A stretch of 64,000 nucleotides of DNA from Planctomycetota bacterium (GTDB taxonomy: Bacteria; Planctomycetota; UBA11346), in contig JBBQSO010000009.1 in assembly GCA_038213805.1 (NCBI GenBank), positions 1-64,000 of the forward strand. Reading direction: 5' to 3'. Both the position numbers and the translations under genes were made by a program. The notes beneath the pieces were generated by a model that was not told the DNA's origin, searched no databases, and worked only from the letters and a program-made list of their open reading frames with translations. This document shows, one piece after another, positions 1 through 64,000 of the stretch. Numbering within the stretch: the first letter of the stretch is position 1; every line of letters starts with the position of its first letter.

Positions 1-440
1 AGCATGGTACCGCGTGCCGCCGCGACCGCCGCCAGCCCGGCGAGATCGCACATCCGCCCGGCGACGTGCACCGGCACCACCACGTCCAGGCGCTCACCGC
101 AGGCGGCGAGGATCTCCGGGGTCAGCAGCAGGGTGTGCGGATCGACGTCGAGCAGCACCACCTCGGCACCGAGCAGCAGGGCCTGGGTGGCGGTGGCGAC
201 AAAGGTGATCGCCGGCACGCCGACGCGCGTGCCCGGCCCGATGCCCGCGACCTGGTAGAGCAGGCGCAGCGCGCTGGTGCCGTTGGCCACCGCCACCGCA
301 TAAGGCGCCCCGCTCGCCGCGCGGATTGCGGCCTCAAAGGCGTCCACCGCCGCCCCGCAGGTCAGCGCCGGCCCGCGCAGGACCTCCGCCACTGCGGCGA
401 TGTCTTCTTCGGTGATGCAATGGCGTCCGTACCCGATCAC
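1..440 (-). CDS. DegT/DnrJ/EryC1/StrS-family PLP sugar aminotransferase, PseC-like (5' part only; runs off the window edge)
   Basis: Not in the ORF track. Manual translation from GTG at 440 gives MIGYGRHCITEEDIAAVAEVLRGPALTCGAAVDAFE...AVAVANGTSAL...VPAITFVATA...VVLLDVDP...VVVPVHVAG, the typical N-terminus of this family. Divergent from flagellin. Confidence 0.85.
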   Translation of the reverse strand, partial: MIGYGRHCITEEDIAAVAEVLRGPALTCGAAVDAFEAAIRAASGAPYAVAVANGTSALRLLYQVAGIGPGTRVGVPAITFVATATQALLLGAEVVLLDVDPHTLLLTPEILAACGERLDVVVPVHVAGRMCDLAGLAAVAAARGTM

Positions 441-531
441 GTGTCATCCCCCGGACACCAGGATGCATCACTGCGCGCGAATCCGCAACCGGCGTACGCG
501 CGATGGAACACCTGCACCATTCCCACTGATT

Positions 532-547
532 TGGCCCGCCGCGTGCG
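532..547 (+). promoter_or_regulatory. Candidate sigma-54 (-24/-12) promoter for flagellin
   Basis: TGGCCCG-CCGC-GTGCG with GG(533-534)-N10-GC(545-546), about 22 nt upstream of the ATG; GGAG RBS at 559-562. Imperfect match in GC-rich DNA. Confidence 0.35.
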
Positions 548-568
548 TTACCCCCCGCGGAGACCCCC

Positions 569-2209
569 ATGTCACTCTCGATCGGCTTCAACGTCTCCGC
601 CCAGCACGCCCACGCCAACCTGGTCGCCGCCGACCGCAGCCTGAGCGACTCCATCAGTCGCCTCTCTTCCGGTCTGCGCATCAGCCGCGCCGGCGATGAT
701 CCCGCGGCCATGGTGCTGGCCAACAACCTCCGCCACAACCTCAGCGGCATCACCCAGGCCAGCCAGAACAGCGAGGAAGGGGTGACGATGGTGCAGACGG
801 CGGAGGGCTCGATGGACCAGATCTCGGCGCTGCTCTCGCGCATGCGCACGCTCGCGGTGCAGGCGGCCAACGACAGCATCCAGGACGTCACCAGCCGGCA
901 GGCGCTGCAGGACGAACTCGACGCCGCGGTGTCCAGCATCACCCGCACCGCCGATAGCGCGAGCTTCGGCTCCAAGAAGCTGCTCCAGGGCGCGCTCGCC
1001 GACAACACCCTGGCGGTGCCGGCGCAGGCGCTGTTCTCCGCCTCCGCCCAGAACGCCGCGCAGTTGCCGGGCGGGATCCGAGCGGGCAGTCCGCTCACCG
1101 CCACCGTCGCCGCGCCGGGCATCACCTTGGCGCGCAGCACCTACCAGGTGACCCTCACCACCGACGGCATCACCCCGGCCGCGGCCACGGCACCGTTGCA
1201 GGGTCTGATCCAGAACGGGCAGCCGCTGACCGGAATCGCGGGCGGCACGGTGACCATCGCCGGCGCGCTCGGCAGCCGCACCCTGACCCTGCCAGCCAAC
1301 GCCACGATCAACGATTTCCTCGCCCAGGTGAACGCCTTCAGCACGCAGATCGGCGCCAAGGCCGCCTACGACGCCAGCACCGGCGCGCTCACCGTCGAGA
1401 GCACCTCCAGCGGCGCGCAGACCTTCACCATCACCAGCAGCGACATGACCGGCGCGGGCATCGGCCTGCTCGATTCCGACACTACCGGTCCGACCAACAC
1501 CTTCCTCACCGCCGCGGCCGCCCAGACCATCGACCTCGCCTACACCGATGCCGCGGGCACGGTGCGCTCACTGACGCTGACCCAGGACGGCACCTCACCC
1601 GGCGGCCTGACCTTCACCAACCTCGCCGGCGGCCCCGAGGCCGCGCCGCCCTACACGTCGTTCGCGCCCGGCGCGTTCAGCTGGACGGTGAAGGACACCA
1701 GCGGCGGCGCGGTCGGCTCGGCCACCACCGTGCCCGCGGGCAGCTACGGCGCGACCCGCAGCAGCACGACCTTCATCCAGACCGGCGCGCTCGCCAACCA
1801 GACCACCACCATCGATATCCCGGACATGCGCGCCGCAGCCCTCGGCTACAGCGCCGGGCTGGTTGGCAGCAACTTCGGCAGCCTGCAGGATCTCACCAAC
1901 GGCCATGCCCTGCTGGTCGGCGACGCCACCAAAGCGCTGCAAGTCATAGACGCGGCGATCAATGAGGTCAGCTCAGCGCGCGGCAAGCTCGGCGCGGTGC
2001 AGGCGAACGGCCTGGAAACCACGCTCAGCACGCTGCAAAGCTCGATCACCAATTTGACCGCCGCCGAGAGCAGCCTGCGCGACGTCGATTTCGCCGCGGA
2101 AAGCGCCAATTTCGCGCGCAACAATATCATCTACCAGGCGGCCACGGCGATGCTCGCCCAGGCCAATCAGATTCCGCAGACGGTGCTCAAGATGCTGAAC
2201 AATGGCTGA
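569..2209 (+). CDS. fliC: Flagellin
   Basis: N-terminal RLSSGLRISRAGDDPAA...QTAEGSM...RMRTLAVQAAND; C-terminal RGKLGAVQ...NLTAAESSLRDVDFAAE...AMLAQANQIPQTVLKML; Thr/Gly/Ala-rich variable middle. Confidence 0.97.
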   Translation: MSLSIGFNVSAQHAHANLVAADRSLSDSISRLSSGLRISRAGDDPAAMVLANNLRHNLSGITQASQNSEEGVTMVQTAEGSMDQISALLSRMRTLAVQAANDSIQDVTSRQALQDELDAAVSSITRTADSASFGSKKLLQGALADNTLAVPAQALFSASAQNAAQLPGGIRAGSPLTATVAAPGITLARSTYQVTLTTDGITPAAATAPLQGLIQNGQPLTGIAGGTVTIAGALGSRTLTLPANATINDFLAQVNAFSTQIGAKAAYDASTGALTVESTSSGAQTFTITSSDMTGAGIGLLDSDTTGPTNTFLTAAAAQTIDLAYTDAAGTVRSLTLTQDGTSPGGLTFTNLAGGPEAAPPYTSFAPGAFSWTVKDTSGGAVGSATTVPAGSYGATRSSTTFIQTGALANQTTTIDIPDMRAAALGYSAGLVGSNFGSLQDLTNGHALLVGDATKALQVIDAAINEVSSARGKLGAVQANGLETTLSTLQSSITNLTAAESSLRDVDFAAESANFARNNIIYQAATAMLAQANQIPQTVLKMLNNG

Positions 2210-2358
2210 TGGCTGATGGCTGATGGCTGATGGCTGGCAGCTGGCAGCTGGCTGATCCTTGCCTGGTATCTGTTTCGAATTCGGAGTTGCGATGCCCACG
2301 AACGAGGCGCTGCGGCGCGCAGCGCCGTCAGCCATCAGCCATCAGCCATCAGATCAGC
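2203..2358. repeat. Inverted pair of heptamer tandem arrays, (TGGCTGA)4+ ... (TCAGCCA)3+
   Basis: The left arm's first unit contains the fliC TGA. The right arm ends at the stop codon of the convergent gene (2359). Internal 9-bp hairpin GGCGCTGCG-gcg-CGCAGCGCC at 2306-2326. Confidence 0.9.
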
Positions 2359-3630
2359 CTACTTCGGCGACTCGGCCGGTGCAGCGCCGGCGGCCCCAGG
2401 CACCTTCGGCACCTCCTTGGGCGCGTCCGGATCCGGGCCGAACTCCTTGACCATGGCGATGGCCTGGGCGGTCACCGGGTTCTTGGCGGGGCCGTCGGCG
2501 GCGGCGGCGGCGATCACCCGCGCGACGCGCTCCTGCTCCTTGACGAAGGCGGCCTTCTTCGGGTCCTTGGCCAGGTCAGGCAGGGTCTTCATGGTCTGGG
2601 CCTGCTCCCACACCAGCTGCGCGGCGTGGAAACGCGCCACGCACTTCTGGTCGGGCGATCCGTAGGGCAGCACGTCGAGTTTGAGCAGCTGCAGCAGCGC
2701 GTTGTCCTTGTCGCCCCCCTCCTTCAGGCACAGGCCGAGGCCGAGGCTGACCTGCGCGAGGCGCTCCGGCTGGGCCGGGGTGATCTGCAGCTCCATCTCG
2801 CGGAAGATCGCCACCGCGTCCTTGGGCTTCTTGAGCGGACCGCGCAGCGCCTCGGCGCAGTACATCCTGAAGTGGAACCACACCTCCTGCTCGTCGAAGA
2901 CGCGGAAGGTGTTCTTACGCATGAATTCGGTGAACTTCGCGATGTTGCCTTCCCCACCGGCGATCGCGCAGCGGACCGCATACGCGCGCGAGGCCGCGGC
3001 CGGCACGCTCGACTTCTTGTCGAGGGCCTCGAGTTCGTCCGCGACCTTGACCGCATCCGGGTTCTTGGACAGGGCATAGTCCATGCCCATGTGGTACTTG
3101 GCATCAAGCCACAGCCGATGCGCCGCGACCGGCGGCGTGCCGGTCGGGTTGCCGGAGAACCCGTTGACCACCACGGCGAAGGCCTTGGCCGCGTCCGCGA
3201 ACTTTCCGGCCAGCTCCCAGCACTCGCCCTCGGCGTAGCTGCCGTAGGTCTTCTCCCACTCGCGCATGCCGGCTGAGACCTGGTTGAAGCGCTCGGCGGC
3301 GGTCTCGTAGTTGCCCGCGGCCTTCTCCTCCTCGCCACGCTTCCAGGAGCCGGCCTCCATACCGGCGTAGACGATGCGCACCACCTCGTTCGGCTTGAGA
3401 TGGTTGAGCGCGACGTTGTCGCCCTTGAGGGTGCGGTACGCGATGTCGGTGGCGGTCTCGGACTCGACGTAGGCCGGCAGCGCCAGGCTGCTGCTCTTGC
3501 GGTAGATCAGGTCCTTGCCGTCGCTGTCGGCGGCCACCGCCGCGCCTGCGGAGAAACCTGTGGCGACGAACAGCATGAGGAGGGCGGTGCGGCGCGGGGT
3601 CATGGACGCTCCAGGGCGGATCGGCTTCAC
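2359..3630 (-). CDS. Secreted TPR-like helical protein, function unknown
   Basis: Signal-peptide-like N-terminus (RRTALLMLFVATGFSAGAAVAA) and TPR-like helices. Start overlaps the upstream stop; alternative ATG at 3603. Confidence 0.75.
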   Translation of the reverse strand: MKPIRPGASMTPRRTALLMLFVATGFSAGAAVAADSDGKDLIYRKSSSLALPAYVESETATDIAYRTLKGDNVALNHLKPNEVVRIVYAGMEAGSWKRGEEEKAAGNYETAAERFNQVSAGMREWEKTYGSYAEGECWELAGKFADAAKAFAVVVNGFSGNPTGTPPVAAHRLWLDAKYHMGMDYALSKNPDAVKVADELEALDKKSSVPAAASRAYAVRCAIAGGEGNIAKFTEFMRKNTFRVFDEQEVWFHFRMYCAEALRGPLKKPKDAVAIFREMELQITPAQPERLAQVSLGLGLCLKEGGDKDNALLQLLKLDVLPYGSPDQKCVARFHAAQLVWEQAQTMKTLPDLAKDPKKAAFVKEQERVARVIAAAAADGPAKNPVTAQAIAMVKEFGPDPDAPKEVPKVPGAAGAAPAESPK

Positions 3631-4670
3631 AGGGCGCCGAGGTACTTGCGGTATTCGAGGCGATCCTCGTTGGAGATCGCGGTATCCTTGTCGATCTTGC
3701 CGATGATCTCGCGGGCGAGCTTGTCGCCCGCCTGCTCGACCTCGCGCTCGCTGCTACCGAGCTTGGCGGCGAGCACGGCGTGGTCGAAGGCGACCGTCAG
3801 CTTGCCGGCGGCCGCGAGCTGGCGCGCCCACTCCAGATGCGCGCGGCACTGCGACTCGACCGCGACCGGCGCGTAGGCGACGTGGCGCAGCGCGGCGAGA
3901 CCGTCGTCAGCCTTGCCCGCCGCGATCAGGTCGCTGGCCATGGCCAGGCCGATGTTCGCCCAGGCGGTCGGATCCTCGTCGACCTTGATCTTGCCGAGCG
4001 CCGCGGTGAGGAACGCCGCCGCCTCGGGGAATTTCTTGGCTGCGCGCAGCACCTGCGCCTGGCCGAGGATGCCGCGCATGCCGCCCTCGGGCGAGTTCCA
4101 CGCCTCGGCGTTCTTGGCGAGCAGCGCGTAGTCGGCGGCGGCGCCGTCGTGGTCGCCCTTGGCGAGCTTGAGGTCGGCGCGGCGCCAGGTCACCTCAGGC
4201 AGCTTGACGGTGGTGGGGAAGCGCTCGGTCAGCTCCTTGAGCGCGGCGAGCGCCTCGTCGACCTTCTTCTGCCGGCCGAGCAGATCGGCGAGCGCCATTG
4301 CCGAGCCCACCAGCTCCCACTGGTACTTGGCAGTGGTCAGCGCCTTGCGGTACTGCTCGATGGCCTTGTCGGCCTCGTCGTTCTTGGGGCGCAGCACCTC
4401 ACCGCGCTGGAAGCTCGGATCCTCGGCCGAGGTGTAGTCCACACGCACGTACTTGGAACGCGGCTTGGTCGACGCCACCGGATGCGCGCCCTTGGGGTCG
4501 CCGAGGATGAACTCGACCTGGTCGATGGTCTCGCTGGTCACCCAGGCATTGGCGACCTGTGAGCCGTCGGTGAGGATGATGGTCGCGGGTGCGGGCTCGA
4601 GCGCGGCGCCGCTGGCCGCGAACGGCAGCAGCAGGCACGCGGCCAGCAATGGGAGGGAGGTGCGCTTCAT
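3627..4670 (-). CDS. Secreted TPR protein
   Basis: Signal peptide MKRTSLPLLAACLLLPFAASGA, small beta-rich N-domain (IILTDGSQV), then TPR-like repeats (EALAALKELTERFP). Translationally coupled to its neighbours. Confidence 0.8.
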   Translation of the reverse strand: MKRTSLPLLAACLLLPFAASGAALEPAPATIILTDGSQVANAWVTSETIDQVEFILGDPKGAHPVASTKPRSKYVRVDYTSAEDPSFQRGEVLRPKNDEADKAIEQYRKALTTAKYQWELVGSAMALADLLGRQKKVDEALAALKELTERFPTTVKLPEVTWRRADLKLAKGDHDGAAADYALLAKNAEAWNSPEGGMRGILGQAQVLRAAKKFPEAAAFLTAALGKIKVDEDPTAWANIGLAMASDLIAAGKADDGLAALRHVAYAPVAVESQCRAHLEWARQLAAAGKLTVAFDHAVLAAKLGSSEREVEQAGDKLAREIIGKIDKDTAISNEDRLEYRKYLGAL

Positions 4671-7600
4671 TTGGGATTCGCCTCGCTGGGAGTGGTCTTC
4701 TTGGCCGGGGCCGCGGGCGCCGCTGTCGGTGGCTTCGCGCCTCCAGCAGGCGCCGGCGTTGCTGCCGGCGCGGCCGGTGCTGCGGCCGCCGGCGTTGCGA
4801 CTGGCGCAGCCACCACTGCCGCCGGTGCGGGCGCCGGATCCGCGGCCACGGGCGAACCGACCGCCACGAACACCGTGACGTCACGGTCCTCGTCGGCATC
4901 GTGGGCGACGCGCGCCTCCATCGCCGGCGCGTCGACGTCGACGAAGAGCGCCTCGGACTTGCCGCCGACCTCGATGTGGTCGATGCGGTAGGTCGGCTTC
5001 TCGGTCACACCGCTGTATTCGTAGAGTTTAAGGAAGCTCTCGGCGATCTGCACCGCGCCCGAGTTCTTCGCGCGGCGCACGCGCGCATCGTCCCCCGCCA
5101 GGCGCGGCCCGATCAGGTCGCGCGAGACGCCAGACTTGTTGCGGCGCTTGAACGACAGGTCGTCGTTCAGGCCCTTGACCTCGCCGAGCGCCCCGGAGAG
5201 CTGCCAGACCTGGATGTAGGCCTGCCAATAGGCATCGCGCTGGCTGGGGTCGGTCGCGAGGTCGTCACGGTTCTTGATCGCGATGACACGCGCGGCGTTG
5301 ATCTTGTCCTTGGGCGGTGGTCCGTTCGCACCCGGGTTCTTGATGCCGTCGAGCACCGCGTCGACGTAGCCGATCGCGTAATCGGAATTGTCCGGGTAGC
5401 GCTTGAACAGCTCGAGCAGGATGGGCAGGGCGCGCGCGGTGTCGCCGCCCTCGCGGTAGGCGTGGGCAAGGCGGGTGTTGACGGTCAGGTCGTAGGCCGA
5501 GACCTGGATGAGGTCTTCGAAACCGGCCAGGGCGGCGCCCACCACCTTGTACTGCTCATCGCCGAGCACGGTGCGCAGCGGCGCCAGCACCTTGGTGCGG
5601 AAGTCGGCGATCTTGGCCAGGCACTTCGGGTAGTCGGCGCGCACATGGCCGTTCCACTTGTCGGGCGACGCGCTCTCGAACAGCTTGAGCTCGTCTTCGC
5701 TGTCCCAGGCGAGGTCGACGACCTCGGCCCACGGCTTCTTGAACTCGGCGCGCGTGGCGATCTGCGTGGTGTAGGCGTCGACGACGTTCTTGGTGTCCTT
5801 CTTGAAGGCTTGCAGCTTGCTGTCGGCGAGCAGCGTTTTCTGGTACTTCTCGTAGAGCCCGGCCGCGCGCTCGTGCTCGTTCAGCGTCCACAGCGTGTTG
5901 GCCACCGCGAGCACGTTGACCGGCTTGGTCGCCGGCGTGATCAGCGGCTCGTAGAGGTCGGCGAAGGCGCGCTTGGCCTCGTCGGCGATGGTCGCGAGCT
6001 GCGGCGAGGCGCCTGGCTGGCGCGAGAGCTGGTCGGCCTGGCTCATCACCTGGCTGAACGCGCCAGAGAGCAATATCGAGGCGTTGCGCAGGTCGCTATC
6101 GACGTTCCTGCCCTTGAGGCGCAGCTGCTGGCGCTTGATGATCGCGTAGGCCTGCTGGAACAGCGGCCAATTATGCAGCAGCGGCTGCGGGTCCTTGGCC
6201 TTGTCGCCGGCCAGCGCCGCCTTGTTCATCTCGAACACCGCCTTGGCGAGCTGGCGCACCAGCATGGCGCTGAGCACGTCGTCGCCGGGCGCGGTCTTCC
6301 AGAAGGGCGGATCGAGCTGCTTGATCACCTCCTCGTACTTGCCGTCGGTGATCTTCTTCGCGATGCCCACGCCCAGCACCGTGGTCTGGGTCTGCTCGCA
6401 CAGTTTTTTGCGCGCCGGCGTGATCTTGGGGTCGGCAAGCTCCTGCTTCACCTTCTCCATCACGACATTGATCTCCTGCTCGAGATCATTGCTCAGGCGC
6501 AACGCGGTGTCCTTGTCCTTGGTGTCTTTGCTGGCGCTGAGCTTGTCCACCCACTTGACGGTGGCGGAGCAGATCAGACCGAAGGCGCGCAGGTCCTCCT
6601 CCGGATAGGCCTTGGCATAGGCGCGGGCTAGGCCGATCGCCTCTTCGTGATTGCCTTCGCTGAGGGTGATGACGATGAGGTTCCAGTCCTGCGCCTTGCC
6701 GCTGTCCTCGGGCGCGATGCGCTTCTGCAGCAGGCCGGCCTCTTCGATGAGGTGCTGCGCGGCCTTGTTGCGCGAGCTGACGATATTCGCGTAGTTGTAT
6801 GCCTCGCCGACCAGCTGCTTCACCATCTGGCCGCTGCCTTCGACAAAGGCCGGGTCCTTGCCGGGCATGCGCCAGGGGTTCGGCTTCTTCTGACGCGCCA
6901 GGTCATCGATGCGATCGGCGATGACGCGCGCGCCCTCGATCGACACCAGCGCGGCCTGGTAGCGCCACTCGAGCTTGTTCATGGCGAGCGCGTAGTAGTG
7001 GTACACCTGGGGGGCCTGCTCGATGAATTGCCCCTCATAGGCGGCGGAATTCAAGCCGAGCACGGCATCACGCAGCTGCACCGCGGCCTTCATCACGCTC
7101 TGCCGCGCCAGCCACGGATCGGCGGTACTGCTCGCATCGCTGAAAAGTGACTTCGCGACCGACACCGCCAGCGAGGGATCGGCGGCGATCGGGGGCTTCG
7201 ACCAGCCGCCCTTTGATTCGGGACCCCCGGCGCGCATCCACTGCTTGGCGTAGAAAGCCATGTTGTTACGCACGGCGCCGGCCTCGGCGAGCAGCGCCAT
7301 GCAGCCGCCCTCATCCCCCTTGGCGCGGAGCAGGCGCGCCGCGGATATGTAGGCCTGCGAGAGCTCATCGGAGATGTCCGCCGGGGTGGTCGCGAACTTC
7401 AGCCACGGATCGTTCTTGGCGCGCGCCAGGAACGACTCCCACATCTCCGTGCCCTTGGCGTAGCTTTCGGGCTTGCCTTGCTCGAGGCGCCAGCGCAATG
7501 CGTGCGCCAGCACCTTGAACTGCAGGCCGTAGATCTCGGCGCGCACCTTGGCGTCGTGGAAGTCCTTGGTGTCGAAGTTGATGACCGCGTTCAGGCTGCC

Positions 7601-8506
7601 GTCGACGTCGTCGTCCTTGGCCCCCTTGACCCCGGCGACGACCCCGGCGCTGAGCGTCATCGCGGTGTAGGCCTTGAGGAAGGGATTGGACTCGCCGAAA
7701 TCGAATTCCCAGGTCGCGATCTTCTCGGCAAGGGTCGCCTTACCGTCCGGCATCCAGCTCATCAGCTGCTTGAGGGCCTCGGCGTAGACCTTGGGGTCCT
7801 GGCCGAACTCCGCGCCGCGGAAGGCGGCTTCTCGCAGCTCGGTGTAGCCCGAATTGAAGACCACCAGTGCGTCGAGGCGCAGATTCACCGCCTCTTTCAA
7901 AATGGGCAGGTATTTGGGATCCCGCTCCTCCAGGCCAAGCATGATATCTTCAGCCGGAGCGTGGGCCGCGACCAGTTCATAGGCAGCCTTGAAATCGACA
8001 TCGAGCTGGCGCACCACGGCGTCGAGCATGCGCTTCAGGGCATCCTTCTTCTCGGGCGGGAACTCGGTGATCGGCCTGGGCAGGTACGGGTGCATCAGGC
8101 GCTGGATGTCCTTGGCCAGGCGCTCGAGCCCACTGCCGCCCGACTTGAACAGGCGCAACGCCACCGGTGGCAGGGTGTTCGACTTCGCCGCCGCTTCGAT
8201 CTCGGTACGCAGGGCTTTGGCCTCGGCCTCCATCTTCTTGGCCGGCTCGCCCGCCACCGCGGCCTTGAACTGCTCATCGAAATTGAGGGTCAGGATCTTC
8301 TCGAACCAGCGGCCCTCGTCGGGATAGCCGGCGGCCAGGTACTCGTCGAGCTGGCGCCGGGCGGCGAGGCGCATGCCGAGGAAGGAGAGCTTGTTGACCG
8401 CGGTCGCCTGCACATCGCGATCGCCCGCCGTGGCTGCCATCAACGGGGCCGCCCCCGCAAACGCCAGGGACAGCGCCAAGAGAGTGTTCGATAGGGACTT
8501 GCGCAT
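4667..8506 (-). CDS. Large (1279 aa) secreted all-helical/TPR-like protein
   Basis: Signal peptide MRKSLSNTLLALSLAFAGAAPLMA, Ala/Leu/Lys/Glu-rich helical body, Pro/Ala-rich C-terminal tail, strong coding bias. Confidence 0.8.
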   Translation of the reverse strand: MRKSLSNTLLALSLAFAGAAPLMAATAGDRDVQATAVNKLSFLGMRLAARRQLDEYLAAGYPDEGRWFEKILTLNFDEQFKAAVAGEPAKKMEAEAKALRTEIEAAAKSNTLPPVALRLFKSGGSGLERLAKDIQRLMHPYLPRPITEFPPEKKDALKRMLDAVVRQLDVDFKAAYELVAAHAPAEDIMLGLEERDPKYLPILKEAVNLRLDALVVFNSGYTELREAAFRGAEFGQDPKVYAEALKQLMSWMPDGKATLAEKIATWEFDFGESNPFLKAYTAMTLSAGVVAGVKGAKDDDVDGSLNAVINFDTKDFHDAKVRAEIYGLQFKVLAHALRWRLEQGKPESYAKGTEMWESFLARAKNDPWLKFATTPADISDELSQAYISAARLLRAKGDEGGCMALLAEAGAVRNNMAFYAKQWMRAGGPESKGGWSKPPIAADPSLAVSVAKSLFSDASSTADPWLARQSVMKAAVQLRDAVLGLNSAAYEGQFIEQAPQVYHYYALAMNKLEWRYQAALVSIEGARVIADRIDDLARQKKPNPWRMPGKDPAFVEGSGQMVKQLVGEAYNYANIVSSRNKAAQHLIEEAGLLQKRIAPEDSGKAQDWNLIVITLSEGNHEEAIGLARAYAKAYPEEDLRAFGLICSATVKWVDKLSASKDTKDKDTALRLSNDLEQEINVVMEKVKQELADPKITPARKKLCEQTQTTVLGVGIAKKITDGKYEEVIKQLDPPFWKTAPGDDVLSAMLVRQLAKAVFEMNKAALAGDKAKDPQPLLHNWPLFQQAYAIIKRQQLRLKGRNVDSDLRNASILLSGAFSQVMSQADQLSRQPGASPQLATIADEAKRAFADLYEPLITPATKPVNVLAVANTLWTLNEHERAAGLYEKYQKTLLADSKLQAFKKDTKNVVDAYTTQIATRAEFKKPWAEVVDLAWDSEDELKLFESASPDKWNGHVRADYPKCLAKIADFRTKVLAPLRTVLGDEQYKVVGAALAGFEDLIQVSAYDLTVNTRLAHAYREGGDTARALPILLELFKRYPDNSDYAIGYVDAVLDGIKNPGANGPPPKDKINAARVIAIKNRDDLATDPSQRDAYWQAYIQVWQLSGALGEVKGLNDDLSFKRRNKSGVSRDLIGPRLAGDDARVRRAKNSGAVQIAESFLKLYEYSGVTEKPTYRIDHIEVGGKSEALFVDVDAPAMEARVAHDADEDRDVTVFVAVGSPVAADPAPAPAAVVAAPVATPAAAAPAAPAATPAPAGGAKPPTAAPAAPAKKTTPSEANPK

Positions 8507-8802
8507 GTCTGATCCTTGCCGTGCCGAGGGCCCGCCCGTCCCGGATCGGCCGTGGCGGGGCCGTACGGGCGGGGATGCCTACTGTAACGTGGCTCCCCGG
8601 GCCTTGGCGAGCAAAGCCCCGCCCCCTCCTGGCAGGGTGTAACATACTGAAGGCCGCCCCGTTCACGCCGGATCGGCATGATGCCGGGGGCCACGCCATG
8701 GGCTGGCTGCGCCTGTCTACCGGATGACCCGCGTTATGGGTCCATACTGCGCCCGCGTGCCGGACTGATCGGCCTGCCAGCCAGTCTCGACCCTATCCGG
8801 CT

Positions 8803-10512
8803 TCAGCGCGGCGCGCAGACCGGGCTCCAGGCCATGACCAGCGGCCGCTCGGTGTGCGCCAGCGCCAGCCACCAGGCGAGCGGACCACCGTCGACCCCAA
8901 CCTGGGCCAGGACCATGCTGCCGGTCAGCCCCAGGCGCGCGGCCAAGCCGCCGCTCTCGGGGAAGCGTTCGACCGGCAATGGGGTGGCGATGCCCGCAAA
9001 CTCACGCGCGCGAGCCACCGCTGCGCCCAGATCGCCGATGCGGTCGGCCAAGCCCAAGGCCACGGCCTCGTCGCCGGTGTAGACCTTGCCGCCGGCCAGA
9101 CCCTTGACCTTCACCGGGTCGAGGTGCCGGCACTCCGCAACGATGCCTTGGAAGCGCCCGTCGACCGCGCTGATCACCTGGCGCAGCGCGGCCTCCTTCT
9201 CGGGCCCGAAGCCGCCGGTGGTGAAGAGCGTGGCGCGCGGCGCGCTCGCGATGGTATGACGATGGATGCCGAGCAGATCGCGGGTGCCGTCGAGATCGGG
9301 CATCAGCGCGAACACCCCGATCGAGCCGGTGATGGTGCCGTGGTGGACGAAGATCTCGCGCGCCGCGCAGCCCAGGTAGTAGCCGCCGCTGGCCGCCACG
9401 CCGTCGAACAGCGCCACCACCGGTTTGCGCGCCGCGCAGCGGCGGATGGCGTAATGGATGCGGTCAGAAGCGTCGGCGCTGCCACCGCCGGAATCGACGC
9501 GCACCACCACCGCCGCGACCACCGCATCGTCCGCCAGGCGGTCGAAGAGCTCGGCGGTGTCGTCGCCATTGATGGTCATGCCGGGCTGACTGGAGCCGCC
9601 GTCGAAGATCTGGCCCTCGAGCTCGACCACCGCCACCGACTTCGCCGGGCGCGGCCCCTTGTCGCCGTTCATGACGGTGCGCAGGAAGGCCATCGCCCCG
9701 GTGATGGACCCCAGGTCGGGCTCATTGCGCTCAACCTTGAAGCGGCTGATCGGCGCCGGCTGGGACCCCAGCCAGGCGCCCGGCTCGACCGCGCGGTCGA
9801 CCAGCTTGCCGGCGCTGGCGATGGCCGCCGTCTGAGGACTCTGGGCGCGCACCGCCTGCAGGGCGGCGGCATCGAAGCCGTGGCGCAGGCTGTCCGCGAC
9901 CACCACCGCGTCGAGACCGTCGAGCAGACGCTGGCTTTCGACCATCGCCGCGGGGCTGGGCGCGCTGCGCGTCAGCGGCTCGGGCGCGGTCTTGGCCTCG
10001 CCGCTGGTGACCGCGTGGAAGCGCACGCCGACCCGGCCGAGCGCCTCGCCATAGTAGTCACTGCTGATCGCCAGCCCGTCGACCATCAGGATGCCGGCCT
10101 CGGCCATCACCACCTCGTCGCAGGCCGCCGCGACCACGAAGGCGCTGTCCGAGGTGTTGTCGAGCAGGCAGGCCACGGTGTGACCGGGCGGACGCGCGCG
10201 CAGCACCACCGCCAGCTCTTCCGCCGCCGCCAGACCGGGTGAGAAGCCATTGGTCAGGTCCAGGACCAGACGCGGCTCCGGCGCCTTGAGCGCCTGGCGC
10301 AGGCGGAAGCAGGCATCGAACAGCGACCAGCCGCTCTCCTGGAGCAGGAACGAGGTCGGCCGCAGCGGGAAGCTGCCGCTCAAAGTCATGATCAGGGTAC
10401 CGCCGCCGGGCAGGGGCGGCGCCGCCCCTGCCACGCCATCGGCGGCACCCGCCAGCGCCGCGGCGCCGAACAGCAGGCAGGTGGCGAGGCTGAGGCGGGA
10501 CGAGGTGCGCAT
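8803..10512 (-). CDS. sppA: Signal peptide peptidase SppA (S49, tandem-domain type)
   Basis: Motifs RVDSGGGS, VAASGGYY, TGSIGV and GKVYTGDEAVALGLAD. Start reassigned to ATG 10512 (MRTSSRLSLATCLL signal peptide). Confidence 0.88.
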   Translation of the reverse strand: MRTSSRLSLATCLLFGAAALAGAADGVAGAAPPLPGGGTLIMTLSGSFPLRPTSFLLQESGWSLFDACFRLRQALKAPEPRLVLDLTNGFSPGLAAAEELAVVLRARPPGHTVACLLDNTSDSAFVVAAACDEVVMAEAGILMVDGLAISSDYYGEALGRVGVRFHAVTSGEAKTAPEPLTRSAPSPAAMVESQRLLDGLDAVVVADSLRHGFDAAALQAVRAQSPQTAAIASAGKLVDRAVEPGAWLGSQPAPISRFKVERNEPDLGSITGAMAFLRTVMNGDKGPRPAKSVAVVELEGQIFDGGSSQPGMTINGDDTAELFDRLADDAVVAAVVVRVDSGGGSADASDRIHYAIRRCAARKPVVALFDGVAASGGYYLGCAAREIFVHHGTITGSIGVFALMPDLDGTRDLLGIHRHTIASAPRATLFTTGGFGPEKEAALRQVISAVDGRFQGIVAECRHLDPVKVKGLAGGKVYTGDEAVALGLADRIGDLGAAVARAREFAGIATPLPVERFPESGGLAARLGLTGSMVLAQVGVDGGPLAWWLALAHTERPLVMAWSPVCAPR

Positions 10513-10530
10513 GGCGGAAGATAGCAGTCG

Positions 10531-10703
10531 GAAAGGAGGGAAGAAGGGGAGAACAGGGAGCGAGGGAGCGAGAAAGATGGGGAGACCAAAGAAGGGAAAG
10601 ACGCGCAGGTGCGAGGGCGCGTTTTTTTCCGACCTCCACTCCGTGCTTCCTTCCGTCCTCGCTCCCTCGCTGCCTTGCCCCCTTCCGCCCCCCCCCACCT
10701 CCC
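10531..10703. repeat. Degenerate inverted purine-rich/pyrimidine-rich 8-mer arrays (GGGAGCGA / TCGCTCCC)
   Basis: GA-rich arm ~10531-10600 and CT-rich arm ~10633-10703, with a short stem plus T-run (acgcgc...gcgcgttttttt) between them. Confidence 0.55.
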
Positions 10704-10867
10704 ACGACGGACTTCCGGTATAGCCTCCAGCTCCCGTATCTTTCCTTCGTCGTCGCAAATCCACCTCCCGGCCACCTCAAACAGCTTCCTACCGCTCCCT
10801 TGAGATCCGGCCCAGGCAGGATACGTATGAGCACCTTTCTCAGCTCCGGCCCCCCCGAGGTACCCAC

Positions 10868-11839
10868 ATGCGCGCGCTGACCACCCTGCTTCTCCTCGTC
10901 TTCGGGCTGTGCCTGACGACCCGTGCTCAGGCCGAGGACCACCCCTCGCTGGGCTCGAAGCAGTGCCAGTCCTGCCACCAGGCGATCTACGAGCACGAGA
11001 AGAGCTCGCGCCACTGGCTGTCCTTCAAGGAGTTCGCCAAGGGCGCCGGCGAAGCCATCGCCACCAAGGCCGGCGTGGCCAAGCCCACCGAGGCCGGCAC
11101 CCGCTGCGTCGAGTGCCACGGCCACACCTACCTCAATGACAAGGGCAAGAGCAAGGTCGAGCCGACCTCGTGCGAGGCCTGCCACGGCAAGGCCGGCGAC
11201 TACCTGACCCCGCACAACGTGAAGTACGATGCGGCCAAGAACGGCGCCGATCCGGCCGCCTTCCTCGCCAAGCGCCGTGCCGACAGCGTCGCCGCCGGCA
11301 TGACCGCGCAGTGGCGCCTGAACGGCGGCTACCGCAACTGCTTCAACTGCCACGTCGGCACCGACGAGCCGATCGTCAACGGCGCCGGCCACCCGGTGAT
11401 GAAGGAATTCGAGCTGCTCGCCTTCAGCCAGGGCACCACCCGCCACTGGCACGGTGAGGCTATGAAGCAGGACGGCAGCGGCCGCCAGGGCGCCATCCAC
11501 GTCGCCGGCCAGGCGCTGACCATGCAGAAGGCGCTCGCCGCGGTCGGACTCTCCAAGGACGCCGGCGCCTACCGCACCGGGTACTTCGCCATGGCCAAGG
11601 CCGCCGGCGCCCGTCTCGGCGAACTCGCCGCGCTGCTGCCCGACCGCGCCGAACTCAAGGCCGTAGTCGACGCCGCCGCGCCGCTCGCGACCCTGACCGG
11701 CGACGATGCGGGCAAGTGCGCGGACCTCGCCAAGACCCTCGACCCTCTGGTCGTGGCGCTGCTCGACAAGCTCGACGACACCCCGCTCGCCGACGACGTC
11801 GGCGCCAAGCTCATCCCGGCCAACATGCCGGCGAAGTGA
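10868..11839 (+). CDS. Periplasmic tetraheme cytochrome c (c554-like fold probable)
   Basis: Sec signal peptide; CxxCH motifs CQSCH, CVECH, CEACH, CFNCH; helical C-terminal extension; GAGG RBS. Confidence 0.9.
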   Translation: MRALTTLLLLVFGLCLTTRAQAEDHPSLGSKQCQSCHQAIYEHEKSSRHWLSFKEFAKGAGEAIATKAGVAKPTEAGTRCVECHGHTYLNDKGKSKVEPTSCEACHGKAGDYLTPHNVKYDAAKNGADPAAFLAKRRADSVAAGMTAQWRLNGGYRNCFNCHVGTDEPIVNGAGHPVMKEFELLAFSQGTTRHWHGEAMKQDGSGRQGAIHVAGQALTMQKALAAVGLSKDAGAYRTGYFAMAKAAGARLGELAALLPDRAELKAVVDAAAPLATLTGDDAGKCADLAKTLDPLVVALLDKLDDTPLADDVGAKLIPANMPAK

Positions 11840-11883
11840 GCGCGACCCGGCCCGCGCCGCCCCCGCCGCCCACCAGGTAGACC

Positions 11884-13605
11884 ATGGCCCAAGATGTGCG
11901 CGAGATCACCCGGCCCCAGCGCTGGGCGGTGCCGTTCGATGCCGAGATGACTGACGCCGACGTGGCGCGGGTGGTGGCGCTGCCGCTGTTCGCGCGCATG
12001 GACGCCAAGAAATTCCCGGCCCGCATGCCGCTCGACGGCATCGTCCGCAACGACTGCGCGCTGCGCAGCTACAGCGACCGCCAGCTGGTGGTGCGCCAGG
12101 GCGACTACGGCAGCTCCGCGTTCCTGATCGTCTCCGGCGAGGTCAAGGTCTACCTCGAGGGCGACATTCCCGAGGAAGAACTCGGCCACGACCACGAGCA
12201 CCCCAAGAACCTGCTCACCCAGGTGTGGCGCAACCTCTTCCCGCCGCCCGAGCGCGCGCCCAAGCACCTGCTCGCGGTCAGCAGCGGCGACGCCACGGTG
12301 GCCGGCAGCTCGACGGTCAACGTGTTCTTCCAGGACCTGCCGGCGGTGGGCAAGCGCGGCGGGCCACCGCCGGTGATGGGGCCCGGCACGGTGTTCGGCG
12401 AGATGTCGGCGCTCGGCCGCACGCCGCGCAGCGCCACGGTGGTGGCGACCGGCAGCTGCGAGCTGCTCGAGATCCGCTGGCAGGGCCTGCGCGACCTGCG
12501 CTCCAGCGACAAGGGCTTCAAGGAATACGTCGACGGCATCTACCGCGAACGCAGCCTGACCAGCGACCACTTCCAGACCTCGCCGCTGTTCGCGCCGCTC
12601 GGCGAGACCGGCATCGAGGTGCTGCGCCACGCCGCGATCTTCGAGTCGCACGGCAGTTTCGAGTGGAGCGGGCAGTACAAGAAGGGGCGCCAGGAGCGCC
12701 GCCAGAAGCGCACCGCCGCGCCCAGCAACGAACCCGAGATCTGCGGCCAGACCCAATCCGCCGAATCCGTCTACCTGGTGCGCGCCGGCTTCGCGCGCGT
12801 CAGCCACCGCGTCGGCGTCGGCGAGGTCACCAGCCGCTACATTTCGCGCGGCGACCTCTTCGGCATCGAGGCGCTGCACGCCTACATCAAGGGCAACCGC
12901 GCGCCCATCTACGGCTCGACGCTGCGCGCGCTCGGCTACATCGACGTCATCAAGCTGCCCCTCGCACTGGTGGCGCGCGCGGTCGAGAGTTCGTCGGCGG
13001 CCGCCGCGTGGCTCGCCCAGGGCAACAGCGAACTGCTGCACGAGCAGGACCGCGCCCACCTCGCGCCGCTCAAGGGCGAGATGATGGAGTTCGGCACCGA
13101 GTCGCGCGTCTACAACGGCACCAGCATCATGGCCATCGACCTCGAGCGCTGCACGCGCTGCGACGATTGCGTGCGCGGCTGCTCGAACGCGCACAACGGC
13201 CAGCCGCGCTTCGTGCGTCACGGCGAGGTCAACCAGGGCTTCCTGTTCCCCAACGCCTGCATGCACTGCCAGGACCCGGTGTGCATGATCGGCTGCCCGA
13301 CCGGCGCGATCAGCCGCACCAAGGACGGCGGCCAAGTGGTGGTCAACGACCAGACCTGCATCGGCTGCTCGACCTGCGCCAACAGCTGCCCCTACGACAA
13401 CATCCGCATGGTCGAGCGCAGCCACTATGGCGAAAAGCTGGTCGACCAGAAGGGCAACGCCGTGCTGCGCGCCAGCAAGTGCGACCTGTGCTACGACCAG
13501 GTCGGCGGCCCGGCCTGCGTGCGCGCCTGCCCGCACGACGCGCTCCACCGCGTCGACTTCCCCGACCTGCTCACCCTCACCGAACGCCGGGACCCGCAAT
13601 CGTGA
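11884..13605 (+). CDS. Cytoplasmic tandem cNMP-binding-domain protein with a C-terminal DmsB/NrfC-type 4x[4Fe-4S] ferredoxin
   Basis: VRQGDYGSSAFLIVSGEV...FGEMSAL..TPRSATV (canonical cNMP domain); second degenerate domain VYLVRAGFARV...GDLFGIEAL; CTRCDDCVRGC, CMHCQDPVCMIGCP, CIGCSTCANSCP, KCDLC...PACVRACP. No signal peptide. Confidence 0.92.
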   Translation: MAQDVREITRPQRWAVPFDAEMTDADVARVVALPLFARMDAKKFPARMPLDGIVRNDCALRSYSDRQLVVRQGDYGSSAFLIVSGEVKVYLEGDIPEEELGHDHEHPKNLLTQVWRNLFPPPERAPKHLLAVSSGDATVAGSSTVNVFFQDLPAVGKRGGPPPVMGPGTVFGEMSALGRTPRSATVVATGSCELLEIRWQGLRDLRSSDKGFKEYVDGIYRERSLTSDHFQTSPLFAPLGETGIEVLRHAAIFESHGSFEWSGQYKKGRQERRQKRTAAPSNEPEICGQTQSAESVYLVRAGFARVSHRVGVGEVTSRYISRGDLFGIEALHAYIKGNRAPIYGSTLRALGYIDVIKLPLALVARAVESSSAAAAWLAQGNSELLHEQDRAHLAPLKGEMMEFGTESRVYNGTSIMAIDLERCTRCDDCVRGCSNAHNGQPRFVRHGEVNQGFLFPNACMHCQDPVCMIGCPTGAISRTKDGGQVVVNDQTCIGCSTCANSCPYDNIRMVERSHYGEKLVDQKGNAVLRASKCDLCYDQVGGPACVRACPHDALHRVDFPDLLTLTERRDPQS

Positions 13606-14405
13606 TCGTCGCCTTCTGGCCGCGCCGCCTGCTCGCGCTCTCAGTCGCCGCCGTCGCGGTGGCGGGCGCGGTGGCGTTCGCGCGCATGCGCGCCGCGCAG
13701 CTCGAGGACAACGCCTTCTGGAGCGGCTGGACGCTGCTCGCGATCTTCGTGGTGCTGGCCGTCTACAACCTGCGTAAGCGCGTCTCCAACCTGCCGCTCG
13801 GCACCTCGGCGACCTGGTTGCAGTGGCACATCTACCTGGGCCTGATCGCGATCGCGCTCATCCACGTGCACATCGGCTGGCACATGCCCTCAGGCTCGTT
13901 CAGCTGGCTGCTCTACGGGCTGTTCTGGGCGGTTTCGCTGACCGGCGTGCTCGGCCTCATCCTGACCCGCACCCTGCCGCACCTGCTCACCGCGGTCGGC
14001 AACGAGGTGATCTTCGAGCGCATCGGCGAGCGCGTCGTCGACCTCCACGACGAGGCCGCGGGCATCGTCCAGGGCGTGCTCGGCCGGCCCGAGGGCCAGG
14101 TCCTGGCCGGCTTCTTCATCGACCGTCTCGACCCCTTCCTGCGCCGTCCGCGCTGGGCCTGGCAGGAGAGCCGCGAGCGCTGGCTGACCAGCCAGTGCGC
14201 CAACGTCGCGCGCCTTGCCGGACCCGACCTCGCCGACGCGGTCGCCGACCTCGAGGAGATCGCCCACGAGAAGCTGCTGCTCGACCGCCACTATTTCCTG
14301 CAGGGCATCCTCAAGGGCTGGTTGTTCGTGCACATCCCCTTGGCGACCATGGCGCTCACGGCCGCGGTCTATCATACGGGGATGGTGCTGTGGTTCAGGC
14401 CATGA
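13602..14405 (+). CDS. Inner-membrane protein with two His-x13-His pairs (ferric-reductase-like di-heme b domain probable)
   Basis: GTG start overlapping the upstream TGA (GTGA); corresponds to the C-terminal part of track ORF 12225..14405. About 5 hydrophobic helices; WLQWHIYLGLIAIALIHVH and WLFVHIPLATMALTAAVYH. Confidence 0.8.
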   Translation: MIVAFWPRRLLALSVAAVAVAGAVAFARMRAAQLEDNAFWSGWTLLAIFVVLAVYNLRKRVSNLPLGTSATWLQWHIYLGLIAIALIHVHIGWHMPSGSFSWLLYGLFWAVSLTGVLGLILTRTLPHLLTAVGNEVIFERIGERVVDLHDEAAGIVQGVLGRPEGQVLAGFFIDRLDPFLRRPRWAWQESRERWLTSQCANVARLAGPDLADAVADLEEIAHEKLLLDRHYFLQGILKGWLFVHIPLATMALTAAVYHTGMVLWFRP

Positions 14406-14410
14406 CCGAC

Positions 14411-14538
14411 GTGCGGTGCGGGGTGCGGGGTACGGAGTGCGGAGCGCGACAGCAGACCGCTTTCGACGCGACTCCTTTTCCTGAGCCCGATCTCTGCACC
14501 ACGGTCGCTCCGCACTCCGCACTCCGCACTCCGCACCC
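14411..14538. repeat. Inverted heptamer arrays (GTGCGGR)n ... (CTCCGCA)4 inside the cytochrome operon
   Basis: gtgcggtgcggggtgcggggtacggagtgcggagcg ... cgctccgcactccgcactccgcactccgcaccc. Confidence 0.85.
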
Positions 14539-14568
14539 TGCGGCCGCGATTCCGATGGCGGACACCTG

Positions 14569-16191
14569 ATGGCCCGCAAACTCGACAATCCATTCAGTCA
14601 CAAGAACAGCGGCTACGAACGGCCGCTGCTGAGCCGCCTGCGCCGCGTGCGCGGGCGCTTGGCGCTGGCCGGCTTCACCGCCATGGTCCTGCTGCTCGGT
14701 GCCGCCTACCGCCAAGGCACCGGACTGGTGACCGAGGGCCAGCTGCACAGCAAGCACGCCTTCCTCTCCAAGGACTGCGCGGCCTGCCACGCCGCCGGCA
14801 CGGCCGCGGTACACGGCGATGTCATGACCGCGAACTGCATGCGCTGCCACCGTGACATGAACGCCGAGCCGCACGGCAGCCTGGCGCTCACCGCCGAGGT
14901 CACCGCCGGCCGCGTGCGCGCGGCGACGCCCGAGACGCGCGCCGGTTTCATCGCCTGGGCCAACCAGCTGCCCGGCGGGCGCGTCCACCCGGCCACCCCG
15001 GCCGGGATCAGCTGCAGCACCTGCCACCGCGACCACCGCGGGCAGGACGCCGCACTGATCGGCATGACCGAGGCCGCCTGCCAGGCCTGCCACCGCAGCA
15101 CCTTCGCCGCCTTCGACCGCGGCCACCCCGACTTCGCCGACCTCGCCGCGCAGCAGCGCCGCCAGATCAAGTTCGACCACGCCAGCCATTACGGCGAGCT
15201 CTTCGCCAAGAAGACCAAGGAGCGCCCGGCCTGCACCATCTGCCACGAGGCCCCGACCTCGGCCGAGGTGGTGACGCCGCGCCTCAAGCGCTCCGAGACC
15301 ATCTGCATGGGCTGCCACAGCGATGCGGTGGCGCCCGCCGACCTGCTGCTGCTGACCAGCAAGGGCGACGAGCCGACCGGCTTCGCGCAGGTCGCCGCGC
15401 TGCTGCCCAAGGTCCTGAAGAGCGCCGCGCCCGCGCCCGACATGGCAGCGCTGGCCAAGCCGGGTGCGCTCGCGCAGGTTCTCGGCGTCGCCGCGCCCGC
15501 GCTGCTCGCCGATGGCGACCGCCAGCTCGGCGACGGCGATCTGCTCAAGCGCCTCGCCGCCGGCACCGAGAACAAGGCCGACCCCAGCACCTTCCCGAAC
15601 GGCCGCTGGACGGTGGCCAACGCCGAGAACGAGGACTACGTGCAGCTTACCTACCGCACCACCGGCCACCGCGACGCGCGCGTGGTCGCCTGGTTGGCGT
15701 GGCTGCGCGGGGTCGACCAGACGGCGCGCGGCACGCTCGCCGGCGCCGACCGGGCGGCCTGGACCAAGGCCACCCAGGCGCTGGTCCTCGATCTCACCGC
15801 GATGACCGCGCCGACGGTCAAGGAATCACGCTGCGGGCTCTGCCATTACGTCGGCGTCGATCCCGCCACCGGGGTGTTCGCCGATTTCGCCAAGTCGCCG
15901 GTCGACCGCCACTTCACCCGCACCTACTCGCACTTCGTCCACGCCAGCCAGGCCGAGAAGCAGGGCGCGAGCATCGACTGCCTGACCTGCCACGCTGCCC
16001 TGGCCGCGCCGCCCGCCGCGCCCGCAGATCACGCCAAGGACCCGCGCTGGATCGCCCTGCACCGCGAGCGCCTCGGCCAGGACTGGCAGACCATCGGCAT
16101 CGCCACCTGCCAGTCCTGCCACAACTCCCACGCCGTCCGCCAGGACTGCGCGACCTGCCACCAGTACCACCAGTCGGTGAGCGGCCGATGA
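14569..16191 (+). CDS. Membrane-anchored decaheme cytochrome c
   Basis: N-terminal basic plus hydrophobic anchor; 10 CxxCH motifs (CAACH, CMRCH, CSTCH, CQACH, CTICH, CMGCH, CGLCH, CLTCH, CQSCH, CATCH); c3/c7-like FDHASH and YSHFVH distal-His motifs. Confidence 0.92.
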   Translation: MARKLDNPFSHKNSGYERPLLSRLRRVRGRLALAGFTAMVLLLGAAYRQGTGLVTEGQLHSKHAFLSKDCAACHAAGTAAVHGDVMTANCMRCHRDMNAEPHGSLALTAEVTAGRVRAATPETRAGFIAWANQLPGGRVHPATPAGISCSTCHRDHRGQDAALIGMTEAACQACHRSTFAAFDRGHPDFADLAAQQRRQIKFDHASHYGELFAKKTKERPACTICHEAPTSAEVVTPRLKRSETICMGCHSDAVAPADLLLLTSKGDEPTGFAQVAALLPKVLKSAAPAPDMAALAKPGALAQVLGVAAPALLADGDRQLGDGDLLKRLAAGTENKADPSTFPNGRWTVANAENEDYVQLTYRTTGHRDARVVAWLAWLRGVDQTARGTLAGADRAAWTKATQALVLDLTAMTAPTVKESRCGLCHYVGVDPATGVFADFAKSPVDRHFTRTYSHFVHASQAEKQGASIDCLTCHAALAAPPAAPADHAKDPRWIALHRERLGQDWQTIGIATCQSCHNSHAVRQDCATCHQYHQSVSGR

Positions 16192-16300
16192 CCGCCCGGC
16201 GGGATTGCTGCCCAGCGCGCCTTCAGCAGGCGCCGGCCGACGCTTGCACTCGGCCCGATCCCACGCATCACATGAGCTCGCACCTGCCCAGGAGAACGCG

Positions 16301-18127
16301 ATGACCCTCCGTAGTCACTTTTGGTCGACCCTTCTGCTGCTAGCGTGTGTGGCAACCGCCCGCGTGGGCGCCGCCGAACCCGCGCCCAAGGCGCCGGTCG
16401 CCGGCGACCCGCATGCCGAGCTGTATTCCACCGCTGGGCGCTTCCCCTCGGCGACCACCTGCCGCCCCTGCCACGAGGCGCAGTACCGCCAGTGGTCGGT
16501 GTCGATGCACGCCTTCGCCGAGCTCAGCCCGACCATGGAGGCGCAGAGCGCGGAGATCACCCGCCAGTTCAACGGCACCATCGGAGTGTTCTGCACGCGC
16601 TGCCACACCCCGGTCGGCACCACCGCCGGCGAGTCGGCCAAGCTGCCCAACAGCCAACGCAGCAAGGTCAGCCTCGAGGGCGTGACCTGCATCGTCTGCC
16701 ACCGCATCAACACCAAGTACGGCAAGGTGGTCGGCAACCTCCACCTCGTCGAGGGCGACCAGTTTGCCAAGGTCTACGGCTCGTGGGACGGCGGCGCGGT
16801 CGCCGAGGCGGCCAAGGGCGCCGGCATCGCCACCGCTCCCGGCCAGCAGGGCGCGCAGATGCACGCCACCGCCGACTTCTTCGAGCCGATCACCACCAGC
16901 GCCTTCTGCGCGCAGTGCCACGAGGTCATCAACCCGGGCGGCATCCACCTGCAGGACACCTACAGCCAGTGGCTGGGGTCGAGCTCGGCGCGCGAGGGCG
17001 TGCGCTGCCAGGATTGCCACATGGGCCCGGCGCCCGGCGTGAAGTCGGCCTACGTGACCGGCCCGGCCGCGATCCTGCCCGACGGCCGCAAGACCCGCGA
17101 CCGCCCCCTCTCCAACCACATGATCGTCGGCCCCGAAGTGCCCGCGGAGCACCCCGGCGTGTTCCCGCACGGTGCCGCCAGCAACCGCGGCATCAGCAGT
17201 GACGGCGATGACAAGGACAAGCTCGACGAGGTCCTGCAGGGCGTCGACGACAAGTTCCTGTCTTCCCTAACCAGCGACGACTGGTGGCACTTCGACTACC
17301 GCGCCGGATGGGGCGGTGACGAATTCGAGAAGGCGGCCAAGGGCAAGGACTACCCCTTCCCGCCGCAGTGGAAGGACGAGGCCAAGCGCCGCGCCGCCGG
17401 CGAGTTCGTGAGACAGAACCTCGCCCTGATCAAGGAAGCCGAGACGCGCCGCGCGCTGCTCTTCCGCAACGGCGTGAAGATCGCCAAGCTCGACGTCGAG
17501 CCGACCCATGCGGTCGACAGCTCACTGTCCTTCTCCGTGCGCGTCGAGAGCCTGCTCGCGGCCCACAACATCCCGGGCGGCTTCCCGTGGTTCCGCCAGC
17601 TGTGGCTGCACGTGCAGGTGATCGCGCCGGACGGCAAGGTGACCTGGCAGTCGGGCGACCTTGACCCGGTCAACGACGACCTGCGCGACGGCTTCGATAA
17701 CCGCGTCATGACCGGCGACATCGGCTTCGACGGGCAGCTCTGGAGCGCGCAGGCCTACCTGACCGAGCGCGGCGAGCACGGCGCGGACCGCTCGGTGTTC
17801 TTCCCCATCGCCACCGACGGGGACCCCACCGCCTTCCTGCGCCCGGCCACCGCGCCGGCCTCGCTACGCGGCAAGGACAACGGCTTCCGCATCGACCAGT
17901 CGAAGGTGCTGCCGCCGCTCGGCCACCGCACCCCGGACTACACGGCGCCACGCGACGCCTTCCAGGTGCCGGGCACCTACCAGGTGAAGGCGGACCTGCG
18001 CTTCCGCGGCATGCCGCCCTACTTCTACACCAACCACGGCCTCTACCGCAACGTGCGCTTCGTCACCGAAGCCATCGTCGAGGTGGATTCCAAGACCAGC
18101 GAGCTGAAAGTGGAGGCCGGCAAATGA
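16301..18127 (+). CDS. Periplasmic pentaheme cytochrome c (c554-like N-domain) with C-terminal beta-sandwich
   Basis: AGGAG RBS then ATG 16301; signal peptide; CRPCH..QYRQWSVSMHA, CTRCH, GVTCIVCH, CAQCH, CQDCHM. Confidence 0.9.
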   Translation: MTLRSHFWSTLLLLACVATARVGAAEPAPKAPVAGDPHAELYSTAGRFPSATTCRPCHEAQYRQWSVSMHAFAELSPTMEAQSAEITRQFNGTIGVFCTRCHTPVGTTAGESAKLPNSQRSKVSLEGVTCIVCHRINTKYGKVVGNLHLVEGDQFAKVYGSWDGGAVAEAAKGAGIATAPGQQGAQMHATADFFEPITTSAFCAQCHEVINPGGIHLQDTYSQWLGSSSAREGVRCQDCHMGPAPGVKSAYVTGPAAILPDGRKTRDRPLSNHMIVGPEVPAEHPGVFPHGAASNRGISSDGDDKDKLDEVLQGVDDKFLSSLTSDDWWHFDYRAGWGGDEFEKAAKGKDYPFPPQWKDEAKRRAAGEFVRQNLALIKEAETRRALLFRNGVKIAKLDVEPTHAVDSSLSFSVRVESLLAAHNIPGGFPWFRQLWLHVQVIAPDGKVTWQSGDLDPVNDDLRDGFDNRVMTGDIGFDGQLWSAQAYLTERGEHGADRSVFFPIATDGDPTAFLRPATAPASLRGKDNGFRIDQSKVLPPLGHRTPDYTAPRDAFQVPGTYQVKADLRFRGMPPYFYTNHGLYRNVRFVTEAIVEVDSKTSELKVEAGK

Positions 18128-19608
18128 GACCCCTGATCCTGAGCCTGTCGCTCCTCGCCATCGCCGGCCTGCCCCTGTCCGCCGCCGACGGTCCGACCCC
18201 CAAGCCCAAGCCGGCGGCCGACGCGGACGACGACGACGCCAAGCCGGCGCCCAAGGGCGGCACCGCCGCCGCGCCCGGCGGCGGGCAGAACACCCTGCGC
18301 GCCCCGGTCTTCGAGGACGTGTCGAACGTGACCCGCTCCTTCATCGATCCCGACCTAATCCCGGACGCGCCCAACCCGATCACCATCTTCGGCGATGGCT
18401 TCTGGGAACCGGGCACGCTGCAGAACGGCCGCTTCACCCCAAATCTGATCGTCTACGGCGACCTGCGCACGGGCTACTCCTACGCCGAGAAGCCCGACCC
18501 GGGCAGCGACACCGACGTCGCGAACGCGCGCACCCGCCTGACCCTCGAGACCGACCTGCAGCTGACCGCCACCGAGCGCATCCACGCGCGGTTCACGCCC
18601 ATCTCCAACAACGGCACCGACACCGGCATCCTGTTCCGCCCCGATTACGACGCCAAGTTCGCGCACAGCCTCAAGCCGCAGACGCTGTTCTTCGAGGGTG
18701 AGCTCGACAGCATCCTCTCCGACTTCGGCGGCTCGGCGCAGCACGACGCCACCGACCTCAACTACGCGATCGCCATCGGCAAGTTCCCGCTTGAGCTGAA
18801 CAACGGCTACCTGATCAGCGACATCTTCACCGGCGCCGGCGTCACCAAGAACAACATCACCGTGCCGTGGGCGGCCAACTTCGGCATCGGCGCGTTCTAC
18901 GCCGTGCATGACGTCGACGCCGACGCCGGAACCGGCTTCCCCACCGACGGTCGCGCCTTCGCGCTGGCCGGCCTGCACGGCTTCGCCGACGTCGCCGACG
19001 TGCGCGTCGAGACTTCGCTGGTCTACCTCGACGTCCGCGATGGCGACTTCGTGGTCGGCGGGACCGATCGCCGCCAATACTACGGCGCTGTGTCGTTCGC
19101 CTGGCTGCGCGGGCCGATCGGACAGGGCCTGCACCTCCTCGGCAAGCTCGGCGACCCCGACGTGACCGGCAAGGGCGCACTGGTGGTCTACGAGAGCAAC
19201 GTGCGCCTGACCCCGATCCGCGTCGACGGTGGCCTGTACGCCATGCTCGACGCGTTCGTCGGCACCCCGCACTGGAATTCGATCAGCGGCAACCTCAACC
19301 AGGTGGGCACGACCTTCCAGACCGACAACCTCACCGGCTTCCCGAACCAGCGCGGCGACGGGCGCGACGAGGCGGGCGTGGCGCTGGCGCTGCAGTACAA
19401 GACCCTGCGCCGCCGTCTGCACTTCATCCCCGAGGTCTCCTACGTCGACGACCGCAGCGATGCGAACAACGACACGACCGCGTTCGGGTTGCGCGTGAAT
19501 TACGGGTTCGGTGTCCGTTACGTGCTGCGCATGGACCTGCGCCACTTCATCCCCAAGGTCGGCGAGTCATTCAACGCCGGACGCGCAGAGTTCCAGATCA
19601 AGTTCTGA
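18124..19608 (+). CDS. Outer-membrane beta-barrel (porin-like) protein
   Basis: Signal peptide, alternating amphipathic strands rich in G/F/Y/D/N, C-terminal GRAEFQIKF with terminal Phe (BAM-type signal). ATGA overlap with the upstream cytochrome. Confidence 0.8.
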   Translation: MRPLILSLSLLAIAGLPLSAADGPTPKPKPAADADDDDAKPAPKGGTAAAPGGGQNTLRAPVFEDVSNVTRSFIDPDLIPDAPNPITIFGDGFWEPGTLQNGRFTPNLIVYGDLRTGYSYAEKPDPGSDTDVANARTRLTLETDLQLTATERIHARFTPISNNGTDTGILFRPDYDAKFAHSLKPQTLFFEGELDSILSDFGGSAQHDATDLNYAIAIGKFPLELNNGYLISDIFTGAGVTKNNITVPWAANFGIGAFYAVHDVDADAGTGFPTDGRAFALAGLHGFADVADVRVETSLVYLDVRDGDFVVGGTDRRQYYGAVSFAWLRGPIGQGLHLLGKLGDPDVTGKGALVVYESNVRLTPIRVDGGLYAMLDAFVGTPHWNSISGNLNQVGTTFQTDNLTGFPNQRGDGRDEAGVALALQYKTLRRRLHFIPEVSYVDDRSDANNDTTAFGLRVNYGFGVRYVLRMDLRHFIPKVGESFNAGRAEFQIKF

Positions 19609-19635
19609 ACTCCCAGGAATAAAGGCAGCGCCCGC

Positions 19636-20877
19636 ATGGCCGACTCCGCACCCGCCGCTGCACCCGTGGCCGTTCCTGTCGCGTCGCCGGCCGCCGCGCC
19701 GGTGGCGGCCCCGGCTCTGGCGGTGGCCGCCACCGGCATGCCCGTGCCAGGGCCGTTCGCATCAACCCTGCCCAAGCCGGGCATGTTTCTTGATGGCCTG
19801 CTGCTGCTGGCCGCGGTGGCGGTGACGCTGATCATCGCCGAGACCAGTCTGCACCTGGCGGCCATCCGCCGCGATCGGCGCGCGCGCCTGAATGCCGCGG
19901 GCAAACGCACGCTCAATCTCCAGTCGCTGGCCGAGCGCGCTGCCCCGGATGGCGGTCAGGTCACCATGTTCCGCGCCCCCGACGCTGCGCGTGGGTCGGT
20001 CAGTCACGGCTCGGTGCGCACGCAGATGCCGCCCGGCATGGCCGCAGCCGCACCGGCGCACGCGGCGGCCGCCGTCACCCCGGTCGAGGGCGAGGCGCCC
20101 AAGGTGCCCGCCGGCTTCGAGCCCTACCGGGTCATCGCCGTCATCGACGAGGCGCCCGGCATCAAGACCTTCCGCTTCGCCCACTCCGAGGGCAAGCCGC
20201 TCGCACCCTTCCTCGCCGGCCAGTATCTGACCGTGATGGTCAAGCCCGCGGGAGCGGCGAAGCCAGCGATCCGCAACTACTCGCTATCGAGCGCGCCGCA
20301 CCAGAGCGAATACTACCAGATCTCGGTCAAGGCCGTGGACAAGGGCCTGGTCTCGAACCACGTCCACCAGAACTTCCGCGCCGGCGACCTGGTCGACCTG
20401 AAGAAGCCCGCCGGGAAGTTCTTCCTCGACCCCGCGCAACGCCTCGACCTGGCGCTGGTCGCGGGCGGCATCGGCATCACGCCGGTGTGGAGCATGACCC
20501 AGGAGTTCCTCTCGGTCGGCCGCCGCAACCGCATCGACCTGTTCTACGGCTGCCGCACCGAGGCCGACGTCGCCTTCGCCAAGGAATTGAAGGAGGTCTC
20601 GGCCAAGCACGAGAACTTCCGCCTGCACATCGTGCTCAGCCGCGCCGACGGCGGCTGGACCGGTCTGACCGGCCACGTCGATCTGGCCCTGATCCGCCGC
20701 GTCCTGCTCTACAACCTGCGCGGCCGCGCCTACTACCTGTGCGGCCCCGCCCAGATGATGACCGACATCACTGAAGGCCTTGAGAACCAGGGCGTCCCGA
20801 CCAGCGACATCCACTACGAGGCCTTCGGCCCCGCCGCGCCCCGCAAGAAGAAGGAAGGCGACGCGCCGGCGCATTGA
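19636..20877 (+). CDS. Membrane-anchored FNR-family FAD/NAD(P)H oxidoreductase lacking a 2Fe-2S domain
   Basis: RNYSLSS, GLVSNHVH, AGGIGITP, YLCGPAQM, HYEAF; N-terminal TM segment (FLDGLLLLAAVAVTLIIAE) and Ala/Pro linker. Confidence 0.9.
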   Translation: MADSAPAAAPVAVPVASPAAAPVAAPALAVAATGMPVPGPFASTLPKPGMFLDGLLLLAAVAVTLIIAETSLHLAAIRRDRRARLNAAGKRTLNLQSLAERAAPDGGQVTMFRAPDAARGSVSHGSVRTQMPPGMAAAAPAHAAAAVTPVEGEAPKVPAGFEPYRVIAVIDEAPGIKTFRFAHSEGKPLAPFLAGQYLTVMVKPAGAAKPAIRNYSLSSAPHQSEYYQISVKAVDKGLVSNHVHQNFRAGDLVDLKKPAGKFFLDPAQRLDLALVAGGIGITPVWSMTQEFLSVGRRNRIDLFYGCRTEADVAFAKELKEVSAKHENFRLHIVLSRADGGWTGLTGHVDLALIRRVLLYNLRGRAYYLCGPAQMMTDITEGLENQGVPTSDIHYEAFGPAAPRKKKEGDAPAH

Positions 20878-20904
20878 GCCGCCTGCGCGCCGTTCCGCGA
20901 CTAA

Positions 20905-21255
20905 TCACACCTGGCGCTGGATCAGCGCGCCCAGCATGCGTCCGATCTGGACGATCTCATCCTGGAGCCGCGCGGACGCCGCGGCGGGGCAGAGGCCCAG
21001 GTCGCCAGCGAGGATGAGGTGGCTGCGCAGTTCCCCCGCGGACGCCTTGGCGACGCGCAGGAAGTAGGCGAACTCGCGGACACCATCGCGCTCCGCGCCT
21101 TCGGCAATGTTGGCGGAGACGCTGAGTACCGCGCGCTGGATTTGATCGCGGAAGGCGTAGTCCTGCGCGAGCGCGCTGTCGCGGACGAGGCCATACACTG
21201 CGCCGGTGAGTTTCCGCGCGCGTTGCCAGACGATGAGCTTTTCGAAATCAGCCAT
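20905..21255 (-). CDS. Four-helix-bundle protein (23S rRNA IVP / Avd-like family)
   Basis: MADFEKLIVWQRA...DQIQRAVLSVSANIAEG...FAYFLRVAKASAGELRSHL; GGAGG RBS. Confidence 0.92.
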   Translation of the reverse strand: MADFEKLIVWQRARKLTGAVYGLVRDSALAQDYAFRDQIQRAVLSVSANIAEGAERDGVREFAYFLRVAKASAGELRSHLILAGDLGLCPAAASARLQDEIVQIGRMLGALIQRQV

Positions 21256-21416
21256 GGGGAGTCCTCCTGGGTTCCCACCCGCCCCCAGGCCGCGCGCAGG
21301 AGTCAAGGACGGCCGCCCCGGCCGCCGCGCAGCGGGCGCAGGCGCAGCCGCAGCTCCTTGACGCCGAGCACGGCCGGGACAATTCGGGAAACCCGGGAGA
21401 GACCGCGTCATTCCTG

Positions 21417-21597
<181 letters not shown>

Positions 21598-21600
21598 GGA

Positions 21601-22485
21601 CTACGACCTTCCCCCGCGCAGCTTCTTCAACCGCTCTTCATCCCGCCACGCCTTGATCTCCGCGCGCTTTTCCGCCTCTTCCTTCGCGGCGGCGATCTCG
21701 CGCAGCACCACGGCGGTGTCGGCGGCCTTGCGCGCGTCAGTGAAGCGGCCGGTGAGGCGGGTCTCGGGGGACAGCGCGACGCGCTCGTAGAGCAGCCACA
21801 TCTCCTGGCCGTAATCGGTGCGGCGCAGTTCGGGTGCGAAGCGCGCGAAGAAGCGTGTGATGTTGGCGACGTCGCGCAGCAGCAGGCGCTTGGCGTTGTT
21901 GTTCTTGGCGGCGTCGATGGCCTGGGGCAGGTCGATGATCACCGGGCCGTCGGCGGCGCGCAGGACGTTGAACTCCGAGAGGTCACCGTGGATCACGCCG
22001 GCGCACAGCATGCGCGAGATCTCGTGCACCAGCAGGCTGTGGCAGCGCACCGCCTCCTCGTGGGTGAAGCGCGTGGTCGCAAGCTGCGGGGCCGGCTCGT
22101 TGTCGGCGCCAACCACCAGGTCCATGAGCAGCACGCCGCCGCTGTTCATGCGCGGGCGCGGGATGCGCACGCCGGCCGCGGCGAGCTTGGTCATCGCCGC
22201 CGCCTCGGCGCCCTGCCAGGCCGCCTCGCGGCGCTCCTTGCCGAACTTGCTGCCGCGGTCCATGGCGCGCTGCTCGCGCGAGTCGCCGGTGTTGCGGCCC
22301 TCGACGTAGTCCATGCGCTGGCGGAAATTGCGCTGCTGGGCGGCCTTGTAGACCTTCGCCGCGCAGCGTTCTCCACCGGCGATGACCACGAACACAGCGG
22401 CTTCCTTGCCGCTCTTGAGCGGGCGCAGGACCTGCTCGACGAGCCCATCATCGATGAGCTGCCGCAGGGCGTCGGGAATGAGCAT
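21601..22485 (-). CDS. RIO1-family atypical Ser/Thr kinase
   Basis: LKSGKEAAVF, AKVYK, IHGDLSEFNVL, IIDLPQA; AGGAG RBS before ATG 22485. Confidence 0.93.
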   Translation of the reverse strand: MLIPDALRQLIDDGLVEQVLRPLKSGKEAAVFVVIAGGERCAAKVYKAAQQRNFRQRMDYVEGRNTGDSREQRAMDRGSKFGKERREAAWQGAEAAAMTKLAAAGVRIPRPRMNSGGVLLMDLVVGADNEPAPQLATTRFTHEEAVRCHSLLVHEISRMLCAGVIHGDLSEFNVLRAADGPVIIDLPQAIDAAKNNNAKRLLLRDVANITRFFARFAPELRRTDYGQEMWLLYERVALSPETRLTGRFTDARKAADTAVVLREIAAAKEEAEKRAEIKAWRDEERLKKLRGGRS

Positions 22486-22581
22486 GACGGACGGGGTCTC
22501 CTGATGCGGGCGGCCACGCCCGGTAGGTCGGCATCCTCCACGGGTTTCGCGCCCGCCAAGGTGCAAACGGCATGCGGTTGC

Positions 22582-22815
22582 GGGAGACACGAGCTGCGAG
22601 AAGCGCGACCCCGAGGTGTGTTTTTACTACCTAAAATCAGTGGTAACAATTATTTGGGGCGCGAACTGGGAGGCATTCACAGCTCGCTCCCGCGCCCTGA
22701 GGACGGCGCTGTTGCCGTAGCGCTTACACGATGGAGTGGCGAATCGCGCGTGTGCTGGCACGCGCGTCTCACGTCTCGCCGCTCGCATTCTTCCCGCGTC
22801 TCGCGTGTCGACGTC
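22582..22815. repeat. Degenerate inverted heptamer arms (gagacacgagctgcgag / cgtctcacgtctcgc) around an AT-rich spacer
   Basis: Same unit class as 21427 and 44756 but decayed. The spacer at 22621-22656 is AT-rich and may hold the rio promoter on the minus strand (TTGTTA-N17-TAAAAA). Confidence 0.45.
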
Positions 22816-22816
22816 C

Positions 22817-25066
22817 TCACGCGTAGCTGTGCAACCCCGCCAACCTGACATTCACCCAGTACCAGTTGAATACCATCACCAGCATCGCCGCCAGCGACAC
22901 CCAGGCGGTGGCTGCGCCGCGGTTGGCGGGGCGTACGACCAGGCGCAGGTGGATGAGGATCACGAAGACCACCCAGGTGAGCAGGGCGAAGACCTCCTTC
23001 GGGTCCCAGCCCCACGGGCGGCCCCAGCTTTCGGCGGCCCACACGGCGCCGAGGGACAGACCGATCCACAGGATGACCATGGCCAGCGAGTTGATCGCGA
23101 AGGTGGCGCGATCCCAGGCGATGGAGCGCGGATCGTCCCAGCGCAGGCCCAGGCGCATCAGCAGGTAGGCTACCGACATCAGGCCGCCGAGCGCGATGAT
23201 GCCGTAGCTGGAGACCACGCAGGCGGTGTGCACGCGCAGCCAGAACTCGGAGAGGATCGGCATCGCCGGGCTGATGAAGGCGTTGATGTCATGGCGCTCG
23301 AGGAACACCTGGGCGAGCACGATGATGCAGCCGAACAGCGCCGCGCCGAGGGCCAGGGCGCCACGCGCGCCGCTGGCGGGCAGCGGCGCCAGTACGTCGG
23401 AGCCTGCGGCGAGCGCGGGCTGGCCGGCGTGGATGGCGTTGTAGCGGTTGCGGCTCCGGCGCGCGCCCATGCCGATGCCAAGTTCGCCGATCAGCGCCAC
23501 CAGGCTGCACAGCAGCGAGGCCGCGGCCATCGACTCATAGAGGTTGGACAGCGGCACGCGCTGGGCCAGGTCCCAGCGGATGACGAAGGCCGCGATCTGT
23601 CCAACGAAGCCGGACAGCGCGAGGGCGTAGCCGAGGGCCAGCGCCCAGCCGATGCGACCGATCGCGCCGAGCGCGAGGAAGGGCACCGCGAACAGGAACA
23701 GCCAAGCGACGAAGCTGAAGCCGCCGAGCTGCCAGTAGCGCATCTCGAGCGCGGTGTCGACGCCCAGCGCCGGCTTGCCGCGCGCGACCAGGTCGCGGTC
23801 GAGCAGCGCGCGCATCACGCCCTGGGCCGCGACGAAGGCGTCGACGGCGGGTTGCAGGCCGGTGGTCGGCGCGCCTGGCCGGCGTGCCGCCGCCCACGCG
23901 GCGCCGAGATCATTCCAGGCCCTGCTGCCCGCCGCGAGCGCCGCGTCGACCGCGGCGCGTTCGCCGGGTTCGGCCAGCTCGGTGTCCTCGATGGCGAGCT
24001 TTGTCCAGCGCTGGCGCAGCTGGGTCAGGCCGCTGACCACCGCGTTGGCGTCGTCGGCGTCGAGGCCGAGGCGCGCCACCGCGGTCAGCGGGCTGGTGGC
24101 GAGGTCAGCGACCAGCGCGTCGTCGATGGTACCGCTGCCGGCGGCCTTCCACAGCTGCCACAGGGTGGTGAGGTTGAGCTGGCGGGTCTCGTCCTCCTTG
24201 AGGCCGAGGTGGGCGGCGGTCTCGGGCGAAAGCGGCAGCAGGCTCCACGTCTGCTGGCCGTACGCGTCGAGGTCGCCCTTGGCGGCGCGCGCCAGGCGCA
24301 CGTAATCGGTGAGGGCCTGGGCGAAGCCGGGCCCGACCTCGGCGGTGTCGTACCAACGGTCATGGAGGCCGGCGGGCAGCGGGAAGAGCTTCAGCGCAAA
24401 GAGCAGGCGGCCCGGATCGAGCAGATCACGCGCGCCCTGCACCTGGTTGATCGCCTTGGTCTTGGCGGTCTGGCGGCCGAGGGTGTCGAGGGCGGTCTGG
24501 ATCTTCTCGTCGACCACCTGGCTCGGGGTCAGGCGGCCGAGCCTGGCGAGACGCTCGCGGTCGGGCGCGGACATCACCAGGGCGAGGTCGTGGAGCAGCT
24601 CGGCGTGCTTGACCACGACGATCGGCTGGTCGTTGTAGGCGGTGCGGCAGAACAGCAGGTCGAGCAGGCTGGTCAGCGGGGTGTGGCCGCGGTAATCGTA
24701 GCTGCTCTGCGCGTCGGCGATGCCGGCGAAGGAGATCTGACTGGTGATGCCGTCGAGCACCTCCATGGCGAAGGCGTGGATCGGCTTGTAACGGCCGCCG
24801 TGCTGCACCGGCAGGGCATCGAGCGCGCGCAGGTCGAGGCCCTGCACGGTCTCCGCGATCGGGCGCAACACGCCGTCGGTGTGGGCGGCGGTGGCGACGG
24901 TGGAAACGGACGGCGCGCCCGCGCCCACGCTGGCCGGAGCCGGCGCGTGCGTGGACTCGTTCGCCGGAGGCGCGACCACGGGCGCCGCGTCGGCGGCGTG
25001 CAGGCGGCCGTAGCCGAGGCCGGCGGCCAGGCAGATCAGGGCAAGGAACGGGGCGCGGGCGTTCAT
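22817..25066 (-). CDS. ccsA: Cytochrome c biogenesis protein CcsA/ResC (system II) with large N-terminal periplasmic domain
   Basis: PLSNLYES, WLRVH, GAVWAAESWGRPWGWDPKE (WWD domain), GLHSYA; ATGA overlap with the upstream gene. Confidence 0.93.
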   Translation of the reverse strand: MNARAPFLALICLAAGLGYGRLHAADAAPVVAPPANESTHAPAPASVGAGAPSVSTVATAAHTDGVLRPIAETVQGLDLRALDALPVQHGGRYKPIHAFAMEVLDGITSQISFAGIADAQSSYDYRGHTPLTSLLDLLFCRTAYNDQPIVVVKHAELLHDLALVMSAPDRERLARLGRLTPSQVVDEKIQTALDTLGRQTAKTKAINQVQGARDLLDPGRLLFALKLFPLPAGLHDRWYDTAEVGPGFAQALTDYVRLARAAKGDLDAYGQQTWSLLPLSPETAAHLGLKEDETRQLNLTTLWQLWKAAGSGTIDDALVADLATSPLTAVARLGLDADDANAVVSGLTQLRQRWTKLAIEDTELAEPGERAAVDAALAAGSRAWNDLGAAWAAARRPGAPTTGLQPAVDAFVAAQGVMRALLDRDLVARGKPALGVDTALEMRYWQLGGFSFVAWLFLFAVPFLALGAIGRIGWALALGYALALSGFVGQIAAFVIRWDLAQRVPLSNLYESMAAASLLCSLVALIGELGIGMGARRSRNRYNAIHAGQPALAAGSDVLAPLPASGARGALALGAALFGCIIVLAQVFLERHDINAFISPAMPILSEFWLRVHTACVVSSYGIIALGGLMSVAYLLMRLGLRWDDPRSIAWDRATFAINSLAMVILWIGLSLGAVWAAESWGRPWGWDPKEVFALLTWVVFVILIHLRLVVRPANRGAATAWVSLAAMLVMVFNWYWVNVRLAGLHSYA

Positions 25067-27393
25067 GCGGACCTCTTGGACAGAGCCATCGCCAGGCCGC
25101 TCCAGGCCATGCCGATGGCGAGCATGATGGCGGCGGCGAGCAGCGCCGCGCCGGCCGGGCGGTTGCCCACGCCCAGCACGGTCAGGGCCTGGAACTCCGG
25201 ATCCCAGTTGGCCTGGAAGAAGAACATGCCATCCCAGGCGAGCGGATAGTTCATGTGAATGGTGGCGGCGTCGGGCGTGACCTGTCCGGGCTTGCCATAG
25301 GCGACGTCGCACAGGTATTCCGAGATCGCCTGACCGCCCGGGCGGCGCGGCGCGTCGAAGCCGGTCATCCAGATCGGGCCGGGCAGGGTGAGCGGCTCGC
25401 GGCTGTAGCAGAGCTCGACGTCGCCGACGCCGGGCACGCTCAGCGCGGTCGGGCGCGAGGCGTAGCCGCCCAGCGTGCCGCTGCCGTCGCCCATGGACTG
25501 CGGCAGATGCGGGAAGGGCGTGTACGGCACCCAGGTCGAGACGCTCGACGGATTGGGCCCGCCGCTGGTGGCGGTGACCTGCACCAAGCTCTGGAAGCTG
25601 CCGACCGCCATGCGGCTCTGCTGCTGCTCATTCGGAACCGGCACCGGCTCGGTGACCTCGCGCGGGTGGTCGACGCGCGCCTTGAGGCGGACGCGGATCT
25701 TGTCGTTCGACCAGCGCCCGACCGCGTCTGTGCCGACCGCGATGGTCAGCTCCTGGAGATTGCGCTGCGGCTCGCCGATCCACAGCGTCAGCGCGCCACC
25801 GGGCGCCTCGGCGAAGACCAGGCGGGTCTGCGCTGCCTCCTCGTCGCTCAGCGAGGCCTTCTCGATGGCGACCGCTGGGAAGCGGCCGAGCAGCGCCTGC
25901 TTGAGTTCCGCCGCCGCCGCCGCGTCCTTAAGCCGCAGCCAAACCAGGGGCTGGTCGAGGAAGGCGGCGGGGTCGCTGGCGAGGTGCACCTTGAGCGGGA
26001 AGCTCTGGCCGCCGTTCTCGCTGCTCAGCACCAGGTCGAGGGTCGGCGCCAGCGCCACGGTGGGATCGTCGATGAGGTGCTTTTCGAGATTGGCGTAGGG
26101 CGCGAAGCCGGTGATCGCGTAGCTGGTGGTGCCGACCGTGCCGAGGGCGATGGCCAGGGCCTTGCCGCCCGCGATGTGGGTGCCGTGGTCGCGGTAGCGC
26201 GGCAGGCCGGGAATGGGGAGCGCGGTGCCGGGGTTGACCATCGGCGCCAGGGCGGGGTCGTCGTGGTCGCTTTCAGTGCGCACCCACAGTGCGGGCAGAT
26301 CCTGGTGGTAGCCGATGGTCCACTTCGCCGGTGCGAGCACGATCGACGCGACGCGCGCATCGGGGAGCGTCTTGATGCGCGCGCGCTGGAAGCGCGTCAG
26401 GGTCGGTTGGCCGACGATGGCGCTGCCGCTCTCCTGGCCGCCGGCACCCTTGATGGTCCACGCCACCATGGTGCCCTTTTGGCCCTTGAAGCCGTCGGCG
26501 AGCAGCGGCCAGTCGGGGGTGATGCCGGTGATCTCGAGCGAGCGCTCGCCCTGAGCGAGCTTTTCGGTGGTCTTGCCCTTGAGCACCAGCGCGGTCTCAA
26601 GGATCTTTGCGCCGGCAGCGTCGACGGCCCAGATGTGGTCCTGGTCGACCACCACGCCTTGGAACTCGGGCAGCCAGCTGGTCGGGGTGCGGCCGTCGAG
26701 GGTGTACTGGGTCAGCTCGGGGCGGCCCTCAAGCAGGGTGGCGGTGAAGCTGCTGCCTTTGGTGCCGGCGGCGGCGCCAGCGGCGGGCGGCAGGTCGACC
26801 TTGACCATCACCGCCCAGACCTCCTGGGCGTCCTTGGCGGTGCCGCCATCGCTCTGCACGCGCCACTTCGGCATCACCGCCTCGACCTTGGCGGTGATGT
26901 CGCCGGCGCTCGCGACGTAGCCGGGATTGGGCAGCAGGCGGGTGGTGCCGCCGGCGGTGGCCAGGTCGATGTAGTGGCGCACCAGCAGCGCTTCACCCTC
27001 GATCTTGTTGGCGAAGTAGAGGCCAGAGGTGACGACCACGCCGACCACCGAGAAGTGGGTGAGATGGGCCCCGAAGCGGGCCCACGTCCAGGGGATGCGC
27101 ACCGCGCTGGCGGTGAGCAGGCAGACGCAGATCGCACCCCACAGCACACCCGACACCCAGCCGTTGAACCAGTGCATCTCGTTGAGTTCGAGAGCCTGGC
27201 GGACCTCGTAATAGGCCGAACCGAGCGCCTGGTGGATGAAGACCAGCACCAGGAGGGTGATCGACACCCAGGGACTGGATATGCGCACCGCCCAGCGGCG
27301 CAGGCTGGTGCGGGCGGGTGGGGCGATGGCAGGGGCGGCGGGCACGGCGGCGGTGGTCACTGGCGGCTCGGGGAGGAGGAAGGTTTCACACAC
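25063..27393 (-). CDS. Cytochrome c biogenesis protein CcsB/ResB-like
   Basis: Three N-terminal TMs including GAHLTHFS, long periplasmic region, IHMNYPLAWDGMFFFQANW and a C-terminal TM; coupled to ccsA. Start uncertain. Confidence 0.8.
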   Translation of the reverse strand: MCETFLLPEPPVTTAAVPAAPAIAPPARTSLRRWAVRISSPWVSITLLVLVFIHQALGSAYYEVRQALELNEMHWFNGWVSGVLWGAICVCLLTASAVRIPWTWARFGAHLTHFSVVGVVVTSGLYFANKIEGEALLVRHYIDLATAGGTTRLLPNPGYVASAGDITAKVEAVMPKWRVQSDGGTAKDAQEVWAVMVKVDLPPAAGAAAGTKGSSFTATLLEGRPELTQYTLDGRTPTSWLPEFQGVVVDQDHIWAVDAAGAKILETALVLKGKTTEKLAQGERSLEITGITPDWPLLADGFKGQKGTMVAWTIKGAGGQESGSAIVGQPTLTRFQRARIKTLPDARVASIVLAPAKWTIGYHQDLPALWVRTESDHDDPALAPMVNPGTALPIPGLPRYRDHGTHIAGGKALAIALGTVGTTSYAITGFAPYANLEKHLIDDPTVALAPTLDLVLSSENGGQSFPLKVHLASDPAAFLDQPLVWLRLKDAAAAAELKQALLGRFPAVAIEKASLSDEEAAQTRLVFAEAPGGALTLWIGEPQRNLQELTIAVGTDAVGRWSNDKIRVRLKARVDHPREVTEPVPVPNEQQQSRMAVGSFQSLVQVTATSGGPNPSSVSTWVPYTPFPHLPQSMGDGSGTLGGYASRPTALSVPGVGDVELCYSREPLTLPGPIWMTGFDAPRRPGGQAISEYLCDVAYGKPGQVTPDAATIHMNYPLAWDGMFFFQANWDPEFQALTVLGVGNRPAGAALLAAAIMLAIGMAWSGLAMALSKRSA

Positions 27394-27537
27394 TAGAACC
27401 TGGGCCGGTGGCGCCAGCGCAATCGACGGCGGGCCAACCTGATACCGTCAACCGGGGGTGACGCTGCCGGCGGCGTGCCGCGCCCTGAACGTGGCGTTAG
27501 GCCTGGCACCCGGTAGTCTCACCCGTGGAGACGCTCG

Positions 27538-28383
27538 ATGACGCAACTCATTCCCGTGCTCACCTGCGCCGGCGGCCTGGGCGATGGCGAGTTCTTCGTG
27601 CTCGGCGACCGCGCCGACGTGGTCATCGGGCGCAGCCGGACCTGCGACATCAGCTTCCAGCGCTTCCGTAAATTCCTCGCCCTGCCGGAAATGGAGCGCA
27701 AGCAGCGCGACGACTTCAATTCCGCGGTCAGCCGCCGCCACCTGCGCATCATAATCAGCGGCAGCAAGGTCACTGCCGAGAACCTGTCCTCGGCCGGCAG
27801 TTTCTGCAACGAGGTACGTTTCGATTCCACGCGCGAACACGACCTGAAGGACGGCCCCCTGCAGCTGCGCCTGGGCCAAGCCGAAGAGAAATTCAAGATC
27901 AGCCTGCTCACACCCGAGCAGGTCGAAGCCCTGGTCGCGCCGACGCAGATGCCGATGGGCCGCGGGCGCGGCGAACCGCGCACCGACAACCTGCCCCTGC
28001 CCTTCGCCGAGGATCCCACGCCCGCGGCCAATCCCGCGTTGACGCCATCGCCACGCGGCGACGGGTCGCGCGCCGCGCCCATGGCCCCGCGCGGCGGGTC
28101 GCCGGCCGGCGGTCCGAGCATCACCTTCGCCGGGCCCGGTGGACGCAAGTCCCTGCCGTTCACCCCGGGTGACGAGATGCTCGCGTTCCTCGAGGGCGCT
28201 AACGCCCCCTGCGCCGACCGCGGCTGCGGCGTCGGCTCCTGCCACACCTGCAAGCTCAAGGTCCTCAAGGGCCGCGAGCACGTCACCATGATCACCGATT
28301 ACGACGACAGCGGCCTGGAGAAGAATGAGATCCTGCCGTGCTGTTCGTCAGTGAAGGGACCGGTCGAGGTCGAGAAGGGGTGA
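27538..28383 (+). CDS. FHA domain fused to a plant-type [2Fe-2S] ferredoxin
   Basis: VVIGRSRTCDI...VSRRH (FHA GR and SxxH motifs); Pro/Gly linker; GCGVGSCHTC (C-x4-C-x2-C)...ILPCCS. Confidence 0.85.
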   Translation: MTQLIPVLTCAGGLGDGEFFVLGDRADVVIGRSRTCDISFQRFRKFLALPEMERKQRDDFNSAVSRRHLRIIISGSKVTAENLSSAGSFCNEVRFDSTREHDLKDGPLQLRLGQAEEKFKISLLTPEQVEALVAPTQMPMGRGRGEPRTDNLPLPFAEDPTPAANPALTPSPRGDGSRAAPMAPRGGSPAGGPSITFAGPGGRKSLPFTPGDEMLAFLEGANAPCADRGCGVGSCHTCKLKVLKGREHVTMITDYDDSGLEKNEILPCCSSVKGPVEVEKG

Positions 28384-28396
28384 GCGCCCTGGGGCG

Positions 28397-28588
28397 CAGA
28401 CGCGAGACCCGAGACCCGAGACCCTAGGGACAGCCTGCGGCGATCAGAGGGTGCTGGAGCATCGCCGTTCGCTGCACGACTGACATGCGAGGCGGCCCGC
28501 TGCCTCGCTCTCACCTCAATATCCGGCGTCAAGCGCAAGAACGCGAAAACCAACGCGTTATCACCGGTCTCGGGTCTCGGGTCTCGGC
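28397..28588. repeat. Inverted heptamer arrays (GAGACCC)3 ... (GGTCTCG)3 between convergent genes
   Basis: cagacgcgagacccgagacccgagaccc at ~28397-28425; ggtctcgggtctcgggtctcgg at ~28566-28587. Confidence 0.85.
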
Positions 28589-28610
28589 CCGATGCGGGCA
28601 CAGCGCACGT

Positions 28611-29288
28611 TCATCCACCAACGCGCGCCATCAGCGGGTCACCGACTCCAGCTTCCCGAAACCCCTTCGCGCGCAGCTCGCACGCCGGGCAGGTGCCGCA
28701 GGGCGGGACCAGTCCATTGTAGCAGGTGTGGGTCCACGCCAGCAGCTCGAGCTTGCCGAGGTCGCGGATCAGATGCACGGTCTGCGCCTTGGTCAAATGC
28801 ATCAGCGGCGTGTGGATGGTGACTGGAAACTCCATGCCGGTGCGCAGCGACGCCTGCAGGGCGGTCATGGTGGTCTCGCGGCAATCGGGGTAGCCGCTGT
28901 AGTCGGTCTGGCAGACGCCGGTGACGATCTCGCTGATGCCGCGCTGGTAGGCGTAAGCGGCGGCCAAGGTCAGGAAGATCAGGTTGCGGCCGGGAACGAA
29001 GGTGTTGGGCAGCTGGGTCGCGGCGCGCACGCCACCCTCCACCGCCTCGTCGCCGGTCAGCGAATTGCCGCCCAGGGCGCGGAAGCTGTCGCAGGGGATG
29101 ACACGTTGGGGCACCCCGGCGCGGGCCGCGATGACGGCAGCGGCGGCCAGCTCGATGCGATGGCGCTGGCCGTAGTCGATGGTGATGGTCTCGACGCGCG
29201 CGTAGCGCGCCTGCGCCCAGGCCAGGCAGGTGGTGCTGTCCTGGCCGCCTGAGAAGAGCACGACCGCGGCGGTAGGATCCGGCTGCAT
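28611..29288 (-). CDS. queC: 7-cyano-7-deazaguanine synthase
   Basis: FSGGQDSTTCL, YGQRH, TFVPGRN, DYSGYPDCR, CYNG..PCGTCPAC. Confidence 0.97.
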   Translation of the reverse strand: MQPDPTAAVVLFSGGQDSTTCLAWAQARYARVETITIDYGQRHRIELAAAAVIAARAGVPQRVIPCDSFRALGGNSLTGDEAVEGGVRAATQLPNTFVPGRNLIFLTLAAAYAYQRGISEIVTGVCQTDYSGYPDCRETTMTALQASLRTGMEFPVTIHTPLMHLTKAQTVHLIRDLGKLELLAWTHTCYNGLVPPCGTCPACELRAKGFREAGVGDPLMARVGG

Positions 29289-29424
29289 GGCCGCACCATG
29301 GCGGCGGGTCGCCGACAGGCAAGGCGGCCGGATCCAGCGGATTGCCGGAAACAGCCGCTGGGCAGCAGTGCGGAAGGGGGTATGGAATCTATCTTAAGGT
29401 ATTGTGAAATAATAACTTGCGATA

Positions 29425-29625
29425 TCAGAGCGACAGCGAGCTGACGCGCAGGCGGCCGCTGTCGGTGCGCACCACGGACTGGTATGAGCCGCTCTGCTCG
29501 CGCAGCCGCTGATTCACGCGCTGGGCCAGGGCGGTGGCCTCGCGCAGGAATTCATCCATCTCGGTGACCTGATCGCCGGAAACGTTCGGCAGGCTCGAGG
29601 AATGGCTCATGATCGTGGTCTCCAT
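29425..29625 (-). CDS. Small hypothetical protein (61-66 aa)
   Basis: Coding-like codon use and a helical segment (EMDEFLREATALAQRVNQRLRE); no recognised family. Confidence 0.5.
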   Translation of the reverse strand: METTIMSHSSSLPNVSGDQVTEMDEFLREATALAQRVNQRLREQSGSYQSVVRTDSGRLRVSSLSL

Positions 29626-29781
29626 ACGCGGGGAAGCTGAGTAACGGCAATCTTACCACCCGCTTGATGGCCGACTGGTGGCTTGTGCAACCATCGCTGC
29701 CGGCGGTGTGTCACTCCAGAAGTGCCGATGCCCGCCGGGGGCTGGGGTTGTGCCCACACGGTACCTGGGGATGGTCCCGCC

Positions 29782-31833
<2,052 letters not shown>

Positions 31834-31914
31834 GGTGGGATGCGGGACGCGAGGACGGCATCGGCCTCACCGCTCATCCACCGCGCGTCCCGCTTCCCGT
31901 TTCATGACCCGGGC

Positions 31915-33390
31915 TCAGTCCGCCTTGCGGAAGTCGATGAAACCGCGCTCCACATCGATCCGGTCCAGCTGCACGCGCAGCCGGTCGCCCACACCAACGC
32001 CGGCGAGGCCGCTTGCCAGCCGGCCTTCAACAGGCGGCTGCAGGATCCGCACCCACGTACCCTTGGCGGAGGCGCCGGTGACGATGGCATCGAATGCCTG
32101 GCCGATCCTGGATTGCAACAGCATGGCAGCGGCGGATTTCGCCACCTGGCGCTCGACCTTGTTCGCGACCCCTTCCCGCTCGGTGCACTGCGCTGCGATC
32201 ACCGTCAGTTCATCGCTGGCATAAGGCTGAGCGCCGCCGGTCACGGCGGCTTTCAGCAGGCGCTGCGTGATCAGATCGGGATAGCGGCGGTTGGGGGCCG
32301 TGGAATGCGCGTAGTCCTTGACCGCGAGGCCGAAGTGCCCTGTGGCGATCCCACCCGGAATCTGAACGACGTATTCGCCGGAACCCAGCAACTTGATGAC
32401 GCTCAGCGAGAGATCGGGGAAGCGCAGCGGGTCTGCGGCTCTGGCGGAAAGCAGGAACCCCTCCAACGCCTGCGCGTCGGGCTCATTGGGCAGAGTGGTC
32501 CCGCGTGCGGCGGCCAGTTCGACGATGCGGTTCCAGTTCTTGGGCGTGCGGACGACGCGGCGCAGGGACGGGAAGCCCTTCGCCGCGAGGAAACGCGCCG
32601 TCACGCCGTTGGCCGCGATCATGAAATCCGCGATCAGGTCCTTGGCGCGGTTCGGCTGGTCGGTCTCCAGGCCCTGGAGCCCCTCGCCGGCGAAGACCGC
32701 CCGCGCCTGGATGGTCTCGAGGTCGAGCGCCCCGTGCGCGTGGCGGATGCTTTTCAGACGCTGCGCAACGCCATCCTGCAGCCGGAGATTCGCATCGAGC
32801 CCAGCGACACCGCTGATTCCAGACGGCATCGGACCCTTCCCCTCGAGCCATGCAGCGACTCCGTTGTAAGCCAGCTTAGCCCGGCTGCACACGAGCGCCT
32901 GATAGATGTCTGAAGCCTGAACCGAGCCGTCCGCAGCGAAGCTCATCTCGATGACCACCGCCAGCCGGTCGGCCGCCAGGTTGAGCGAGGTGAGATCGGT
33001 GGACAGCCTCCCCGGCAGCATCGGGAAGATCCCGCCAGCGGTATACACCGAGGTGGTGTTGGCCCGCGCATGCTCGTCCAGGGGCGACTGCTTCTGAACG
33101 AGCACATCGACATCGGCGATGGCGACCAGGATCTTCACGGCTCCATCCGGCAGCGCTTCGGCAACGGTCAGCTGATCCAGATCACGCGAGTCGTCATTGT
33201 CGATGGAGCACCACAGGAGTTTCCGGAGATCGCGCGTGAATCCGTCATTCCTGGTCGCGGCGCCGTGGATCCCATCGAGCTGGGCCAGCGCCTGGCTCGG
33301 GAAATCCGGGGCGAGGCCTTTCTCAACCATGACGCGCCGCGCGATCCGGCGCAGGATGGAGAGGCTCTGATTGTTGGTGGAAGTGGTCAT
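31915..33390 (-). CDS. RNB-domain exoribonuclease (RNase II/R family, short form)
   Basis: SIDNDDSRDLDQ, VAIADV, HFGLAVKDYAHSTAPNRRYPDL, C-terminal S1-like domain; GGAG RBS before ATG 33390. Confidence 0.92.
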   Translation of the reverse strand: MTTSTNNQSLSILRRIARRVMVEKGLAPDFPSQALAQLDGIHGAATRNDGFTRDLRKLLWCSIDNDDSRDLDQLTVAEALPDGAVKILVAIADVDVLVQKQSPLDEHARANTTSVYTAGGIFPMLPGRLSTDLTSLNLAADRLAVVIEMSFAADGSVQASDIYQALVCSRAKLAYNGVAAWLEGKGPMPSGISGVAGLDANLRLQDGVAQRLKSIRHAHGALDLETIQARAVFAGEGLQGLETDQPNRAKDLIADFMIAANGVTARFLAAKGFPSLRRVVRTPKNWNRIVELAAARGTTLPNEPDAQALEGFLLSARAADPLRFPDLSLSVIKLLGSGEYVVQIPGGIATGHFGLAVKDYAHSTAPNRRYPDLITQRLLKAAVTGGAQPYASDELTVIAAQCTEREGVANKVERQVAKSAAAMLLQSRIGQAFDAIVTGASAKGTWVRILQPPVEGRLASGLAGVGVGDRLRVQLDRIDVERGFIDFRKAD

Positions 33391-33613
33391 GATTTCAGCT
33401 CCGGAGAGGAGGTTGCTTCGTACGGAACTGTCGCCCAGTCCGCCAGAATACATCAAGGCCGGGTGGCTCGGGGCCGCGCGGCCACTGCGCTACGACCCGT
33501 TGCTGGGGCCCTGATGCGGCGCTACGGCATGACGCTTCGGGATCACGGTCACACCACGAAAGCGCGGTTCCTCTCGCCTCGCGCGGACCGGCCGCTCAAC
33601 CTGCGGCGGAGAT

Positions 33614-34483
33614 TCAGAACCGCCGCTGCGGCACGTAGACCGTGTCGCCCGGCCGCAGCACCGGGTCCTCCAACTCGCGGTGGCCGCTGAGGATGCCCTC
33701 GACGTTGACGGCCTTCACGGGCTCGCCGGCGTGCAGCAGCTGGACCTCACCCTCGCGCGCGTACTTGTCGAAGCCGCCGGCCAGACTCACCGCCTTGCTC
33801 ACGGTCAGGGTCTCTTGGCTGGGGATGCTCAGCGCGCCCGGCTTCATCACCTGTCCGGCGATGTAGATGCGATCGAGGCGCGGCACCACGACCAGGTCGT
33901 TGGGCAGCAGGACCACGTCCTTGTTGGCGTTGCCGTTGTCGCCGACCACCACGGGTATGGCTGAGATCTCGCCCTTCTCGCTTTCGCGCAGCACCGCTAT
34001 GCCGCGCCGATTGCCTTCCTCGAGCAGGCCGCCTGAACTGGTCACCGCCTGGATGGCGGTGGTCGCGACCGAGGGCTCAAGGTCGATGGCGCCGGGCCGG
34101 GCGACGCTACCCATCACGTAGATGCGGCGGCGACCGAACTCCTTCACCGTCAGCACCACCACCGCCTGCTGGAGGTAGTCCGCCTCATAGAGCGTCTTGA
34201 GCCGCGCGCTGAGCGCGTCGACGGTCATGCCGCGCACCTGGTCGACGGCGCCGATCAGCGGGAAGTGCACCGGCCCGGACACCGGCACGCGCACCACCGA
34301 GGTGAGGTCGGGGTGATTGTAGACCTCGAGCTGAAGGAGGTCACCGGGACGCAGGGCATCGAGCGCGTCGGCACTGCCGGCGGGCTCGGCACCCAGCGCG
34401 CGGCCAGGTGCGGCGACCGCCAGAGTCAGGATGAGCATGGCTGCGCCCAGCGCGCGCCCCAACCAGCTGATGCGCGTCCTCAC
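33614..34483 (-). CDS. Polysaccharide export OPX protein (Poly_export + 2 SLBB), short form without C-terminal OM helix
   Basis: LRPGDLLQLEVY, FPLIGAV, IYVMGSVARPG, IYIAGQVMKPG, ends LRPGDTVYVPQRRF; GGAGG RBS before GTG 34483. Confidence 0.9.
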   Translation of the reverse strand: MRTRISWLGRALGAAMLILTLAVAAPGRALGAEPAGSADALDALRPGDLLQLEVYNHPDLTSVVRVPVSGPVHFPLIGAVDQVRGMTVDALSARLKTLYEADYLQQAVVVLTVKEFGRRRIYVMGSVARPGAIDLEPSVATTAIQAVTSSGGLLEEGNRRGIAVLRESEKGEISAIPVVVGDNGNANKDVVLLPNDLVVVPRLDRIYIAGQVMKPGALSIPSQETLTVSKAVSLAGGFDKYAREGEVQLLHAGEPVKAVNVEGILSGHRELEDPVLRPGDTVYVPQRRF

Positions 34484-34539
34484 GGTGCGGCCCTCCGGCC
34501 TGCGATGATGCACAGCGTCCCCGTTCCGCAACGACCATG

Positions 34540-34566
34540 GCCTGCGCTGCACAATGCAGCGCAGGC
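34540..34566. promoter_or_regulatory. Perfect 12-bp inverted repeat between divergent OPX and Wzc-like genes
   Basis: GCCTGCGCTGCA-CAA-TGCAGCGCAGGC; possible operator or hairpin, function not established. Confidence 0.4.
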
Positions 34567-34663
34567 GGGCGGCACTGCGGCATGCACAGGCCATGGACCG
34601 CGGTTGACTCATGGCATCCGGCGGGTGTGCTGGCCAACCACTCCCGCTCCGGGCCAATCTCCC

Positions 34664-36781
34664 ATGAACACTCCCGCTCAGCTGACCGCATCCGTCCCCT
34701 TGTCGACCCTGCTCGGCATGATCTGGCGGCGGAGGTATATCGCCATCACGGTCGGCGCCGCCTTCGCTGCGCTGATCTTCCTGGCGACCATGACCATCAC
34801 TCCGCTGTATGAGGCGGACGCCATGCTGGTGGTGGATAAGGGGCGCAAGGCCCTGAAATTCCAGGCGGACGACGTCGAGATCGAGAAGGGCTCGGAGTTC
34901 TCTGTGCTCAACACCCAACGCGACCTGCTGGTCTCCTACCCGGTGCTGCGCGCCGTGCTCGACCAGACCGGCCTGGCCCAGAAGCCGATCTACGCGCACA
35001 GCCGCGATCCCGTCGAACTGCTGCGCGCACGCCTCAAGGTCCTGACCAACAAGGACAGCTGGGTGATCACCCTGGCGATGCGCGACGAGGACCCGGAGAT
35101 GGCCCGCACCGCCCTGGGCAAGCTCATCGCCACCCACCTTGAGAACGAGGCCAAGCGCGGCGCCGAGCGCTCGCGTGGGGCGATCAGCTTCCTGCACGAG
35201 CAGGTCGACAAGGCGCGCGTGAATCTTGAGCGCCAGCGCGCCGCCGAGCAGGAACTGCGCAAGCGCAAAGGCATCCTGTCCACCGACCCCGACCGCAACC
35301 ACCTGTCGCTCGACCTCGCCACCCTCAACGCCAGCCGCATCGACCTCGGCGCCACCGCCGCGGCCAGCGCCGCCGTCGTCCAGGCGATCGAGGACTGCGG
35401 CAAGCTTGAGCAGGCAGCGCGCCGCGATGCCCTGCTGCGCATCCCCGAGATCCGCCACGACCCCCTGGTCGAACAGCGTCAAGAGGCGCTGTTCACCCTG
35501 CAGGACCACGTCGTCGCCCTTGAGCAGCGCTACAAGCCAGGCCACCCGTTGATGATCGAGGCGCTCAAGCAGGTCGAGGCGGCAAAGGAACGCCTGGCCG
35601 CGGTGGTCGAGAGCGCGCGGGCCTCGCTGGTCCAGAACGATCAGGCCCTCGGCCGCCGCCTCGCCCAGCTCGACCAGCACGTCGCCGCCGTGGTCTCCGA
35701 GCTGGCTGATTACCGCGCCAATCTCATCGAGCTCCAGGACAAGACCCAGGAGGCCGACACCGCGGAGCGGCTGTTCCAGACCCTGCTCAGCCGCCTGCAG
35801 GAAGAGGAGGTCACCAGCCACCTCGGCGACCAGGTGGTCAGCGTCGCCGAGCCGGCCCATGGCACGCAGTGGCCGGTGAACATCCGCAAGTCGCTGTTCA
35901 TGCTCGCCGCGCTGTTCCTCGGCGTGCTCGCCGGTGGCACCGTCGCGCTGGTCGTCGACGGCCTGGATGGTCGCATCCGCGACGCTGCGGGCGTGCGCGA
36001 GGTGACCGACCTCCCGACCCTCGGCTTCATCCCGCACTACGATGCGCTACCGGCTCTCGGCCGCCTCACCGCCACGCCCAACCCCCATTTGCGCACGGTC
36101 GACGAGTCATTCCGCATCCTGCGTTCGACCATCCAGCTCTCGCACGACCTGCAGCAGGGCTCGCGCATCATCGCCATCACCTCGCCGAGCCCCAGCGATG
36201 GCCGCACCGCGATCGCCACGCGCCTGGCGCGCAGCCTGACCGCGTCCGGACGGCGCGTACTGCTCATCGATGGCGACATGCGCAATCCCACCGTCCATAC
36301 CCACCTCGGCGAGGAGGACGGGCCGGGCCTGTGCGAGCTGCTGGTGGGCGAAGAGGTGAGCCCCATCCCCACCTCATACGCGCGCCTCGATCTGCTGCGC
36401 GCCGGCGCCCAGCTCGAGAACATCGCCGAGCTCTTCCAGAGCGTGCGTTTCTACGATCTGCTTTCCGACTTCACCGCGACCTATCACTACATCGTCATCG
36501 ACACGCCGCCGCTGGAATTCTCGGAGTCGCTGATGCTCGGTGCGGTCGCCGACGACATCCTGCTGGTGGTGCGCGAGCGCTCGACCACCAAGGAGGCGCT
36601 GCGCCTCGCCCACATCCACCTCGGCCGGCTGCTTGGCAAGGTGCTGGGGCTGATCATCAACGACGACCGCTCGGTCGCCTCAGGCCGCGGTCAGGACGCG
36701 CGCCTGGCGCGCGCCGTGCCGGCGGTGGCGCATCGCCCGCTCGAACGTGTCGGTCCGGGCGCGCCGCCCGCAGCGGGCTGA
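34664..36781 (+). CDS. Polysaccharide co-polymerase / BY-kinase (Wzc/GumC-like), degenerate kinase
   Basis: Wzz-like N-terminal TM, coiled coil, second TM, then ITSPSPSDGRT, LLIDGDMRNP, IVIDTPP; no C-terminal Tyr cluster. Confidence 0.9.
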   Translation: MNTPAQLTASVPLSTLLGMIWRRRYIAITVGAAFAALIFLATMTITPLYEADAMLVVDKGRKALKFQADDVEIEKGSEFSVLNTQRDLLVSYPVLRAVLDQTGLAQKPIYAHSRDPVELLRARLKVLTNKDSWVITLAMRDEDPEMARTALGKLIATHLENEAKRGAERSRGAISFLHEQVDKARVNLERQRAAEQELRKRKGILSTDPDRNHLSLDLATLNASRIDLGATAAASAAVVQAIEDCGKLEQAARRDALLRIPEIRHDPLVEQRQEALFTLQDHVVALEQRYKPGHPLMIEALKQVEAAKERLAAVVESARASLVQNDQALGRRLAQLDQHVAAVVSELADYRANLIELQDKTQEADTAERLFQTLLSRLQEEEVTSHLGDQVVSVAEPAHGTQWPVNIRKSLFMLAALFLGVLAGGTVALVVDGLDGRIRDAAGVREVTDLPTLGFIPHYDALPALGRLTATPNPHLRTVDESFRILRSTIQLSHDLQQGSRIIAITSPSPSDGRTAIATRLARSLTASGRRVLLIDGDMRNPTVHTHLGEEDGPGLCELLVGEEVSPIPTSYARLDLLRAGAQLENIAELFQSVRFYDLLSDFTATYHYIVIDTPPLEFSESLMLGAVADDILLVVRERSTTKEALRLAHIHLGRLLGKVLGLIINDDRSVASGRGQDARLARAVPAVAHRPLERVGPGAPPAAG

Positions 36782-36784
36782 GAT

Positions 36785-38020
36785 TCAATACGCGTAGGCG
36801 ATGTCGGCCGACATCTGCTCACGGTTGTAGTTGCTCGCGCCGTTCGAGCTGACATGGCTGCCGAGCACGCGCAGGTGGGCCGAGAGGCCCTCGACGAATT
36901 CGTACTGGAGAGCCAACGAGCCGCTCGCGACCTGGCGCTCGGGGATCTCGACCCCGGCTGGTGCGCCGCTGTTGCGGTCGCGCGAAAGCGAGAGGCTGGC
37001 GATCAGGGCGCAGCGCTGCTGCAGGCGCAGGCGCACATCGCCGGCGACCCCGTAGGAGGTCTCGGCGTTGCTCTGCAGGCCGTCGCCGGCGTTGCTGAAG
37101 AGGCGGACTCCGACGCGGCTGGATTGCTCCCAGAGCCACTCGGCCCCGGCATCCACCCTGGGCCAGATCACGGTGCGGTCGTCGAAGGCGGGATCCTTCC
37201 GGAAGTCGTCGGCATAGAAGCGCCCGATCACGCCGCCCTCGACGTGCAGGCTGGTGCGCGGCCCCAGCGGCCAGCGCCGGCCCGCAGTGGTGACCAGCGC
37301 GCGGCAGTCGTTGAAGCGTGGCCCGGACGGGTAGTCGACGAACTCGAGACGACCCGCGAACCAGTACTGGTCCTCGCGGTCGCCGCTGCCGACGCGCAGG
37401 TCGCCGCTCCAGGTGGTATGGTCGGCCTCGTTCTCGTCGAACAGTGAGGTGGCGTCGCGGTAGTTGCGGTGGCTCCACCCGAGGGCCGCCTCCTGCCACC
37501 AGTCCGCCACCACCTGGCGGTGGCCGCTGACGGCGAGATCGTAATCGTCGCGCAGCACCTGCTCGCCAGAGATGATCAGCGCGTCCTGGGTGCTCGTCCA
37601 GCCGCCCGTTCCCTTAACGGTGAAGCCCACGCCGGTGTAGTCGCCGCCGAGGCGCACCCGCCCGATGGTCGCATCCTGGTCGGCGAAGCGGTTGTAGTGG
37701 ATGCGCTCCAGCTCGCCCTCGAAACGCGCGTTCCAGTCCGGATTGGGCAGATAGCGCGCGAGCAGGCCGACCAGGCCACGCCCGTAGGTGTCCGAGCCGC
37801 GTCTGGTGACCGGATCGACATCGCTGATCCAGCCCACGCCGAGCAGGGCCAGCGGGTGGAGTTCGAGGCGGTCCTGGATCAGGCGCAGGTCACCGGCTGG
37901 CGGAATGGTGAAATCAGAGACCGGCACCTCCTGCATGCCGTCGCGGGCCCAGGCGGCCGTGCTGGAGGTGACAAGCAGCGCCGCGAGGGCGACCGGCGTG
38001 ACGAGGACGTGTCTTGGCAT
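36785..38020 (-). CDS. Outer-membrane beta-barrel associated with polysaccharide export (EpsX/VpsM-like, inferred)
   Basis: Signal peptide, amphipathic strands, C-terminal YNREQMSADIAYAY; adjacent to the OPX and Wzc-like genes. Confidence 0.75.
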   Translation of the reverse strand: MPRHVLVTPVALAALLVTSSTAAWARDGMQEVPVSDFTIPPAGDLRLIQDRLELHPLALLGVGWISDVDPVTRRGSDTYGRGLVGLLARYLPNPDWNARFEGELERIHYNRFADQDATIGRVRLGGDYTGVGFTVKGTGGWTSTQDALIISGEQVLRDDYDLAVSGHRQVVADWWQEAALGWSHRNYRDATSLFDENEADHTTWSGDLRVGSGDREDQYWFAGRLEFVDYPSGPRFNDCRALVTTAGRRWPLGPRTSLHVEGGVIGRFYADDFRKDPAFDDRTVIWPRVDAGAEWLWEQSSRVGVRLFSNAGDGLQSNAETSYGVAGDVRLRLQQRCALIASLSLSRDRNSGAPAGVEIPERQVASGSLALQYEFVEGLSAHLRVLGSHVSSNGASNYNREQMSADIAYAY

Positions 38021-38184
38021 GGTGCGCAACCCTAGCCGAGGTCCGCTGCGCCGCCATGCCCCGGCGAGCCGCACGCGCGCGGCCGTCTCCCACAAGCTGC
38101 TGCTACCCTCAGGGTGCGTTAGCGGCGCGGGCCATGGCGCGGGCGGTCGAAGAACGGGTGCAGCATCGACGACGCAGCTGACGC

Positions 38185-38200
38185 TGGCACGACCCGTGCG
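38185..38200 (+). promoter_or_regulatory. Candidate sigma-54 promoter
   Basis: TGGCACG-ACCC-GTGCG: perfect -24 element and GG-N10-GC spacing, ~50 nt upstream of ORF 38252. Confidence 0.5.
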
Positions 38201-38251
38201 AAGGATTCGACCGGACGGACCTTGCCAGGTGTTTTTTTTGGGGACATACTC

Positions 38252-38713
38252 ATGGAAATGGCCATTCCCTATAGTTCAACCGCGCCCCTGGCCGAGGTTT
38301 ACCGCCTGGCGGCGATCCAAGCGCTCAGCGAGGGTCGGGTCACTGCGGCCTTCCTGGCCAAACACACCCGTTGTCCCGTGCCGATCGCAACCCAGGTCGC
38401 CGGCGAGATCTTCAAAGGTGCAGCACATCTGCGCAATGGCACCCTTCTGCCCGCCCAGTCCGAACTGTCGCTGGCCACGATGGATGGGCAGGGCGCCGAC
38501 CCAGCGCAGTCCGTCACCTCGGTCTATCGGCGCAGCGTTTCGGTGTGGCGCCAGCACCTCGTACGCAAACAGGAGGAGCTGGACCGGCTCGCTGAATTCG
38601 GCGATGAGGGCGGAGAGCAGGTGGCCGCCCTTGAGGCGCAGATCGCCGAACTGCGCAAGCGGCTGGCCGACTCCGAACTCACCGTGATCGAGGACGAGCC
38701 CGAACGCGCCTGA
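38252..38713 (+). CDS. Hypothetical protein with C-terminal coiled coil
   Basis: ATG at 38252 or 38258; QVAALEAQIAELRKRLAD heptads; no family recognised. Confidence 0.65.
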   Translation: MEMAIPYSSTAPLAEVYRLAAIQALSEGRVTAAFLAKHTRCPVPIATQVAGEIFKGAAHLRNGTLLPAQSELSLATMDGQGADPAQSVTSVYRRSVSVWRQHLVRKQEELDRLAEFGDEGGEQVAALEAQIAELRKRLADSELTVIEDEPERA

Positions 38714-38774
38714 AAGGCGGTTCCGCAGGCTTCAACGCTTGATTCCGGCTATCAGCGCGCGATGGCCGGATGGC

Positions 38775-40124
38775 TTATCGCCCGCTCAGCGTCTCCGCCC
38801 ACGCCAGGATCTCCAGCGCGTGGCGATCGCCGGGTGCCTGATCCAGCACCGCATGCACCTGCGCGAGTGCCTCGTCGCGGCGCTGCTGACTGCCCAGGAT
38901 GAGGGCCATGGCGAGGCGCGCATCGCGTACGCAGGCCGGGTCACCCAGCGTGCGCGCATAGAGGTCAAGCGCCGCCTGGAGATCGCCGGAGTCCGCGGCC
39001 AAGCGCGCCGCCCACAACAGGGTGGCGCTGTCGGTCTGGCCGCTGGCGAGCAGCGCGGCGAGTGCGGCGCGCGCCGCAGGCCGGTCTCCGGCCGACCAGG
39101 CGAGCCAGGCGGCGAGGCGCTGCGTACGCGGCGCCGACGCTTCGGTGGGGGCGAGGCGCGCGAGCAGGGCGCGGCCCTCGCCGGGCGCACCGGCATCCCC
39201 CGCAACCGCCGCCGCCGCGAGCAGCAGCGCGGGCGTGGCCAGCTCGCTGGCGAGCGCTGCGCGGTAGGCGGCCAGGGCCGGCTGGAAGAGCCCGGCACGG
39301 CGCAGGTCGTCGGCGAGGCGGCTGCTCGGTACCGCGCCGGCGCGGTGCGCGGCAAGCGCGGTCGCCGCCGTCTCGTCCGGATCCCCACCGTGCTCGCGCG
39401 CCGCGAGCAGCGCCTGCCAGGCGAGCTGCCGATCCGCCTCAAGCGGCGGCGGGGTACGCACGAGCAGCTCGTGCGCGGCCGCGGCGAGATCGTCCCACTG
39501 CGCGCCGGCCTGCAGCGCGGCGAGTTCGATGCGCATGAGGTTGGCGTCGGCGGGGAAGCGCATGCGACCAAGGCCGGCGGTGGCCAGTGCACGCCGCGGT
39601 GCTCCGGCCTCCAGCTGGCAGCCGGCGAGGATGGCGAGGTCGTTGGCGGTGGCCACGGGCGCGGTGCCGCCGGCCAACGCGTCGGCGAGTTCGAGCGCGG
39701 CCCCCGCGCGGTCGCCGGCGGCGGCCAGGGCGCGGCCAAGATTGGCGCGCGTGCCGGGGGGCACCTGGGCGGTGGGAGCGACCAGGGCCGCGCGGTAGGC
39801 GGCGATGGCGGCCGGGAAATCGCCGGCGACGAAAGCCGCGTCGCCGCGCACGCGCTGCAGCCAGGGATGGTCGGGACCCCGGTAGGCGGCGAGGCGGGCC
39901 TGCGCGTCCTTGATCTGGTCCGCGTTCAGCAGCGGATGCACCGCGTTGATCAGCTCGACCAGCGCCGGTGGCAGGGGTGCCGCGGGCGCGGGTGCGGCCT
40001 CGGCGGGGGCGGCGATGATCGCGACTTCGGCGGCGCCGGCCGGGAATGCCAGCCACGCGCAGATCAGCAGCGCGGCGACGCTGCCGACGAGCCGCCGGTG
40101 GATGCGCAGGTCAGGGCAGGACAT
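38775..40124 (-). CDS. Secreted TPR protein (TtpD-like position in TonB cluster)
   Basis: Signal-like N-terminus, Ala-rich TPR repeats (GDFPAAIAAYRAAL); last gene of the tonB operon. Start uncertain. Confidence 0.75.
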   Translation of the reverse strand: MSCPDLRIHRRLVGSVAALLICAWLAFPAGAAEVAIIAAPAEAAPAPAAPLPPALVELINAVHPLLNADQIKDAQARLAAYRGPDHPWLQRVRGDAAFVAGDFPAAIAAYRAALVAPTAQVPPGTRANLGRALAAAGDRAGAALELADALAGGTAPVATANDLAILAGCQLEAGAPRRALATAGLGRMRFPADANLMRIELAALQAGAQWDDLAAAAHELLVRTPPPLEADRQLAWQALLAAREHGGDPDETAATALAAHRAGAVPSSRLADDLRRAGLFQPALAAYRAALASELATPALLLAAAAVAGDAGAPGEGRALLARLAPTEASAPRTQRLAAWLAWSAGDRPAARAALAALLASGQTDSATLLWAARLAADSGDLQAALDLYARTLGDPACVRDARLAMALILGSQQRRDEALAQVHAVLDQAPGDRHALEILAWAETLSGR

Positions 40125-40794
40125 ACTGGAAGGTCCAGGTGCAGCGTGTGCTCACCGCGACGCCGCCCTTGCGGCCGGCAACGAAGTGCGAGCGCAGGAC
40201 GCCGTTGAAGCTCGGTTCGCGGAAATGCTCGGGATGGCGTGCCGCGACCAGTTCCAGATCGCTGACCCGGCCATCCTCGTGGACGATGAAGCTCACCACC
40301 ACGGTGTCGGTAAGTCCGAGGCGCTGGGCACGTGGCGGATACGCGGGGAAGTGCCGGTCGCTGGCGCGCACGCCCTCGTCAAGGTCGTGCTCGTCGAGCG
40401 GCGCCAGGGTCGGCGCAAGCACGCCCGGTGCGCCGGCCTGGACCTCACCAAGCTGCTGCGGCACGAGGTCCGGCAACGGCACGACCACCGGCGCCAGCGG
40501 CTGGGCGAGGGCGTCGAGAGTCGGGCGCACGCCGAGATCGAGGGTCGGCATGGCCGGCGGCGTGGGCGCGCGCGCCGGGCGCGGCGTGACTGGCGGTGCG
40601 GACGGCGGTACCACCGGCGGCTGCTCGCGATGCAGCTCGACCAGCGGCGGCAATACCACCGCCGGGGAGACCGCGAGCATCCGCGCCAGGGCGCTGAACA
40701 GCACCAGGTTGACCACCACCGCGGCGAGCAGCGCCACCGCCAGCAGCGGCGTGCGCCGCCGGCGCGCGGGGCGCAAGGCCAGCGCGGCGCTCAT
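40111..40794 (-). CDS. tonB: Energy transducer TonB
   Basis: N-terminal TM, Pro-rich linker, PAYPPRAQRLG..VVVSFIVHEDGRV (TonB_C). Confidence 0.88.
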   Translation of the reverse strand: MSAALALRPARRRRTPLLAVALLAAVVVNLVLFSALARMLAVSPAVVLPPLVELHREQPPVVPPSAPPVTPRPARAPTPPAMPTLDLGVRPTLDALAQPLAPVVVPLPDLVPQQLGEVQAGAPGVLAPTLAPLDEHDLDEGVRASDRHFPAYPPRAQRLGLTDTVVVSFIVHEDGRVSDLELVAARHPEHFREPSFNGVLRSHFVAGRKGGVAVSTRCTWTFQYVLP

Positions 40795-41213
40795 GGCGCC
40801 TCCCTGGCCTGGGCGGCGAGATCGACGCGCTGCGCGCCGGCGGCGGTGCAGGCGTCCATGACCTCGAGCATGCGTCCGGTGCTCACCTGGCGGTCAGCCA
40901 CCAGCAAGACGCGCACGGCGCCACTGCGCTGGAGGGCTGCGGCGAGCGCGCCGAGTCCATCGCCGTGCGCGCCACCCGGCAGCAGCACCGCGCCGCTCGC
41001 GGTCAGCGCCACCAGCAGCACGTCGTTGGCCTCAGTGGGCCGCGCCTGCGCGCTGCCCGGACGCTCGATGTCGACGGTGCTGTCGGCGGTGAAGCTGGTG
41101 GTGACCATGAAGAACACCAGCAGTACGAAGAGGATGTCGATCAGGCTGATGACGTTGATCTCGACGCCACCGGCGGGCCGGCGGCGCTGGCGCAAGAACA
41201 GCAGCGGGTTCAT
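40791..41213 (-). CDS. exbD: Biopolymer transport protein ExbD
   Basis: EINVISLIDILFVLLVFFMVTTSF with the conserved TM Asp; LVADRQV. Confidence 0.92.
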   Translation of the reverse strand: MNPLLFLRQRRRPAGGVEINVISLIDILFVLLVFFMVTTSFTADSTVDIERPGSAQARPTEANDVLLVALTASGAVLLPGGAHGDGLGALAAALQRSGAVRVLLVADRQVSTGRMLEVMDACTAAGAQRVDLAAQAREAP

Positions 41214-41632
41214 GAGCGCGCTCCGGCACGCGTGCCGGCTGCGGTAAGCATGGCGACCCGGCGCGCGAACAGCGCGTGGGCGAGCGCCGCCGGGATCGCC
41301 ACGACCAGGCCGGCAGCGGTGCAGATCAAGGCCTCGGAGATCCCAGCGGCGAGCTGCCGCCCGCCGGCGCCGCCGAGCGCGGCGAAGCAGGTGATGATGC
41401 CGCTGACCGTGCCGAGCAGGCCGAGCAGCGGCGCGACCGCGGCGAGGATGCGCAGCAGCCATAGGCGCGCGCGCAGGCGTTGCGCGCCGTCCGCCGCGGA
41501 GAGCCAGCCCAGCGCCACGCCCTCAAGGATCAGCGCCCACGCGACCACCCCGCACAGCGCGGTCGCCCACAGCGGCGCGCCGCCGATGGCGGCCAGGCGT
41601 TCCAGCGCGGTGAGCAGGCCGTCAGCGGGCAT
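41210..41632 (-). CDS. exbB: MotA/TolQ/ExbB proton channel (short)
   Basis: APLLGLLGTVSGII..F, GISEALICTAAGL. Confidence 0.9.
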   Translation of the reverse strand: MPADGLLTALERLAAIGGAPLWATALCGVVAWALILEGVALGWLSAADGAQRLRARLWLLRILAAVAPLLGLLGTVSGIITCFAALGGAGGRQLAAGISEALICTAAGLVVAIPAALAHALFARRVAMLTAAGTRAGARS

Positions 41633-42890
41633 GGGCCGACTCCCCCGCCACCGCCGCGACGCGCCCGGACGCGGAGGCAGGCGCGGCGTGCGAGCTGGCC
41701 AGGGCGGTGGCCTGCTCCTCGATGCGCGTCAGTGCGCGTTCGGCGCGGCGGGCGAGCAGGGCGTGCGCGAACAGCACCGGCACCGCCACCAGCAGCCCGA
41801 GCTGAGTGGTGATGAGCGCCTCGGAGATGCCGCCGGAAAGCAGCTTGGGGTTGCCGGTGCCGTGCGCGGAGAGCACCTGGAACATGCGGATCATGCCGCT
41901 GACCGTGCCGAGCAGGCCGAGCAACGGTGCGATGGCAGCGAGCATGCCGAGCACGGTCAGGCTGCGTTCGATGCGCGGGGTCTGCGCGAGGATGGCCTCG
42001 CCAAGCGCGGCGGCGCGCGCCTCGAAACCGCGCGCGAACACCGCCAGGCCGGCGCCGAGCACGCAGGCCACGGGCGTGCCGTGCCCGACCAGCAGGCGCT
42101 GCGCGGCGGCGAGGTCGCCGGCGGCGACGCTCGCAACCACCGCGCGGCCGAGCCCGTCGTCGCCGCGCTCGCGGTGGAAGCTGAGCAAGCGTTCAAGCAC
42201 CAGCAGCAGCGCGATCAGGCCGGTGGCGAGGATCGGAATGACGAACCAGCCGCCGTCGGCGAGCTTGCGCCAGAGCGTGCGCGGCGCCGCGGCAGTCTGC
42301 GCGGCGAGCTTGCCGGTGACGTCGACCGCGATCCAGCCAGCGCGCGTCGGGCCAGGTATCGTCGGACCAACCTGCCGCCAGCCGTCGCCAAAGGGTGCCA
42401 CCAGTGCGGCCGATTCGGCCACGGCAGCACCGGCCGCACCCAGGCGGATGACGGTCGCGGTCGCCTGGTGGCCGTCCCACCACGTCACCGGCGCCTGCTG
42501 CGCCATCAGGGTGGTGGCAGCGGCAAGCTGGGCCGCGGCGGACTCCTGCCAGCGGCGCAGGCTGGCGGCGAGCGGCGTCGTGGCCGGCACACCGGCGATG
42601 CTGGCGGCTTGGCGCGCCAGCTCGAGACGCAGAGGCCGGGGATCGGTGGGCAGCGGTGCGGCGAGTTGCGCGTCCAGCGCGCGCAGCTCGCTCGCGCGCG
42701 ACGCGGCGGCCTGCGCCAGCTTGGTCAAGCGCTCACCGAGCGCGCGGCGCTCGACCCCGACCTGATCCTGGGCCGCGGCGAGCGCCGTACGCGCGCCCGC
42801 AGGGTCATAACCGGCAGTGTCCGCGGCGGTGCCGACGGGGGTCGTGAACGCGAGGATCACGACCGCGGCGAAGACCCAGGGCAGGCGCAT
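41622..42890 (-). CDS. Long MotA/TolQ/ExbB protein with N-terminal periplasmic domain (TtpC-like)
   Basis: Start MRLPWVFAAVV at 42890; signal peptide, coiled coil, then APLLGLLGTVSGMI and GGISEALITTQLGL. Confidence 0.88.
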   Translation of the reverse strand: MRLPWVFAAVVILAFTTPVGTAADTAGYDPAGARTALAAAQDQVGVERRALGERLTKLAQAAASRASELRALDAQLAAPLPTDPRPLRLELARQAASIAGVPATTPLAASLRRWQESAAAQLAAATTLMAQQAPVTWWDGHQATATVIRLGAAGAAVAESAALVAPFGDGWRQVGPTIPGPTRAGWIAVDVTGKLAAQTAAAPRTLWRKLADGGWFVIPILATGLIALLLVLERLLSFHRERGDDGLGRAVVASVAAGDLAAAQRLLVGHGTPVACVLGAGLAVFARGFEARAAALGEAILAQTPRIERSLTVLGMLAAIAPLLGLLGTVSGMIRMFQVLSAHGTGNPKLLSGGISEALITTQLGLLVAVPVLFAHALLARRAERALTRIEEQATALASSHAAPASASGRVAAVAGESAHAR

Positions 42891-43660
42891 CAGGGCACAC
42901 CTTGCGTGCTTGGCGGCGCGGGCGCGGGCGCGGGCGGCGCCGGCAGCAGCAGCGCCTCGGGGACGGTGTTGCCGCGCAGTTGCGCGATCGCTGCGCTGAT
43001 CGCCGCGGCGACAGCGGGATCCCCGTCGGGATGCAGCGTCCAGCGCACGCCGGCGCGCTGCGCAGTGCCGGCCTGGGCACCGTCGAGGCTGACGTACCAG
43101 GCTGCGGCATAGCCGGCCTTCACCACCTGCACCGCTACGGTACCGCCGCCCGGGGCGACGCCCTCGGCGATCTCGATCTCCCAGCGGCCGGCGCTGACGC
43201 GCACCGCCTCGAACGCGGCGGCACCGGCACGCAGCTGCGCGGGCAACGAAGCCTCTGCGTCGGCCTTCGCGCCAGGCACGGAAGCAGACGGATAGGGCGC
43301 GAGCATGGCCGTCAACGCAGCCAGGGTGGCGAGCGCCGCCTGGTCGTCGGCGGCCAGCGCGGCTGCCTCTTCGGCCAGGTGGGCGCCCTCGGCCTGGCGC
43401 GTCGCGAGCCGAGCACGCAGTTCGGCGAGCTGCGCGTCCGCGGCCTCCAGCGCGATGGTGCGGGCGGTAGCCAGGCGTTCGAGGTCGGCGCGCTCCTTTT
43501 CCCAAGCGGCAAGCAGGGTGGCGCGCTGGTGCTCGAGCGCGAGCGCGGCGCGCGCCTCGGCCAGCGCCGCTTCGGGCTCGGCCGCGGCCACCACCCCTGC
43601 CAGGAAGGCGAGCAGGGGCGCGAGGGCCTTCAGCAGCAGGGAGGAACGGGCGTGGCGCAT
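42890..43660 (-). CDS. Periplasmic coiled-coil protein (DUF3450/TtpB-like)
   Basis: Signal peptide and long coiled coil; first gene of the TtpC-type operon. Family call rests on position and shape. Confidence 0.7.
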   Translation of the reverse strand: MRHARSSLLLKALAPLLAFLAGVVAAAEPEAALAEARAALALEHQRATLLAAWEKERADLERLATARTIALEAADAQLAELRARLATRQAEGAHLAEEAAALAADDQAALATLAALTAMLAPYPSASVPGAKADAEASLPAQLRAGAAAFEAVRVSAGRWEIEIAEGVAPGGGTVAVQVVKAGYAAAWYVSLDGAQAGTAQRAGVRWTLHPDGDPAVAAAISAAIAQLRGNTVPEALLLPAPPAPAPAPPSTQGVP

Positions 43661-43881
43661 CGGGGTCCGGGAAGGAGGCATCAGCGGAAAGGATGCCGGC
43701 GCGGATGGTGGGGCAACGGGGGGATACGTCCAGATCGTGAACAGCGGCAAGACCCCCTGTCGAGGAGCTGCGCAAGCCCCCGGTCGGCCGGCCACCACCT
43801 GCCGGACGTGATCGTGCCTGCCATTGCCTGGGCGCGCGGGCCGCGAGCATCACCCCGGCCGCGCCTTTCCGGAGCTCACGC

Positions 43882-44757
43882 ATGTCCGACCTCCGCCAGC
43901 ACTTCCTTCTGACGCTCCTCCTCGGCATGGTATCCGTTTCCGCCACCGTCGAGGCCGCCGAGCCATCCCCCCTGCGCGTGGTCGCTTCCACCACCATGCT
44001 CGCCGACATCGTGCGCCAGGTTGGCGGCGCGCGGGTGGCGGTTACCAGCCTGCTCGCCCCTGGCGTCGACGGCCACACCTGGCAGCCGGCGCCCGCCGAC
44101 ATTCAGCGCATCGCCACAGCGCGCCTGGTGGTGGTCAATGGCCTGGGCTTCGAGGGCTGGCTCGACCAGGTCATCGCGAACGCCGGGGCGCGGCCGACCG
44201 TGGTCGTGGCCAGCACCGGCGTCACCCCGCGCGGCGGCGATCCGCACGCCTGGCAGGACGCGCGCAACGGCATGCGCTATGCGCAGGCGATCGGCGCGGC
44301 GCTGGCCGCCGCCGATCCCGCCGGCGCGGACGACTACGCCGCCTGGACCGAGGCCTACGTCGCCCAGTTGCGCGTGGTTGACGCCTGGGTGCGCAAGCAG
44401 ATCGCCAGCCTGCCGCCGACGGCGCGCGTGCTGGTCACCAGCCACGACGCGCTCGGCTACTACGGCCTGGCCTACGGGCTGGAGGTCATCGCCGTCGAGG
44501 GCATCGCCACCGGCCAGGAGCCCGACCCCCAACACATCGCCGGCCTCATCACGCTGCTGCGTGCACGCCACGTGAAGGCGGTGTTTATCGAATCCGTCGC
44601 CAGCCCCAAGGTGGTGGAGCAGATCGGCGCGGAAGGTGGCGCCGCGCTCGGCGGCAGCCTGTTCAGCGACAGCCTCGATGTCCCGGGGGCGCCGGCCGGC
44701 ACGTACATCGGCATGTTCCTGACGAATACGCGCGCGATCGTGGATGGGCTGCGCTGA
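43882..44757 (+). CDS. Zn/Mn ABC transporter substrate-binding protein (ZnuA/TroA family)
   Basis: DGHTW, NGLGFEGW, DPHAW, TSHDALGYY, LFSDSL. Confidence 0.93.
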   Translation: MSDLRQHFLLTLLLGMVSVSATVEAAEPSPLRVVASTTMLADIVRQVGGARVAVTSLLAPGVDGHTWQPAPADIQRIATARLVVVNGLGFEGWLDQVIANAGARPTVVVASTGVTPRGGDPHAWQDARNGMRYAQAIGAALAAADPAGADDYAAWTEAYVAQLRVVDAWVRKQIASLPPTARVLVTSHDALGYYGLAYGLEVIAVEGIATGQEPDPQHIAGLITLLRARHVKAVFIESVASPKVVEQIGAEGGAALGGSLFSDSLDVPGAPAGTYIGMFLTNTRAIVDGLR

Positions 44758-44810
44758 GACGCGAGACGCGAGACGCGAGACGCGAGACGCGAGACGCGAG
44801 ACGCGAGACG
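44756..44810 (+). repeat. Heptamer tandem array (GAGACGC)7.9
   Basis: Starts inside the TGA of the SBP gene; 7 perfect units plus GAGACG; no inverted partner seen. Confidence 0.95.
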
Positions 44811-45173
44811 ATCGGCCTTTGGCGGATACCTTACCGGGTTTTCTGCAAGGGATCGTCGCGGGATGATCACCTTACCGGGGATGCGCATCCGGCGGTGGCC
44901 ACACCACCAGCCCATCATCCTCGTGCTCATCGAAGCAGCCCCGCCACAGGCGCAGCAGGATGCGATTGCTACAACGCGGCGGCAGGGTCAGGGCGCGCAC
45001 GTGCCGCTGGCCATGGCAAAGCGCCAGGTCGGTGCAGGTGCGGATCCAGTGCCGCGTGGGGATGCGCTCGGAGAGATCCATGGCTACCGCTGATACTATC
45101 CGGCGGCGCGGCGAACCGCGGGGAAATGGTGCATCCTTCGGCGCTCGCACCCGCGCAGATGGAAGCCGCTTCC

Positions 45174-45224
45174 GGGCTCTTCCTGGGACCGCGCGCCGCT
45201 GGCGCGCGGTCCCAGGAAGAACCC
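45174..45224. repeat. Perfect 20-bp GC-rich palindrome (REP-like hairpin / possible terminator)
   Basis: TCTTCCTGGGACCGCGCGCC-gct-GGCGCGCGGTCCCAGGAAGA (45178-45220), just downstream of ORF 45242. Confidence 0.8.
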
Positions 45225-45241
45225 AGTCGCGGATGTCGCGT

Positions 45242-45775
45242 TCAGGGTGCGGTGACGAACTGCTCCGCGGCGTGCAAGCCATCCAGCATCGGCACATTCC
45301 CATCCACGTGGCACCGGCGCACGAGATCCGCGTAGCCGCCCAGCGCGGCGGCGCCGAGCCGCGCGGACACCGCCATGCCGCAGCTGCGCTCGGGGATGCC
45401 GATGAGGAAACCTTCCGGGAAGAGCGCCTGCAGGCGCTTCCCGAGCAGCAGCCGCGAGGTCCCCAGGCCATCGTCGTTCATGAAGGCGGCCATCTCGCGG
45501 ACGCCGCCAACGACCTTCTCGTGGGTGTGGAAGACCTCTGCGCAGGACGCCTCCAGGTTGGCGAGCGCGGCCGCGCGGAAATCGACGCCCTCCGCCGCCA
45601 TCGCGTCGGTCTCCTCCTTGTTCAGGTAGCGCATGGTCTGATCGTCATCCAGCCACACCCAGGTTACGGCGAGTTCGGGATGCACGAGCGGCGCGAGATG
45701 GCCCGGCCAGGTGCCATGCTCGTCGTAGCTGCGCGGCACGATGATCGGGAAGATGGTGCTCAGGTCTTCATGCAT
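45242..45775 (-). CDS. Hypothetical protein (DUF1444/YtpQ-like, tentative)
   Basis: VTWVWLDDDQTMRYL, AALANL, DGLGTSRLLL, IGIPERS pattern; start 45775. Confidence 0.6.
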   Translation of the reverse strand: MHEDLSTIFPIIVPRSYDEHGTWPGHLAPLVHPELAVTWVWLDDDQTMRYLNKEETDAMAAEGVDFRAAALANLEASCAEVFHTHEKVVGGVREMAAFMNDDGLGTSRLLLGKRLQALFPEGFLIGIPERSCGMAVSARLGAAALGGYADLVRRCHVDGNVPMLDGLHAAEQFVTAP

Positions 45776-45979
45776 GGCGGTGCCCGGCGGAGATGAACGG
45801 TGCGCGAGCCGCCGCGCACTGCTGGATACTTTCCAGATTCCCGGACGGTTGCCAAGCGCTGACGGAACGTCCGCCCGGCCCGCCCACCGCCGCGTGGCGA
45901 CGGCCCGGCGGTGCAGACGGGTGCCCCCGCCATGGTCCAGGCGCATGGCAATCCGACCGCCTCCGCCATCATCCAGGCC

Positions 45980-46954
45980 ATGGAGCCGTTCCTGCGCACC
46001 ACGCCACCCGATCTCGCCACCGCGGCAGCGGTGGTGGCGCTGGCGACCCTGGTAGCCGCCGCTTGGTGGGCGCGACGCTCATGGATCGGTGAACTCACCA
46101 GCCATTGGACCCGCCACATCGCCTGGGTGCTGCTCGCCCTCGCGGTGTTCGCCACCTGGCGGGGAGACTGGTGCATCGCGGTGCTCGCCTGCGGCTTCGC
46201 CGCCGCAGGCGCGATCCCATGGCTGCGCGCAGCGCGCGAACACAAGGCCCCGCACACCGCCGACGGGCCGACGTTCACGCTGTTGTCGGCCAACCTGCTC
46301 TGCTTCAATCAGCAGCGCGCCGCAGCGCTGGCCACGCTCGCCGCCAGCGGCGCCCAGGTTGCGGTGCTAATCGAAGTCCTGCCCAGCGACGAGATCGCGC
46401 TACGCGGCGATCCCCGCTGGCCCCACCAGTCCTGGCACCACGACCCAGACTGGAACGGCTCTGCGATCCTCAGCGTCCATCCGCTCGACCAGGTCGTGGT
46501 GGTGGACCCGCGCCACGCCGCACTCGTCACCACGAGCCTCACCATCGCCGGCCGCTCCCTGCTGCTGATCGCCGTACATCCCTTCGCGCCAGAAAGCCTC
46601 GCGCACACGCGCGAACGCAACGCCCAGTGTGCGCGCCTGACCCAACTGGTCGCCAGCGACCCCCGGCCGGTCGTGGTCGCCGGGGACTTCAATCTCACCG
46701 TCGGCAATCCCGCTTGGCGCGATTTGCACCGCGTCGGCGGCCTGCTGCGCTGCCACGGCGCAGCGCCTGCGACCTACCCGGCGTGGCTCGGCGGCCTCGG
46801 CATCGCCATTGATCACGTGCTGGTGCGCGGGCTCGCGCTGCGCTCGCTTGCTGCAGTGCGCCTACCGGGCAGCGATCATCGTGGGGTGCTGGCGGAGATC
46901 GTCGTGCCACCAGAGTGGATGCAGGGATTTGGCGTGAAACCATCGCGAGGGTAA
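45980..46954 (+). CDS. Membrane-anchored endonuclease/exonuclease/phosphatase (EEP) family protein
   Basis: N-terminal TMs; LLSANL, VVVAGDFN, IDHVLV, GSDHRGV. Confidence 0.88.
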   Translation: MEPFLRTTPPDLATAAAVVALATLVAAAWWARRSWIGELTSHWTRHIAWVLLALAVFATWRGDWCIAVLACGFAAAGAIPWLRAAREHKAPHTADGPTFTLLSANLLCFNQQRAAALATLAASGAQVAVLIEVLPSDEIALRGDPRWPHQSWHHDPDWNGSAILSVHPLDQVVVVDPRHAALVTTSLTIAGRSLLLIAVHPFAPESLAHTRERNAQCARLTQLVASDPRPVVVAGDFNLTVGNPAWRDLHRVGGLLRCHGAAPATYPAWLGGLGIAIDHVLVRGLALRSLAAVRLPGSDHRGVLAEIVVPPEWMQGFGVKPSRG

Positions 46955-46998
46955 AGCACGCGACCATCACGCGCCCGCGGGTCGATCCGCGCAGTGAG

Positions 46999-47072
46999 CG
47001 CACCCACCAGGAGTCGAACCTGGGACCTAGTGCTTAGAAGGCACTTGCTCTATCCAGCTGAGCTATGGGTGC
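46999..47072 (-). tRNA. tRNA-Arg (anticodon UCU), CCA not encoded
   Basis: Reverse complement GCACCCATAGCTCAGCTGGATAGAGCAAGTGCCTTCTAAGCACTAGGTCCCAGGTTCGACTCCTGGTGGGTGCG folds as a cloverleaf with anticodon loop CT-TCT-AA. Confidence 0.96.
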
Positions 47073-47237
47073 AGATGTGCGCGTGCGCCGGCATGCTGGC
47101 GCCCCCCGCCGCGAGGAAAAGCGCCGAGTGACCCATCCCCGACCGCGAGCAGAGCAGCCGTGGCGGACCGGGCACGACGGTTGCCTCCCACGGCACCTCA
47201 CCCGTATCCGCGCACGATCCCTCATCTTTCCAGGCCG

Positions 47238-47284
47238 TCCGACTTCCGGACTTCCGGACTCCCGGATCTCCGGACTTCCGGACC
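47238..47284 (-). repeat. Octamer tandem array (GTCCGGAA)~5 directly after the phoH stop
   Basis: Plus strand reads gacttccggacttccggactcccggatctccggacttccggac. Confidence 0.88.
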
Positions 47285-47287
47285 CTC

Positions 47288-48610
47288 TTACAGGATGTTC
47301 GCCGCGATCCCCGACAGCTCGCTGCGCTCCGACTTGGTCAGCGTCATGTGTCCCGCCAGCTCCTGGCCGCGCATGCGCTCGACCACGTAGGTCAGGCCGT
47401 TCGAACTCGCATCCAGGTAGGGGTTGTCGATCTGGTGCGGGTCGCCGGTGAGCACGATCTTGGTGTCGTGGCCAGCGCGGCTGATGATGGTCTTGATCTC
47501 GTGCGGGGTCAGGTTCTGGGCCTCGTCGACGATCACGTACTGCTTGCTGATCGAACGGCCGCGGATGTAGGTCAGGGCCTCGAGCGTGATCGACTCCTCC
47601 TCGATGAGGCGCTTGATGACCTCGTCGGGATCGCGCTCCTCGCTGGCGAGCAGGAAGTGCAGGTTGTCGAAGATCGGGCCCATCCAGTGCGAGAGCTTGT
47701 CGTCCTTCGAGCCGGGCAGGTAACCGATGTCCTGGCCGAGCGGCATGATCGGGCGGCTGACCAGCAGCTTCTTGAAACGTTCGTCGTGAATGACCTTGGC
47801 CAGGCCGCAGGCCAGGGCGAGCAGGGTTTTGCCCGTGCCGGCCTGTCCAACCAGGGTGACCAGCTTGATGCGGTCGTCGAGCAGCAGCTCGAACGCCATG
47901 CGCTGCTCGTGGCTGCGCGGCGCGACGCCGAAGAGCATGGGCGGATCATCGTCGATGCGCCGCAACAGGCCCTTGGCATCGCAGGCGAAGAGCAGGTGCT
48001 GCTCCTCGTCCTGGTCGTCGACGGCGACCACGAACTGGTTGGTGACCAGCTCACCGACCAGCTCGACGGCGATCTCCTCGGGCTTGGCCACGTCGCGGTC
48101 GGAGAGCTCGCGCAGGCGCGAGCTCGGCACGGTGATCTGGCGCCAGCCGGTGTAGAGCTCGTCGACGTTGACCTTCTGATTCTCGAAGTCCTCGCTGGGA
48201 ATGCCGAGGGCGTCGGCCTTGACGCGCGCGTTGATGTCCTTCGAGATGAAGTAGACGTTGCGGCCTTCGCGCTTGAAGCGCTGCGCACAGCCCAGGATGC
48301 GGTTGTCGTTGACGCCGGGCAGCATGCCCGCGATCTCATCGTAGCCCAGCGCGACCTGCACCGATCCGCCCTGCGGCGTCGGCACCCCGTCGCGCAGCGA
48401 GCCCTTGCTGCGCAGGCGGTCGAGGGCGCGCGCGACCTCGCGGGAGTTCTGCCCGAGCTCGTTGTTGGCGGTCTTGAACTTATCAAGCTCTTCGAGCACC
48501 ATCATGGGGATGACCACGTGGTTGTCGGCGAACGCGAAGAGCGACTGCGGGTTGTGCAGCAGGACGTTGGTGTCGATGATGAAGGTCTTGGCAGTCGCGG
48601 GATCGATCAT
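47288..48610 (-). CDS. PIN-PhoH (PhoH2) family protein
   Basis: IIDTNVLL, DNRIL, SKDINARVKA (PIN); GQAGTGKT, IRGRS, DEAQN, GDPHQID (PhoH ATPase). Confidence 0.95.
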   Translation of the reverse strand: MIDPATAKTFIIDTNVLLHNPQSLFAFADNHVVIPMMVLEELDKFKTANNELGQNSREVARALDRLRSKGSLRDGVPTPQGGSVQVALGYDEIAGMLPGVNDNRILGCAQRFKREGRNVYFISKDINARVKADALGIPSEDFENQKVNVDELYTGWRQITVPSSRLRELSDRDVAKPEEIAVELVGELVTNQFVVAVDDQDEEQHLLFACDAKGLLRRIDDDPPMLFGVAPRSHEQRMAFELLLDDRIKLVTLVGQAGTGKTLLALACGLAKVIHDERFKKLLVSRPIMPLGQDIGYLPGSKDDKLSHWMGPIFDNLHFLLASEERDPDEVIKRLIEEESITLEALTYIRGRSISKQYVIVDEAQNLTPHEIKTIISRAGHDTKIVLTGDPHQIDNPYLDASSNGLTYVVERMRGQELAGHMTLTKSERSELSGIAANIL

Positions 48611-48621
48611 TGTTCCGGGGT

Positions 48622-51600
48622 TCAGGGGTAGGTGGGTTTGGGCGGGGATTTGAGCTTCGCGTCGGCGAGCGCGGTGATCAGCAAGTGGGTGCGCGGGCCG
48701 AGTTCGATCTTCTGCGTGACGATGGCGTTGCCGGTGCGGTCGGTGACGGTCAGCGCCGTGTCCTTCCACACCACGCGGTACTCGGTGTAGGCGCTCACCA
48801 GGTCAAGATCGATCCAGGTGCCGCTGGTGCGGTCGCTGGCCTGGCCGAGCTGGATGCGCAGTTTGCCGCTGCCCTTGGCCTCGAAGTTGGCACCGATCAT
48901 GCCTTCGCGGATCGGCATGCCGATGCCGCTCAGGCTGTCCGGCGCGCCGCTGGGCAGCACCACGGTGTTCTCCTCAAGGGTGGCCTTGCCGAACGGCACC
49001 AGGTTGAGCGCGGCGAAGGCATCCGCCTTGCCCGCGCTGGCGCCGGCGGGGGCGACGCTGCCGGCGACCGCCACATAGCCGCGGCTGATGGCGATCTCGT
49101 CGAACTGCACCATGGCCCCGGCATTGGTGCCGAAGTGCAGCACCGGCAGCAGGTCGGTGGCGCGCACCTCGGCGGTCTCGCGACCGTTGTTGAGGTCGAC
49201 GCCGATGGTGCCGTTGTCGCGCGCGTCGATGCGCAGGAAATTCGAGATCTTGGGCGTGAAGGGGAAGGGCTTGGCCTTGCGGCTCTCGGTCTTGGTCTTG
49301 ACCTCGTAGGTGTTGGCCGAGAAGTCGAGGATGACCTGCACGCTGCGGAAGTTCACCACCATCCCGCCGCGGTTGGCGGCGATCTGGTAGACGATCGATA
49401 CCGCCTTGGCCGAGGCCATGTCGCGGCGCTCCAGCCAGGCGTTGTCGCCGAGGTTGCCGAGCAGACCCTTGGAGACCTGCCAGTTGCTGGAGCGTTCGGG
49501 GAAGCCCTTGGCAAGGTCGTCGGGCATGTCGAAGGTGACGTTGTCCTTGCTGCTCGCCACCGCGGGCTCGCCCGCGCGGGCGGGGGCGAGGTTCTTGAGC
49601 GCGGTCTCGAAGCGCGCCATGGGCTCGACCGCCTGCGGGAACTGGACCTTGTCGACCTTGCGCAGCGCCTCGAACGCGTCCTGCATGCCCTTGGCGTTGC
49701 CGAGCCTCAGCGCCTCGTTGCCCTTGGCGACGCTGTCGTTCACGTCGCGCTGGCGCTCGAGCGAGATCAGGATCTCGAGTTCGCTGCCGACTTCCGGCGC
49801 GAGCACGCCCTTGGCCTTGCGCAGCTGCACGCCCGCCAAATCGGGATCGCCGGCGGCGAGCAGCATGATGGTGGCGAGCGCGTGGTCGTCGCCCTTGGCG
49901 GCCGGCACCGCCGCGGCGGCGCGGAAGAGCTCAGCGACATCCTTGATCGCGACCTGCGGCCACGTGAGTTCCGTGCGGCTGTCGTTGGGCGAGGTGATGG
50001 TCACGCCCGCCGCGGTCGCCCCGGTCACGTCCCAGAGCTCGGCCGTGGTGGGGTGGCGGACGCGCAGCTTGGCCGGCGGGTGCTCGCTGATGATGCGCGC
50101 GAGCACGTCGCCGCGGTTGTTCCACAGCACCACCTTGTGCTTGATCGCGGCACTCTCGGGCGCGCCATCGGGCAGGGTGGTGAGCTGCTGCTGGACGAGG
50201 TTCTGGTTGTTGACCAGCAGCGCTGCGGTGACCTGGCTGTCGATCTGCACGATGCGCTGGAGGTCGGGCTTGGCGGGCTCGGGCAGCGCCGCCGGGACGG
50301 ACGGTACCGCGGCGGGCGACGGGACGGCGGCGACGGCCGGATCCTTGGTCGCCTCGCCGCCGCCGGCGGGGGCGAGTGTCACCGGCCGGCCGAGGCGCTT
50401 CTCTGCCTCGGTGGCCAGGCCCTTGGCCCAGGCGGCGTCGCCCGGGAAGCCCCAATACGTCTGGGGCGGGGTCAGCAGGGCGCCGATCAGCACCGGGTCG
50501 GTACCAGCCGCGGCCTCTTTCTCGACCGCCTGACGGCGCAAGTCGTGATTCGCGCGCACGCGCTCAGCGACGTTCTTCGAGTCCTCCTCGGTGGGCAGGG
50601 TGTCGCACTTGGCGAGCGCCTCGGCGAAATGCTCGCTGCGCTCGAGGCTGCCGATCTCGAGGATCACCTGGACGCGCTCTTCGGAGGTGACGCGCTTGAC
50701 CGCGACCGGCTCCGGCGCCGTGGTGCCGCCGATCGAGCCGTCGACCCCGGCTGGAACGGTCGCGGTGGGCACGGCGGCGACCGCCGGAGCGGCGGGCTTG
50801 TCAGGGCCGGCCGCGGCGCCCGGCGCGAGCGCGGAGAAGGCGCCCTTGCCTGGCGGCTTGGGCTTGTCGACGGTCGGCGCCGCAACTGGCGCCGGGGCCA
50901 GTTGCGGCGACTTCGCCTTCTCCGGCATCGGCTCGAGCGGCGCCAGGGTCGGGCGCGTCGCCACCTTCACCGGATTGAGTACGTAGAAGCCGACCGCGCC
51001 GCCGATCAGCAGCACCGCGACCACCACCAGGACGATGATGCCGGTCGAGCTCTCGGGCTCTTTGCGCCGCGAAGTGGTTACCTCGCCGCTGGCGGTACGC
51101 GAACCGCGCCGCGCGGTGCCCGTGCCGGTGCCGGTGCGGTTCATGCTCGAGGTGCCGATGCGCGGGATCGGACCGGTCGCGGTACCACCCATGCGCGGGA
51201 TCGGACCGGTGACGGTGCCGCTGCGCCGGATGCTGGCGCTGCCGGGCGCAGGATTGGAGATGTTCGAGGTGAGGCGCAGGGTCTGCCGCTTGGCGCCGCC
51301 GCCGAAACGGTCGAGGGTGTCGATGACCTCGCGGTAGCCCTGGAAGCGGTCCTTACGCTCGGCCGCCACCAGCTTCTGGAAGAACAGGTCGAGGTCGCGG
51401 CTGACGCCACCCTGCACGCTGCGCAGGGAGCGCGCGCCGTTGGCCACCACCTTGTGCAGCGCCTCGTGGGCGTTGTAGCCGGTGACCAGGCCCTCGCCGG
51501 TCATCATGCGGAAAAGCAGCGCGCCGAGCATGAAGATATCGGCGCGCACGTCGCTGCGGATCTCATCGCTGAGATGCTCGGGGGCGAGGTAGTACTCGGT

Positions 51601-53055
51601 CGCGGCGCTCGCGCCGGAAAGTTCACGCACCAGGTAGCGGTGGTTCTTGGGCACCGCCAACTCGTCGAGCAGGACGTTGCCCTCAGGGCTGACCAGCACC
51701 ACCTCGGGACGCAGCCAGCCGTGCACCACGCCGTGGCGCGCGGCCTCCTCCAGGGCGAGGGCGAGCTGGCGGATGATGCCCATGGCGTGCGGCGGGGCGA
51801 GCGCGCGGCGGCGAGCGAGGATGTGCCCGAGCGGCTCGTAGTCGGCGGGATCGGTGCTGAACAACGCCGCGGCGTCGCGCGTCGGCTGGAGCGCGGCGAG
51901 GGGCAGGATGTAGGGATGCTTGACCTGGCTGGCGAGGCGCACGTGCGGCTCGAGCGCCTGCTGATAGCCGGGTTGGCGCATCAGCGCGGTGTTGAGGGTC
52001 AGGGCGCGCAGATTGCGGCCGGTGGCGCGCTCGCGCACGCGCGCGCGGCGGCCCTGCACGCTCTCGTCGAGGGGCGCGATCAGGTCGAAGCCGGGCACCT
52101 CGAAGGGCACCACGCTGCTGACTTGCGGCGGCAGCTGCGCCTGCGCGCCGCGAGCGGCACCGAGCGCCCCCGTGCCGCCGGCCGGGTCGGGGATCGCCTG
52201 CATGCCGTAGGCGCTTTCGTCGCGCAACTTCTCGCCGATGGTCGCGCGCGGGCCCGAGCCGCCGCCGACGGCGGCGGGCGCCGGAGCGCGCGTCAGACCG
52301 CGCTCGGTGTCGAGGACCTCGAGCGCCGAGCCGCACACACCACAGGCGTAGACCATGCCGACCGCGGCGTTGCCGATCTCGAGCATGGCCTGGCAGCGGT
52401 AGCACGAGATCAGCCAGCTGCCGGAGCGTGCCGCCACCGGCTCCTGGTCGGGGATCGCCGCCTGCGGCACGCCGGAATCGCTGCGCCGCGCGCGCTCGAG
52501 CGCGAGATCGGAGACCACGCGCATGGTCTCCATCACGCCCTGGCCGTCGATCGCCACCGCCGCCACGCTCGGCCAGCCGCGCACGTTCATCAGCGGCTCG
52601 AGCTGCTCGGGCCTGAGCGCGGTCGGCAGGTCCTGCTTGTTGTACTGCATCACCACCGGGATGTCGTCGGCCAGCGCATGATGGCGCAGGTTGCCGAGCA
52701 TCTCGTTCATCGCTTCGATGTTCTCGTCGAGCGCCTCGCGGCGGCTGTCGGCGACAAACACCACGGCGTCGGCGCCGGCCCGCACCGCGCGGCGCGTGGC
52801 GGCGTAGTAGCTCTGCCCGGGCACGGTGTAGAAGTCGAAGCGCACCTGGTGGCCGCGCACCTCGCCCATCTCGACGGCGAGTAGGTCGAAGCGCAGGGTG
52901 CGCTCGGAATGGGTGTCGACCATCACCAGATCGCCCGCGGCCTGGCTCGGCACGCGATCGTGGATCACCGTCAGGTTGGTGGTCTTGCCCGCCATGCCGG
53001 GGCCGTAATAGACCACCTTGAGCACGACTTCACAGGCGGGACCATCGATGCGCAT
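48622..53055 (-). CDS. MglA-family GTPase / Zn-ribbon / Hanks-type pseudokinase / TM / periplasmic domain fusion (1477 aa)
   Basis: KVVYYGPGMAGKTTNL, ERTLRFD, YTVPGQ, QYNKQD; CYRC...CGVC; kinase fold with HPYI, HGWLRPE, YLAPE, DVRADIFMLG; TM GIIVLVVVAVLLIGGAVGFYVL. Confidence 0.9.
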   Translation of the reverse strand: MRIDGPACEVVLKVVYYGPGMAGKTTNLTVIHDRVPSQAAGDLVMVDTHSERTLRFDLLAVEMGEVRGHQVRFDFYTVPGQSYYAATRRAVRAGADAVVFVADSRREALDENIEAMNEMLGNLRHHALADDIPVVMQYNKQDLPTALRPEQLEPLMNVRGWPSVAAVAIDGQGVMETMRVVSDLALERARRSDSGVPQAAIPDQEPVAARSGSWLISCYRCQAMLEIGNAAVGMVYACGVCGSALEVLDTERGLTRAPAPAAVGGGSGPRATIGEKLRDESAYGMQAIPDPAGGTGALGAARGAQAQLPPQVSSVVPFEVPGFDLIAPLDESVQGRRARVRERATGRNLRALTLNTALMRQPGYQQALEPHVRLASQVKHPYILPLAALQPTRDAAALFSTDPADYEPLGHILARRRALAPPHAMGIIRQLALALEEAARHGVVHGWLRPEVVLVSPEGNVLLDELAVPKNHRYLVRELSGASAATEYYLAPEHLSDEIRSDVRADIFMLGALLFRMMTGEGLVTGYNAHEALHKVVANGARSLRSVQGGVSRDLDLFFQKLVAAERKDRFQGYREVIDTLDRFGGGAKRQTLRLTSNISNPAPGSASIRRSGTVTGPIPRMGGTATGPIPRIGTSSMNRTGTGTGTARRGSRTASGEVTTSRRKEPESSTGIIVLVVVAVLLIGGAVGFYVLNPVKVATRPTLAPLEPMPEKAKSPQLAPAPVAAPTVDKPKPPGKGAFSALAPGAAAGPDKPAAPAVAAVPTATVPAGVDGSIGGTTAPEPVAVKRVTSEERVQVILEIGSLERSEHFAEALAKCDTLPTEEDSKNVAERVRANHDLRRQAVEKEAAAGTDPVLIGALLTPPQTYWGFPGDAAWAKGLATEAEKRLGRPVTLAPAGGGEATKDPAVAAVPSPAAVPSVPAALPEPAKPDLQRIVQIDSQVTAALLVNNQNLVQQQLTTLPDGAPESAAIKHKVVLWNNRGDVLARIISEHPPAKLRVRHPTTAELWDVTGATAAGVTITSPNDSRTELTWPQVAIKDVAELFRAAAAVPAAKGDDHALATIMLLAAGDPDLAGVQLRKAKGVLAPEVGSELEILISLERQRDVNDSVAKGNEALRLGNAKGMQDAFEALRKVDKVQFPQAVEPMARFETALKNLAPARAGEPAVASSKDNVTFDMPDDLAKGFPERSSNWQVSKGLLGNLGDNAWLERRDMASAKAVSIVYQIAANRGGMVVNFRSVQVILDFSANTYEVKTKTESRKAKPFPFTPKISNFLRIDARDNGTIGVDLNNGRETAEVRATDLLPVLHFGTNAGAMVQFDEIAISRGYVAVAGSVAPAGASAGKADAFAALNLVPFGKATLEENTVVLPSGAPDSLSGIGMPIREGMIGANFEAKGSGKLRIQLGQASDRTSGTWIDLDLVSAYTEYRVVWKDTALTVTDRTGNAIVTQKIELGPRTHLLITALADAKLKSPPKPTYP

Positions 53056-53082
53056 TGCGACCTCCGGACGGGACGGCTGAAA

Positions 53083-53706
53083 TCACACCACCGCCCGCGC
53101 ACGATCGGCGGCGGGGGATGGCTTGGGTTTCACGAAAGAACGCAGGGCGAGCACGGCGAAGCCGCTGCAGATGCCGGCATCGGCGATGTTGAAGGTCGGC
53201 CAGACGTAATCGATGCCGACACCCTGAAGGTCGACACGGATGAAGTCGCGCACCCCGCCGAGGGCGTGCAGGCGGGCCAGGGCGCGATCGATGCCGTTGC
53301 CGAGCGCGCCACCGAGGATCGCGCCGAAGGCGAGGTTCTCCCACCGCCCCACCAGGCGGAAGTAGCGCCACCAGATCCAGCCGAGCAGCGGGATGAGCAG
53401 CGCGGTGACCACCGCGACCAGGCCGGGGAAGCTGCCGGCCATGCCCCAGGCCACGCCCGGGTTGTAGGAGCGGTCGATCCAGCCCGGCATGCCGCTGACC
53501 GGCCCGGGGATGGCGGCGTTGAAGCGCGGCGTCTGCACCGGCAGCGCGAACAGCCACAGCTTGGTGAGCTGGTCGAGGAGCAACACCAGCGCCAGCGCCG
53601 GCACGAACCAGCGGCGCCAGGCCAGGAAGACGCTGATGGTCGAAGTCCCCCGCCGCGGTGGAGCGGGGGGGTCGGCGGCCAGGGTAGAGGAGCGGGATGA
53701 GGGCAT
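53083..53706 (-). CDS. lspA: Lipoprotein signal peptidase II
   Basis: LLDQLTK, NPGVAWG, GGALGNGIDR, GVRDFI, WPTFNIAD; start approximate. Confidence 0.95.
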   Translation of the reverse strand: MPSSRSSTLAADPPAPPRRGTSTISVFLAWRRWFVPALALVLLLDQLTKLWLFALPVQTPRFNAAIPGPVSGMPGWIDRSYNPGVAWGMAGSFPGLVAVVTALLIPLLGWIWWRYFRLVGRWENLAFGAILGGALGNGIDRALARLHALGGVRDFIRVDLQGVGIDYVWPTFNIADAGICSGFAVLALRSFVKPKPSPAADRARAVV

Positions 53707-53899
53707 GGCGACCTGGAACGGATGCAGCAGACCAGAAGCGGGGCGCGGGCGCAGGCGGGAAATGGCGCTGGGCAGAGCGCGCCCCACGCTCCATCACACT
53801 ACCTTCCTCAGCAGACGGCCGCAAGCAACAGAGATGGTCGATGGCCGTCTTGCATCCCCTGGCACACGGCGAGGATACGCTACCCGCCAAGGATTCCGC

Positions 53900-55081
53900 A
53901 TGGCCGACTCCGCACCCTCCTCCAGCGTCGAGAACCCCTACCTGGTGCAGAACTACAACCGCAACGCCGTGCGCTTCGTGCGCGGTTCCGGCTGTCATCT
54001 GGAGGACGATCGGGGCAAGCGTTACCTGGACGCCTTCGCCGGCGTGGCGGTGAGCGCCCTGGGGCACGGCCACCCGCGCCTCGCCCAGGTCATCGCCGAC
54101 CAGGCGCGGACCCTGATCCACACCTCCAACCACTACTGCATCGGGCGGCAGGAAGAGCTAGCGAAGCTGATCGTGACCAGCGCCTTCCCCGGACGCGTGC
54201 TGTTTTGCAACAGCGGCACCGAGGCCAACGAGATCGCCTACAAGGCCGCCCGGCTGTGGGGCAACCTGCTGCACGGCGGGCGCAAGACGCGCATGCTGGC
54301 GTTCACCAACAGCTTCCATGGTCGCACCCTGGGCGCCCTGAGCATCACCCAGACTCCGGCCTACCGCGAGCCTTTCGCCCCCCTGCCGCCGGCCGAGTTC
54401 CTGCCCTTCGGCGATCTCGCCGCCTGTGAGCAGGCCATTGGCGACGACGTCGCCGCGGTCTTCATCGAACCCATTCAGGGCGAGGCCGGGGTCTTCGTGC
54501 CGCCCGCCGGCCACCTCGCCGCGCTGCGTGCGCTGTGCACCCGTCACGGCGCCCTGCTGGTGTTCGACGAGATCCAGACCGGGGTCGGCCGCACCGGCCG
54601 CATGTTCGCCTATCAGCATGACGGGGTGATTCCCGATATCATGAGCATGGCCAAGGGCTTGGGTGGTGGCGTCCCGATCGGGGCCTCGCTCATGAGCGAG
54701 GCCGTGGCGGCGCTTTTCAAGCCCGGCATGCACGGCACCACCTTCGGCGGCAACCAACTCGCCTGCGCCGCGGGCGTGGCCGTGCTGGAAGAGGTCGCCG
54801 CCCCCGGCTTCCTCGCCAACGTGGTGGCGCGCAGCGAGCAGCTCCAGGCCGGCCTGCGCGCGCGCTTCGGTGCCGCCGCGGTGCGCGGCCGGGGCCTGCT
54901 GCTTGGCGTCCAGCTCACCCAGGCTCCCGGCCCGCTGGTCAAGGCGGCCCTCGACGCCGGTCTGGTGGTCGGTCCAGCGGGCAACAACACCCTGCGCATC
55001 GCGCCGCCGCTGGTCATCACCGCCGCCGAGGTCGACGACCTGCTGACCCGCCTCGATGTGGCCCGCGCCGCGCTCGGCTGA
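53900..55081 (+). CDS. argD: Acetylornithine aminotransferase (class III PLP)
   Basis: NSGTEANE, SFHGRT, EPIQGEAG, FDEIQTG, MAKGLGGG, HGTTFGGN. Confidence 0.92.
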   Translation: MADSAPSSSVENPYLVQNYNRNAVRFVRGSGCHLEDDRGKRYLDAFAGVAVSALGHGHPRLAQVIADQARTLIHTSNHYCIGRQEELAKLIVTSAFPGRVLFCNSGTEANEIAYKAARLWGNLLHGGRKTRMLAFTNSFHGRTLGALSITQTPAYREPFAPLPPAEFLPFGDLAACEQAIGDDVAAVFIEPIQGEAGVFVPPAGHLAALRALCTRHGALLVFDEIQTGVGRTGRMFAYQHDGVIPDIMSMAKGLGGGVPIGASLMSEAVAALFKPGMHGTTFGGNQLACAAGVAVLEEVAAPGFLANVVARSEQLQAGLRARFGAAAVRGRGLLLGVQLTQAPGPLVKAALDAGLVVGPAGNNTLRIAPPLVITAAEVDDLLTRLDVARAALG

Positions 55082-55280
55082 AGGCGCCCGGAACGGCGAG
55101 CCCCAGCTCGCCTCCGCGGTCATCGTCACCGTGCCGGTTGTTCGGCGCCGGTAGGGCAGATGTCGCCAGACGCGCTGGGGTGCGCCGCTCCCGGCGCCTG
55201 GTGCCGAGTCCGTAGCGCCTCCCCTGGTTGACCCCCGATCCCGGACGGCTACGGTCTTGGCCCATTTTCAAGGACTGCCC

Positions 55281-56558
55281 ATGCCCACCGCCACTCTTCC
55301 CCGCTCCGCCCAGGCCCTGGTCGGCACCCAGCGCCCGACCCTGGCGCAGGTCCGCCTGCTGCGGCGCGTCGCCATCCAGGATGTCGAAGAGACGAAGAAG
55401 CTGAGCGCCGCCCTCCAGGACGGCCTGGGTGCGCTCAAGGACGATGCCAAGGTGCGCAAGGGCATCCTCAGCCTCGCCCTGGGCCACTTCAGCGATGCGG
55501 AAGAGGCCTTCTCCGGCACTGACGCCTACAGCCAGGCGCTGCTCGGGCTGGTCTACCACGAGCTCGGCGAGCACGCCGACGCCAAGGTCCACCTCGCCGC
55601 CGCCGCCAAGGGCCTGCCCGAGGCCAAGGCCGAACTGGTCCGCACCCTGCTCGACGGCGGCCAGATCGAGGACGCCGAGAAGGCCCTCGCCAACGTCACC
55701 GATGGCGCCGACCGCGAATTCCTCGCCGGCCGCCTGCAGGACGCCAAGGGCAACGTCGAGGCCGCCATCAACGCCTACGAGGCCGCCCTCGAGAAGGACC
55801 CGGAGCACGTCGAAGCGGCGTTCAAGCTCGGCGTCCTGCTCGACCGCATCGGCGATGACGACATGGCCGTCGAGTACTACCTGGTGTGCGCCGACGTCGC
55901 GCCCCACTACCTCGCGGGCGTGACCAACCTGGGCATCTTGTATGAGGAGCGCGGCGAGTCGAACGCCGCCATCGACTGCTTCCGCCAGGTGCTGGCCTAC
56001 AACCCGCGCGACCGCCGCGCGCTGATGCTGCTGCGCGATGCCAAGTCGAGCCGCACCATGTACTACGACGAGCGCGAAGAGCGCGAGCGCGAGCGCATGG
56101 AGAAGATCATGCGCACGCCGGTCAACGATTTCGAGTTGTCGGTGCGCAGCCGCAACTGCCTGGCCAAGATGAACATCTTCACCCTCGGCGACCTGCTCAA
56201 GATCACCGAGCAGGAGATGCTGTCGTACAAGAACTTCGGCGAGACCTCGCTGAAGGAAGTGAAGGAGATGCTCGCAGCGCGCAATCTGCGCCTGGGCATG
56301 TTCCGCGACGGCGACGAGCGCTCGATCTCGAAGGCCGACCAGAAGATCCTCGGCGAGAGCGTCGAGAAGCTCGAGCTGTCGACGCGCACGCAGCAGGTGC
56401 TCGAGAACCTCGGCGTCTCGCGCATCGGCGACCTCGCCCAGTACACCGACCTCGACCTCTATAAGGCCGCCGGTTCGGGCCAGAGCGTGGTCCAGGAGCT
56501 GTCGACCGCGCTCGGCGCCTTCGGCGTCAGCCTGCCGCGTCCCGAGATCAAGCTCTAG
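55281..56558 (+). CDS. TPR protein with two C-terminal RNA polymerase alpha-CTD-like domains
   Basis: TPR repeats, then PVNDFELSVRSRNCLAKMNIFTLGDL...KNFGETSLKEVKEML and a second degenerate copy SVEKLELSTRTQQVLENLGVSRIGDL. No alpha N-terminal domain. Confidence 0.92.
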   Translation: MPTATLPRSAQALVGTQRPTLAQVRLLRRVAIQDVEETKKLSAALQDGLGALKDDAKVRKGILSLALGHFSDAEEAFSGTDAYSQALLGLVYHELGEHADAKVHLAAAAKGLPEAKAELVRTLLDGGQIEDAEKALANVTDGADREFLAGRLQDAKGNVEAAINAYEAALEKDPEHVEAAFKLGVLLDRIGDDDMAVEYYLVCADVAPHYLAGVTNLGILYEERGESNAAIDCFRQVLAYNPRDRRALMLLRDAKSSRTMYYDEREERERERMEKIMRTPVNDFELSVRSRNCLAKMNIFTLGDLLKITEQEMLSYKNFGETSLKEVKEMLAARNLRLGMFRDGDERSISKADQKILGESVEKLELSTRTQQVLENLGVSRIGDLAQYTDLDLYKAAGSGQSVVQELSTALGAFGVSLPRPEIKL

Positions 56559-56567
56559 AGAGTAGAG

Positions 56568-56602
56568 AGTCCGGAAGTCCGGGGTCCGGAAGTCCGGAAG
56601 TC
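56568..56602 (+). repeat. Octamer tandem array (GTCCGGAA)~4 directly after the stop codon
   Basis: agtccggaagtccggggtccggaagtccggaagtc. Confidence 0.85.
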
Positions 56603-56628
56603 GACAGCCCCGTAGCCGCTGTATCCCG

Positions 56629-56662
56629 AGCATGCCCGCCGTTCCGGTGGGCATGCTTTTTT
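56629..56662 (+). terminator. Rho-independent terminator
   Basis: AGCATGCCCGCCG-TTC-CGGTGGGCATGCT followed by a T-run, downstream of the TPR-alphaCTD gene. Confidence 0.8.
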
Positions 56663-56903
56663 GATTCTGCCCACCAGGGTGGGGACCCCGGGTGGCGATT
56701 CCTCCACGGCGCACCGAACGAGCCACGGCAGCTCGACAACACCTCGAGTCTCGGGCCAACGTGCGCCATCCGACTAGGCGATTCCCCACTGCCAGTCGCA
56801 GCCGGACCTCGCATGGCAGTGTGATACGGGACTCCCGTGCGACTCCCGTGGGAGTACGGGAATTCTCTTGGTCGATCCTGCCGCAATGGGTTACAGTACC
56901 CCC

Positions 56904-58343
56904 ATGCAACAGCTGTACGAGCTGAACGTGCGCACCTGGCGCACGGAGCGCTCCCGGCAGCTGGGTCGCGTGGCCACCCTGGACGATCTTGGCCACGACC
57001 AGCTCGACCAGTTCGTCGAGGATGGCTTCACCTGGTTGTACCTGGTCGGGGTGTGGTCGATCGGGCCCCTCAGCCGCGCCACCTCGCTGCAGGATCCGCA
57101 GCTGCGCCAGTACCTTGCTGGGATCCTGCCTGATCTGAGCGACGACGACATCTGCGGCTCGCTGTTCGCACCCGAAGCCTACCGCGTCTCGTCGTGTCTG
57201 GGCGGCGACGAGGCGCTGGCGCGGCTGCGCGAACGCGCGCGCGCTTCTGGACTGTCGCTGATGCTGGACTTCATCCCCAACCACGTCGGGCTCGACCATC
57301 CCTGGGTGCAGGAGCACCCCGAGTACTGCATCCTCGGCGACGAGGCCGCGCTGCGCGCCGAACCCAACGCCTTCGCGCGCGTCGGCACGCGCATCGTCGC
57401 GCACGGCCGCGATCCGTTCTTCGCGCCCTGGCGGCACACGGTGCAGCTCGACCACGGCAATCCGCGTCTGCAGGACGAGCTCATCCGCACCGCCTCGGAC
57501 ATCGCCGGGCGCTGCGACGGGCTGCGCTGCGACGTCGCGATGCTGCTGCTGCCCGACGTCTTCGGCAACACCTGGAAGCGCGCCATGCAGCCGTTCTGGC
57601 GGAGCTGCCTCGACCGCGTGCGCGCCGAGCACCCCGGCACGCTGTTCATGGCCGAGGTCTACTGGAACCGCGAGTACGAGCTGCAACAGGCCGGCTTCGA
57701 CTTCACCTACGACAAGATCCTCTACGACCGTCTGCTGTCCGGCGACGCCGAGTCGGTGCGCGCGCACCTGCGCGCCGCGCTCGACTACCAGAACCACTGC
57801 GTGCGCTTCCTCGAGAACCACGAGGAGCAGCGCGCCGCCGCGCGCTTCAGCTACCCCGACCATCACCGCGGCGCGCTGCTGCTCACCGGCATGGTGCCGG
57901 GCATGCTGCTCTGCCACGAGGGCCAGGAAGACGGCCGCCTGGTGCACAACTCGATGCACGCCTGCCGGCGCGCGCAGGAGGACGGCTCGGCCCCGCACCG
58001 CGCCGCCTACCGCGAGCTGCTGCGTCTGCTCAGCGAGCCAGCCCGCCACCACGGCGCCTGGGAGCTGCTCGAGCCCTTCGACCAGCGCGGCGCCAACCTC
58101 ATCGGCTGCCTGTGGACGCTGCCCGCCCACCACGCGCTGCTGCTGGTCGTCAACGCCAGCTGGCAGCCCAGCGCCGGCGCCCTCGCGCCCGGCCCCTTCG
58201 CGCAGCGCGACTGCCAGTTCCAGGACTTCCTGAGCGGCGGCGCGACGCGCCTGATCAAAGGTGAGCAGCTGCGCCACGACGGCATCCCGGTGGACCTGCC
58301 GCCGTGGGGCGCGGTGGCGTACCGGATCATGCCGCTGCGCTGA
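56904..58343 (+). CDS. Alpha-amylase family (GH13) protein
   Basis: DFIPNH, DGLRCDVA, FMAEVY, FLENHEE conserved regions; no signal peptide. Confidence 0.9.
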   Translation: MQQLYELNVRTWRTERSRQLGRVATLDDLGHDQLDQFVEDGFTWLYLVGVWSIGPLSRATSLQDPQLRQYLAGILPDLSDDDICGSLFAPEAYRVSSCLGGDEALARLRERARASGLSLMLDFIPNHVGLDHPWVQEHPEYCILGDEAALRAEPNAFARVGTRIVAHGRDPFFAPWRHTVQLDHGNPRLQDELIRTASDIAGRCDGLRCDVAMLLLPDVFGNTWKRAMQPFWRSCLDRVRAEHPGTLFMAEVYWNREYELQQAGFDFTYDKILYDRLLSGDAESVRAHLRAALDYQNHCVRFLENHEEQRAAARFSYPDHHRGALLLTGMVPGMLLCHEGQEDGRLVHNSMHACRRAQEDGSAPHRAAYRELLRLLSEPARHHGAWELLEPFDQRGANLIGCLWTLPAHHALLLVVNASWQPSAGALAPGPFAQRDCQFQDFLSGGATRLIKGEQLRHDGIPVDLPPWGAVAYRIMPLR

Positions 58344-58375
58344 ATGCGGATCTCGCGGGACGCCTGATCGAACAA

Positions 58376-58568
58376 GGCGCGGAGGCGCAGAGCTCGGAGG
58401 AGGGCGACTGGGCCGGGCGCAGCCAGACGCACGCGATCACATCTCCTCGTCCTCACGACCGATCGTTCGGCACAGTGGTCGTGCCACTCCGTTAGAGACG
58501 TCGAGGGGCCGGTCAGACGCTCCGGAGCCCTTCCCAACTCCTCCGATCTCCGCGCCTCCGCGGCGCCT
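58376..58568. repeat. Degenerate inverted ~9-mer arms (ggcgcggaggcgcagagctcggagg / cctccgatctccgcgcctccgcggcgcc) between convergent genes
   Basis: The two arms are near reverse complements and sit near both stop codons. Confidence 0.55.
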
Positions 58569-58586
58569 GTTCCATCCCTGCCCTTT

Positions 58587-59621
58587 TCAGCGGCCGTTGA
58601 CCACGCGCTGCAGCTGCGGCGGGGCGCCGAGGACCGCGACGTGGTCGCCGGCCTTCAGGATGCGGTCACCCTTCGGGTGGAAGTCGCGCTCCTGGCCGTG
58701 GCTGATCAGGACGATGCTGAGGTCGTAGGCCTGCTCGACGGCATCGACGGTGAGCGCGACCAGCGGGTGGCCGGCGGCGAGGGTGAAGCGCGCGAGGCTC
58801 ATCGCCTCGCCGTCGACCACCACCGGCGGGGTGATATCGACGTTGGCGGCGACGGCGGCGAACAGCGGCGCGGCCATGGCGGTGGCGCTGAAGGCGCGGA
58901 AGCCGGACTGGCGGGTGAGGTGCTGGGCGAACTCGTCATCGAAGATGCGGATGACCACCTCGATGGTCCCCTTGAGATGGCGGGCCTTGAGTGCGACCTG
59001 GAGATTGAGCGCGTCGTCCTGGGTCAGAATCACCACGCTGCGCGCGCGTGCGGCGCCGGCCGCAGCGAGGGTCGCCTCGACGCGCGCATCGCCCGGGATC
59101 ACCGGGACCTCAAGGGCGCGGATCTCGTCGAGCATCTCGGGGCGCGGCGCGAGCTCGATGACCACGACCTCCTGGCCGAGCTCGTGGAGGTGGCGCACCA
59201 CGCGCAGGCCGAGGCGGCCGAGGCCGACCAGGATGATGTGGTCGTGATAGGTGGAGGCGACGGCCATGGCCCACTCCCTGCCGCGGGCGCGGCGGTTGAA
59301 GAGCAAGGTGGAGAAATCCGCGAGCCCCTGCGCGAGGATCGCGAAGCCGACCAGCGGCATGAGGAACCAGAACGCCTGCAGCGGGTAGGCCGCCGGCCAG
59401 TCGCCGAACGACTGCAGGAAGGTCAGCGACAACACCAGGTACACCGCCTGGGTGGGCTGCATGGCGATGCCGTAGCGGCCCGCCAGCCACCAGTACAGCA
59501 GGCCCAGCCCGATGATGGTGCCGCTGAAGACCAGCAGCGGCGCGCGGAACTCGCGCAGCAGCAGCACCGTGTCCCGCCACAGGGCATGGAGCTTTCTCAG
59601 CTGCGGGAAGCGGGCGGGCAT
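58587..59621 (-). CDS. TrkA/RCK-domain membrane protein (K+ channel-like 2TM + TrkA_N + TrkA_C)
   Basis: Two TMs around a pore-like segment; HIILVGLGRLG, VIPGDAR, DDALNL; C-terminal TrkA_C. Confidence 0.88.
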   Translation of the reverse strand: MPARFPQLRKLHALWRDTVLLLREFRAPLLVFSGTIIGLGLLYWWLAGRYGIAMQPTQAVYLVLSLTFLQSFGDWPAAYPLQAFWFLMPLVGFAILAQGLADFSTLLFNRRARGREWAMAVASTYHDHIILVGLGRLGLRVVRHLHELGQEVVVIELAPRPEMLDEIRALEVPVIPGDARVEATLAAAGAARARSVVILTQDDALNLQVALKARHLKGTIEVVIRIFDDEFAQHLTRQSGFRAFSATAMAAPLFAAVAANVDITPPVVVDGEAMSLARFTLAAGHPLVALTVDAVEQAYDLSIVLISHGQERDFHPKGDRILKAGDHVAVLGAPPQLQRVVNGR

Positions 59622-59691
59622 CGCCCTGGGGATAGCAGGGTGGGGCGAGGGGCGCAATCGCGCTCTGGCGCTTCGTGGGGGTCGCGCGCCC

Positions 59692-60252
59692 CTACGCGCC
59701 GACGACCCGCTGCCGCGCGGCCCGCAGCCGCACCCCATGCCCGCCATCGGCGTAATACCCGGGCAGCTGCTCCACCAGGCTGAATCCAAGCCGCTCGTAG
59801 ATGCCGAGCGCGGCGGTGTTGTCGTGGCGGACCTCGAGCGAGATCACGTCGCAGCGCCGCGGCACGCGCTTGACCAGCGCGACGATGAGCGTGGCGCCCA
59901 GTCCGCGGCCGCGCTGCGACGGGTCGACGGCGAGCGAGTAGAGCCGCGCGACGCGGCTGCCGGCGCGCAGCAGCGCGCTGGCGCCGCCGACCACCAACCC
60001 GCCCTCGCGCACCAGCACGGTGATGGCCGAGCCACGGCGCGCGGCCGGGCCGAGCAGGTGCTTCCACACGCGCAGCGGGAAGCGGTCGGCAGGCGGGAAG
60101 CAGCGCTCCTCAAGGGCCGCGAGCTGGCCGGCATCGGGCGCTCGCGCCACGACGATCCGCGCTGCGGCGGCCACCGCCGCGCGCGCCGTGGACGGCACGG
60201 TGGCTGGCCGGGACGCCGGCGTCTGCTTCACGGACTTCACGCGCATCGCCAT
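59692..60252 (-). CDS. GNAT N-acetyltransferase (RimI-like)
   Basis: RLYSLAVDPSQRGRGLG, LEVRHDN, YERLGF, YYADG. Confidence 0.9.
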   Translation of the reverse strand: MAMRVKSVKQTPASRPATVPSTARAAVAAAARIVVARAPDAGQLAALEERCFPPADRFPLRVWKHLLGPAARRGSAITVLVREGGLVVGGASALLRAGSRVARLYSLAVDPSQRGRGLGATLIVALVKRVPRRCDVISLEVRHDNTAALGIYERLGFSLVEQLPGYYADGGHGVRLRAARQRVVGA

Positions 60253-60272
60253 CGCGGGCCCGCCCCGTCCGC

Positions 60273-61193
60273 TCAGGCGCCGGCCGCCGCCTTGACCTCG
60301 TACCAGCCCTCCCAGGGCTCGCCGGCGAGGTGGCGGACGACGTTGCGGTAGACCTCGGGGTTGTTCATGTCCTCAAGACCGGCATCGATGTTGGGATTGT
60401 CGTTGACCTCGATGACCACGAACCCGTCGTCGAGCTCCTTGACATCCACGCCGTAGAGGCTGCGGCCGATGCTGTTGCCAGCGCGCAGCGCGACCTCGAT
60501 CAGGCGCGGGTCGATCTGCGACTTCTCGACCGATTGCACGGTGCACAGGCTGGGCTTGCCGTCGCCATCGCGGTCGTGGATGCGCCAGGTGCCGGGGTGC
60601 ATGATGTACTTGACGACGAAGAGCACCTTGCCGTCGAGGATCGTCACCCGCCAGTCGAAGGCGCTGGGCAGATACTGCTGGACGACCAGTCTGTCCGCGC
60701 GGCGCAGGAAGCGCTTGCCGACTTTGACAAAGCTGGCTTCGTCATGGGCCTTCTCGACGTAAGCGCTGAACGAGCTGTTGGGCGCCTTGAGCACCAGCGG
60801 CGTGCCGTAGGTCTCGAACAGTTCGCGCGCCTGCTCGACGGTGACCTCGTCCTCGGTCAGGAAGCAGGTGTCCGGCATCGGCACCTCGGCGCGCATCAAG
60901 TGCTGGTACATGTTGACCTTGTCGCAGCACACCAGGATGCTGTCCGGCTCGTCGATCACGACCAGGCCGTGCACCTCGGCCATGCGCGCGGCGACGTAGC
61001 TGGTGTTGAGCGGGTCGGTAAGCGCGCGGATGAGCAGCCCGGTGTAGCGCGGGATGTTCATGATCTCGCTGCGGAAGATGAAGTCGCAGTCGTGCCCGAG
61101 CTTGGCCGCCGCCATGCGGAAGTTGGTCAGCGCGGTCAGCTCGACGGCGCGGCGGATGGTGTAGCGTTCAGTGAAGATGGCGAGGCGGGCCAT
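60273..61193 (-). CDS. RimK-family ATP-grasp ligase
   Basis: CDKVNMY, PLVLKAPNSSFS, QQYLPSAFDWRV, YGVDVKE, VIEVNDNPNID. Confidence 0.92.
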   Translation of the reverse strand: MARLAIFTERYTIRRAVELTALTNFRMAAAKLGHDCDFIFRSEIMNIPRYTGLLIRALTDPLNTSYVAARMAEVHGLVVIDEPDSILVCCDKVNMYQHLMRAEVPMPDTCFLTEDEVTVEQARELFETYGTPLVLKAPNSSFSAYVEKAHDEASFVKVGKRFLRRADRLVVQQYLPSAFDWRVTILDGKVLFVVKYIMHPGTWRIHDRDGDGKPSLCTVQSVEKSQIDPRLIEVALRAGNSIGRSLYGVDVKELDDGFVVIEVNDNPNIDAGLEDMNNPEVYRNVVRHLAGEPWEGWYEVKAAAGA

Positions 61194-61200
61194 ATCAAAA

Positions 61201-61306
61201 AGTCCGGCAGTGCGGAAGTCCGGAAATCCGGAAGTCCTGAGGAACGGGGGAGACCGCGGGGAACACGAGACTTCCGGACTTCCGGACTTCCGGATCTCCG
61301 GACTGC
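61201..61306. repeat. Inverted octamer arrays (GTCCGGAA)n ... (CTTCCGGA)n inside the RimK operon
   Basis: agtccggcagtgcggaagtccggaaatccggaagtcc ... gacttccggacttccggacttccggatctccggact. Confidence 0.9.
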
Positions 61307-61310
61307 GAGG

Positions 61311-62066
61311 TCATGCGCGCCACAGCCCGGCCTCCTTGACGATGGCCTTTTCGTTCTGGGTCAGCTCCTCCTTCTTGAGGGGCTCGATGGCGCTGAACAA
61401 ATACTGCTTCTCGGTGACGATGATCTTCACCCGCGCCAGGGGCAGGCGGAAGGTCGCCCACAGGCGCAGGGCGAGGTCCTGGTACTCGGGCTTCAGGCAC
61501 TGGCCGAGAACCAGGCGCAGGGTGTCGATGCGGCTGTCGGGCGGCATGACCTGCACCACCATCGCGTACTTGCCGGACATGGTCAGGGATTTCATCGCCT
61601 CGGGCAGGCCCGCGGCGTCGGCGATCACCAGGCCCTCGTCCTGGAAGGGGTTGATCGGGTAGGCGACCAGCGGCGGTACGATCGACACCGACGATTCGCT
61701 GGCGATCTCCCACTGCGGGATGGCGATGCCGGCGGCCTGGGCCTTGCTCAGCGCCAGCGGCACCACGTAGGCGTCGAGCGCCTCGCTCGGGCTGGGCAGG
61801 GCGAGCAGACCCTCGTGCTCGGCCTCCATGCTGCGGTAGTAGCCGTCGCCCAGGTAGGTGTAGTCCCCCTCCAGGTTCACGAAGACGCCTTGGGCGCGGA
61901 GATCCTCCGGCAGGCTGGTGGAGGGGAATTTCGGTGTGTTCATCGGTTTCGGCCGGGGCTGCAACGGGTCCGGGACGGGAGCGGAGGTCGGCTGGCCGGC
62001 GGAGGCCGAGGCCTCCGCGGCGGCGGGCGGAGGCGGGTCGGTGCGAACGGAGGTGCTGTTCACCAT
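61311..62066 (-). CDS. RimK-like ATP-grasp N-terminal (RLAN) domain protein, stand-alone
   Basis: VNLEGDYTYLGDGYYRSMEAE...LPS resembles the RLAN core; directly upstream of the RimK ligase. Alternative start 61943. Confidence 0.75.
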   Translation of the reverse strand: MVNSTSVRTDPPPPAAAEASASAGQPTSAPVPDPLQPRPKPMNTPKFPSTSLPEDLRAQGVFVNLEGDYTYLGDGYYRSMEAEHEGLLALPSPSEALDAYVVPLALSKAQAAGIAIPQWEIASESSVSIVPPLVAYPINPFQDEGLVIADAAGLPEAMKSLTMSGKYAMVVQVMPPDSRIDTLRLVLGQCLKPEYQDLALRLWATFRLPLARVKIIVTEKQYLFSAIEPLKKEELTQNEKAIVKEAGLWRA

Positions 62067-62172
62067 AGGATCGCCGCTGCGCGGATGAGCCGCGGCGATC
62101 GGGGGATGCTAATGGGCACTCCGACAAGGAAAGGTTTTTGTGTCCGCGCCACCCGGCCAACCGGGGCGACCA

Positions 62173-62709
62173 TCAGACAGTGGGCGCTTGGAGTAGGCGC
62201 ACGACCAGCAGGCGGAACTCCTCCGCCTGGAGGGCGGCCAGGGCACCGCGCCGGGCACCGGGCGCGCGCAGCGCCGCGACGCCGGCGCGCGGGCGCCAGC
62301 GGCCGCCTTCCACGAGCTCGGTCAGTCCGGCGGCGAGCGCCGGCGCGGCGAGCGCGGCTTCGAGCGGATGGCCGGCGACCTCGTCGAACCAGTAGCCGGC
62401 GTTGGCCAGGTCGCCCTCGCGGCGATGGAGCATGGCGTGCAGCCAGTCGGCGTCCGCATCGCCTTCGCGCGCCTGGATGATGGCATGGGCCGCATCGAGG
62501 TGGTCGTGCCACAGCAGCGCGGCAGCCAGCAGCAGGTCGCGGGCGCGCTCCGGGGTCGCGGTCGGCATTGCGGCAGCGACCTGGGCGCGGACCGCGGGCT
62601 CATCGGCGACGCCGGGACGCGGTCCACGCTCCAGCCCCGGTTCGCCCGCGCGCTGCAGCGCGGTCCACAGCGCCGCGGCCGGCTTGGCGCCCGACTTTTC
62701 GCCGCTCAC
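62173..62709 (-). CDS. Conserved-looking helical hypothetical protein
   Basis: LWHDHLDAAHAIIQ...WLHAMLHRREGDLANAGYWF motif; coupled to the upstream gene. Confidence 0.75.
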   Translation of the reverse strand: MSGEKSGAKPAAALWTALQRAGEPGLERGPRPGVADEPAVRAQVAAAMPTATPERARDLLLAAALLWHDHLDAAHAIIQAREGDADADWLHAMLHRREGDLANAGYWFDEVAGHPLEAALAAPALAAGLTELVEGGRWRPRAGVAALRAPGARRGALAALQAEEFRLLVVRLLQAPTV

Positions 62710-63803
62710 GGTGCGGGTGCCGGCTTGGCGTCGACGTGCCAGCCGACCTCGTAGGCGCTCCAGGCGGGAACGCCGGCGAGGTCGGCGGACAGATCCTGCT
62801 CGGCGCCTGCGCCAAGGTGGGCGACCGGCAGGTCGAGGACCTTGAGCGTGCCACCCGCGCTGTTCTGCAGGGTGATGGTCACCACCAGGCCGTCGAGATC
62901 GGCGCCGGTGCCGTTGCGCACGCGCGCCTTCATCTTCTTGCCCTCGGCATGGATCTTGGCGACCTCGACGTCGTTGGCGCCGGTGAACGAGCCCTGGTCG
63001 AGGGTCGCGGTGTCGGTCTGCCGGTTGGAGATGGTGACGGTCGCGAACTTCGGCACGTTCTTGGCCTCGACCTTGTGGTCTTTGACGTATCCGCCGGGCA
63101 GGTCGGCCTTTTCAGGCTGATAGACCTTGGTGGCGACATCCTTGCCCTTGTCATCGCGGAAATGGATGGTCTGGACCAGGTCGCGCACCGGCTGGCCGCC
63201 GATGTTCCACAGCCCGAAGGTCACCACCGCGCCGGCTCCGGCGGCCTCGAAGTTCTGGTTCACCACCACCAGGTACGAAATCTGGGCGAGGTCGGCCAAG
63301 CCGATGGGCACCGAGAACTTGTCGATGCCGAGATGGGTGTCCTTGCCGCCCTTCCACTCCACCTCGATCTGGTAGGCCTGCCAGTTCGGGCAGTTGAGCT
63401 TGTAGTCGAGGTCACGGCTGGCCCCGGCAGCGAGCGCCGGCAGGTCCTTCCAGGGGCCGGCCAGCAGCGGCTTGCGCGCGCCGTCGAGGGTGGTCAGGCG
63501 CAGGCGCAACCCGTCGAGGGCGGCCTTGCCGGCCTTCAGGCGCAACTCCCACTGGAAGAAGGGGCGGTAGTTCTCGTCGGCGCGGCCGCTGAAGACATAG
63601 GAGCCAGTGAAGGCCGGGTTGGCCCCGGTCGGCGCCGGGGCGGTTGCGGCCTGACGGGCGAAGGCCTGCTGCGCATCGGCCTTGCCGGCCTGGGACCAGG
63701 CGGGGCCGGAGACGGCGGGGCGGGGCTTGGCCTCAGCGGCGCCGAGCAGGCCGGGGGCCATGGCGGTGAACAGAACGAGGCAGACGGAGAGCAGGCGGGA
63801 CAT
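62706..63803 (-). CDS. Secreted protein with repeated Ig-like beta-sandwich domains
   Basis: Signal peptide MSRLLSVCLVLFTAM; three similar modules (e.g. RVRNGTGADLDGLVVTITLQNSAG). Confidence 0.7.
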   Translation of the reverse strand: MSRLLSVCLVLFTAMAPGLLGAAEAKPRPAVSGPAWSQAGKADAQQAFARQAATAPAPTGANPAFTGSYVFSGRADENYRPFFQWELRLKAGKAALDGLRLRLTTLDGARKPLLAGPWKDLPALAAGASRDLDYKLNCPNWQAYQIEVEWKGGKDTHLGIDKFSVPIGLADLAQISYLVVVNQNFEAAGAGAVVTFGLWNIGGQPVRDLVQTIHFRDDKGKDVATKVYQPEKADLPGGYVKDHKVEAKNVPKFATVTISNRQTDTATLDQGSFTGANDVEVAKIHAEGKKMKARVRNGTGADLDGLVVTITLQNSAGGTLKVLDLPVAHLGAGAEQDLSADLAGVPAWSAYEVGWHVDAKPAPAP

Positions 63804-64000
63804 CACGACCTCGGCAAAGCGCAGCGGCGGCAGGAAGGAACCAGGATGAACGGTGCCAGGGAATGCAGGTTCAGACCCGGTCATGTCGGAGGATGCACCC
63901 ATCGCTCATGCCGCGCCATGCATCAACCCGTTGACCCAGGGAGCCGGCGCAAGCCCTGCCGAGGGTCTGGGTTTATGGAGAGCGTCGGGCGTTCCGGTCG

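What the first reader, a model, noticed from the sequence alone, without database searches (positions are those of the whole stretch)
10868..20877. Seven-gene putative envelope-spanning electron conduit with a cyclic-nucleotide input
Seen: one co-oriented operon encoding a tetraheme c, a cNMP-cNMP-4x[4Fe-4S] protein, a His-paired membrane protein, an anchored decaheme c, a pentaheme c, an OM beta-barrel and a TM-anchored FNR (19 CxxCH in total). System II maturation genes start ~2 kb downstream. Known: porin-cytochrome conduits (MtrAB, Pcc) usually draw electrons from quinol via CymA/NrfD-type proteins; no NrfD or molybdopterin subunit is present here. Inference: NAD(P)H <-> FAD <-> Fe-S <-> heme b <-> multiheme chain <-> porin, a possibly quinone-independent wire gated by cNMP. 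Direction and terminal substrate are unknown. This is the best candidate for an undescribed system.
Basis: partly seen in the sequence, partly recalled or inferred. Interest (0 to 1): 0.88.

Follow-up and report, generated by a model that had tools for sequence, protein, structure and literature searches.

The report
Trimmed copy of PCC4/ptd cytochrome operon
These seven genes match a cluster already named twice (PCC4 in 2017, ptdABCDEFG in 2023) but not yet tested, which likely carries electrons from NADH inside the cell to an enzyme-like five-heme cytochrome beside an outer-membrane channel; this copy has lost two small cytoplasmic domains that most of its relatives keep.

Summary
In detail: seven co-oriented genes with 4+10+5 = 19 CxxCH motifs. 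The system is not undescribed. It matches, part for part, PCC4 subgroup II (PMC5566968) and ptdABCDEFG (bioRxiv 2023.11.21.568154), here in the order DEFG-ABC; neither paper tested a function, and this scan already noted it in at least 195 other genomes.

What I add: (1) the pentaheme PtdA belongs to the MccSep/c552 enzyme scaffold, has only four distal His for five hemes, and lacks the catalytic Cys and Sec (Glu at the Cys site in 111 of 119; Gln here); (2) the barrel model best matches small-solute channels; (3) PtdE has four Fe-S clusters and one intact cNMP pocket; (4) this lineage's PtdC lacks the [2Fe-2S] domain found in 43 of 48 homologues, its PtdG lacks a Cys-rich cytoplasmic domain, and a nearby FHA gene carries a [2Fe-2S] domain only in the three ptd-bearing congeners of eleven.

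Best reading (about 0.45): an NAD(P)H-fed, quinone-bypassing chain ending at a periplasmic catalytic heme, rather than a wire to the cell surface. Direction, substrate and cNMP gating are untested.

The parts
10868..11839 (+). ptdD: exported tetraheme cytochrome c, c554-like; four conserved distal His (H49, H116, H175, H193), likely an electron carrier
   Evidence: 4 CxxCH; PF13435; profile's best solved relative is c554 1BVB, E 5.6e-15; conserved His
11884..13605 (+). ptdE: cytoplasmic protein, two cNMP-binding folds (first intact, second degenerate) plus a DmsB/HycB-type 4x[4Fe-4S] domain
   Evidence: PF00027, PF13247; HycB3 7QV7 E 2e-19; 14 Cys in 44 of 44 and 2 in 43 of 44; G172 42/44, E173 39/44, R182 40/44
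13602..14405 (+). ptdF / PCC4 inner-membrane protein: five predicted TM helices, two W-x3-H-x13-H motifs, likely di-heme cytochrome b
   Evidence: W72 H76 H90 and W240 H244 H258 invariant in 69 of 69; model pLDDT 93; motif as in PMC5566968
14569..16191 (+). ptdG: membrane-anchored decaheme cytochrome c; lacks the Cys-rich N-terminal cytoplasmic segment of most homologues
   Evidence: 10 CxxCH and TM 29-47; eight further invariant His in 17 of 17; 31 of 46 homologues have 6 or more Cys before heme 1, the near-identical L002 has none, nor does the window (all 20 Cys lie in CxxCH)
16301..18127 (+). ptdA: exported pentaheme cytochrome of the MccSep / T. tepidum c552 scaffold; four distal His; no Cys or Sec at the heme-2 site (Q218, F428)
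   Evidence: 5ZE8 E 6e-9; profile hits 5ZE8 and MccSep; ExtKL model below cut-off; conservation; ATG 16301 follows AGGAG
18124..19608 (+). ptdB: outer-membrane beta-barrel (about 18 strands by my count), C-terminal Phe
   Evidence: AlphaFold model; best matches MOMP 5LDT Z 26.5 rmsd 3.5 over 334 aa, OpdQ, OccD2, AlgE; F494 invariant in 32 of 32
19636..20877 (+). ptdC: TM-anchored FAD/NAD(P)-binding reductase; ends before the C-terminal [2Fe-2S] domain of homologues
   Evidence: PF00970, PF00175; best NCBIfam flavohemoprotein, below cut-off; alignment; 43 of 48 homologues carry the ferredoxin
27538..28383 (+). Candidate eighth partner outside the finding: FHA domain fused to a [2Fe-2S] ferredoxin, divergent from resB
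   Evidence: PF00498 and PF00111; fusion only in G000, G303, G307, the three of 11 congeners with ptdA; link to the cluster is inferred
22817..27393 (-). Resident System II cytochrome c maturation genes ccsA and resB (flank, not part of the cluster)
   Evidence: PF01578, PF05140; ccsA present in 5 of 5 congeners without ptdA; resB-ccsA-sppA contiguous in G142

Best explanation
The seven genes match the published but untested PCC4/ptdABCDEFG cluster part for part, and they likely form a chain that takes electrons from cytoplasmic NAD(P)H across the inner membrane to an enzyme-like pentaheme cytochrome, predicted to reduce a small molecule admitted by the neighbouring outer-membrane channel. Steps: NAD(P)H reduces the FAD of PtdC (domains shown; direction inferred from this reductase family). 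Electrons pass, through a [2Fe-2S] ferredoxin (built in for most relatives; here possibly the separate FHA-ferredoxin, inferred), to the four [4Fe-4S] clusters of PtdE (ligands shown), whose intact cNMP pocket would tune the step (pocket shown, gating untested). They cross the membrane on the two b hemes of PtdF (His pattern shown, hemes inferred) without needing quinone (untested), enter the anchored decaheme PtdG and the c554-like PtdD, and end at heme 2 of PtdA, whose distal side has Glu or Gln in place of the Cys of MccSep (alignment shown, chemistry inferred). The substrate is not identified; a small nitrogen or oxygen oxidant is my guess, polysulfide is unlikely.
For: Identity: descriptions match every gene; PtdA hits the same c552 the ptd paper names; PtdB homologues include Hyphomicrobium, a PCC4 host; alphaproteobacterial loci L003-L005 have the exact A-G order. 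Enzyme end: PtdA profile hits MccSep and 5ZE8; MccSep is a periplasmic reductase whose heme 2 is the active site; PtdA has four invariant non-motif His for five hemes; the position aligned to the 5ZE8 Cys is E in 111, H in 5, Q in 3 of 119, and no Cys lies near either site. PtdD resembles c554, the carrier of hydroxylamine oxidoreductase (recalled). PtdB model matches solute channels at Z 22-26. A and B travel together: B present in 61 of 62 metagenome loci with at least 1 kb downstream of A, also without C-G nearby. Host has two class III nucleotide cyclases.
Against: No substrate, direction or interaction was tested. The Cys-site alignment is off by one between 5ZE8 (E218) and MccSep (L217); Glu could simply be a sixth ligand, and His in 5 of 119 would make a plain bis-His wire heme. 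The same pentaheme scaffold is related to archaeal nanowire cytochromes (PMC11976967 passages). PMC5566968 models inward flow to quinone. The fold search on PtdF gave no clear ferric-reductase match. A quinol NO reductase is in the host but in 0 of 4 other ptd genomes tested, so an NO link is not general.
Confidence: 0.45

Rival explanations
1. Outward extracellular electron transfer: the same NAD(P)H-fed chain ends in a porin-cytochrome conduit that reduces minerals, humics, electrodes or partner cells.
For: Porin next to multiheme genes, as in Mtr and Pcc; 19 c hemes; A and B almost always adjacent; scaffold related to nanowire cytochromes; His at the heme-2 site in 5 of 119.
Against: No extracellular cytochrome in PCC4. 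Barrel's best matches are solute channels. PtdA's solved relatives are globular, with a cap and an Ig-like stem. The decaheme is inner-membrane anchored and scores 25 bits against a DmsE/MtrA cut-off of 192.
Confidence: 0.25
2. Inward flow: a periplasmic or extracellular donor (Fe(II), Mn(II), a reduced N or S compound) is oxidised at PtdAB, and electrons reach the quinone pool through PtdF or, uphill, NAD(P)+ through PtdE and PtdC (the PCC4 model).
For: PCC4 was found in iron-oxidiser genomes and modelled inward; ptd is in Nitrospirales; PtdD is c554-like; host has aa3 and cbb3 oxidases.
Against: Reducing NAD(P)+ from such donors needs an energy input for which the cluster has no evident part (inference). 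The cluster occurs widely in Planctomycetota, Verrucomicrobia and Alphaproteobacteria with no sign of lithotrophy tested here.
Confidence: 0.18
3. A cNMP-switched source of reducing power for the periplasm (redox balance, repair or metal acquisition, as with NOX or MsrQ-type modules), with PtdAB a loosely attached module and not the obligate end point.
For: ABC and DEFG behave as separable blocks: inverted, convergent, permuted, and AB often stands without DEFG within about 9 kb. H-x13-H pairs as in ferric-reductase domains; PF01794 weakly in 7 of 69.
Against: All seven genes stay together in 19 of 80 metagenome loci (many too short to hold them) and 14 of 39 genome loci despite rearrangement.
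Confidence: 0.12

Closest known systems
PCC4 subgroup II (He et al. 2017, PMC5566968; passages on PCC4 read)
   Same: Porin; periplasmic cytochromes with 4, 5 and 10 hemes; five-TM inner-membrane protein with two WX3HX13H motifs; pfam13247 Fe-S gene directly upstream of it; a redox gene; reported in Planctomycetes.
   Different: Here the reductase is last, not upstream of the tetraheme; TM4 motif reads TGXXG; all genes co-oriented. The passages read do not mention the cNMP domains. The paper models inward flow to quinone.
ptdABCDEFG (Elbon, Stewart and Glass, bioRxiv 10.1101/2023.11.21.568154; passages and section 8 read)
   Same: All seven parts one-to-one; PtdA related to T. tepidum c552; PtdC flavohemoprotein-like; function unknown.
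   Different: Order DEFG-ABC; 16 Cys indicate four [4Fe-4S] clusters where the paper says two; PtdC lacks the [2Fe-2S] domain and PtdG the Cys-rich segment that most homologues I fetched carry.
MccSep / ExtKL polysulfide reductase (bioRxiv 10.1101/2025.11.18.688581; parts 1-3 of 6 read) and T. tepidum c552 (PDB 5ZE8)
   Same: Five CxxCH, four bis-His hemes, the H-x-x-P-x-G loop of the C-terminal domain; ExtKL is encoded near a porin gene, extI.
   Different: No heme-ligating Cys and no Sec/Cys in PtdA (Glu/Gln/His and Phe/Leu instead), so the polysulfide chemistry cannot be the same.
MtrCAB / Pcc porin-cytochrome conduits
   Same: Porin gene beside multiheme genes, including a decaheme.
   Different: Decaheme is membrane-anchored and far below the DmsE/MtrA cut-off; barrel of about 18 strands against 26 for MtrB (recalled); own cytoplasmic flavin/Fe-S input in place of CymA.
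NOX / MsrQ-Fre ferric-reductase-domain systems (recalled; FRD comparison also in PMC5566968)
   Same: FNR-type reductase plus a di-heme membrane protein with H-x13-H on TM3 and TM5.
   Different: Extra 4x[4Fe-4S]/cNMP subunit, a 110-residue helical insertion between TM4 and TM5, and a multiheme output chain.

Membership tests
PCC4 subgroup II / ptdABCDEFG | Three cytochromes c with 4, 5 and 10 heme motifs | tested here: met
PCC4 subgroup II / ptdABCDEFG | Porin gene directly after the pentaheme | tested here: met
   4-bp overlap; barrel model and fold matches
PCC4 subgroup II / ptdABCDEFG | Five-TM inner-membrane protein with two WX3HX13H motifs on TM3 and TM5 | tested here: met
   W72-H76-H90, W240-H244-H258; four TM by hydropathy, fifth from the model's last helix
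PCC4 subgroup II / ptdABCDEFG | SGXXG on TM4 | tested here: inconclusive
   Window has TGVLG; both Gly invariant, S in 60 and T in 9 of 69
PCC4 subgroup II / ptdABCDEFG | cNMP-binding / pfam13247 Fe-S gene directly upstream of the membrane gene | tested here: met
PCC4 subgroup II / ptdABCDEFG | FAD/NAD(P)-binding oxidoreductase in the cluster | tested here: met
   homologous to the reductase at position C of A-G ordered loci
PCC4 subgroup II / ptdABCDEFG | All seven genes homologous to loci with the published A-G order | tested here: met
   L003-L005, best tblastn E from 1e-12 to 1e-138 per gene; window order DEFG-ABC also in L008 and L132
PCC4 subgroup II / ptdABCDEFG | Sequence match to the papers' own listed accessions | not testable with these tools
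   Journal version not held; bioRxiv supplements closed; PCC4 Table 5 gave no rows. Indirect: 5ZE8 hit, Hyphomicrobium porins
MccSep / ExtKL | Five CxxCH on the c552/MccSep scaffold | tested here: met
MccSep / ExtKL | Cys distal ligand of heme 2 (C239) | tested here: not met
   No Cys in residues 210-225 in 119 of 119
MccSep / ExtKL | Catalytic Sec/Cys (U325) | tested here: not met
   F in 99, L in 17, gap in 3 of 119
MtrAB-type conduit | DmsE/MtrA-family decaheme | tested here: not met
   TIGR03508 25.4 bits against cut-off 192.2
MtrAB-type conduit | Large barrel that sheaths a cytochrome | tested here: inconclusive
   About 18 strands by my count; top matches are solute channels; no complex prediction was available
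Ferric-reductase-domain (NOX/MsrQ) membrane subunit | Two H-x13-H pairs on TM3 and TM5 | tested here: met
Ferric-reductase-domain (NOX/MsrQ) membrane subunit | FRD fold | tested here: inconclusive
   STEAP4 Z 7.4, rmsd 4.1, 147 aligned at rank 50 and designed di-heme bundle 4D2 Z 8.2, rmsd 2.5, 102 aligned, both within helical-bundle noise; PF01794 weak in 7 of 69

The most novel reading that the evidence does not exclude
Ptd/PCC4 is not a mineral wire but a new class of cyclic-nucleotide-switched, NAD(P)H-driven periplasmic reductase, with a His/Glu (here His/Gln) catalytic heme on the MccSep scaffold fed through its own channel; in this planctomycete lineage the ferredoxin link has moved onto an FHA protein, putting the electron input under phosphothreonine control as well.
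Probability: 0.15. Interest if true: 0.78.

Novelty: new member of a known kind. Interest (0 to 1): 0.36.

Why it matters
The cluster is widespread (a PtdA match in 44 of 301 genomes of this phylum; ptdAB highly transcribed in oxygen-deficient seawater) and is counted in the literature as a candidate extracellular-electron-transfer system without a test. If PtdA is an enzyme and PtdB a substrate channel, genome surveys that read this cluster as metal redox capacity are misreading it, and a widespread periplasmic reductase awaits its substrate. This copy is a compact, single-orientation version of about 10 kb, which suits heterologous work, but as a discovery it is one more instance of a named cluster.

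Tried and rejected
Complex prediction of PtdB with PtdA was not available, so barrel-cytochrome binding is open. No RNA holder was listed; no sigma-70 promoter-like site and chance-level terminators, so co-transcription rests on spacing alone. Fold searches with PtdF gave no clear match. MtrB was not among the 50 rows for the barrel, which does not exclude kinship. A Foldseek run for the barrel was not obtained. The Atlas did not hold the window's barrel; its homologue P0071 gave an alginate-export-porin cluster at 0.92, family on 31% of members, a lead only. I suspected the small-genome family f49 with perfect A-G order was anammox; HZS_alpha was found in 0 of 4. The Verrucomicrobia porin-MHC cluster of PMC5615132 (passages) is a different system (octaheme). 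The anammox EET preprint (passages) names an upregulated pentaheme that I could not tie to PtdA. A Nod link as in the ptd paper's host: the host's enzyme keeps HLWVEG and the His pair of a normal qNor. ccs genes as part of the island: rejected. I found no functional test of PCC4 or Ptd in searches; subscription journals are not covered. A check on strand numbers of Pcc porins gave nothing.
Full report
Observation. The seven reading frames are present and co-oriented from 10868 to 20877. Heme motifs number 4, 10 and 5, far above the genome's six-frame background of 0.038 per 1000 aa. Genes overlap or lie 27-163 bp apart. Pfam gives c554-like, cNMP plus Fer4_11, c7/c3-like, c554-like and FAD/NAD-binding domains; the membrane protein and the barrel have no Pfam or NCBIfam family. 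The host is a planctomycete: named near-identical loci at 82-99% identity are Planctomycetota.

Already in print. A paper search led to the ptd preprint, which describes a pentaheme with a beta-sandwich (A), porin (B), FAD/NAD(P) oxidoreductase (C), tetraheme (D), cNMP-binding Fe-S protein (E), ferric-reductase-like membrane protein (F) and decaheme (G), function unknown (passages and section 8 read). A note of this scan pointed to PCC4, which I checked: porin, cytochromes with 4, 5 and 10 hemes, a five-TM protein with two WX3HX13H motifs and, in subgroup II, a pfam13247 gene upstream of it (passages read). The window has each of these. Its pentaheme hits 5ZE8, the c552 that the ptd paper names, and homologues of its barrel include Hyphomicrobium proteins. 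I could not see either paper's accession lists, so membership rests on content, motifs and homology to loci with the published order. The scan has 346 earlier notes with the word ptdABCDEFG in at least 195 genomes; these are unchecked and not independent support.

Conservation. Alphaproteobacterial loci L003-L005 carry all seven homologues in the order A-G, and Haloferula L008 in the window's order DEFG-ABC. A PtdA match at E up to 1e-20 was found in 44 of 301 genomes of the phylum including the window's own; about ten of these are weak. I fetched 35 regions around the stronger matches and 80 metagenome loci, the best of 522. With profiles built from the genome loci (so circular for them), B was present in 61 of 62 metagenome loci with at least 1 kb downstream of A and all seven genes in 19 of 80, many loci being too short; in genome loci the counts were 36 of 38 and 14 of 39 (one duplicate locus dropped, and L002 missed because its barrel gene is frameshifted). 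ABC and DEFG move as blocks: colinear, permuted, divergent or convergent. Within the host's family ptdA is patchy, 3 of 24 relatives (most are incomplete). In congener G142 resB, ccsA and sppA are contiguous, whereas the window has the cluster between ccsA and sppA, so it was gained here or lost there; the maturation genes are resident.

Input side. PtdC is a TM-anchored FAD/NAD(P) reductase. Homologues end in a [2Fe-2S] ferredoxin in 43 of 48 cases; of the five without, three are cut by a contig end, one is half of a frameshifted gene, and one is the near-identical L002. The window's gene stops before this domain. Its first cNMP fold keeps G172, E173 and R182; the second lacks the Glu and the Pro-Arg pair. 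The host has two class III cyclases. PtdF has invariant H76/H90 and H244/H258 in 69 of 69; with positive charges at the start and after TM2 and TM4, I infer one heme near each face. The model is confident but fold searches were inconclusive. PtdG is an anchored decaheme with eight further invariant His; 31 of 46 homologues have a Cys-rich segment before the anchor, several more a half-length one, and this lineage none.

A possible eighth part. By a pattern and profile scan of the laid genome, the best and only clear ferredoxin of this type is at window 27538-28383, fused to an FHA domain. Of 11 genomes of the genus, the fusion is in the three that have ptdA; the other eight have FHA matches only, and in the seven loci examined the orthologue beside resB ends without a ferredoxin. 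The three are 92-98% alike and count as one event; in G307 the two halves lie on separate contigs; the domain is only about 33% identical to PtdC ferredoxins. It is a lead, not a finding. Some distant PtdE proteins have long insertions, two of which look FHA-like by eye.

Output side. PtdD's closest solved relative is cytochrome c554 and it has four conserved distal His, which fits a carrier. PtdA's profile hits 5ZE8 and MccSep. MccSep is a periplasmic polysulfide reductase with four bis-His hemes and a His/Cys heme 2 next to Sec (parts 1-3 of 6 read). PtdA has four invariant non-motif His; at the position aligned with the 5ZE8 Cys it has Glu in 111, His in 5 and Gln in 3 of 119, the window being Gln; the Sec position is Phe or Leu; no Cys lies near either site. 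The register against MccSep is uncertain by one residue. The simplest reading is a retained active-site heme with other chemistry. Against this, the scaffold is related to nanowire cytochromes (passages) and the His variants could be plain wires. The barrel model (mean pLDDT 75.5) has about 18 strands by my count, and its best matches are MOMP, the OprD/Occ channels, AlgE and sugar porins at Z 19-26; these are solute channels (recalled). No complex prediction could be run.

Host. Outside the cluster the genome has two other ORFs with five heme motifs and none with more: an ActA/QrcA-like pentaheme near an aa3 oxidase, and a cbb3/SoxX-like one. It also has a cbb3 oxidase, a qNor next to Rrf2 and hemerythrin genes, and NasA- and FdhF-like molybdoenzymes. 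This is an oxygen-respiring organism equipped for low oxygen and NO, not a multiheme-rich metal reducer.

Verdict. Identity with PCC4/ptd: about 0.95. Mechanism: NAD(P)H-fed chain to a periplasmic catalytic heme 0.45; outward conduit 0.25; inward flow 0.18; general periplasmic reductant supply 0.12. A new member of a described, untested kind, with lineage-specific trims. Interest 0.36.

Noticed in passing
window 27538-28383 (+): FHA domain fused to a [2Fe-2S] ferredoxin; congeners without ptdA have the FHA part only at the same site beside resB.
   Followed up: partly
window 21601-22590 (-): RIO1-family kinase between the cluster and ccsA; present in G303, not found in the G142 stretch that lacks the cluster. 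Could be the kinase for the FHA protein; untested.
   Followed up: partly
window 20905-21411 (-): Four-helix-bundle (23S rRNA IVP family) gene right after ptdC; three paralogues in the genome; not found at this site in L002.
   Followed up: no
window 14406-14568 and near 21450-21560: Intergenic runs of short 7-base repeats, the first arranged as an inverted pair between ptdF and ptdG; possibly REP-like stem-loops affecting mRNA stability.
   Followed up: no
L062, L064, L065, L055 (family f49): Small-genome planctomycetes with perfect A-G order whose PtdA has His at the heme-2 site; G166 has two tandem ptdA copies. Not anammox by HZS_alpha.
   Followed up: partly
L006 and L053 (ptdE), L006 (ptdC): PtdE with long insertions between the cNMP folds that look FHA-like by eye; L006 has two ptdC genes in tandem.
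   Followed up: no
PtdG homologues, e.g. L003 12467-15325, L043 16996-19251: N-terminal cytoplasmic segment with 8-11 Cys in two similar repeats (one repeat in f49), a possible metal-binding domain not mentioned in the passages I read.
   Followed up: partly
L054 11459-16062: A divergent E-F module with a 17-heme cytochrome next to ptdAB.
   Followed up: no
L002 16282-17741: The ptdB gene of the closest relative has two short frame changes near residues 392-412; assembly error or decay not resolved.
   Followed up: no
L157 3511-7513 (G000 contig C14): Rrf2 regulator, hemerythrin and intact qNor in a row: an NO-detoxification unit.
   Followed up: partly

Follow-up and report, generated by a model that had tools for sequence, protein, structure and literature searches.

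We describe a gene that encodes an MglA-family Ras-like GTPase fused to a zinc ribbon, a pseudokinase, a transmembrane (TM) helix and a large extracytoplasmic module, a fusion that is conserved within one lineage of uncultured Planctomycetota. This anatomy we regard as practically certain. That the protein is a membrane-tethered MglA switch scaffolded by its pseudokinase, anatomy and mechanism taken as one statement, is a reading we hold with a little under even confidence, and the mechanism by itself is proposed tentatively (see below). An earlier note on this DNA had not recognised the architecture as a described one, and likewise no published description of an MglA-pseudokinase-TM arrangement was found in the literature searched.

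Architecture and Gene Context

The gene lies on the minus strand of the 64,000-nt stretch of DNA that was analysed (the window). The features delimited in and around it are as follows, with residue numbers of the fusion protein:

48622..53055, minus: fusion ORF (P0001), 1477 aa plus stop; 99 homologues of the same architecture
53061..53065, minus: GGAGG, Shine-Dalgarno-like, 5 nt upstream of the ATG (read from the sequence)
53083..53787, minus: lspA (signal peptidase II), conserved upstream neighbour; its stop 27 nt before the fusion ATG
47288..48610, minus: PIN-PhoH ATPase gene, conserved downstream neighbour; its ATG 11 nt after the fusion stop
52471..53055, minus: MglA-type G domain, aa 1-195 (P-loop G18-T25, Arg52, Thr53, T77-Q81, N139-D142)
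52285..52419, minus: zinc ribbon, aa 213-257 (C218, C221, C238, C241), then a conserved RGLTRAP stretch
52117..52284, minus: disordered, poorly conserved linker, aa 258-313 (mean top-residue frequency 0.32)
51307..52116, minus: putative pseudokinase of PknB-like Hanks fold, aa 314-583 (R350, L352, H445-G446-W447, D464-E465-L466, A491-P492-E493)
51268..51306, minus: near-invariant post-kinase motif FGGGAKRQTLRLT, aa 584-596 (mean top-residue frequency 0.85)
51043..51267, minus: disordered juxtamembrane stretch, aa 597-671, T/G/R/P-rich, with RxGTG-like repeats
50977..51042, minus: single TM helix, about aa 672-693, RRK on its N-terminal side (Kyte-Doolittle, 19-residue window)
50686..50976, minus: Pro/Ala-rich extracytoplasmic linker, aa 694-790
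50392..50685, minus: extracytoplasmic helical domain 1, aa 791-888 (AF2 model m8b0696bf4ea2, pLDDT about 89-97)
49591..50268, minus: extracytoplasmic helical domain 2 with a small beta insert, aa 930-1155 (AF2 model)
49081..49482, minus: beta-sandwich 1 (jelly-roll, lectin-like fold), aa 1192-1325 (AF2 model, Foldseek)
48625..49035, minus: beta-sandwich 2 (jelly-roll, lectin-like fold), aa 1341-1477 (AF2 model, Foldseek)

An assembly chimera or a decaying pseudogene might be suspected from the copy in the nearest relative (L001), where an uninterrupted reading requires two compensating frameshifts, between about aa 924 and 1342, and from one family member that seems to be broken into two pieces, P0141 and P0097, on the same contig. 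However, 99 homologues at E <= 1.2e-103, from independent ENA, JGI, NCBI and Logan assemblies, share the same architecture, which was also found at eight genome loci labelled Planctomycetota, and this recurrence rules against the chimera that the earlier note had named as a risk. Further evidence against both is that the three codon positions of the entire ORF have GC of 0.70/0.50/0.93 (GC3 0.93), that the first methionine is invariant in a 50-sequence alignment, and that the dN/dS values of the three cytoplasmic domains fall at about 0.09-0.15. Split forms, which the note had likewise raised, are not the rule among orthologues: short family matches are mostly on short contigs, and P0141 with P0097 is a likely frameshift pair. 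The chimera or pseudogene explanation is already largely refuted, and we give it a negligible probability.

The gene sits in an operon-like context of conserved synteny, with lspA directly upstream in the window and at L002, L003, L006 and L008, and PIN-PhoH downstream in the window and at L002, L003, L004, L005, L006 and L008. Neither the 27-nt nor the 11-nt gap contains a terminator-like site, the sole minus-strand site of the scan being inside the ORF. The neighbours (lspA, an aminotransferase and PIN-PhoH) are housekeeping genes whose order is kept across orthologues of only 40-63% identity, regional GC is 0.66-0.74 and the base composition bears no island signature. That the fusion is so closely and consistently placed after lspA suggests housekeeping work connected with the envelope, not a mobile or defence function, and the synteny may in part reflect shared ancestry rather than function. 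Elsewhere in the window, two MotA/ExbB-family genes are found ~4.5 kb from the fusion, and the only FHA-domain ORF seen is ~20 kb away.

The MglA-Type GTPase and the Zinc Ribbon

The earlier note had read the N-terminus as MglA, with its intrinsic arginine and catalytic glutamine, and this identity is well borne out. Residues 9-189 match the MglA of T. thermophilus (3t12) at E 5.7e-49 and that of M. xanthus (5ymx) at 6.2e-47, the AF2 model superposes on MglA structures with target-normalised TM of 0.86-0.91, and the motifs GPGMAGKT, SERTL (Arg52), TVPGQ (Gln81) and NKQD are all present. Among 92 fused proteins, G23 and K24 of the P-loop are found in every one (92/92), R52 in 91, T53 in 85, T77 in 90 and Q81 in 87, and G motifs are degenerate in a few divergent members (P0093, P0096 and P0098). 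By the residue roles given in the part of Miertzschke 2011 (PMC3199381) used here, the fused GTPase retains the full set of residues that are required to bind and hydrolyse GTP, as far as these are known, and its switch is apparently working. Its dN/dS is 0.089 (window against L001), and 28 sampled fused G domains form one clade (SH-aLRT 100).

A hydrophobic MglB-contacting residue of the solved MglA structure, F56 in T. thermophilus, is Phe in 56 of 58 standalone MglAs, whereas its equivalent is His, Arg or Gln in 86 of the 92 fused proteins; this family-wide change in the contact patch suggests that the fit of a canonical MglB is altered. As noted previously, there is no roadblock gene in the window: Pfam found no such domain on its 38 ORFs, and a roadblock HMM built from 19 locus proteins found no match in its six-frame translation. 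A weak tblastn match at 31513-31686 (E about 7e-4), antisense to uvrB, was considered and rejected as a candidate. Carriers need not lack MglB, since one MAG with the fusion (locus L005) has a TPR-roadblock, roadblock and mglA cluster (L060) elsewhere. Orphan MglA-family GTPases such as SofG and Bdellovibrio MglA function without an adjoining mglB (PMC4316618, in the part cited), and M. xanthus MglA interacts with a membrane-associated kinase, MasK (from a section of PMC3546991).

The CxxC...CxxC pattern seen earlier after the G domain proved to be C218/C221/C238/C241 of a zinc ribbon (pLDDT 85-91). All four cysteines are present in 96 of 100 aligned members, the remaining four being without that region. 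Its Pfam match to Zn_ribbon_LysW is weak (E 0.0015, below cutoff), with the same E value (0.0015) against LysW 5k2m in the PDB, and pLDDT is <50 across residues 262-313 that follow.

The Pseudokinase

The kinase-like domain is above cutoff in Pfam (Pkinase, E 1.3e-10), has PknE as its best PDB sequence match (6.5e-15) and resembles PknB in Foldseek with a target-normalised TM of about 0.8. Kinase positions were set by HMMER alignment to PknB, and column counts were made over 100 aligned members. The loss of kinase motifs claimed in the earlier note, with APE kept, is confirmed, and the orthologues, which might have had intact motifs, keep the degenerate ones. The Gly loop reads LDESVQGRR, the beta3 Lys position is L352 (Lys in 0/100) and the alphaC Glu position is H371 (Glu in 0/100). 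HGW replaces HRD in 97/100, with Trp at the catalytic base position in 98/100, and the catalytic-loop Asn is replaced by V, A, C, I, S or T (Asn in 0/100). The DFG site is D-E/D-hydrophobic, a literal DFG (as DDFG) occurring in three members only, and APE is retained in 98/100. The domain is thus predicted to be catalytically dead. Other positions are strongly kept: the DFG Asp, D464, in 99/100, Glu or Asp at 465 in 99/100, and R350 in 99/100, which is two residues ahead of the beta3 Lys position and therefore on the same strand face. With R350 and D464 in place, the pseudokinase may still bind nucleotide or have some atypical activity.

Rates of evolution are equally low in the pseudokinase and the GTPase, the former having a dN/dS of 0.098 (aa 314-596, window against L001) and a mean column conservation of 0.71 that equals the G domain value. 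Almost no variation is seen in the activation-loop segment SGASAATEYYLAPE. No free-standing HGW pseudokinase was found in the search, in which scores fall from 127 to 69 bits.

Membrane and Extracytoplasmic Regions

The single TM segment and the ~780 residues outside described before agree with our analysis, in which 784 residues follow the helix. From this one segment, the basic residues that precede it and the cytoplasmic-type domains on its N-terminal side, the fusion is predicted to be a single-pass inner-membrane protein. Thr makes up 0.11 of the juxtamembrane stretch vs 0.06 of the whole protein, Gly, Arg and Pro are likewise enriched there, and the stretch has a median of two GTG-like motifs over 84 family members. 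Beyond the membrane, the two beta-sandwiches were recognised by Foldseek at E about 1e-8 to 1e-6, with target-normalised TM of only 0.25-0.38, and, judged only from the fold, they may bind a ligand. A search of the extracytoplasmic module against 1.84 billion representatives returned 58 matches, all of them from its own family or fragments of it except for one unrelated Ig-repeat protein, which matched over the low-complexity linker. Conservation is 0.71 in the cytoplasmic part vs 0.37-0.46 outside. Two members, P0126 and P0280, have little sequence beyond the TM helix; if real, they would make the extracytoplasmic module dispensable for the core function.

Proposed Function and Alternatives

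We suggest that the fusion would switch between GTP and GDP states while tethered to the membrane, and that in the GTP state it would recruit cytoplasmic effectors to a fixed site in the envelope. The pseudokinase, like other receptor pseudokinases, would be a non-catalytic scaffold or conformational relay that keeps the GTPase membrane-bound and links it to whatever state the extracytoplasmic module is in; the MviN pseudokinase is a precedent for the scaffold role (PMC12599244, in the section cited). Hydrolysis of GTP probably depends on help that no adjacent gene encodes, either from a roadblock-type GAP from another part of the genome or from one of the fusion's own conserved elements (zinc ribbon, pseudokinase or FGGGAKRQTLRLT motif). 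An output in GTPase state rather than phosphorylation, as the earlier note proposed, would fit the intact G motifs and a dead catalytic loop. The AF2 model of aa 1-640 has a pTM of 0.51 with disordered linkers (203-211 and 262-313), so the packing of the G domain against the pseudokinase is not confidently predicted.

Coupling might instead run from the inside out, with cytoplasmic polarity regulators setting the nucleotide state of the tethered MglA and this state controlling engagement of the lectin-like module with the cell wall or outer membrane, in which case the fusion would serve as an anchor for adhesion, motility or polarity and not as a sensor. The M. xanthus focal-adhesion protein GltJ is a membrane protein whose cytoplasmic linker is bound by MglA-GTP and whose zinc finger recruits MglB (PMC11135422, in the sections cited); the fusion, which crosses the membrane once and has a zinc ribbon beside its MglA domain, recalls this arrangement. 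The far better conservation of the cytoplasmic part and the two MotA/ExbB-family genes about 4.5 kb off point the same way, as does a weak NCBIfam GltJ match (aa 659-792, E 0.0022, far below cutoff), although the latter is probably compositional because it covers the TM helix and Pro-rich linker. The fusion lacks a GYF domain, its zinc ribbon has no sequence match to GltJ or ZitP in the PDB search (E <= 10), and the MotA/ExbB genes are outside the synteny conserved in L002-L008, and we consider this anchor role unlikely. Quite unlikely is a scaffold of the MviN kind, in which an active Ser/Thr kinase, acting in trans, would phosphorylate the conserved Ser/Thr of the activation loop or the Thr-rich stretch next to the membrane, FHA proteins or other phospho-readers would be recruited, and the MglA domain would mainly set location or timing. 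Mycobacterial MviN has the same order of pseudokinase, TM helix and extracellular carbohydrate-binding (here lectin-like) domain, and its pseudokinase is a scaffold that recruits FhaA once phosphorylated by PknB (PMC12599244, as far as the part cited goes). The juxtamembrane Thr enrichment with its GTG-like motifs and the near-invariance of SGASAATEYYLAPE are in keeping with this, but neither a partner kinase nor an FHA gene is conserved beside the fusion, the one FHA-domain ORF mentioned above lies about 20 kb off, and the retention of a catalytically complete MglA domain (dN/dS 0.089) is left unexplained.

An atypical active enzyme, with R350, D464 and E465 binding nucleotide for phosphotransfer or another reaction under GTPase regulation as in Roco proteins, would account for the near-fixation of these positions and the strong constraint on the domain, and the same source gives precedents for relocated or repurposed residues in WNK and SidJ. 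Nevertheless, with Trp at the base position in 98/100, the catalytic-loop Asn and alphaC Glu absent from all 100 and a Gly loop of LDESVQGRR, and with families degraded in all three motifs being, according to that part of PMC12599244, nearly always without ATP binding, we hold such an enzyme improbable. A kinase- or GTPase-based abortive-infection sensor for anti-phage defence is very improbable: several kinase models of PADLOC fit aa 345-592 (PD-T4-6 with E 3.2e-27, mad6, PglW and MkoA), and there are below-cutoff matches to MADS6 and PglW in NCBIfam, but these cover the generic kinase fold only, the catalytic residues needed by those systems are absent, and the ordered housekeeping neighbours and even GC described above are at odds with a defence locus. 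Returning to the tethered, pseudokinase-scaffolded switch, the fusion would be a possible bacterial means to wire an MglA-type switch directly to a surface receptor.

Domain architecture of the fusion protein

A single uninterrupted ORF of 1477 codons occupies positions 48622-53055 (-), and its GC content by codon position (0.70/0.50/0.93) is typical of genuine genes at the 70% GC of the window, with none of the rival long frames around it having a better codon-position GC. A GGAGG is found 5 nt 5' of the ATG and Met1 is invariant among 50 aligned sequences of the fusion family. All the parts that the earlier note had listed are present in the encoded protein, namely an MglA-type G domain, a zinc ribbon, a kinase-like domain, a transmembrane (TM) helix and an outside part. 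With 1477 aa and five further regions, the window protein is well beyond the ~150-240 aa of a single-domain MglA. There is one hydrophobic helix (~aa 672-693) followed by 784 residues, extracytoplasmic in a topology assigned from hydrophobicity and domain type. The AlphaFold model of aa 1-640 has a mean pLDDT of 81.7. Overall, the window protein represents a new domain architecture assembled from known parts, conserved and constrained within a narrow uncultured lineage.

No MglA-kinase or MglA-pseudokinase fusion was found described in the full texts searched on MglA, bacterial pseudokinases and Planctomycetes. The 2014 survey of prokaryotic small GTPases took only proteins of 150-240 aa, and in its accessible text Planctomycetes are not among the named MglA-bearing phyla (Wuichet and Sogaard-Andersen, 2014; PMC4316618).

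The MglA-type G domain

The G domain (aa 9-189) matches the MglA of Thermus thermophilus (3t12, E 5.7e-49) and Myxococcus xanthus (5ymx, E 6.2e-47), with Arf and Ras proteins reaching merely 1e-5 to 1e-3. Identity to MglA is 46-52% (BLAST and HMMER alignment), and the modelled domain superposes on MglA structures with target-normalised TM values of 0.86-0.91 (Foldseek). The G1, G3 and G4 motifs are those of the MglA family, GPGxAGKT and NKQD being conserved in the fused G domains. Residues were counted in the 92 family members that retain the N-terminus and compared with 58 standalone MglAs of 190-215 aa, a sample skewed to the relatives of the query. All the fused proteins keep the Gly and Lys of the P-loop, 91/92 the intrinsic Arg finger (R52, aligned to Arg53 of T. 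thermophilus) and 85/92 Thr53, and G3 reads TVPGQ (TxxGQ, Thr for Asp), with T77 in 90/92 and the catalytic Q81 in 87/92. These residues have been described as the catalytic machinery of MglA (Miertzschke et al., PMC3199381). Judging from these residues the catalytic set is intact in the fusion, and the GTPase looks competent.

The surface that meets the GTPase-activating partner has changed at one position. In T. thermophilus, MglB is reported to contact a hydrophobic beta2 patch of MglA formed by L55, F56, F57 and F59 (PMC3199381). At the position of this F56, 86/92 fused proteins have H, R or Q, compared with F in 56/58 standalone MglAs, and the three remaining patch positions stay hydrophobic (in the numbering of the fusion, L54 kept in 82/92 and F56 in 86/92 of the fused proteins; L, F or W at the equivalent of F59 in 79/92). 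From this we infer that the fit to MglB has been altered, which need not mean that it is lost.

A conserved pseudokinase

The region aa 314-583 is confidently modelled as a PknB-like bilobal kinase fold (pLDDT 92-98), with a Pfam Pkinase match of 41.6 bits (cutoff 31.7; E 1.3e-10) and a target-normalised TM of about 0.8 for PknB. Catalytic positions were taken from the HMMER alignment to PknB and their columns counted in the window protein plus its 99 best homologues (n = 100).

Catalytic positions of the kinase-like domain (counts per 100 sequences)
Beta3 Lys: L352 in the window protein; K in 0/100
AlphaC Glu: H/Y371 (H371 in the window protein); E in 0/100
HRD: HGW in 97/100; the rest HAW, HGY, HAL
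Catalytic-loop Asn: V, A, C, I, S or T in 100/100
DFG: DEL 44, DEF 34, DEI 9, DDL 5, DEM 3, DDF 3, DEV 1, FGF 1
Gly loop (GxGxxG): LDESVQGRR and variants
APE: retained in 98/100

The fold of an active Hanks-type kinase is there, and the beta3 Lys/alphaC Glu pair, the Asp and Asn of the HRD loop, DFG and the Gly loop are all missing. On the basis of these residues the domain is catalytically dead, and the dead state is itself conserved. Literal DFG occurs only in three members, which read DDFG. Since these three exist, the DFG Asp is present in 99/100 sequences and an Arg stands two residues ahead of the beta3-Lys position in 99/100, the pseudokinase may bind nucleotide. PADLOC and NCBIfam offered an identity as a PD-T4-6, MADS6 or PglW defence kinase, which we rejected because the kinase fold alone was matched, the catalytic residues are absent and the synteny is housekeeping.

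Mean column conservation is 0.71 for the pseudokinase, 0.71 for the G domain and 0.72 for the zinc ribbon. Against the closest relative (L001, syntenic and 90% identical), dN/dS was 0.089 for the G domain, 0.098 for the pseudokinase (aa 314-596), 0.15 for the zinc ribbon and 0.40 for the outside part, values from this single sequence pair, in which the L001 copy can be read through only with two frameshifts, and from a nucleotide alignment with linker indels. By these measures the pseudokinase is not decaying. Used as a query, the pseudokinase region found no free-standing relative, with a gap in score between fragments (127 bits) and ordinary kinases (69 bits), and the ESM Atlas returned only generic kinase clusters for aa 1-600. 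A complex prediction of aa 1-260 against aa 314-600 (50-row alignment) scored 0.00 twice, without controls, and is neutral on binding.

Zinc ribbon, juxtamembrane stretch and outside module

The G domain is followed by a four-Cys zinc ribbon (aa 213-257), with weak LysW-type matches, whose four Cys are conserved in the family. Against PDB sequences at E <= 10 it retrieved LysW, thioredoxin-2 and others, and no GltJ or ZitP (the GltJ ZnR entry is possibly absent from the database). Directly after the kinase fold comes the motif FGGGAKRQTLRLT (aa 584-596), with a conservation of 0.85. Between this motif and the TM helix there is a juxtamembrane stretch (aa 597-671, window 51043-51267, -) that is rich in Thr, Gly, Arg and Pro and contains repeated R-x-G-T-G/A units, which may be phospho-acceptor sites or binding repeats; its median length across 84 family members is 64 aa.

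Most of the outside module (aa 780-1477, mean pLDDT 89) is modelled as a pair of helical domains, of which the second contains a small beta insert, and then two beta-sandwiches. Foldseek brought up 4jqt (a putative glycosyl hydrolase from Bacteroides), tandem galectins and, in clostridial neurotoxins, the helical-plus-lectin-like region, at E 1e-8 to 1e-6 and with low TM values (0.14-0.19 by query, 0.25-0.38 by the smaller targets). As predicted folds, the beta-sandwiches are lectin-like jelly rolls and no more than that. The matches to neurotoxin chains (query-normalised TM 0.14-0.18, rmsd above 20 Å) were rejected as a sign of a toxin, since what they share with the module is a lectin-like jelly roll preceded by long helices. 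In the ESM Atlas, aa 780-1477 retrieved unnamed planctomycete clusters and DUF1581, DUF1583 and 3keto-disac_hyd leads below 0.9. Searched against 1.84 billion representatives, the same region matched 58 proteins; those of at least 1000 aa carry it at the same position as the fusion family, with the exception of P0263 (1975 aa, Ig-repeat/FecR), an unrelated protein whose match covers the low-complexity linker. The shorter matches look like fragments, the three whose sequences were inspected starting within the TM helix or without a start Met.

Distribution and phylogeny

A word-index search with the window protein, in which 8000 candidates were scored, gave 199 proteins. The best of these (P0002-P0100, 814-1565 aa, E <= 1.2e-103) carry Pfam labels for kinase and, mostly, Arf-type domains, come from ENA, JGI, NCBI and Logan assemblies and, where an organism is named, always belong to Planctomycetes or Planctomycetota. 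Their source names are as varied as "protein kinase", "hypothetical protein", "mutual gliding-motility protein MglA" and "SRP receptor subunit beta/serine-threonine kinase". Among shorter proteins, mainly pieces from short contigs were retrieved, and after them standalone MglAs about 50% identical. Two proteins, P0141 (354 aa) and P0097 (1207 aa), are each listed with a longest contig of 7099 bp and look like one gene broken by a frameshift. Another two, P0126 (contig of 43.6 kb) and P0280 (contig of 13.9 kb), stop just past the TM helix; if they are real, short forms of the fusion exist.

In GTDB, with one genome per species, the best 80 of 592 confirmed stretches gave 75 loci, eight of which (L001-L008) contain the fusion, all labelled Planctomycetota; the other 67 match the G domain only and are mostly standalone mglA. 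In a quick maximum-likelihood tree built from 70 G domains, omitting two loci with internal stops, all 28 fused domains group as a single clade (SH-aLRT 100, stem 0.75), which is not adjacent to the standalone MglAs of planctomycetes. The copy of the closest relative (L001:4158-8600) is about 88% identical in amino acids and syntenic, and its gene frame is open just to codon 1005, then continues in another frame and returns near codon 1315, reflecting either two real frameshifts or assembly indel errors. The NCBI labels of L005 ("candidatus Brocadiaceae") and L006 ("Candidatus Kuenenia stuttgartiensis") are doubtful and may be label or binning errors, their contigs having 64% and 71% GC; Kuenenia is AT-rich.

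Genomic neighborhood and roadblock genes

The window is ordinary chromosome, coding for flagellin, multihaem cytochromes, uvrB, RNase II and queC, among others. The lspA stop lies 27 nt ahead of the fusion ATG and the ATG of a PIN-PhoH ATPase 11 nt past the fusion stop, all three genes on the same strand and with no terminator-like site in either gap (the sole minus-strand site scanned falls within the ORF). The order lspA-fusion-PIN-PhoH is also seen in L002, L003, L006 and L008, at 32-63% identity to the window protein, and PIN-PhoH is downstream in L004 and L005 as well. A divergent class-III aminotransferase is located upstream in the window, L002, L005, L007 and L008.

Syntenic with the aminotransferase and the lspA-fusion block is a gene for one protein with TPR repeats and two RNA polymerase alpha C-terminal domains (window 55257-56558 (+); L002:6471-7796; L005:2663-3934). 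Two adjacent genes of the MotA/TolQ/ExbB family (140 and 826 aa, the larger with a long N-terminal region without family match) occupy window 41210-44102 (-), a region with 83% nucleotide identity to L001, flanked at 38775-41247 by a TPR ORF and unassigned ORFs; no genes of this family appeared among the scanned neighbor ORFs of L002-L008. The window also carries a multihaem c-type cytochrome cluster with a cNMP-binding 4Fe-4S protein (10868-19608 (+) and 22817-25312 (-)), a cytochrome c assembly protein gene near it, and a gene for a RIO-type atypical kinase at 21601-22590 (-) (Pfam RIO1, E 3e-37).

No roadblock gene lies within four genes of the fusion. The domain is absent from the 38 window ORFs, from a six-frame HMM search of the window and from the 23 scanned neighbor ORFs of L002-L008, and tblastn of 19 roadblock proteins against L001-L008 gave nothing below E 0.14. 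A weak tblastn match at window 31513-31686 was set aside, being antisense to uvrB and without HMM support.

We examined 19 planctomycete-labelled standalone mglA loci, 12 of them with neighbor ORFs scanned, and a roadblock gene sits just upstream of mglA in 11 of the 12; four of the scanned loci have a second one downstream. Planctomycetes carry, then, canonical roadblock-MglA clusters as well as the fused form. One standalone locus with a roadblock gene, L060, comes from the same MAG as the fusion locus L005, so at least one carrier of the fusion has a GAP at its disposal in trans. The standalone mglA cluster loci are L026, L035, L041, L050, L051, L052, L056, L060, L063, L064, L071 and L075. 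A TPR protein is encoded further upstream of mglA (scanned in L035, L056 and L060), the one of L060 also having a roadblock domain, and the planctomycete standalone MglA bears a long C-terminal extension (total 308-514 aa in four MglA ORFs scanned).

Comparison with known systems

MglA is a soluble protein of ~195 aa, usually encoded next to mglB. The fused G domain shares with it TxxGQ for DxxGQ, the intrinsic Arg finger, the catalytic Gln and NKxD, but differs in being the N-terminus of a 1477-aa membrane protein, in forming a clade of its own and in having no roadblock gene in the window or the eight loci.

Roco proteins consist of a Roc GTPase and then a COR domain, usually with LRRs. Like the fusion, they (LRRK2 and bacterial Roco) place a Ras-superfamily GTPase and a kinase-fold domain on one polypeptide, an analogy that suggests intramolecular control between both. 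The GTPase here is MglA (at 16.7 bits and E 0.0089, the Pfam Roc match stays below the cutoff of 27), neither COR nor LRR was matched in the fusion (Pfam, E <= 1), and, unlike in Roco, its kinase domain is dead and the protein spans the membrane.

A 2025 review of bacterial pseudokinases distinguishes seven families, none of them reported with a GTPase in the text accessible (O'Boyle et al., 2025; PMC12599244). By motif and TM placement, the fusion comes closest to the GLW family, described there as mainly proteobacterial, with GLW for HRD, a poly-Leu beta3 and a TM after the kinase domain, and without mention of a GTPase, a word that appears four times in the review but never in this connection (PMC12599244). 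The fusion likewise has Trp for the catalytic Asp, a hydrophobic residue for the beta3 Lys and the TM after the kinase domain, but reads HGW and xRALxL instead of GLW and poly-Leu; the two are set side by side by their descriptions only. The C-terminal module of mycobacterial MviN (MurJ), of the ActPs3 pseudokinases, is presented as a scaffold in which a cytoplasmic pseudokinase that has lost every catalytic motif precedes a TM helix and, on the extracellular side, a domain of carbohydrate-binding type (PMC12599244). Its pseudokinase-TM-outside order is the same, a likeness by description and not by sequence; the fusion lacks the MurJ flippase domain, has an N-terminal GTPase and zinc ribbon, and comes from a different phylum.

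Separate partners of MglA offer another parallel. In M. xanthus, MglA is reported to interact with the membrane-associated Hanks-type kinase MasK (PMC3546991), and MglA-GTP to bind GltJ, a single-pass membrane protein whose zinc finger recruits MglB (PMC11135422). Each of these partners is a protein of its own, and for MasK kinase activity is reported; by analogy, the fusion could be a covalent version of pairs of the MglA-MasK or MglA-GltJ type. No kinase gene was found beside mglBA in the Myxococcales locus L065.

We found one other MglA-like/kinase fusion, the metagenomic P0106 (1028 aa), a single protein with a long branch in the tree. Over 206 residues its G domain reaches 40% identity, but it is degenerate, without Arg finger or Gln at the aligned positions. 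Its first kinase is apparently active, with HRD, DFG and Gly loop (Pkinase E 1.4e-60), its second kinase-like domain is a pseudokinase (HGR), and it has a C-terminal TM helix, with neither zinc ribbon nor large outside module. The pattern of active and dead domains in P0106 is thus the reverse of that in the window protein. A further group, P0101-P0104 (~863-902 aa), joins an MglA-like G domain to GYF, response-regulator receiver and DUF4388 domains (checked on P0101 and in agreement with the Pfam labels of all four). In L065 (8543-9490), a separate receiver-DUF4388 protein is encoded directly upstream of mglB-mglA, and the fused and neighboring forms point to the same partnership.

Proposed mode of action and implications

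MglA is the best-studied bacterial Ras-like polarity switch, small, soluble and cycled by a separate GAP and GEF. In the fusion, the pseudokinase would link the outside module with an MglA switch tethered to the membrane, serving as a scaffold or conformational relay, and the GTP form of this switch would recruit effectors locally. Help with hydrolysis might come from a roadblock protein whose gene lies elsewhere, or else from the zinc ribbon, pseudokinase or FGGGAKRQTLRLT motif of the fusion itself. Such a mechanism is reasonable given the precedents of MglA-MasK, MglA-GltJ, MviN and orphan MglA such as SofG, the latter an example of orphan members reported in the family (PMC4316618).

A more ambitious reading, and in our opinion an improbable one, is that of a receptor and its G protein on one polypeptide, in which the outside module would sense a ligand in the envelope or outside the cell, the pseudokinase, zinc ribbon and FGGGAKRQTLRLT would serve as GEF or GAP for the fused MglA domain, making MglB dispensable, and the protein might mark or organize a site at the pole or at division in planctomycetes. 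If true, a transmembrane receptor would directly drive a Ras-superfamily switch without MglB, convergent with Roco proteins and with receptor-coupled G-alpha signaling. The earlier note had interpreted the protein as a receptor-like one-component switch with GTPase state as its likely output; its observation of the fusion is confirmed, and its interpretation finds partial support.

Whether as the scaffold or relay that we favor or otherwise, a tethered MglA with a constrained pseudokinase, an outside module and a changed MglB contact constitutes a natural experiment that bears on three questions: how switches of this kind are regulated when no mglB gene adjoins, what roles bacterial pseudokinases play, and whether GTPase-kinase coupling has arisen independently of Roco proteins.
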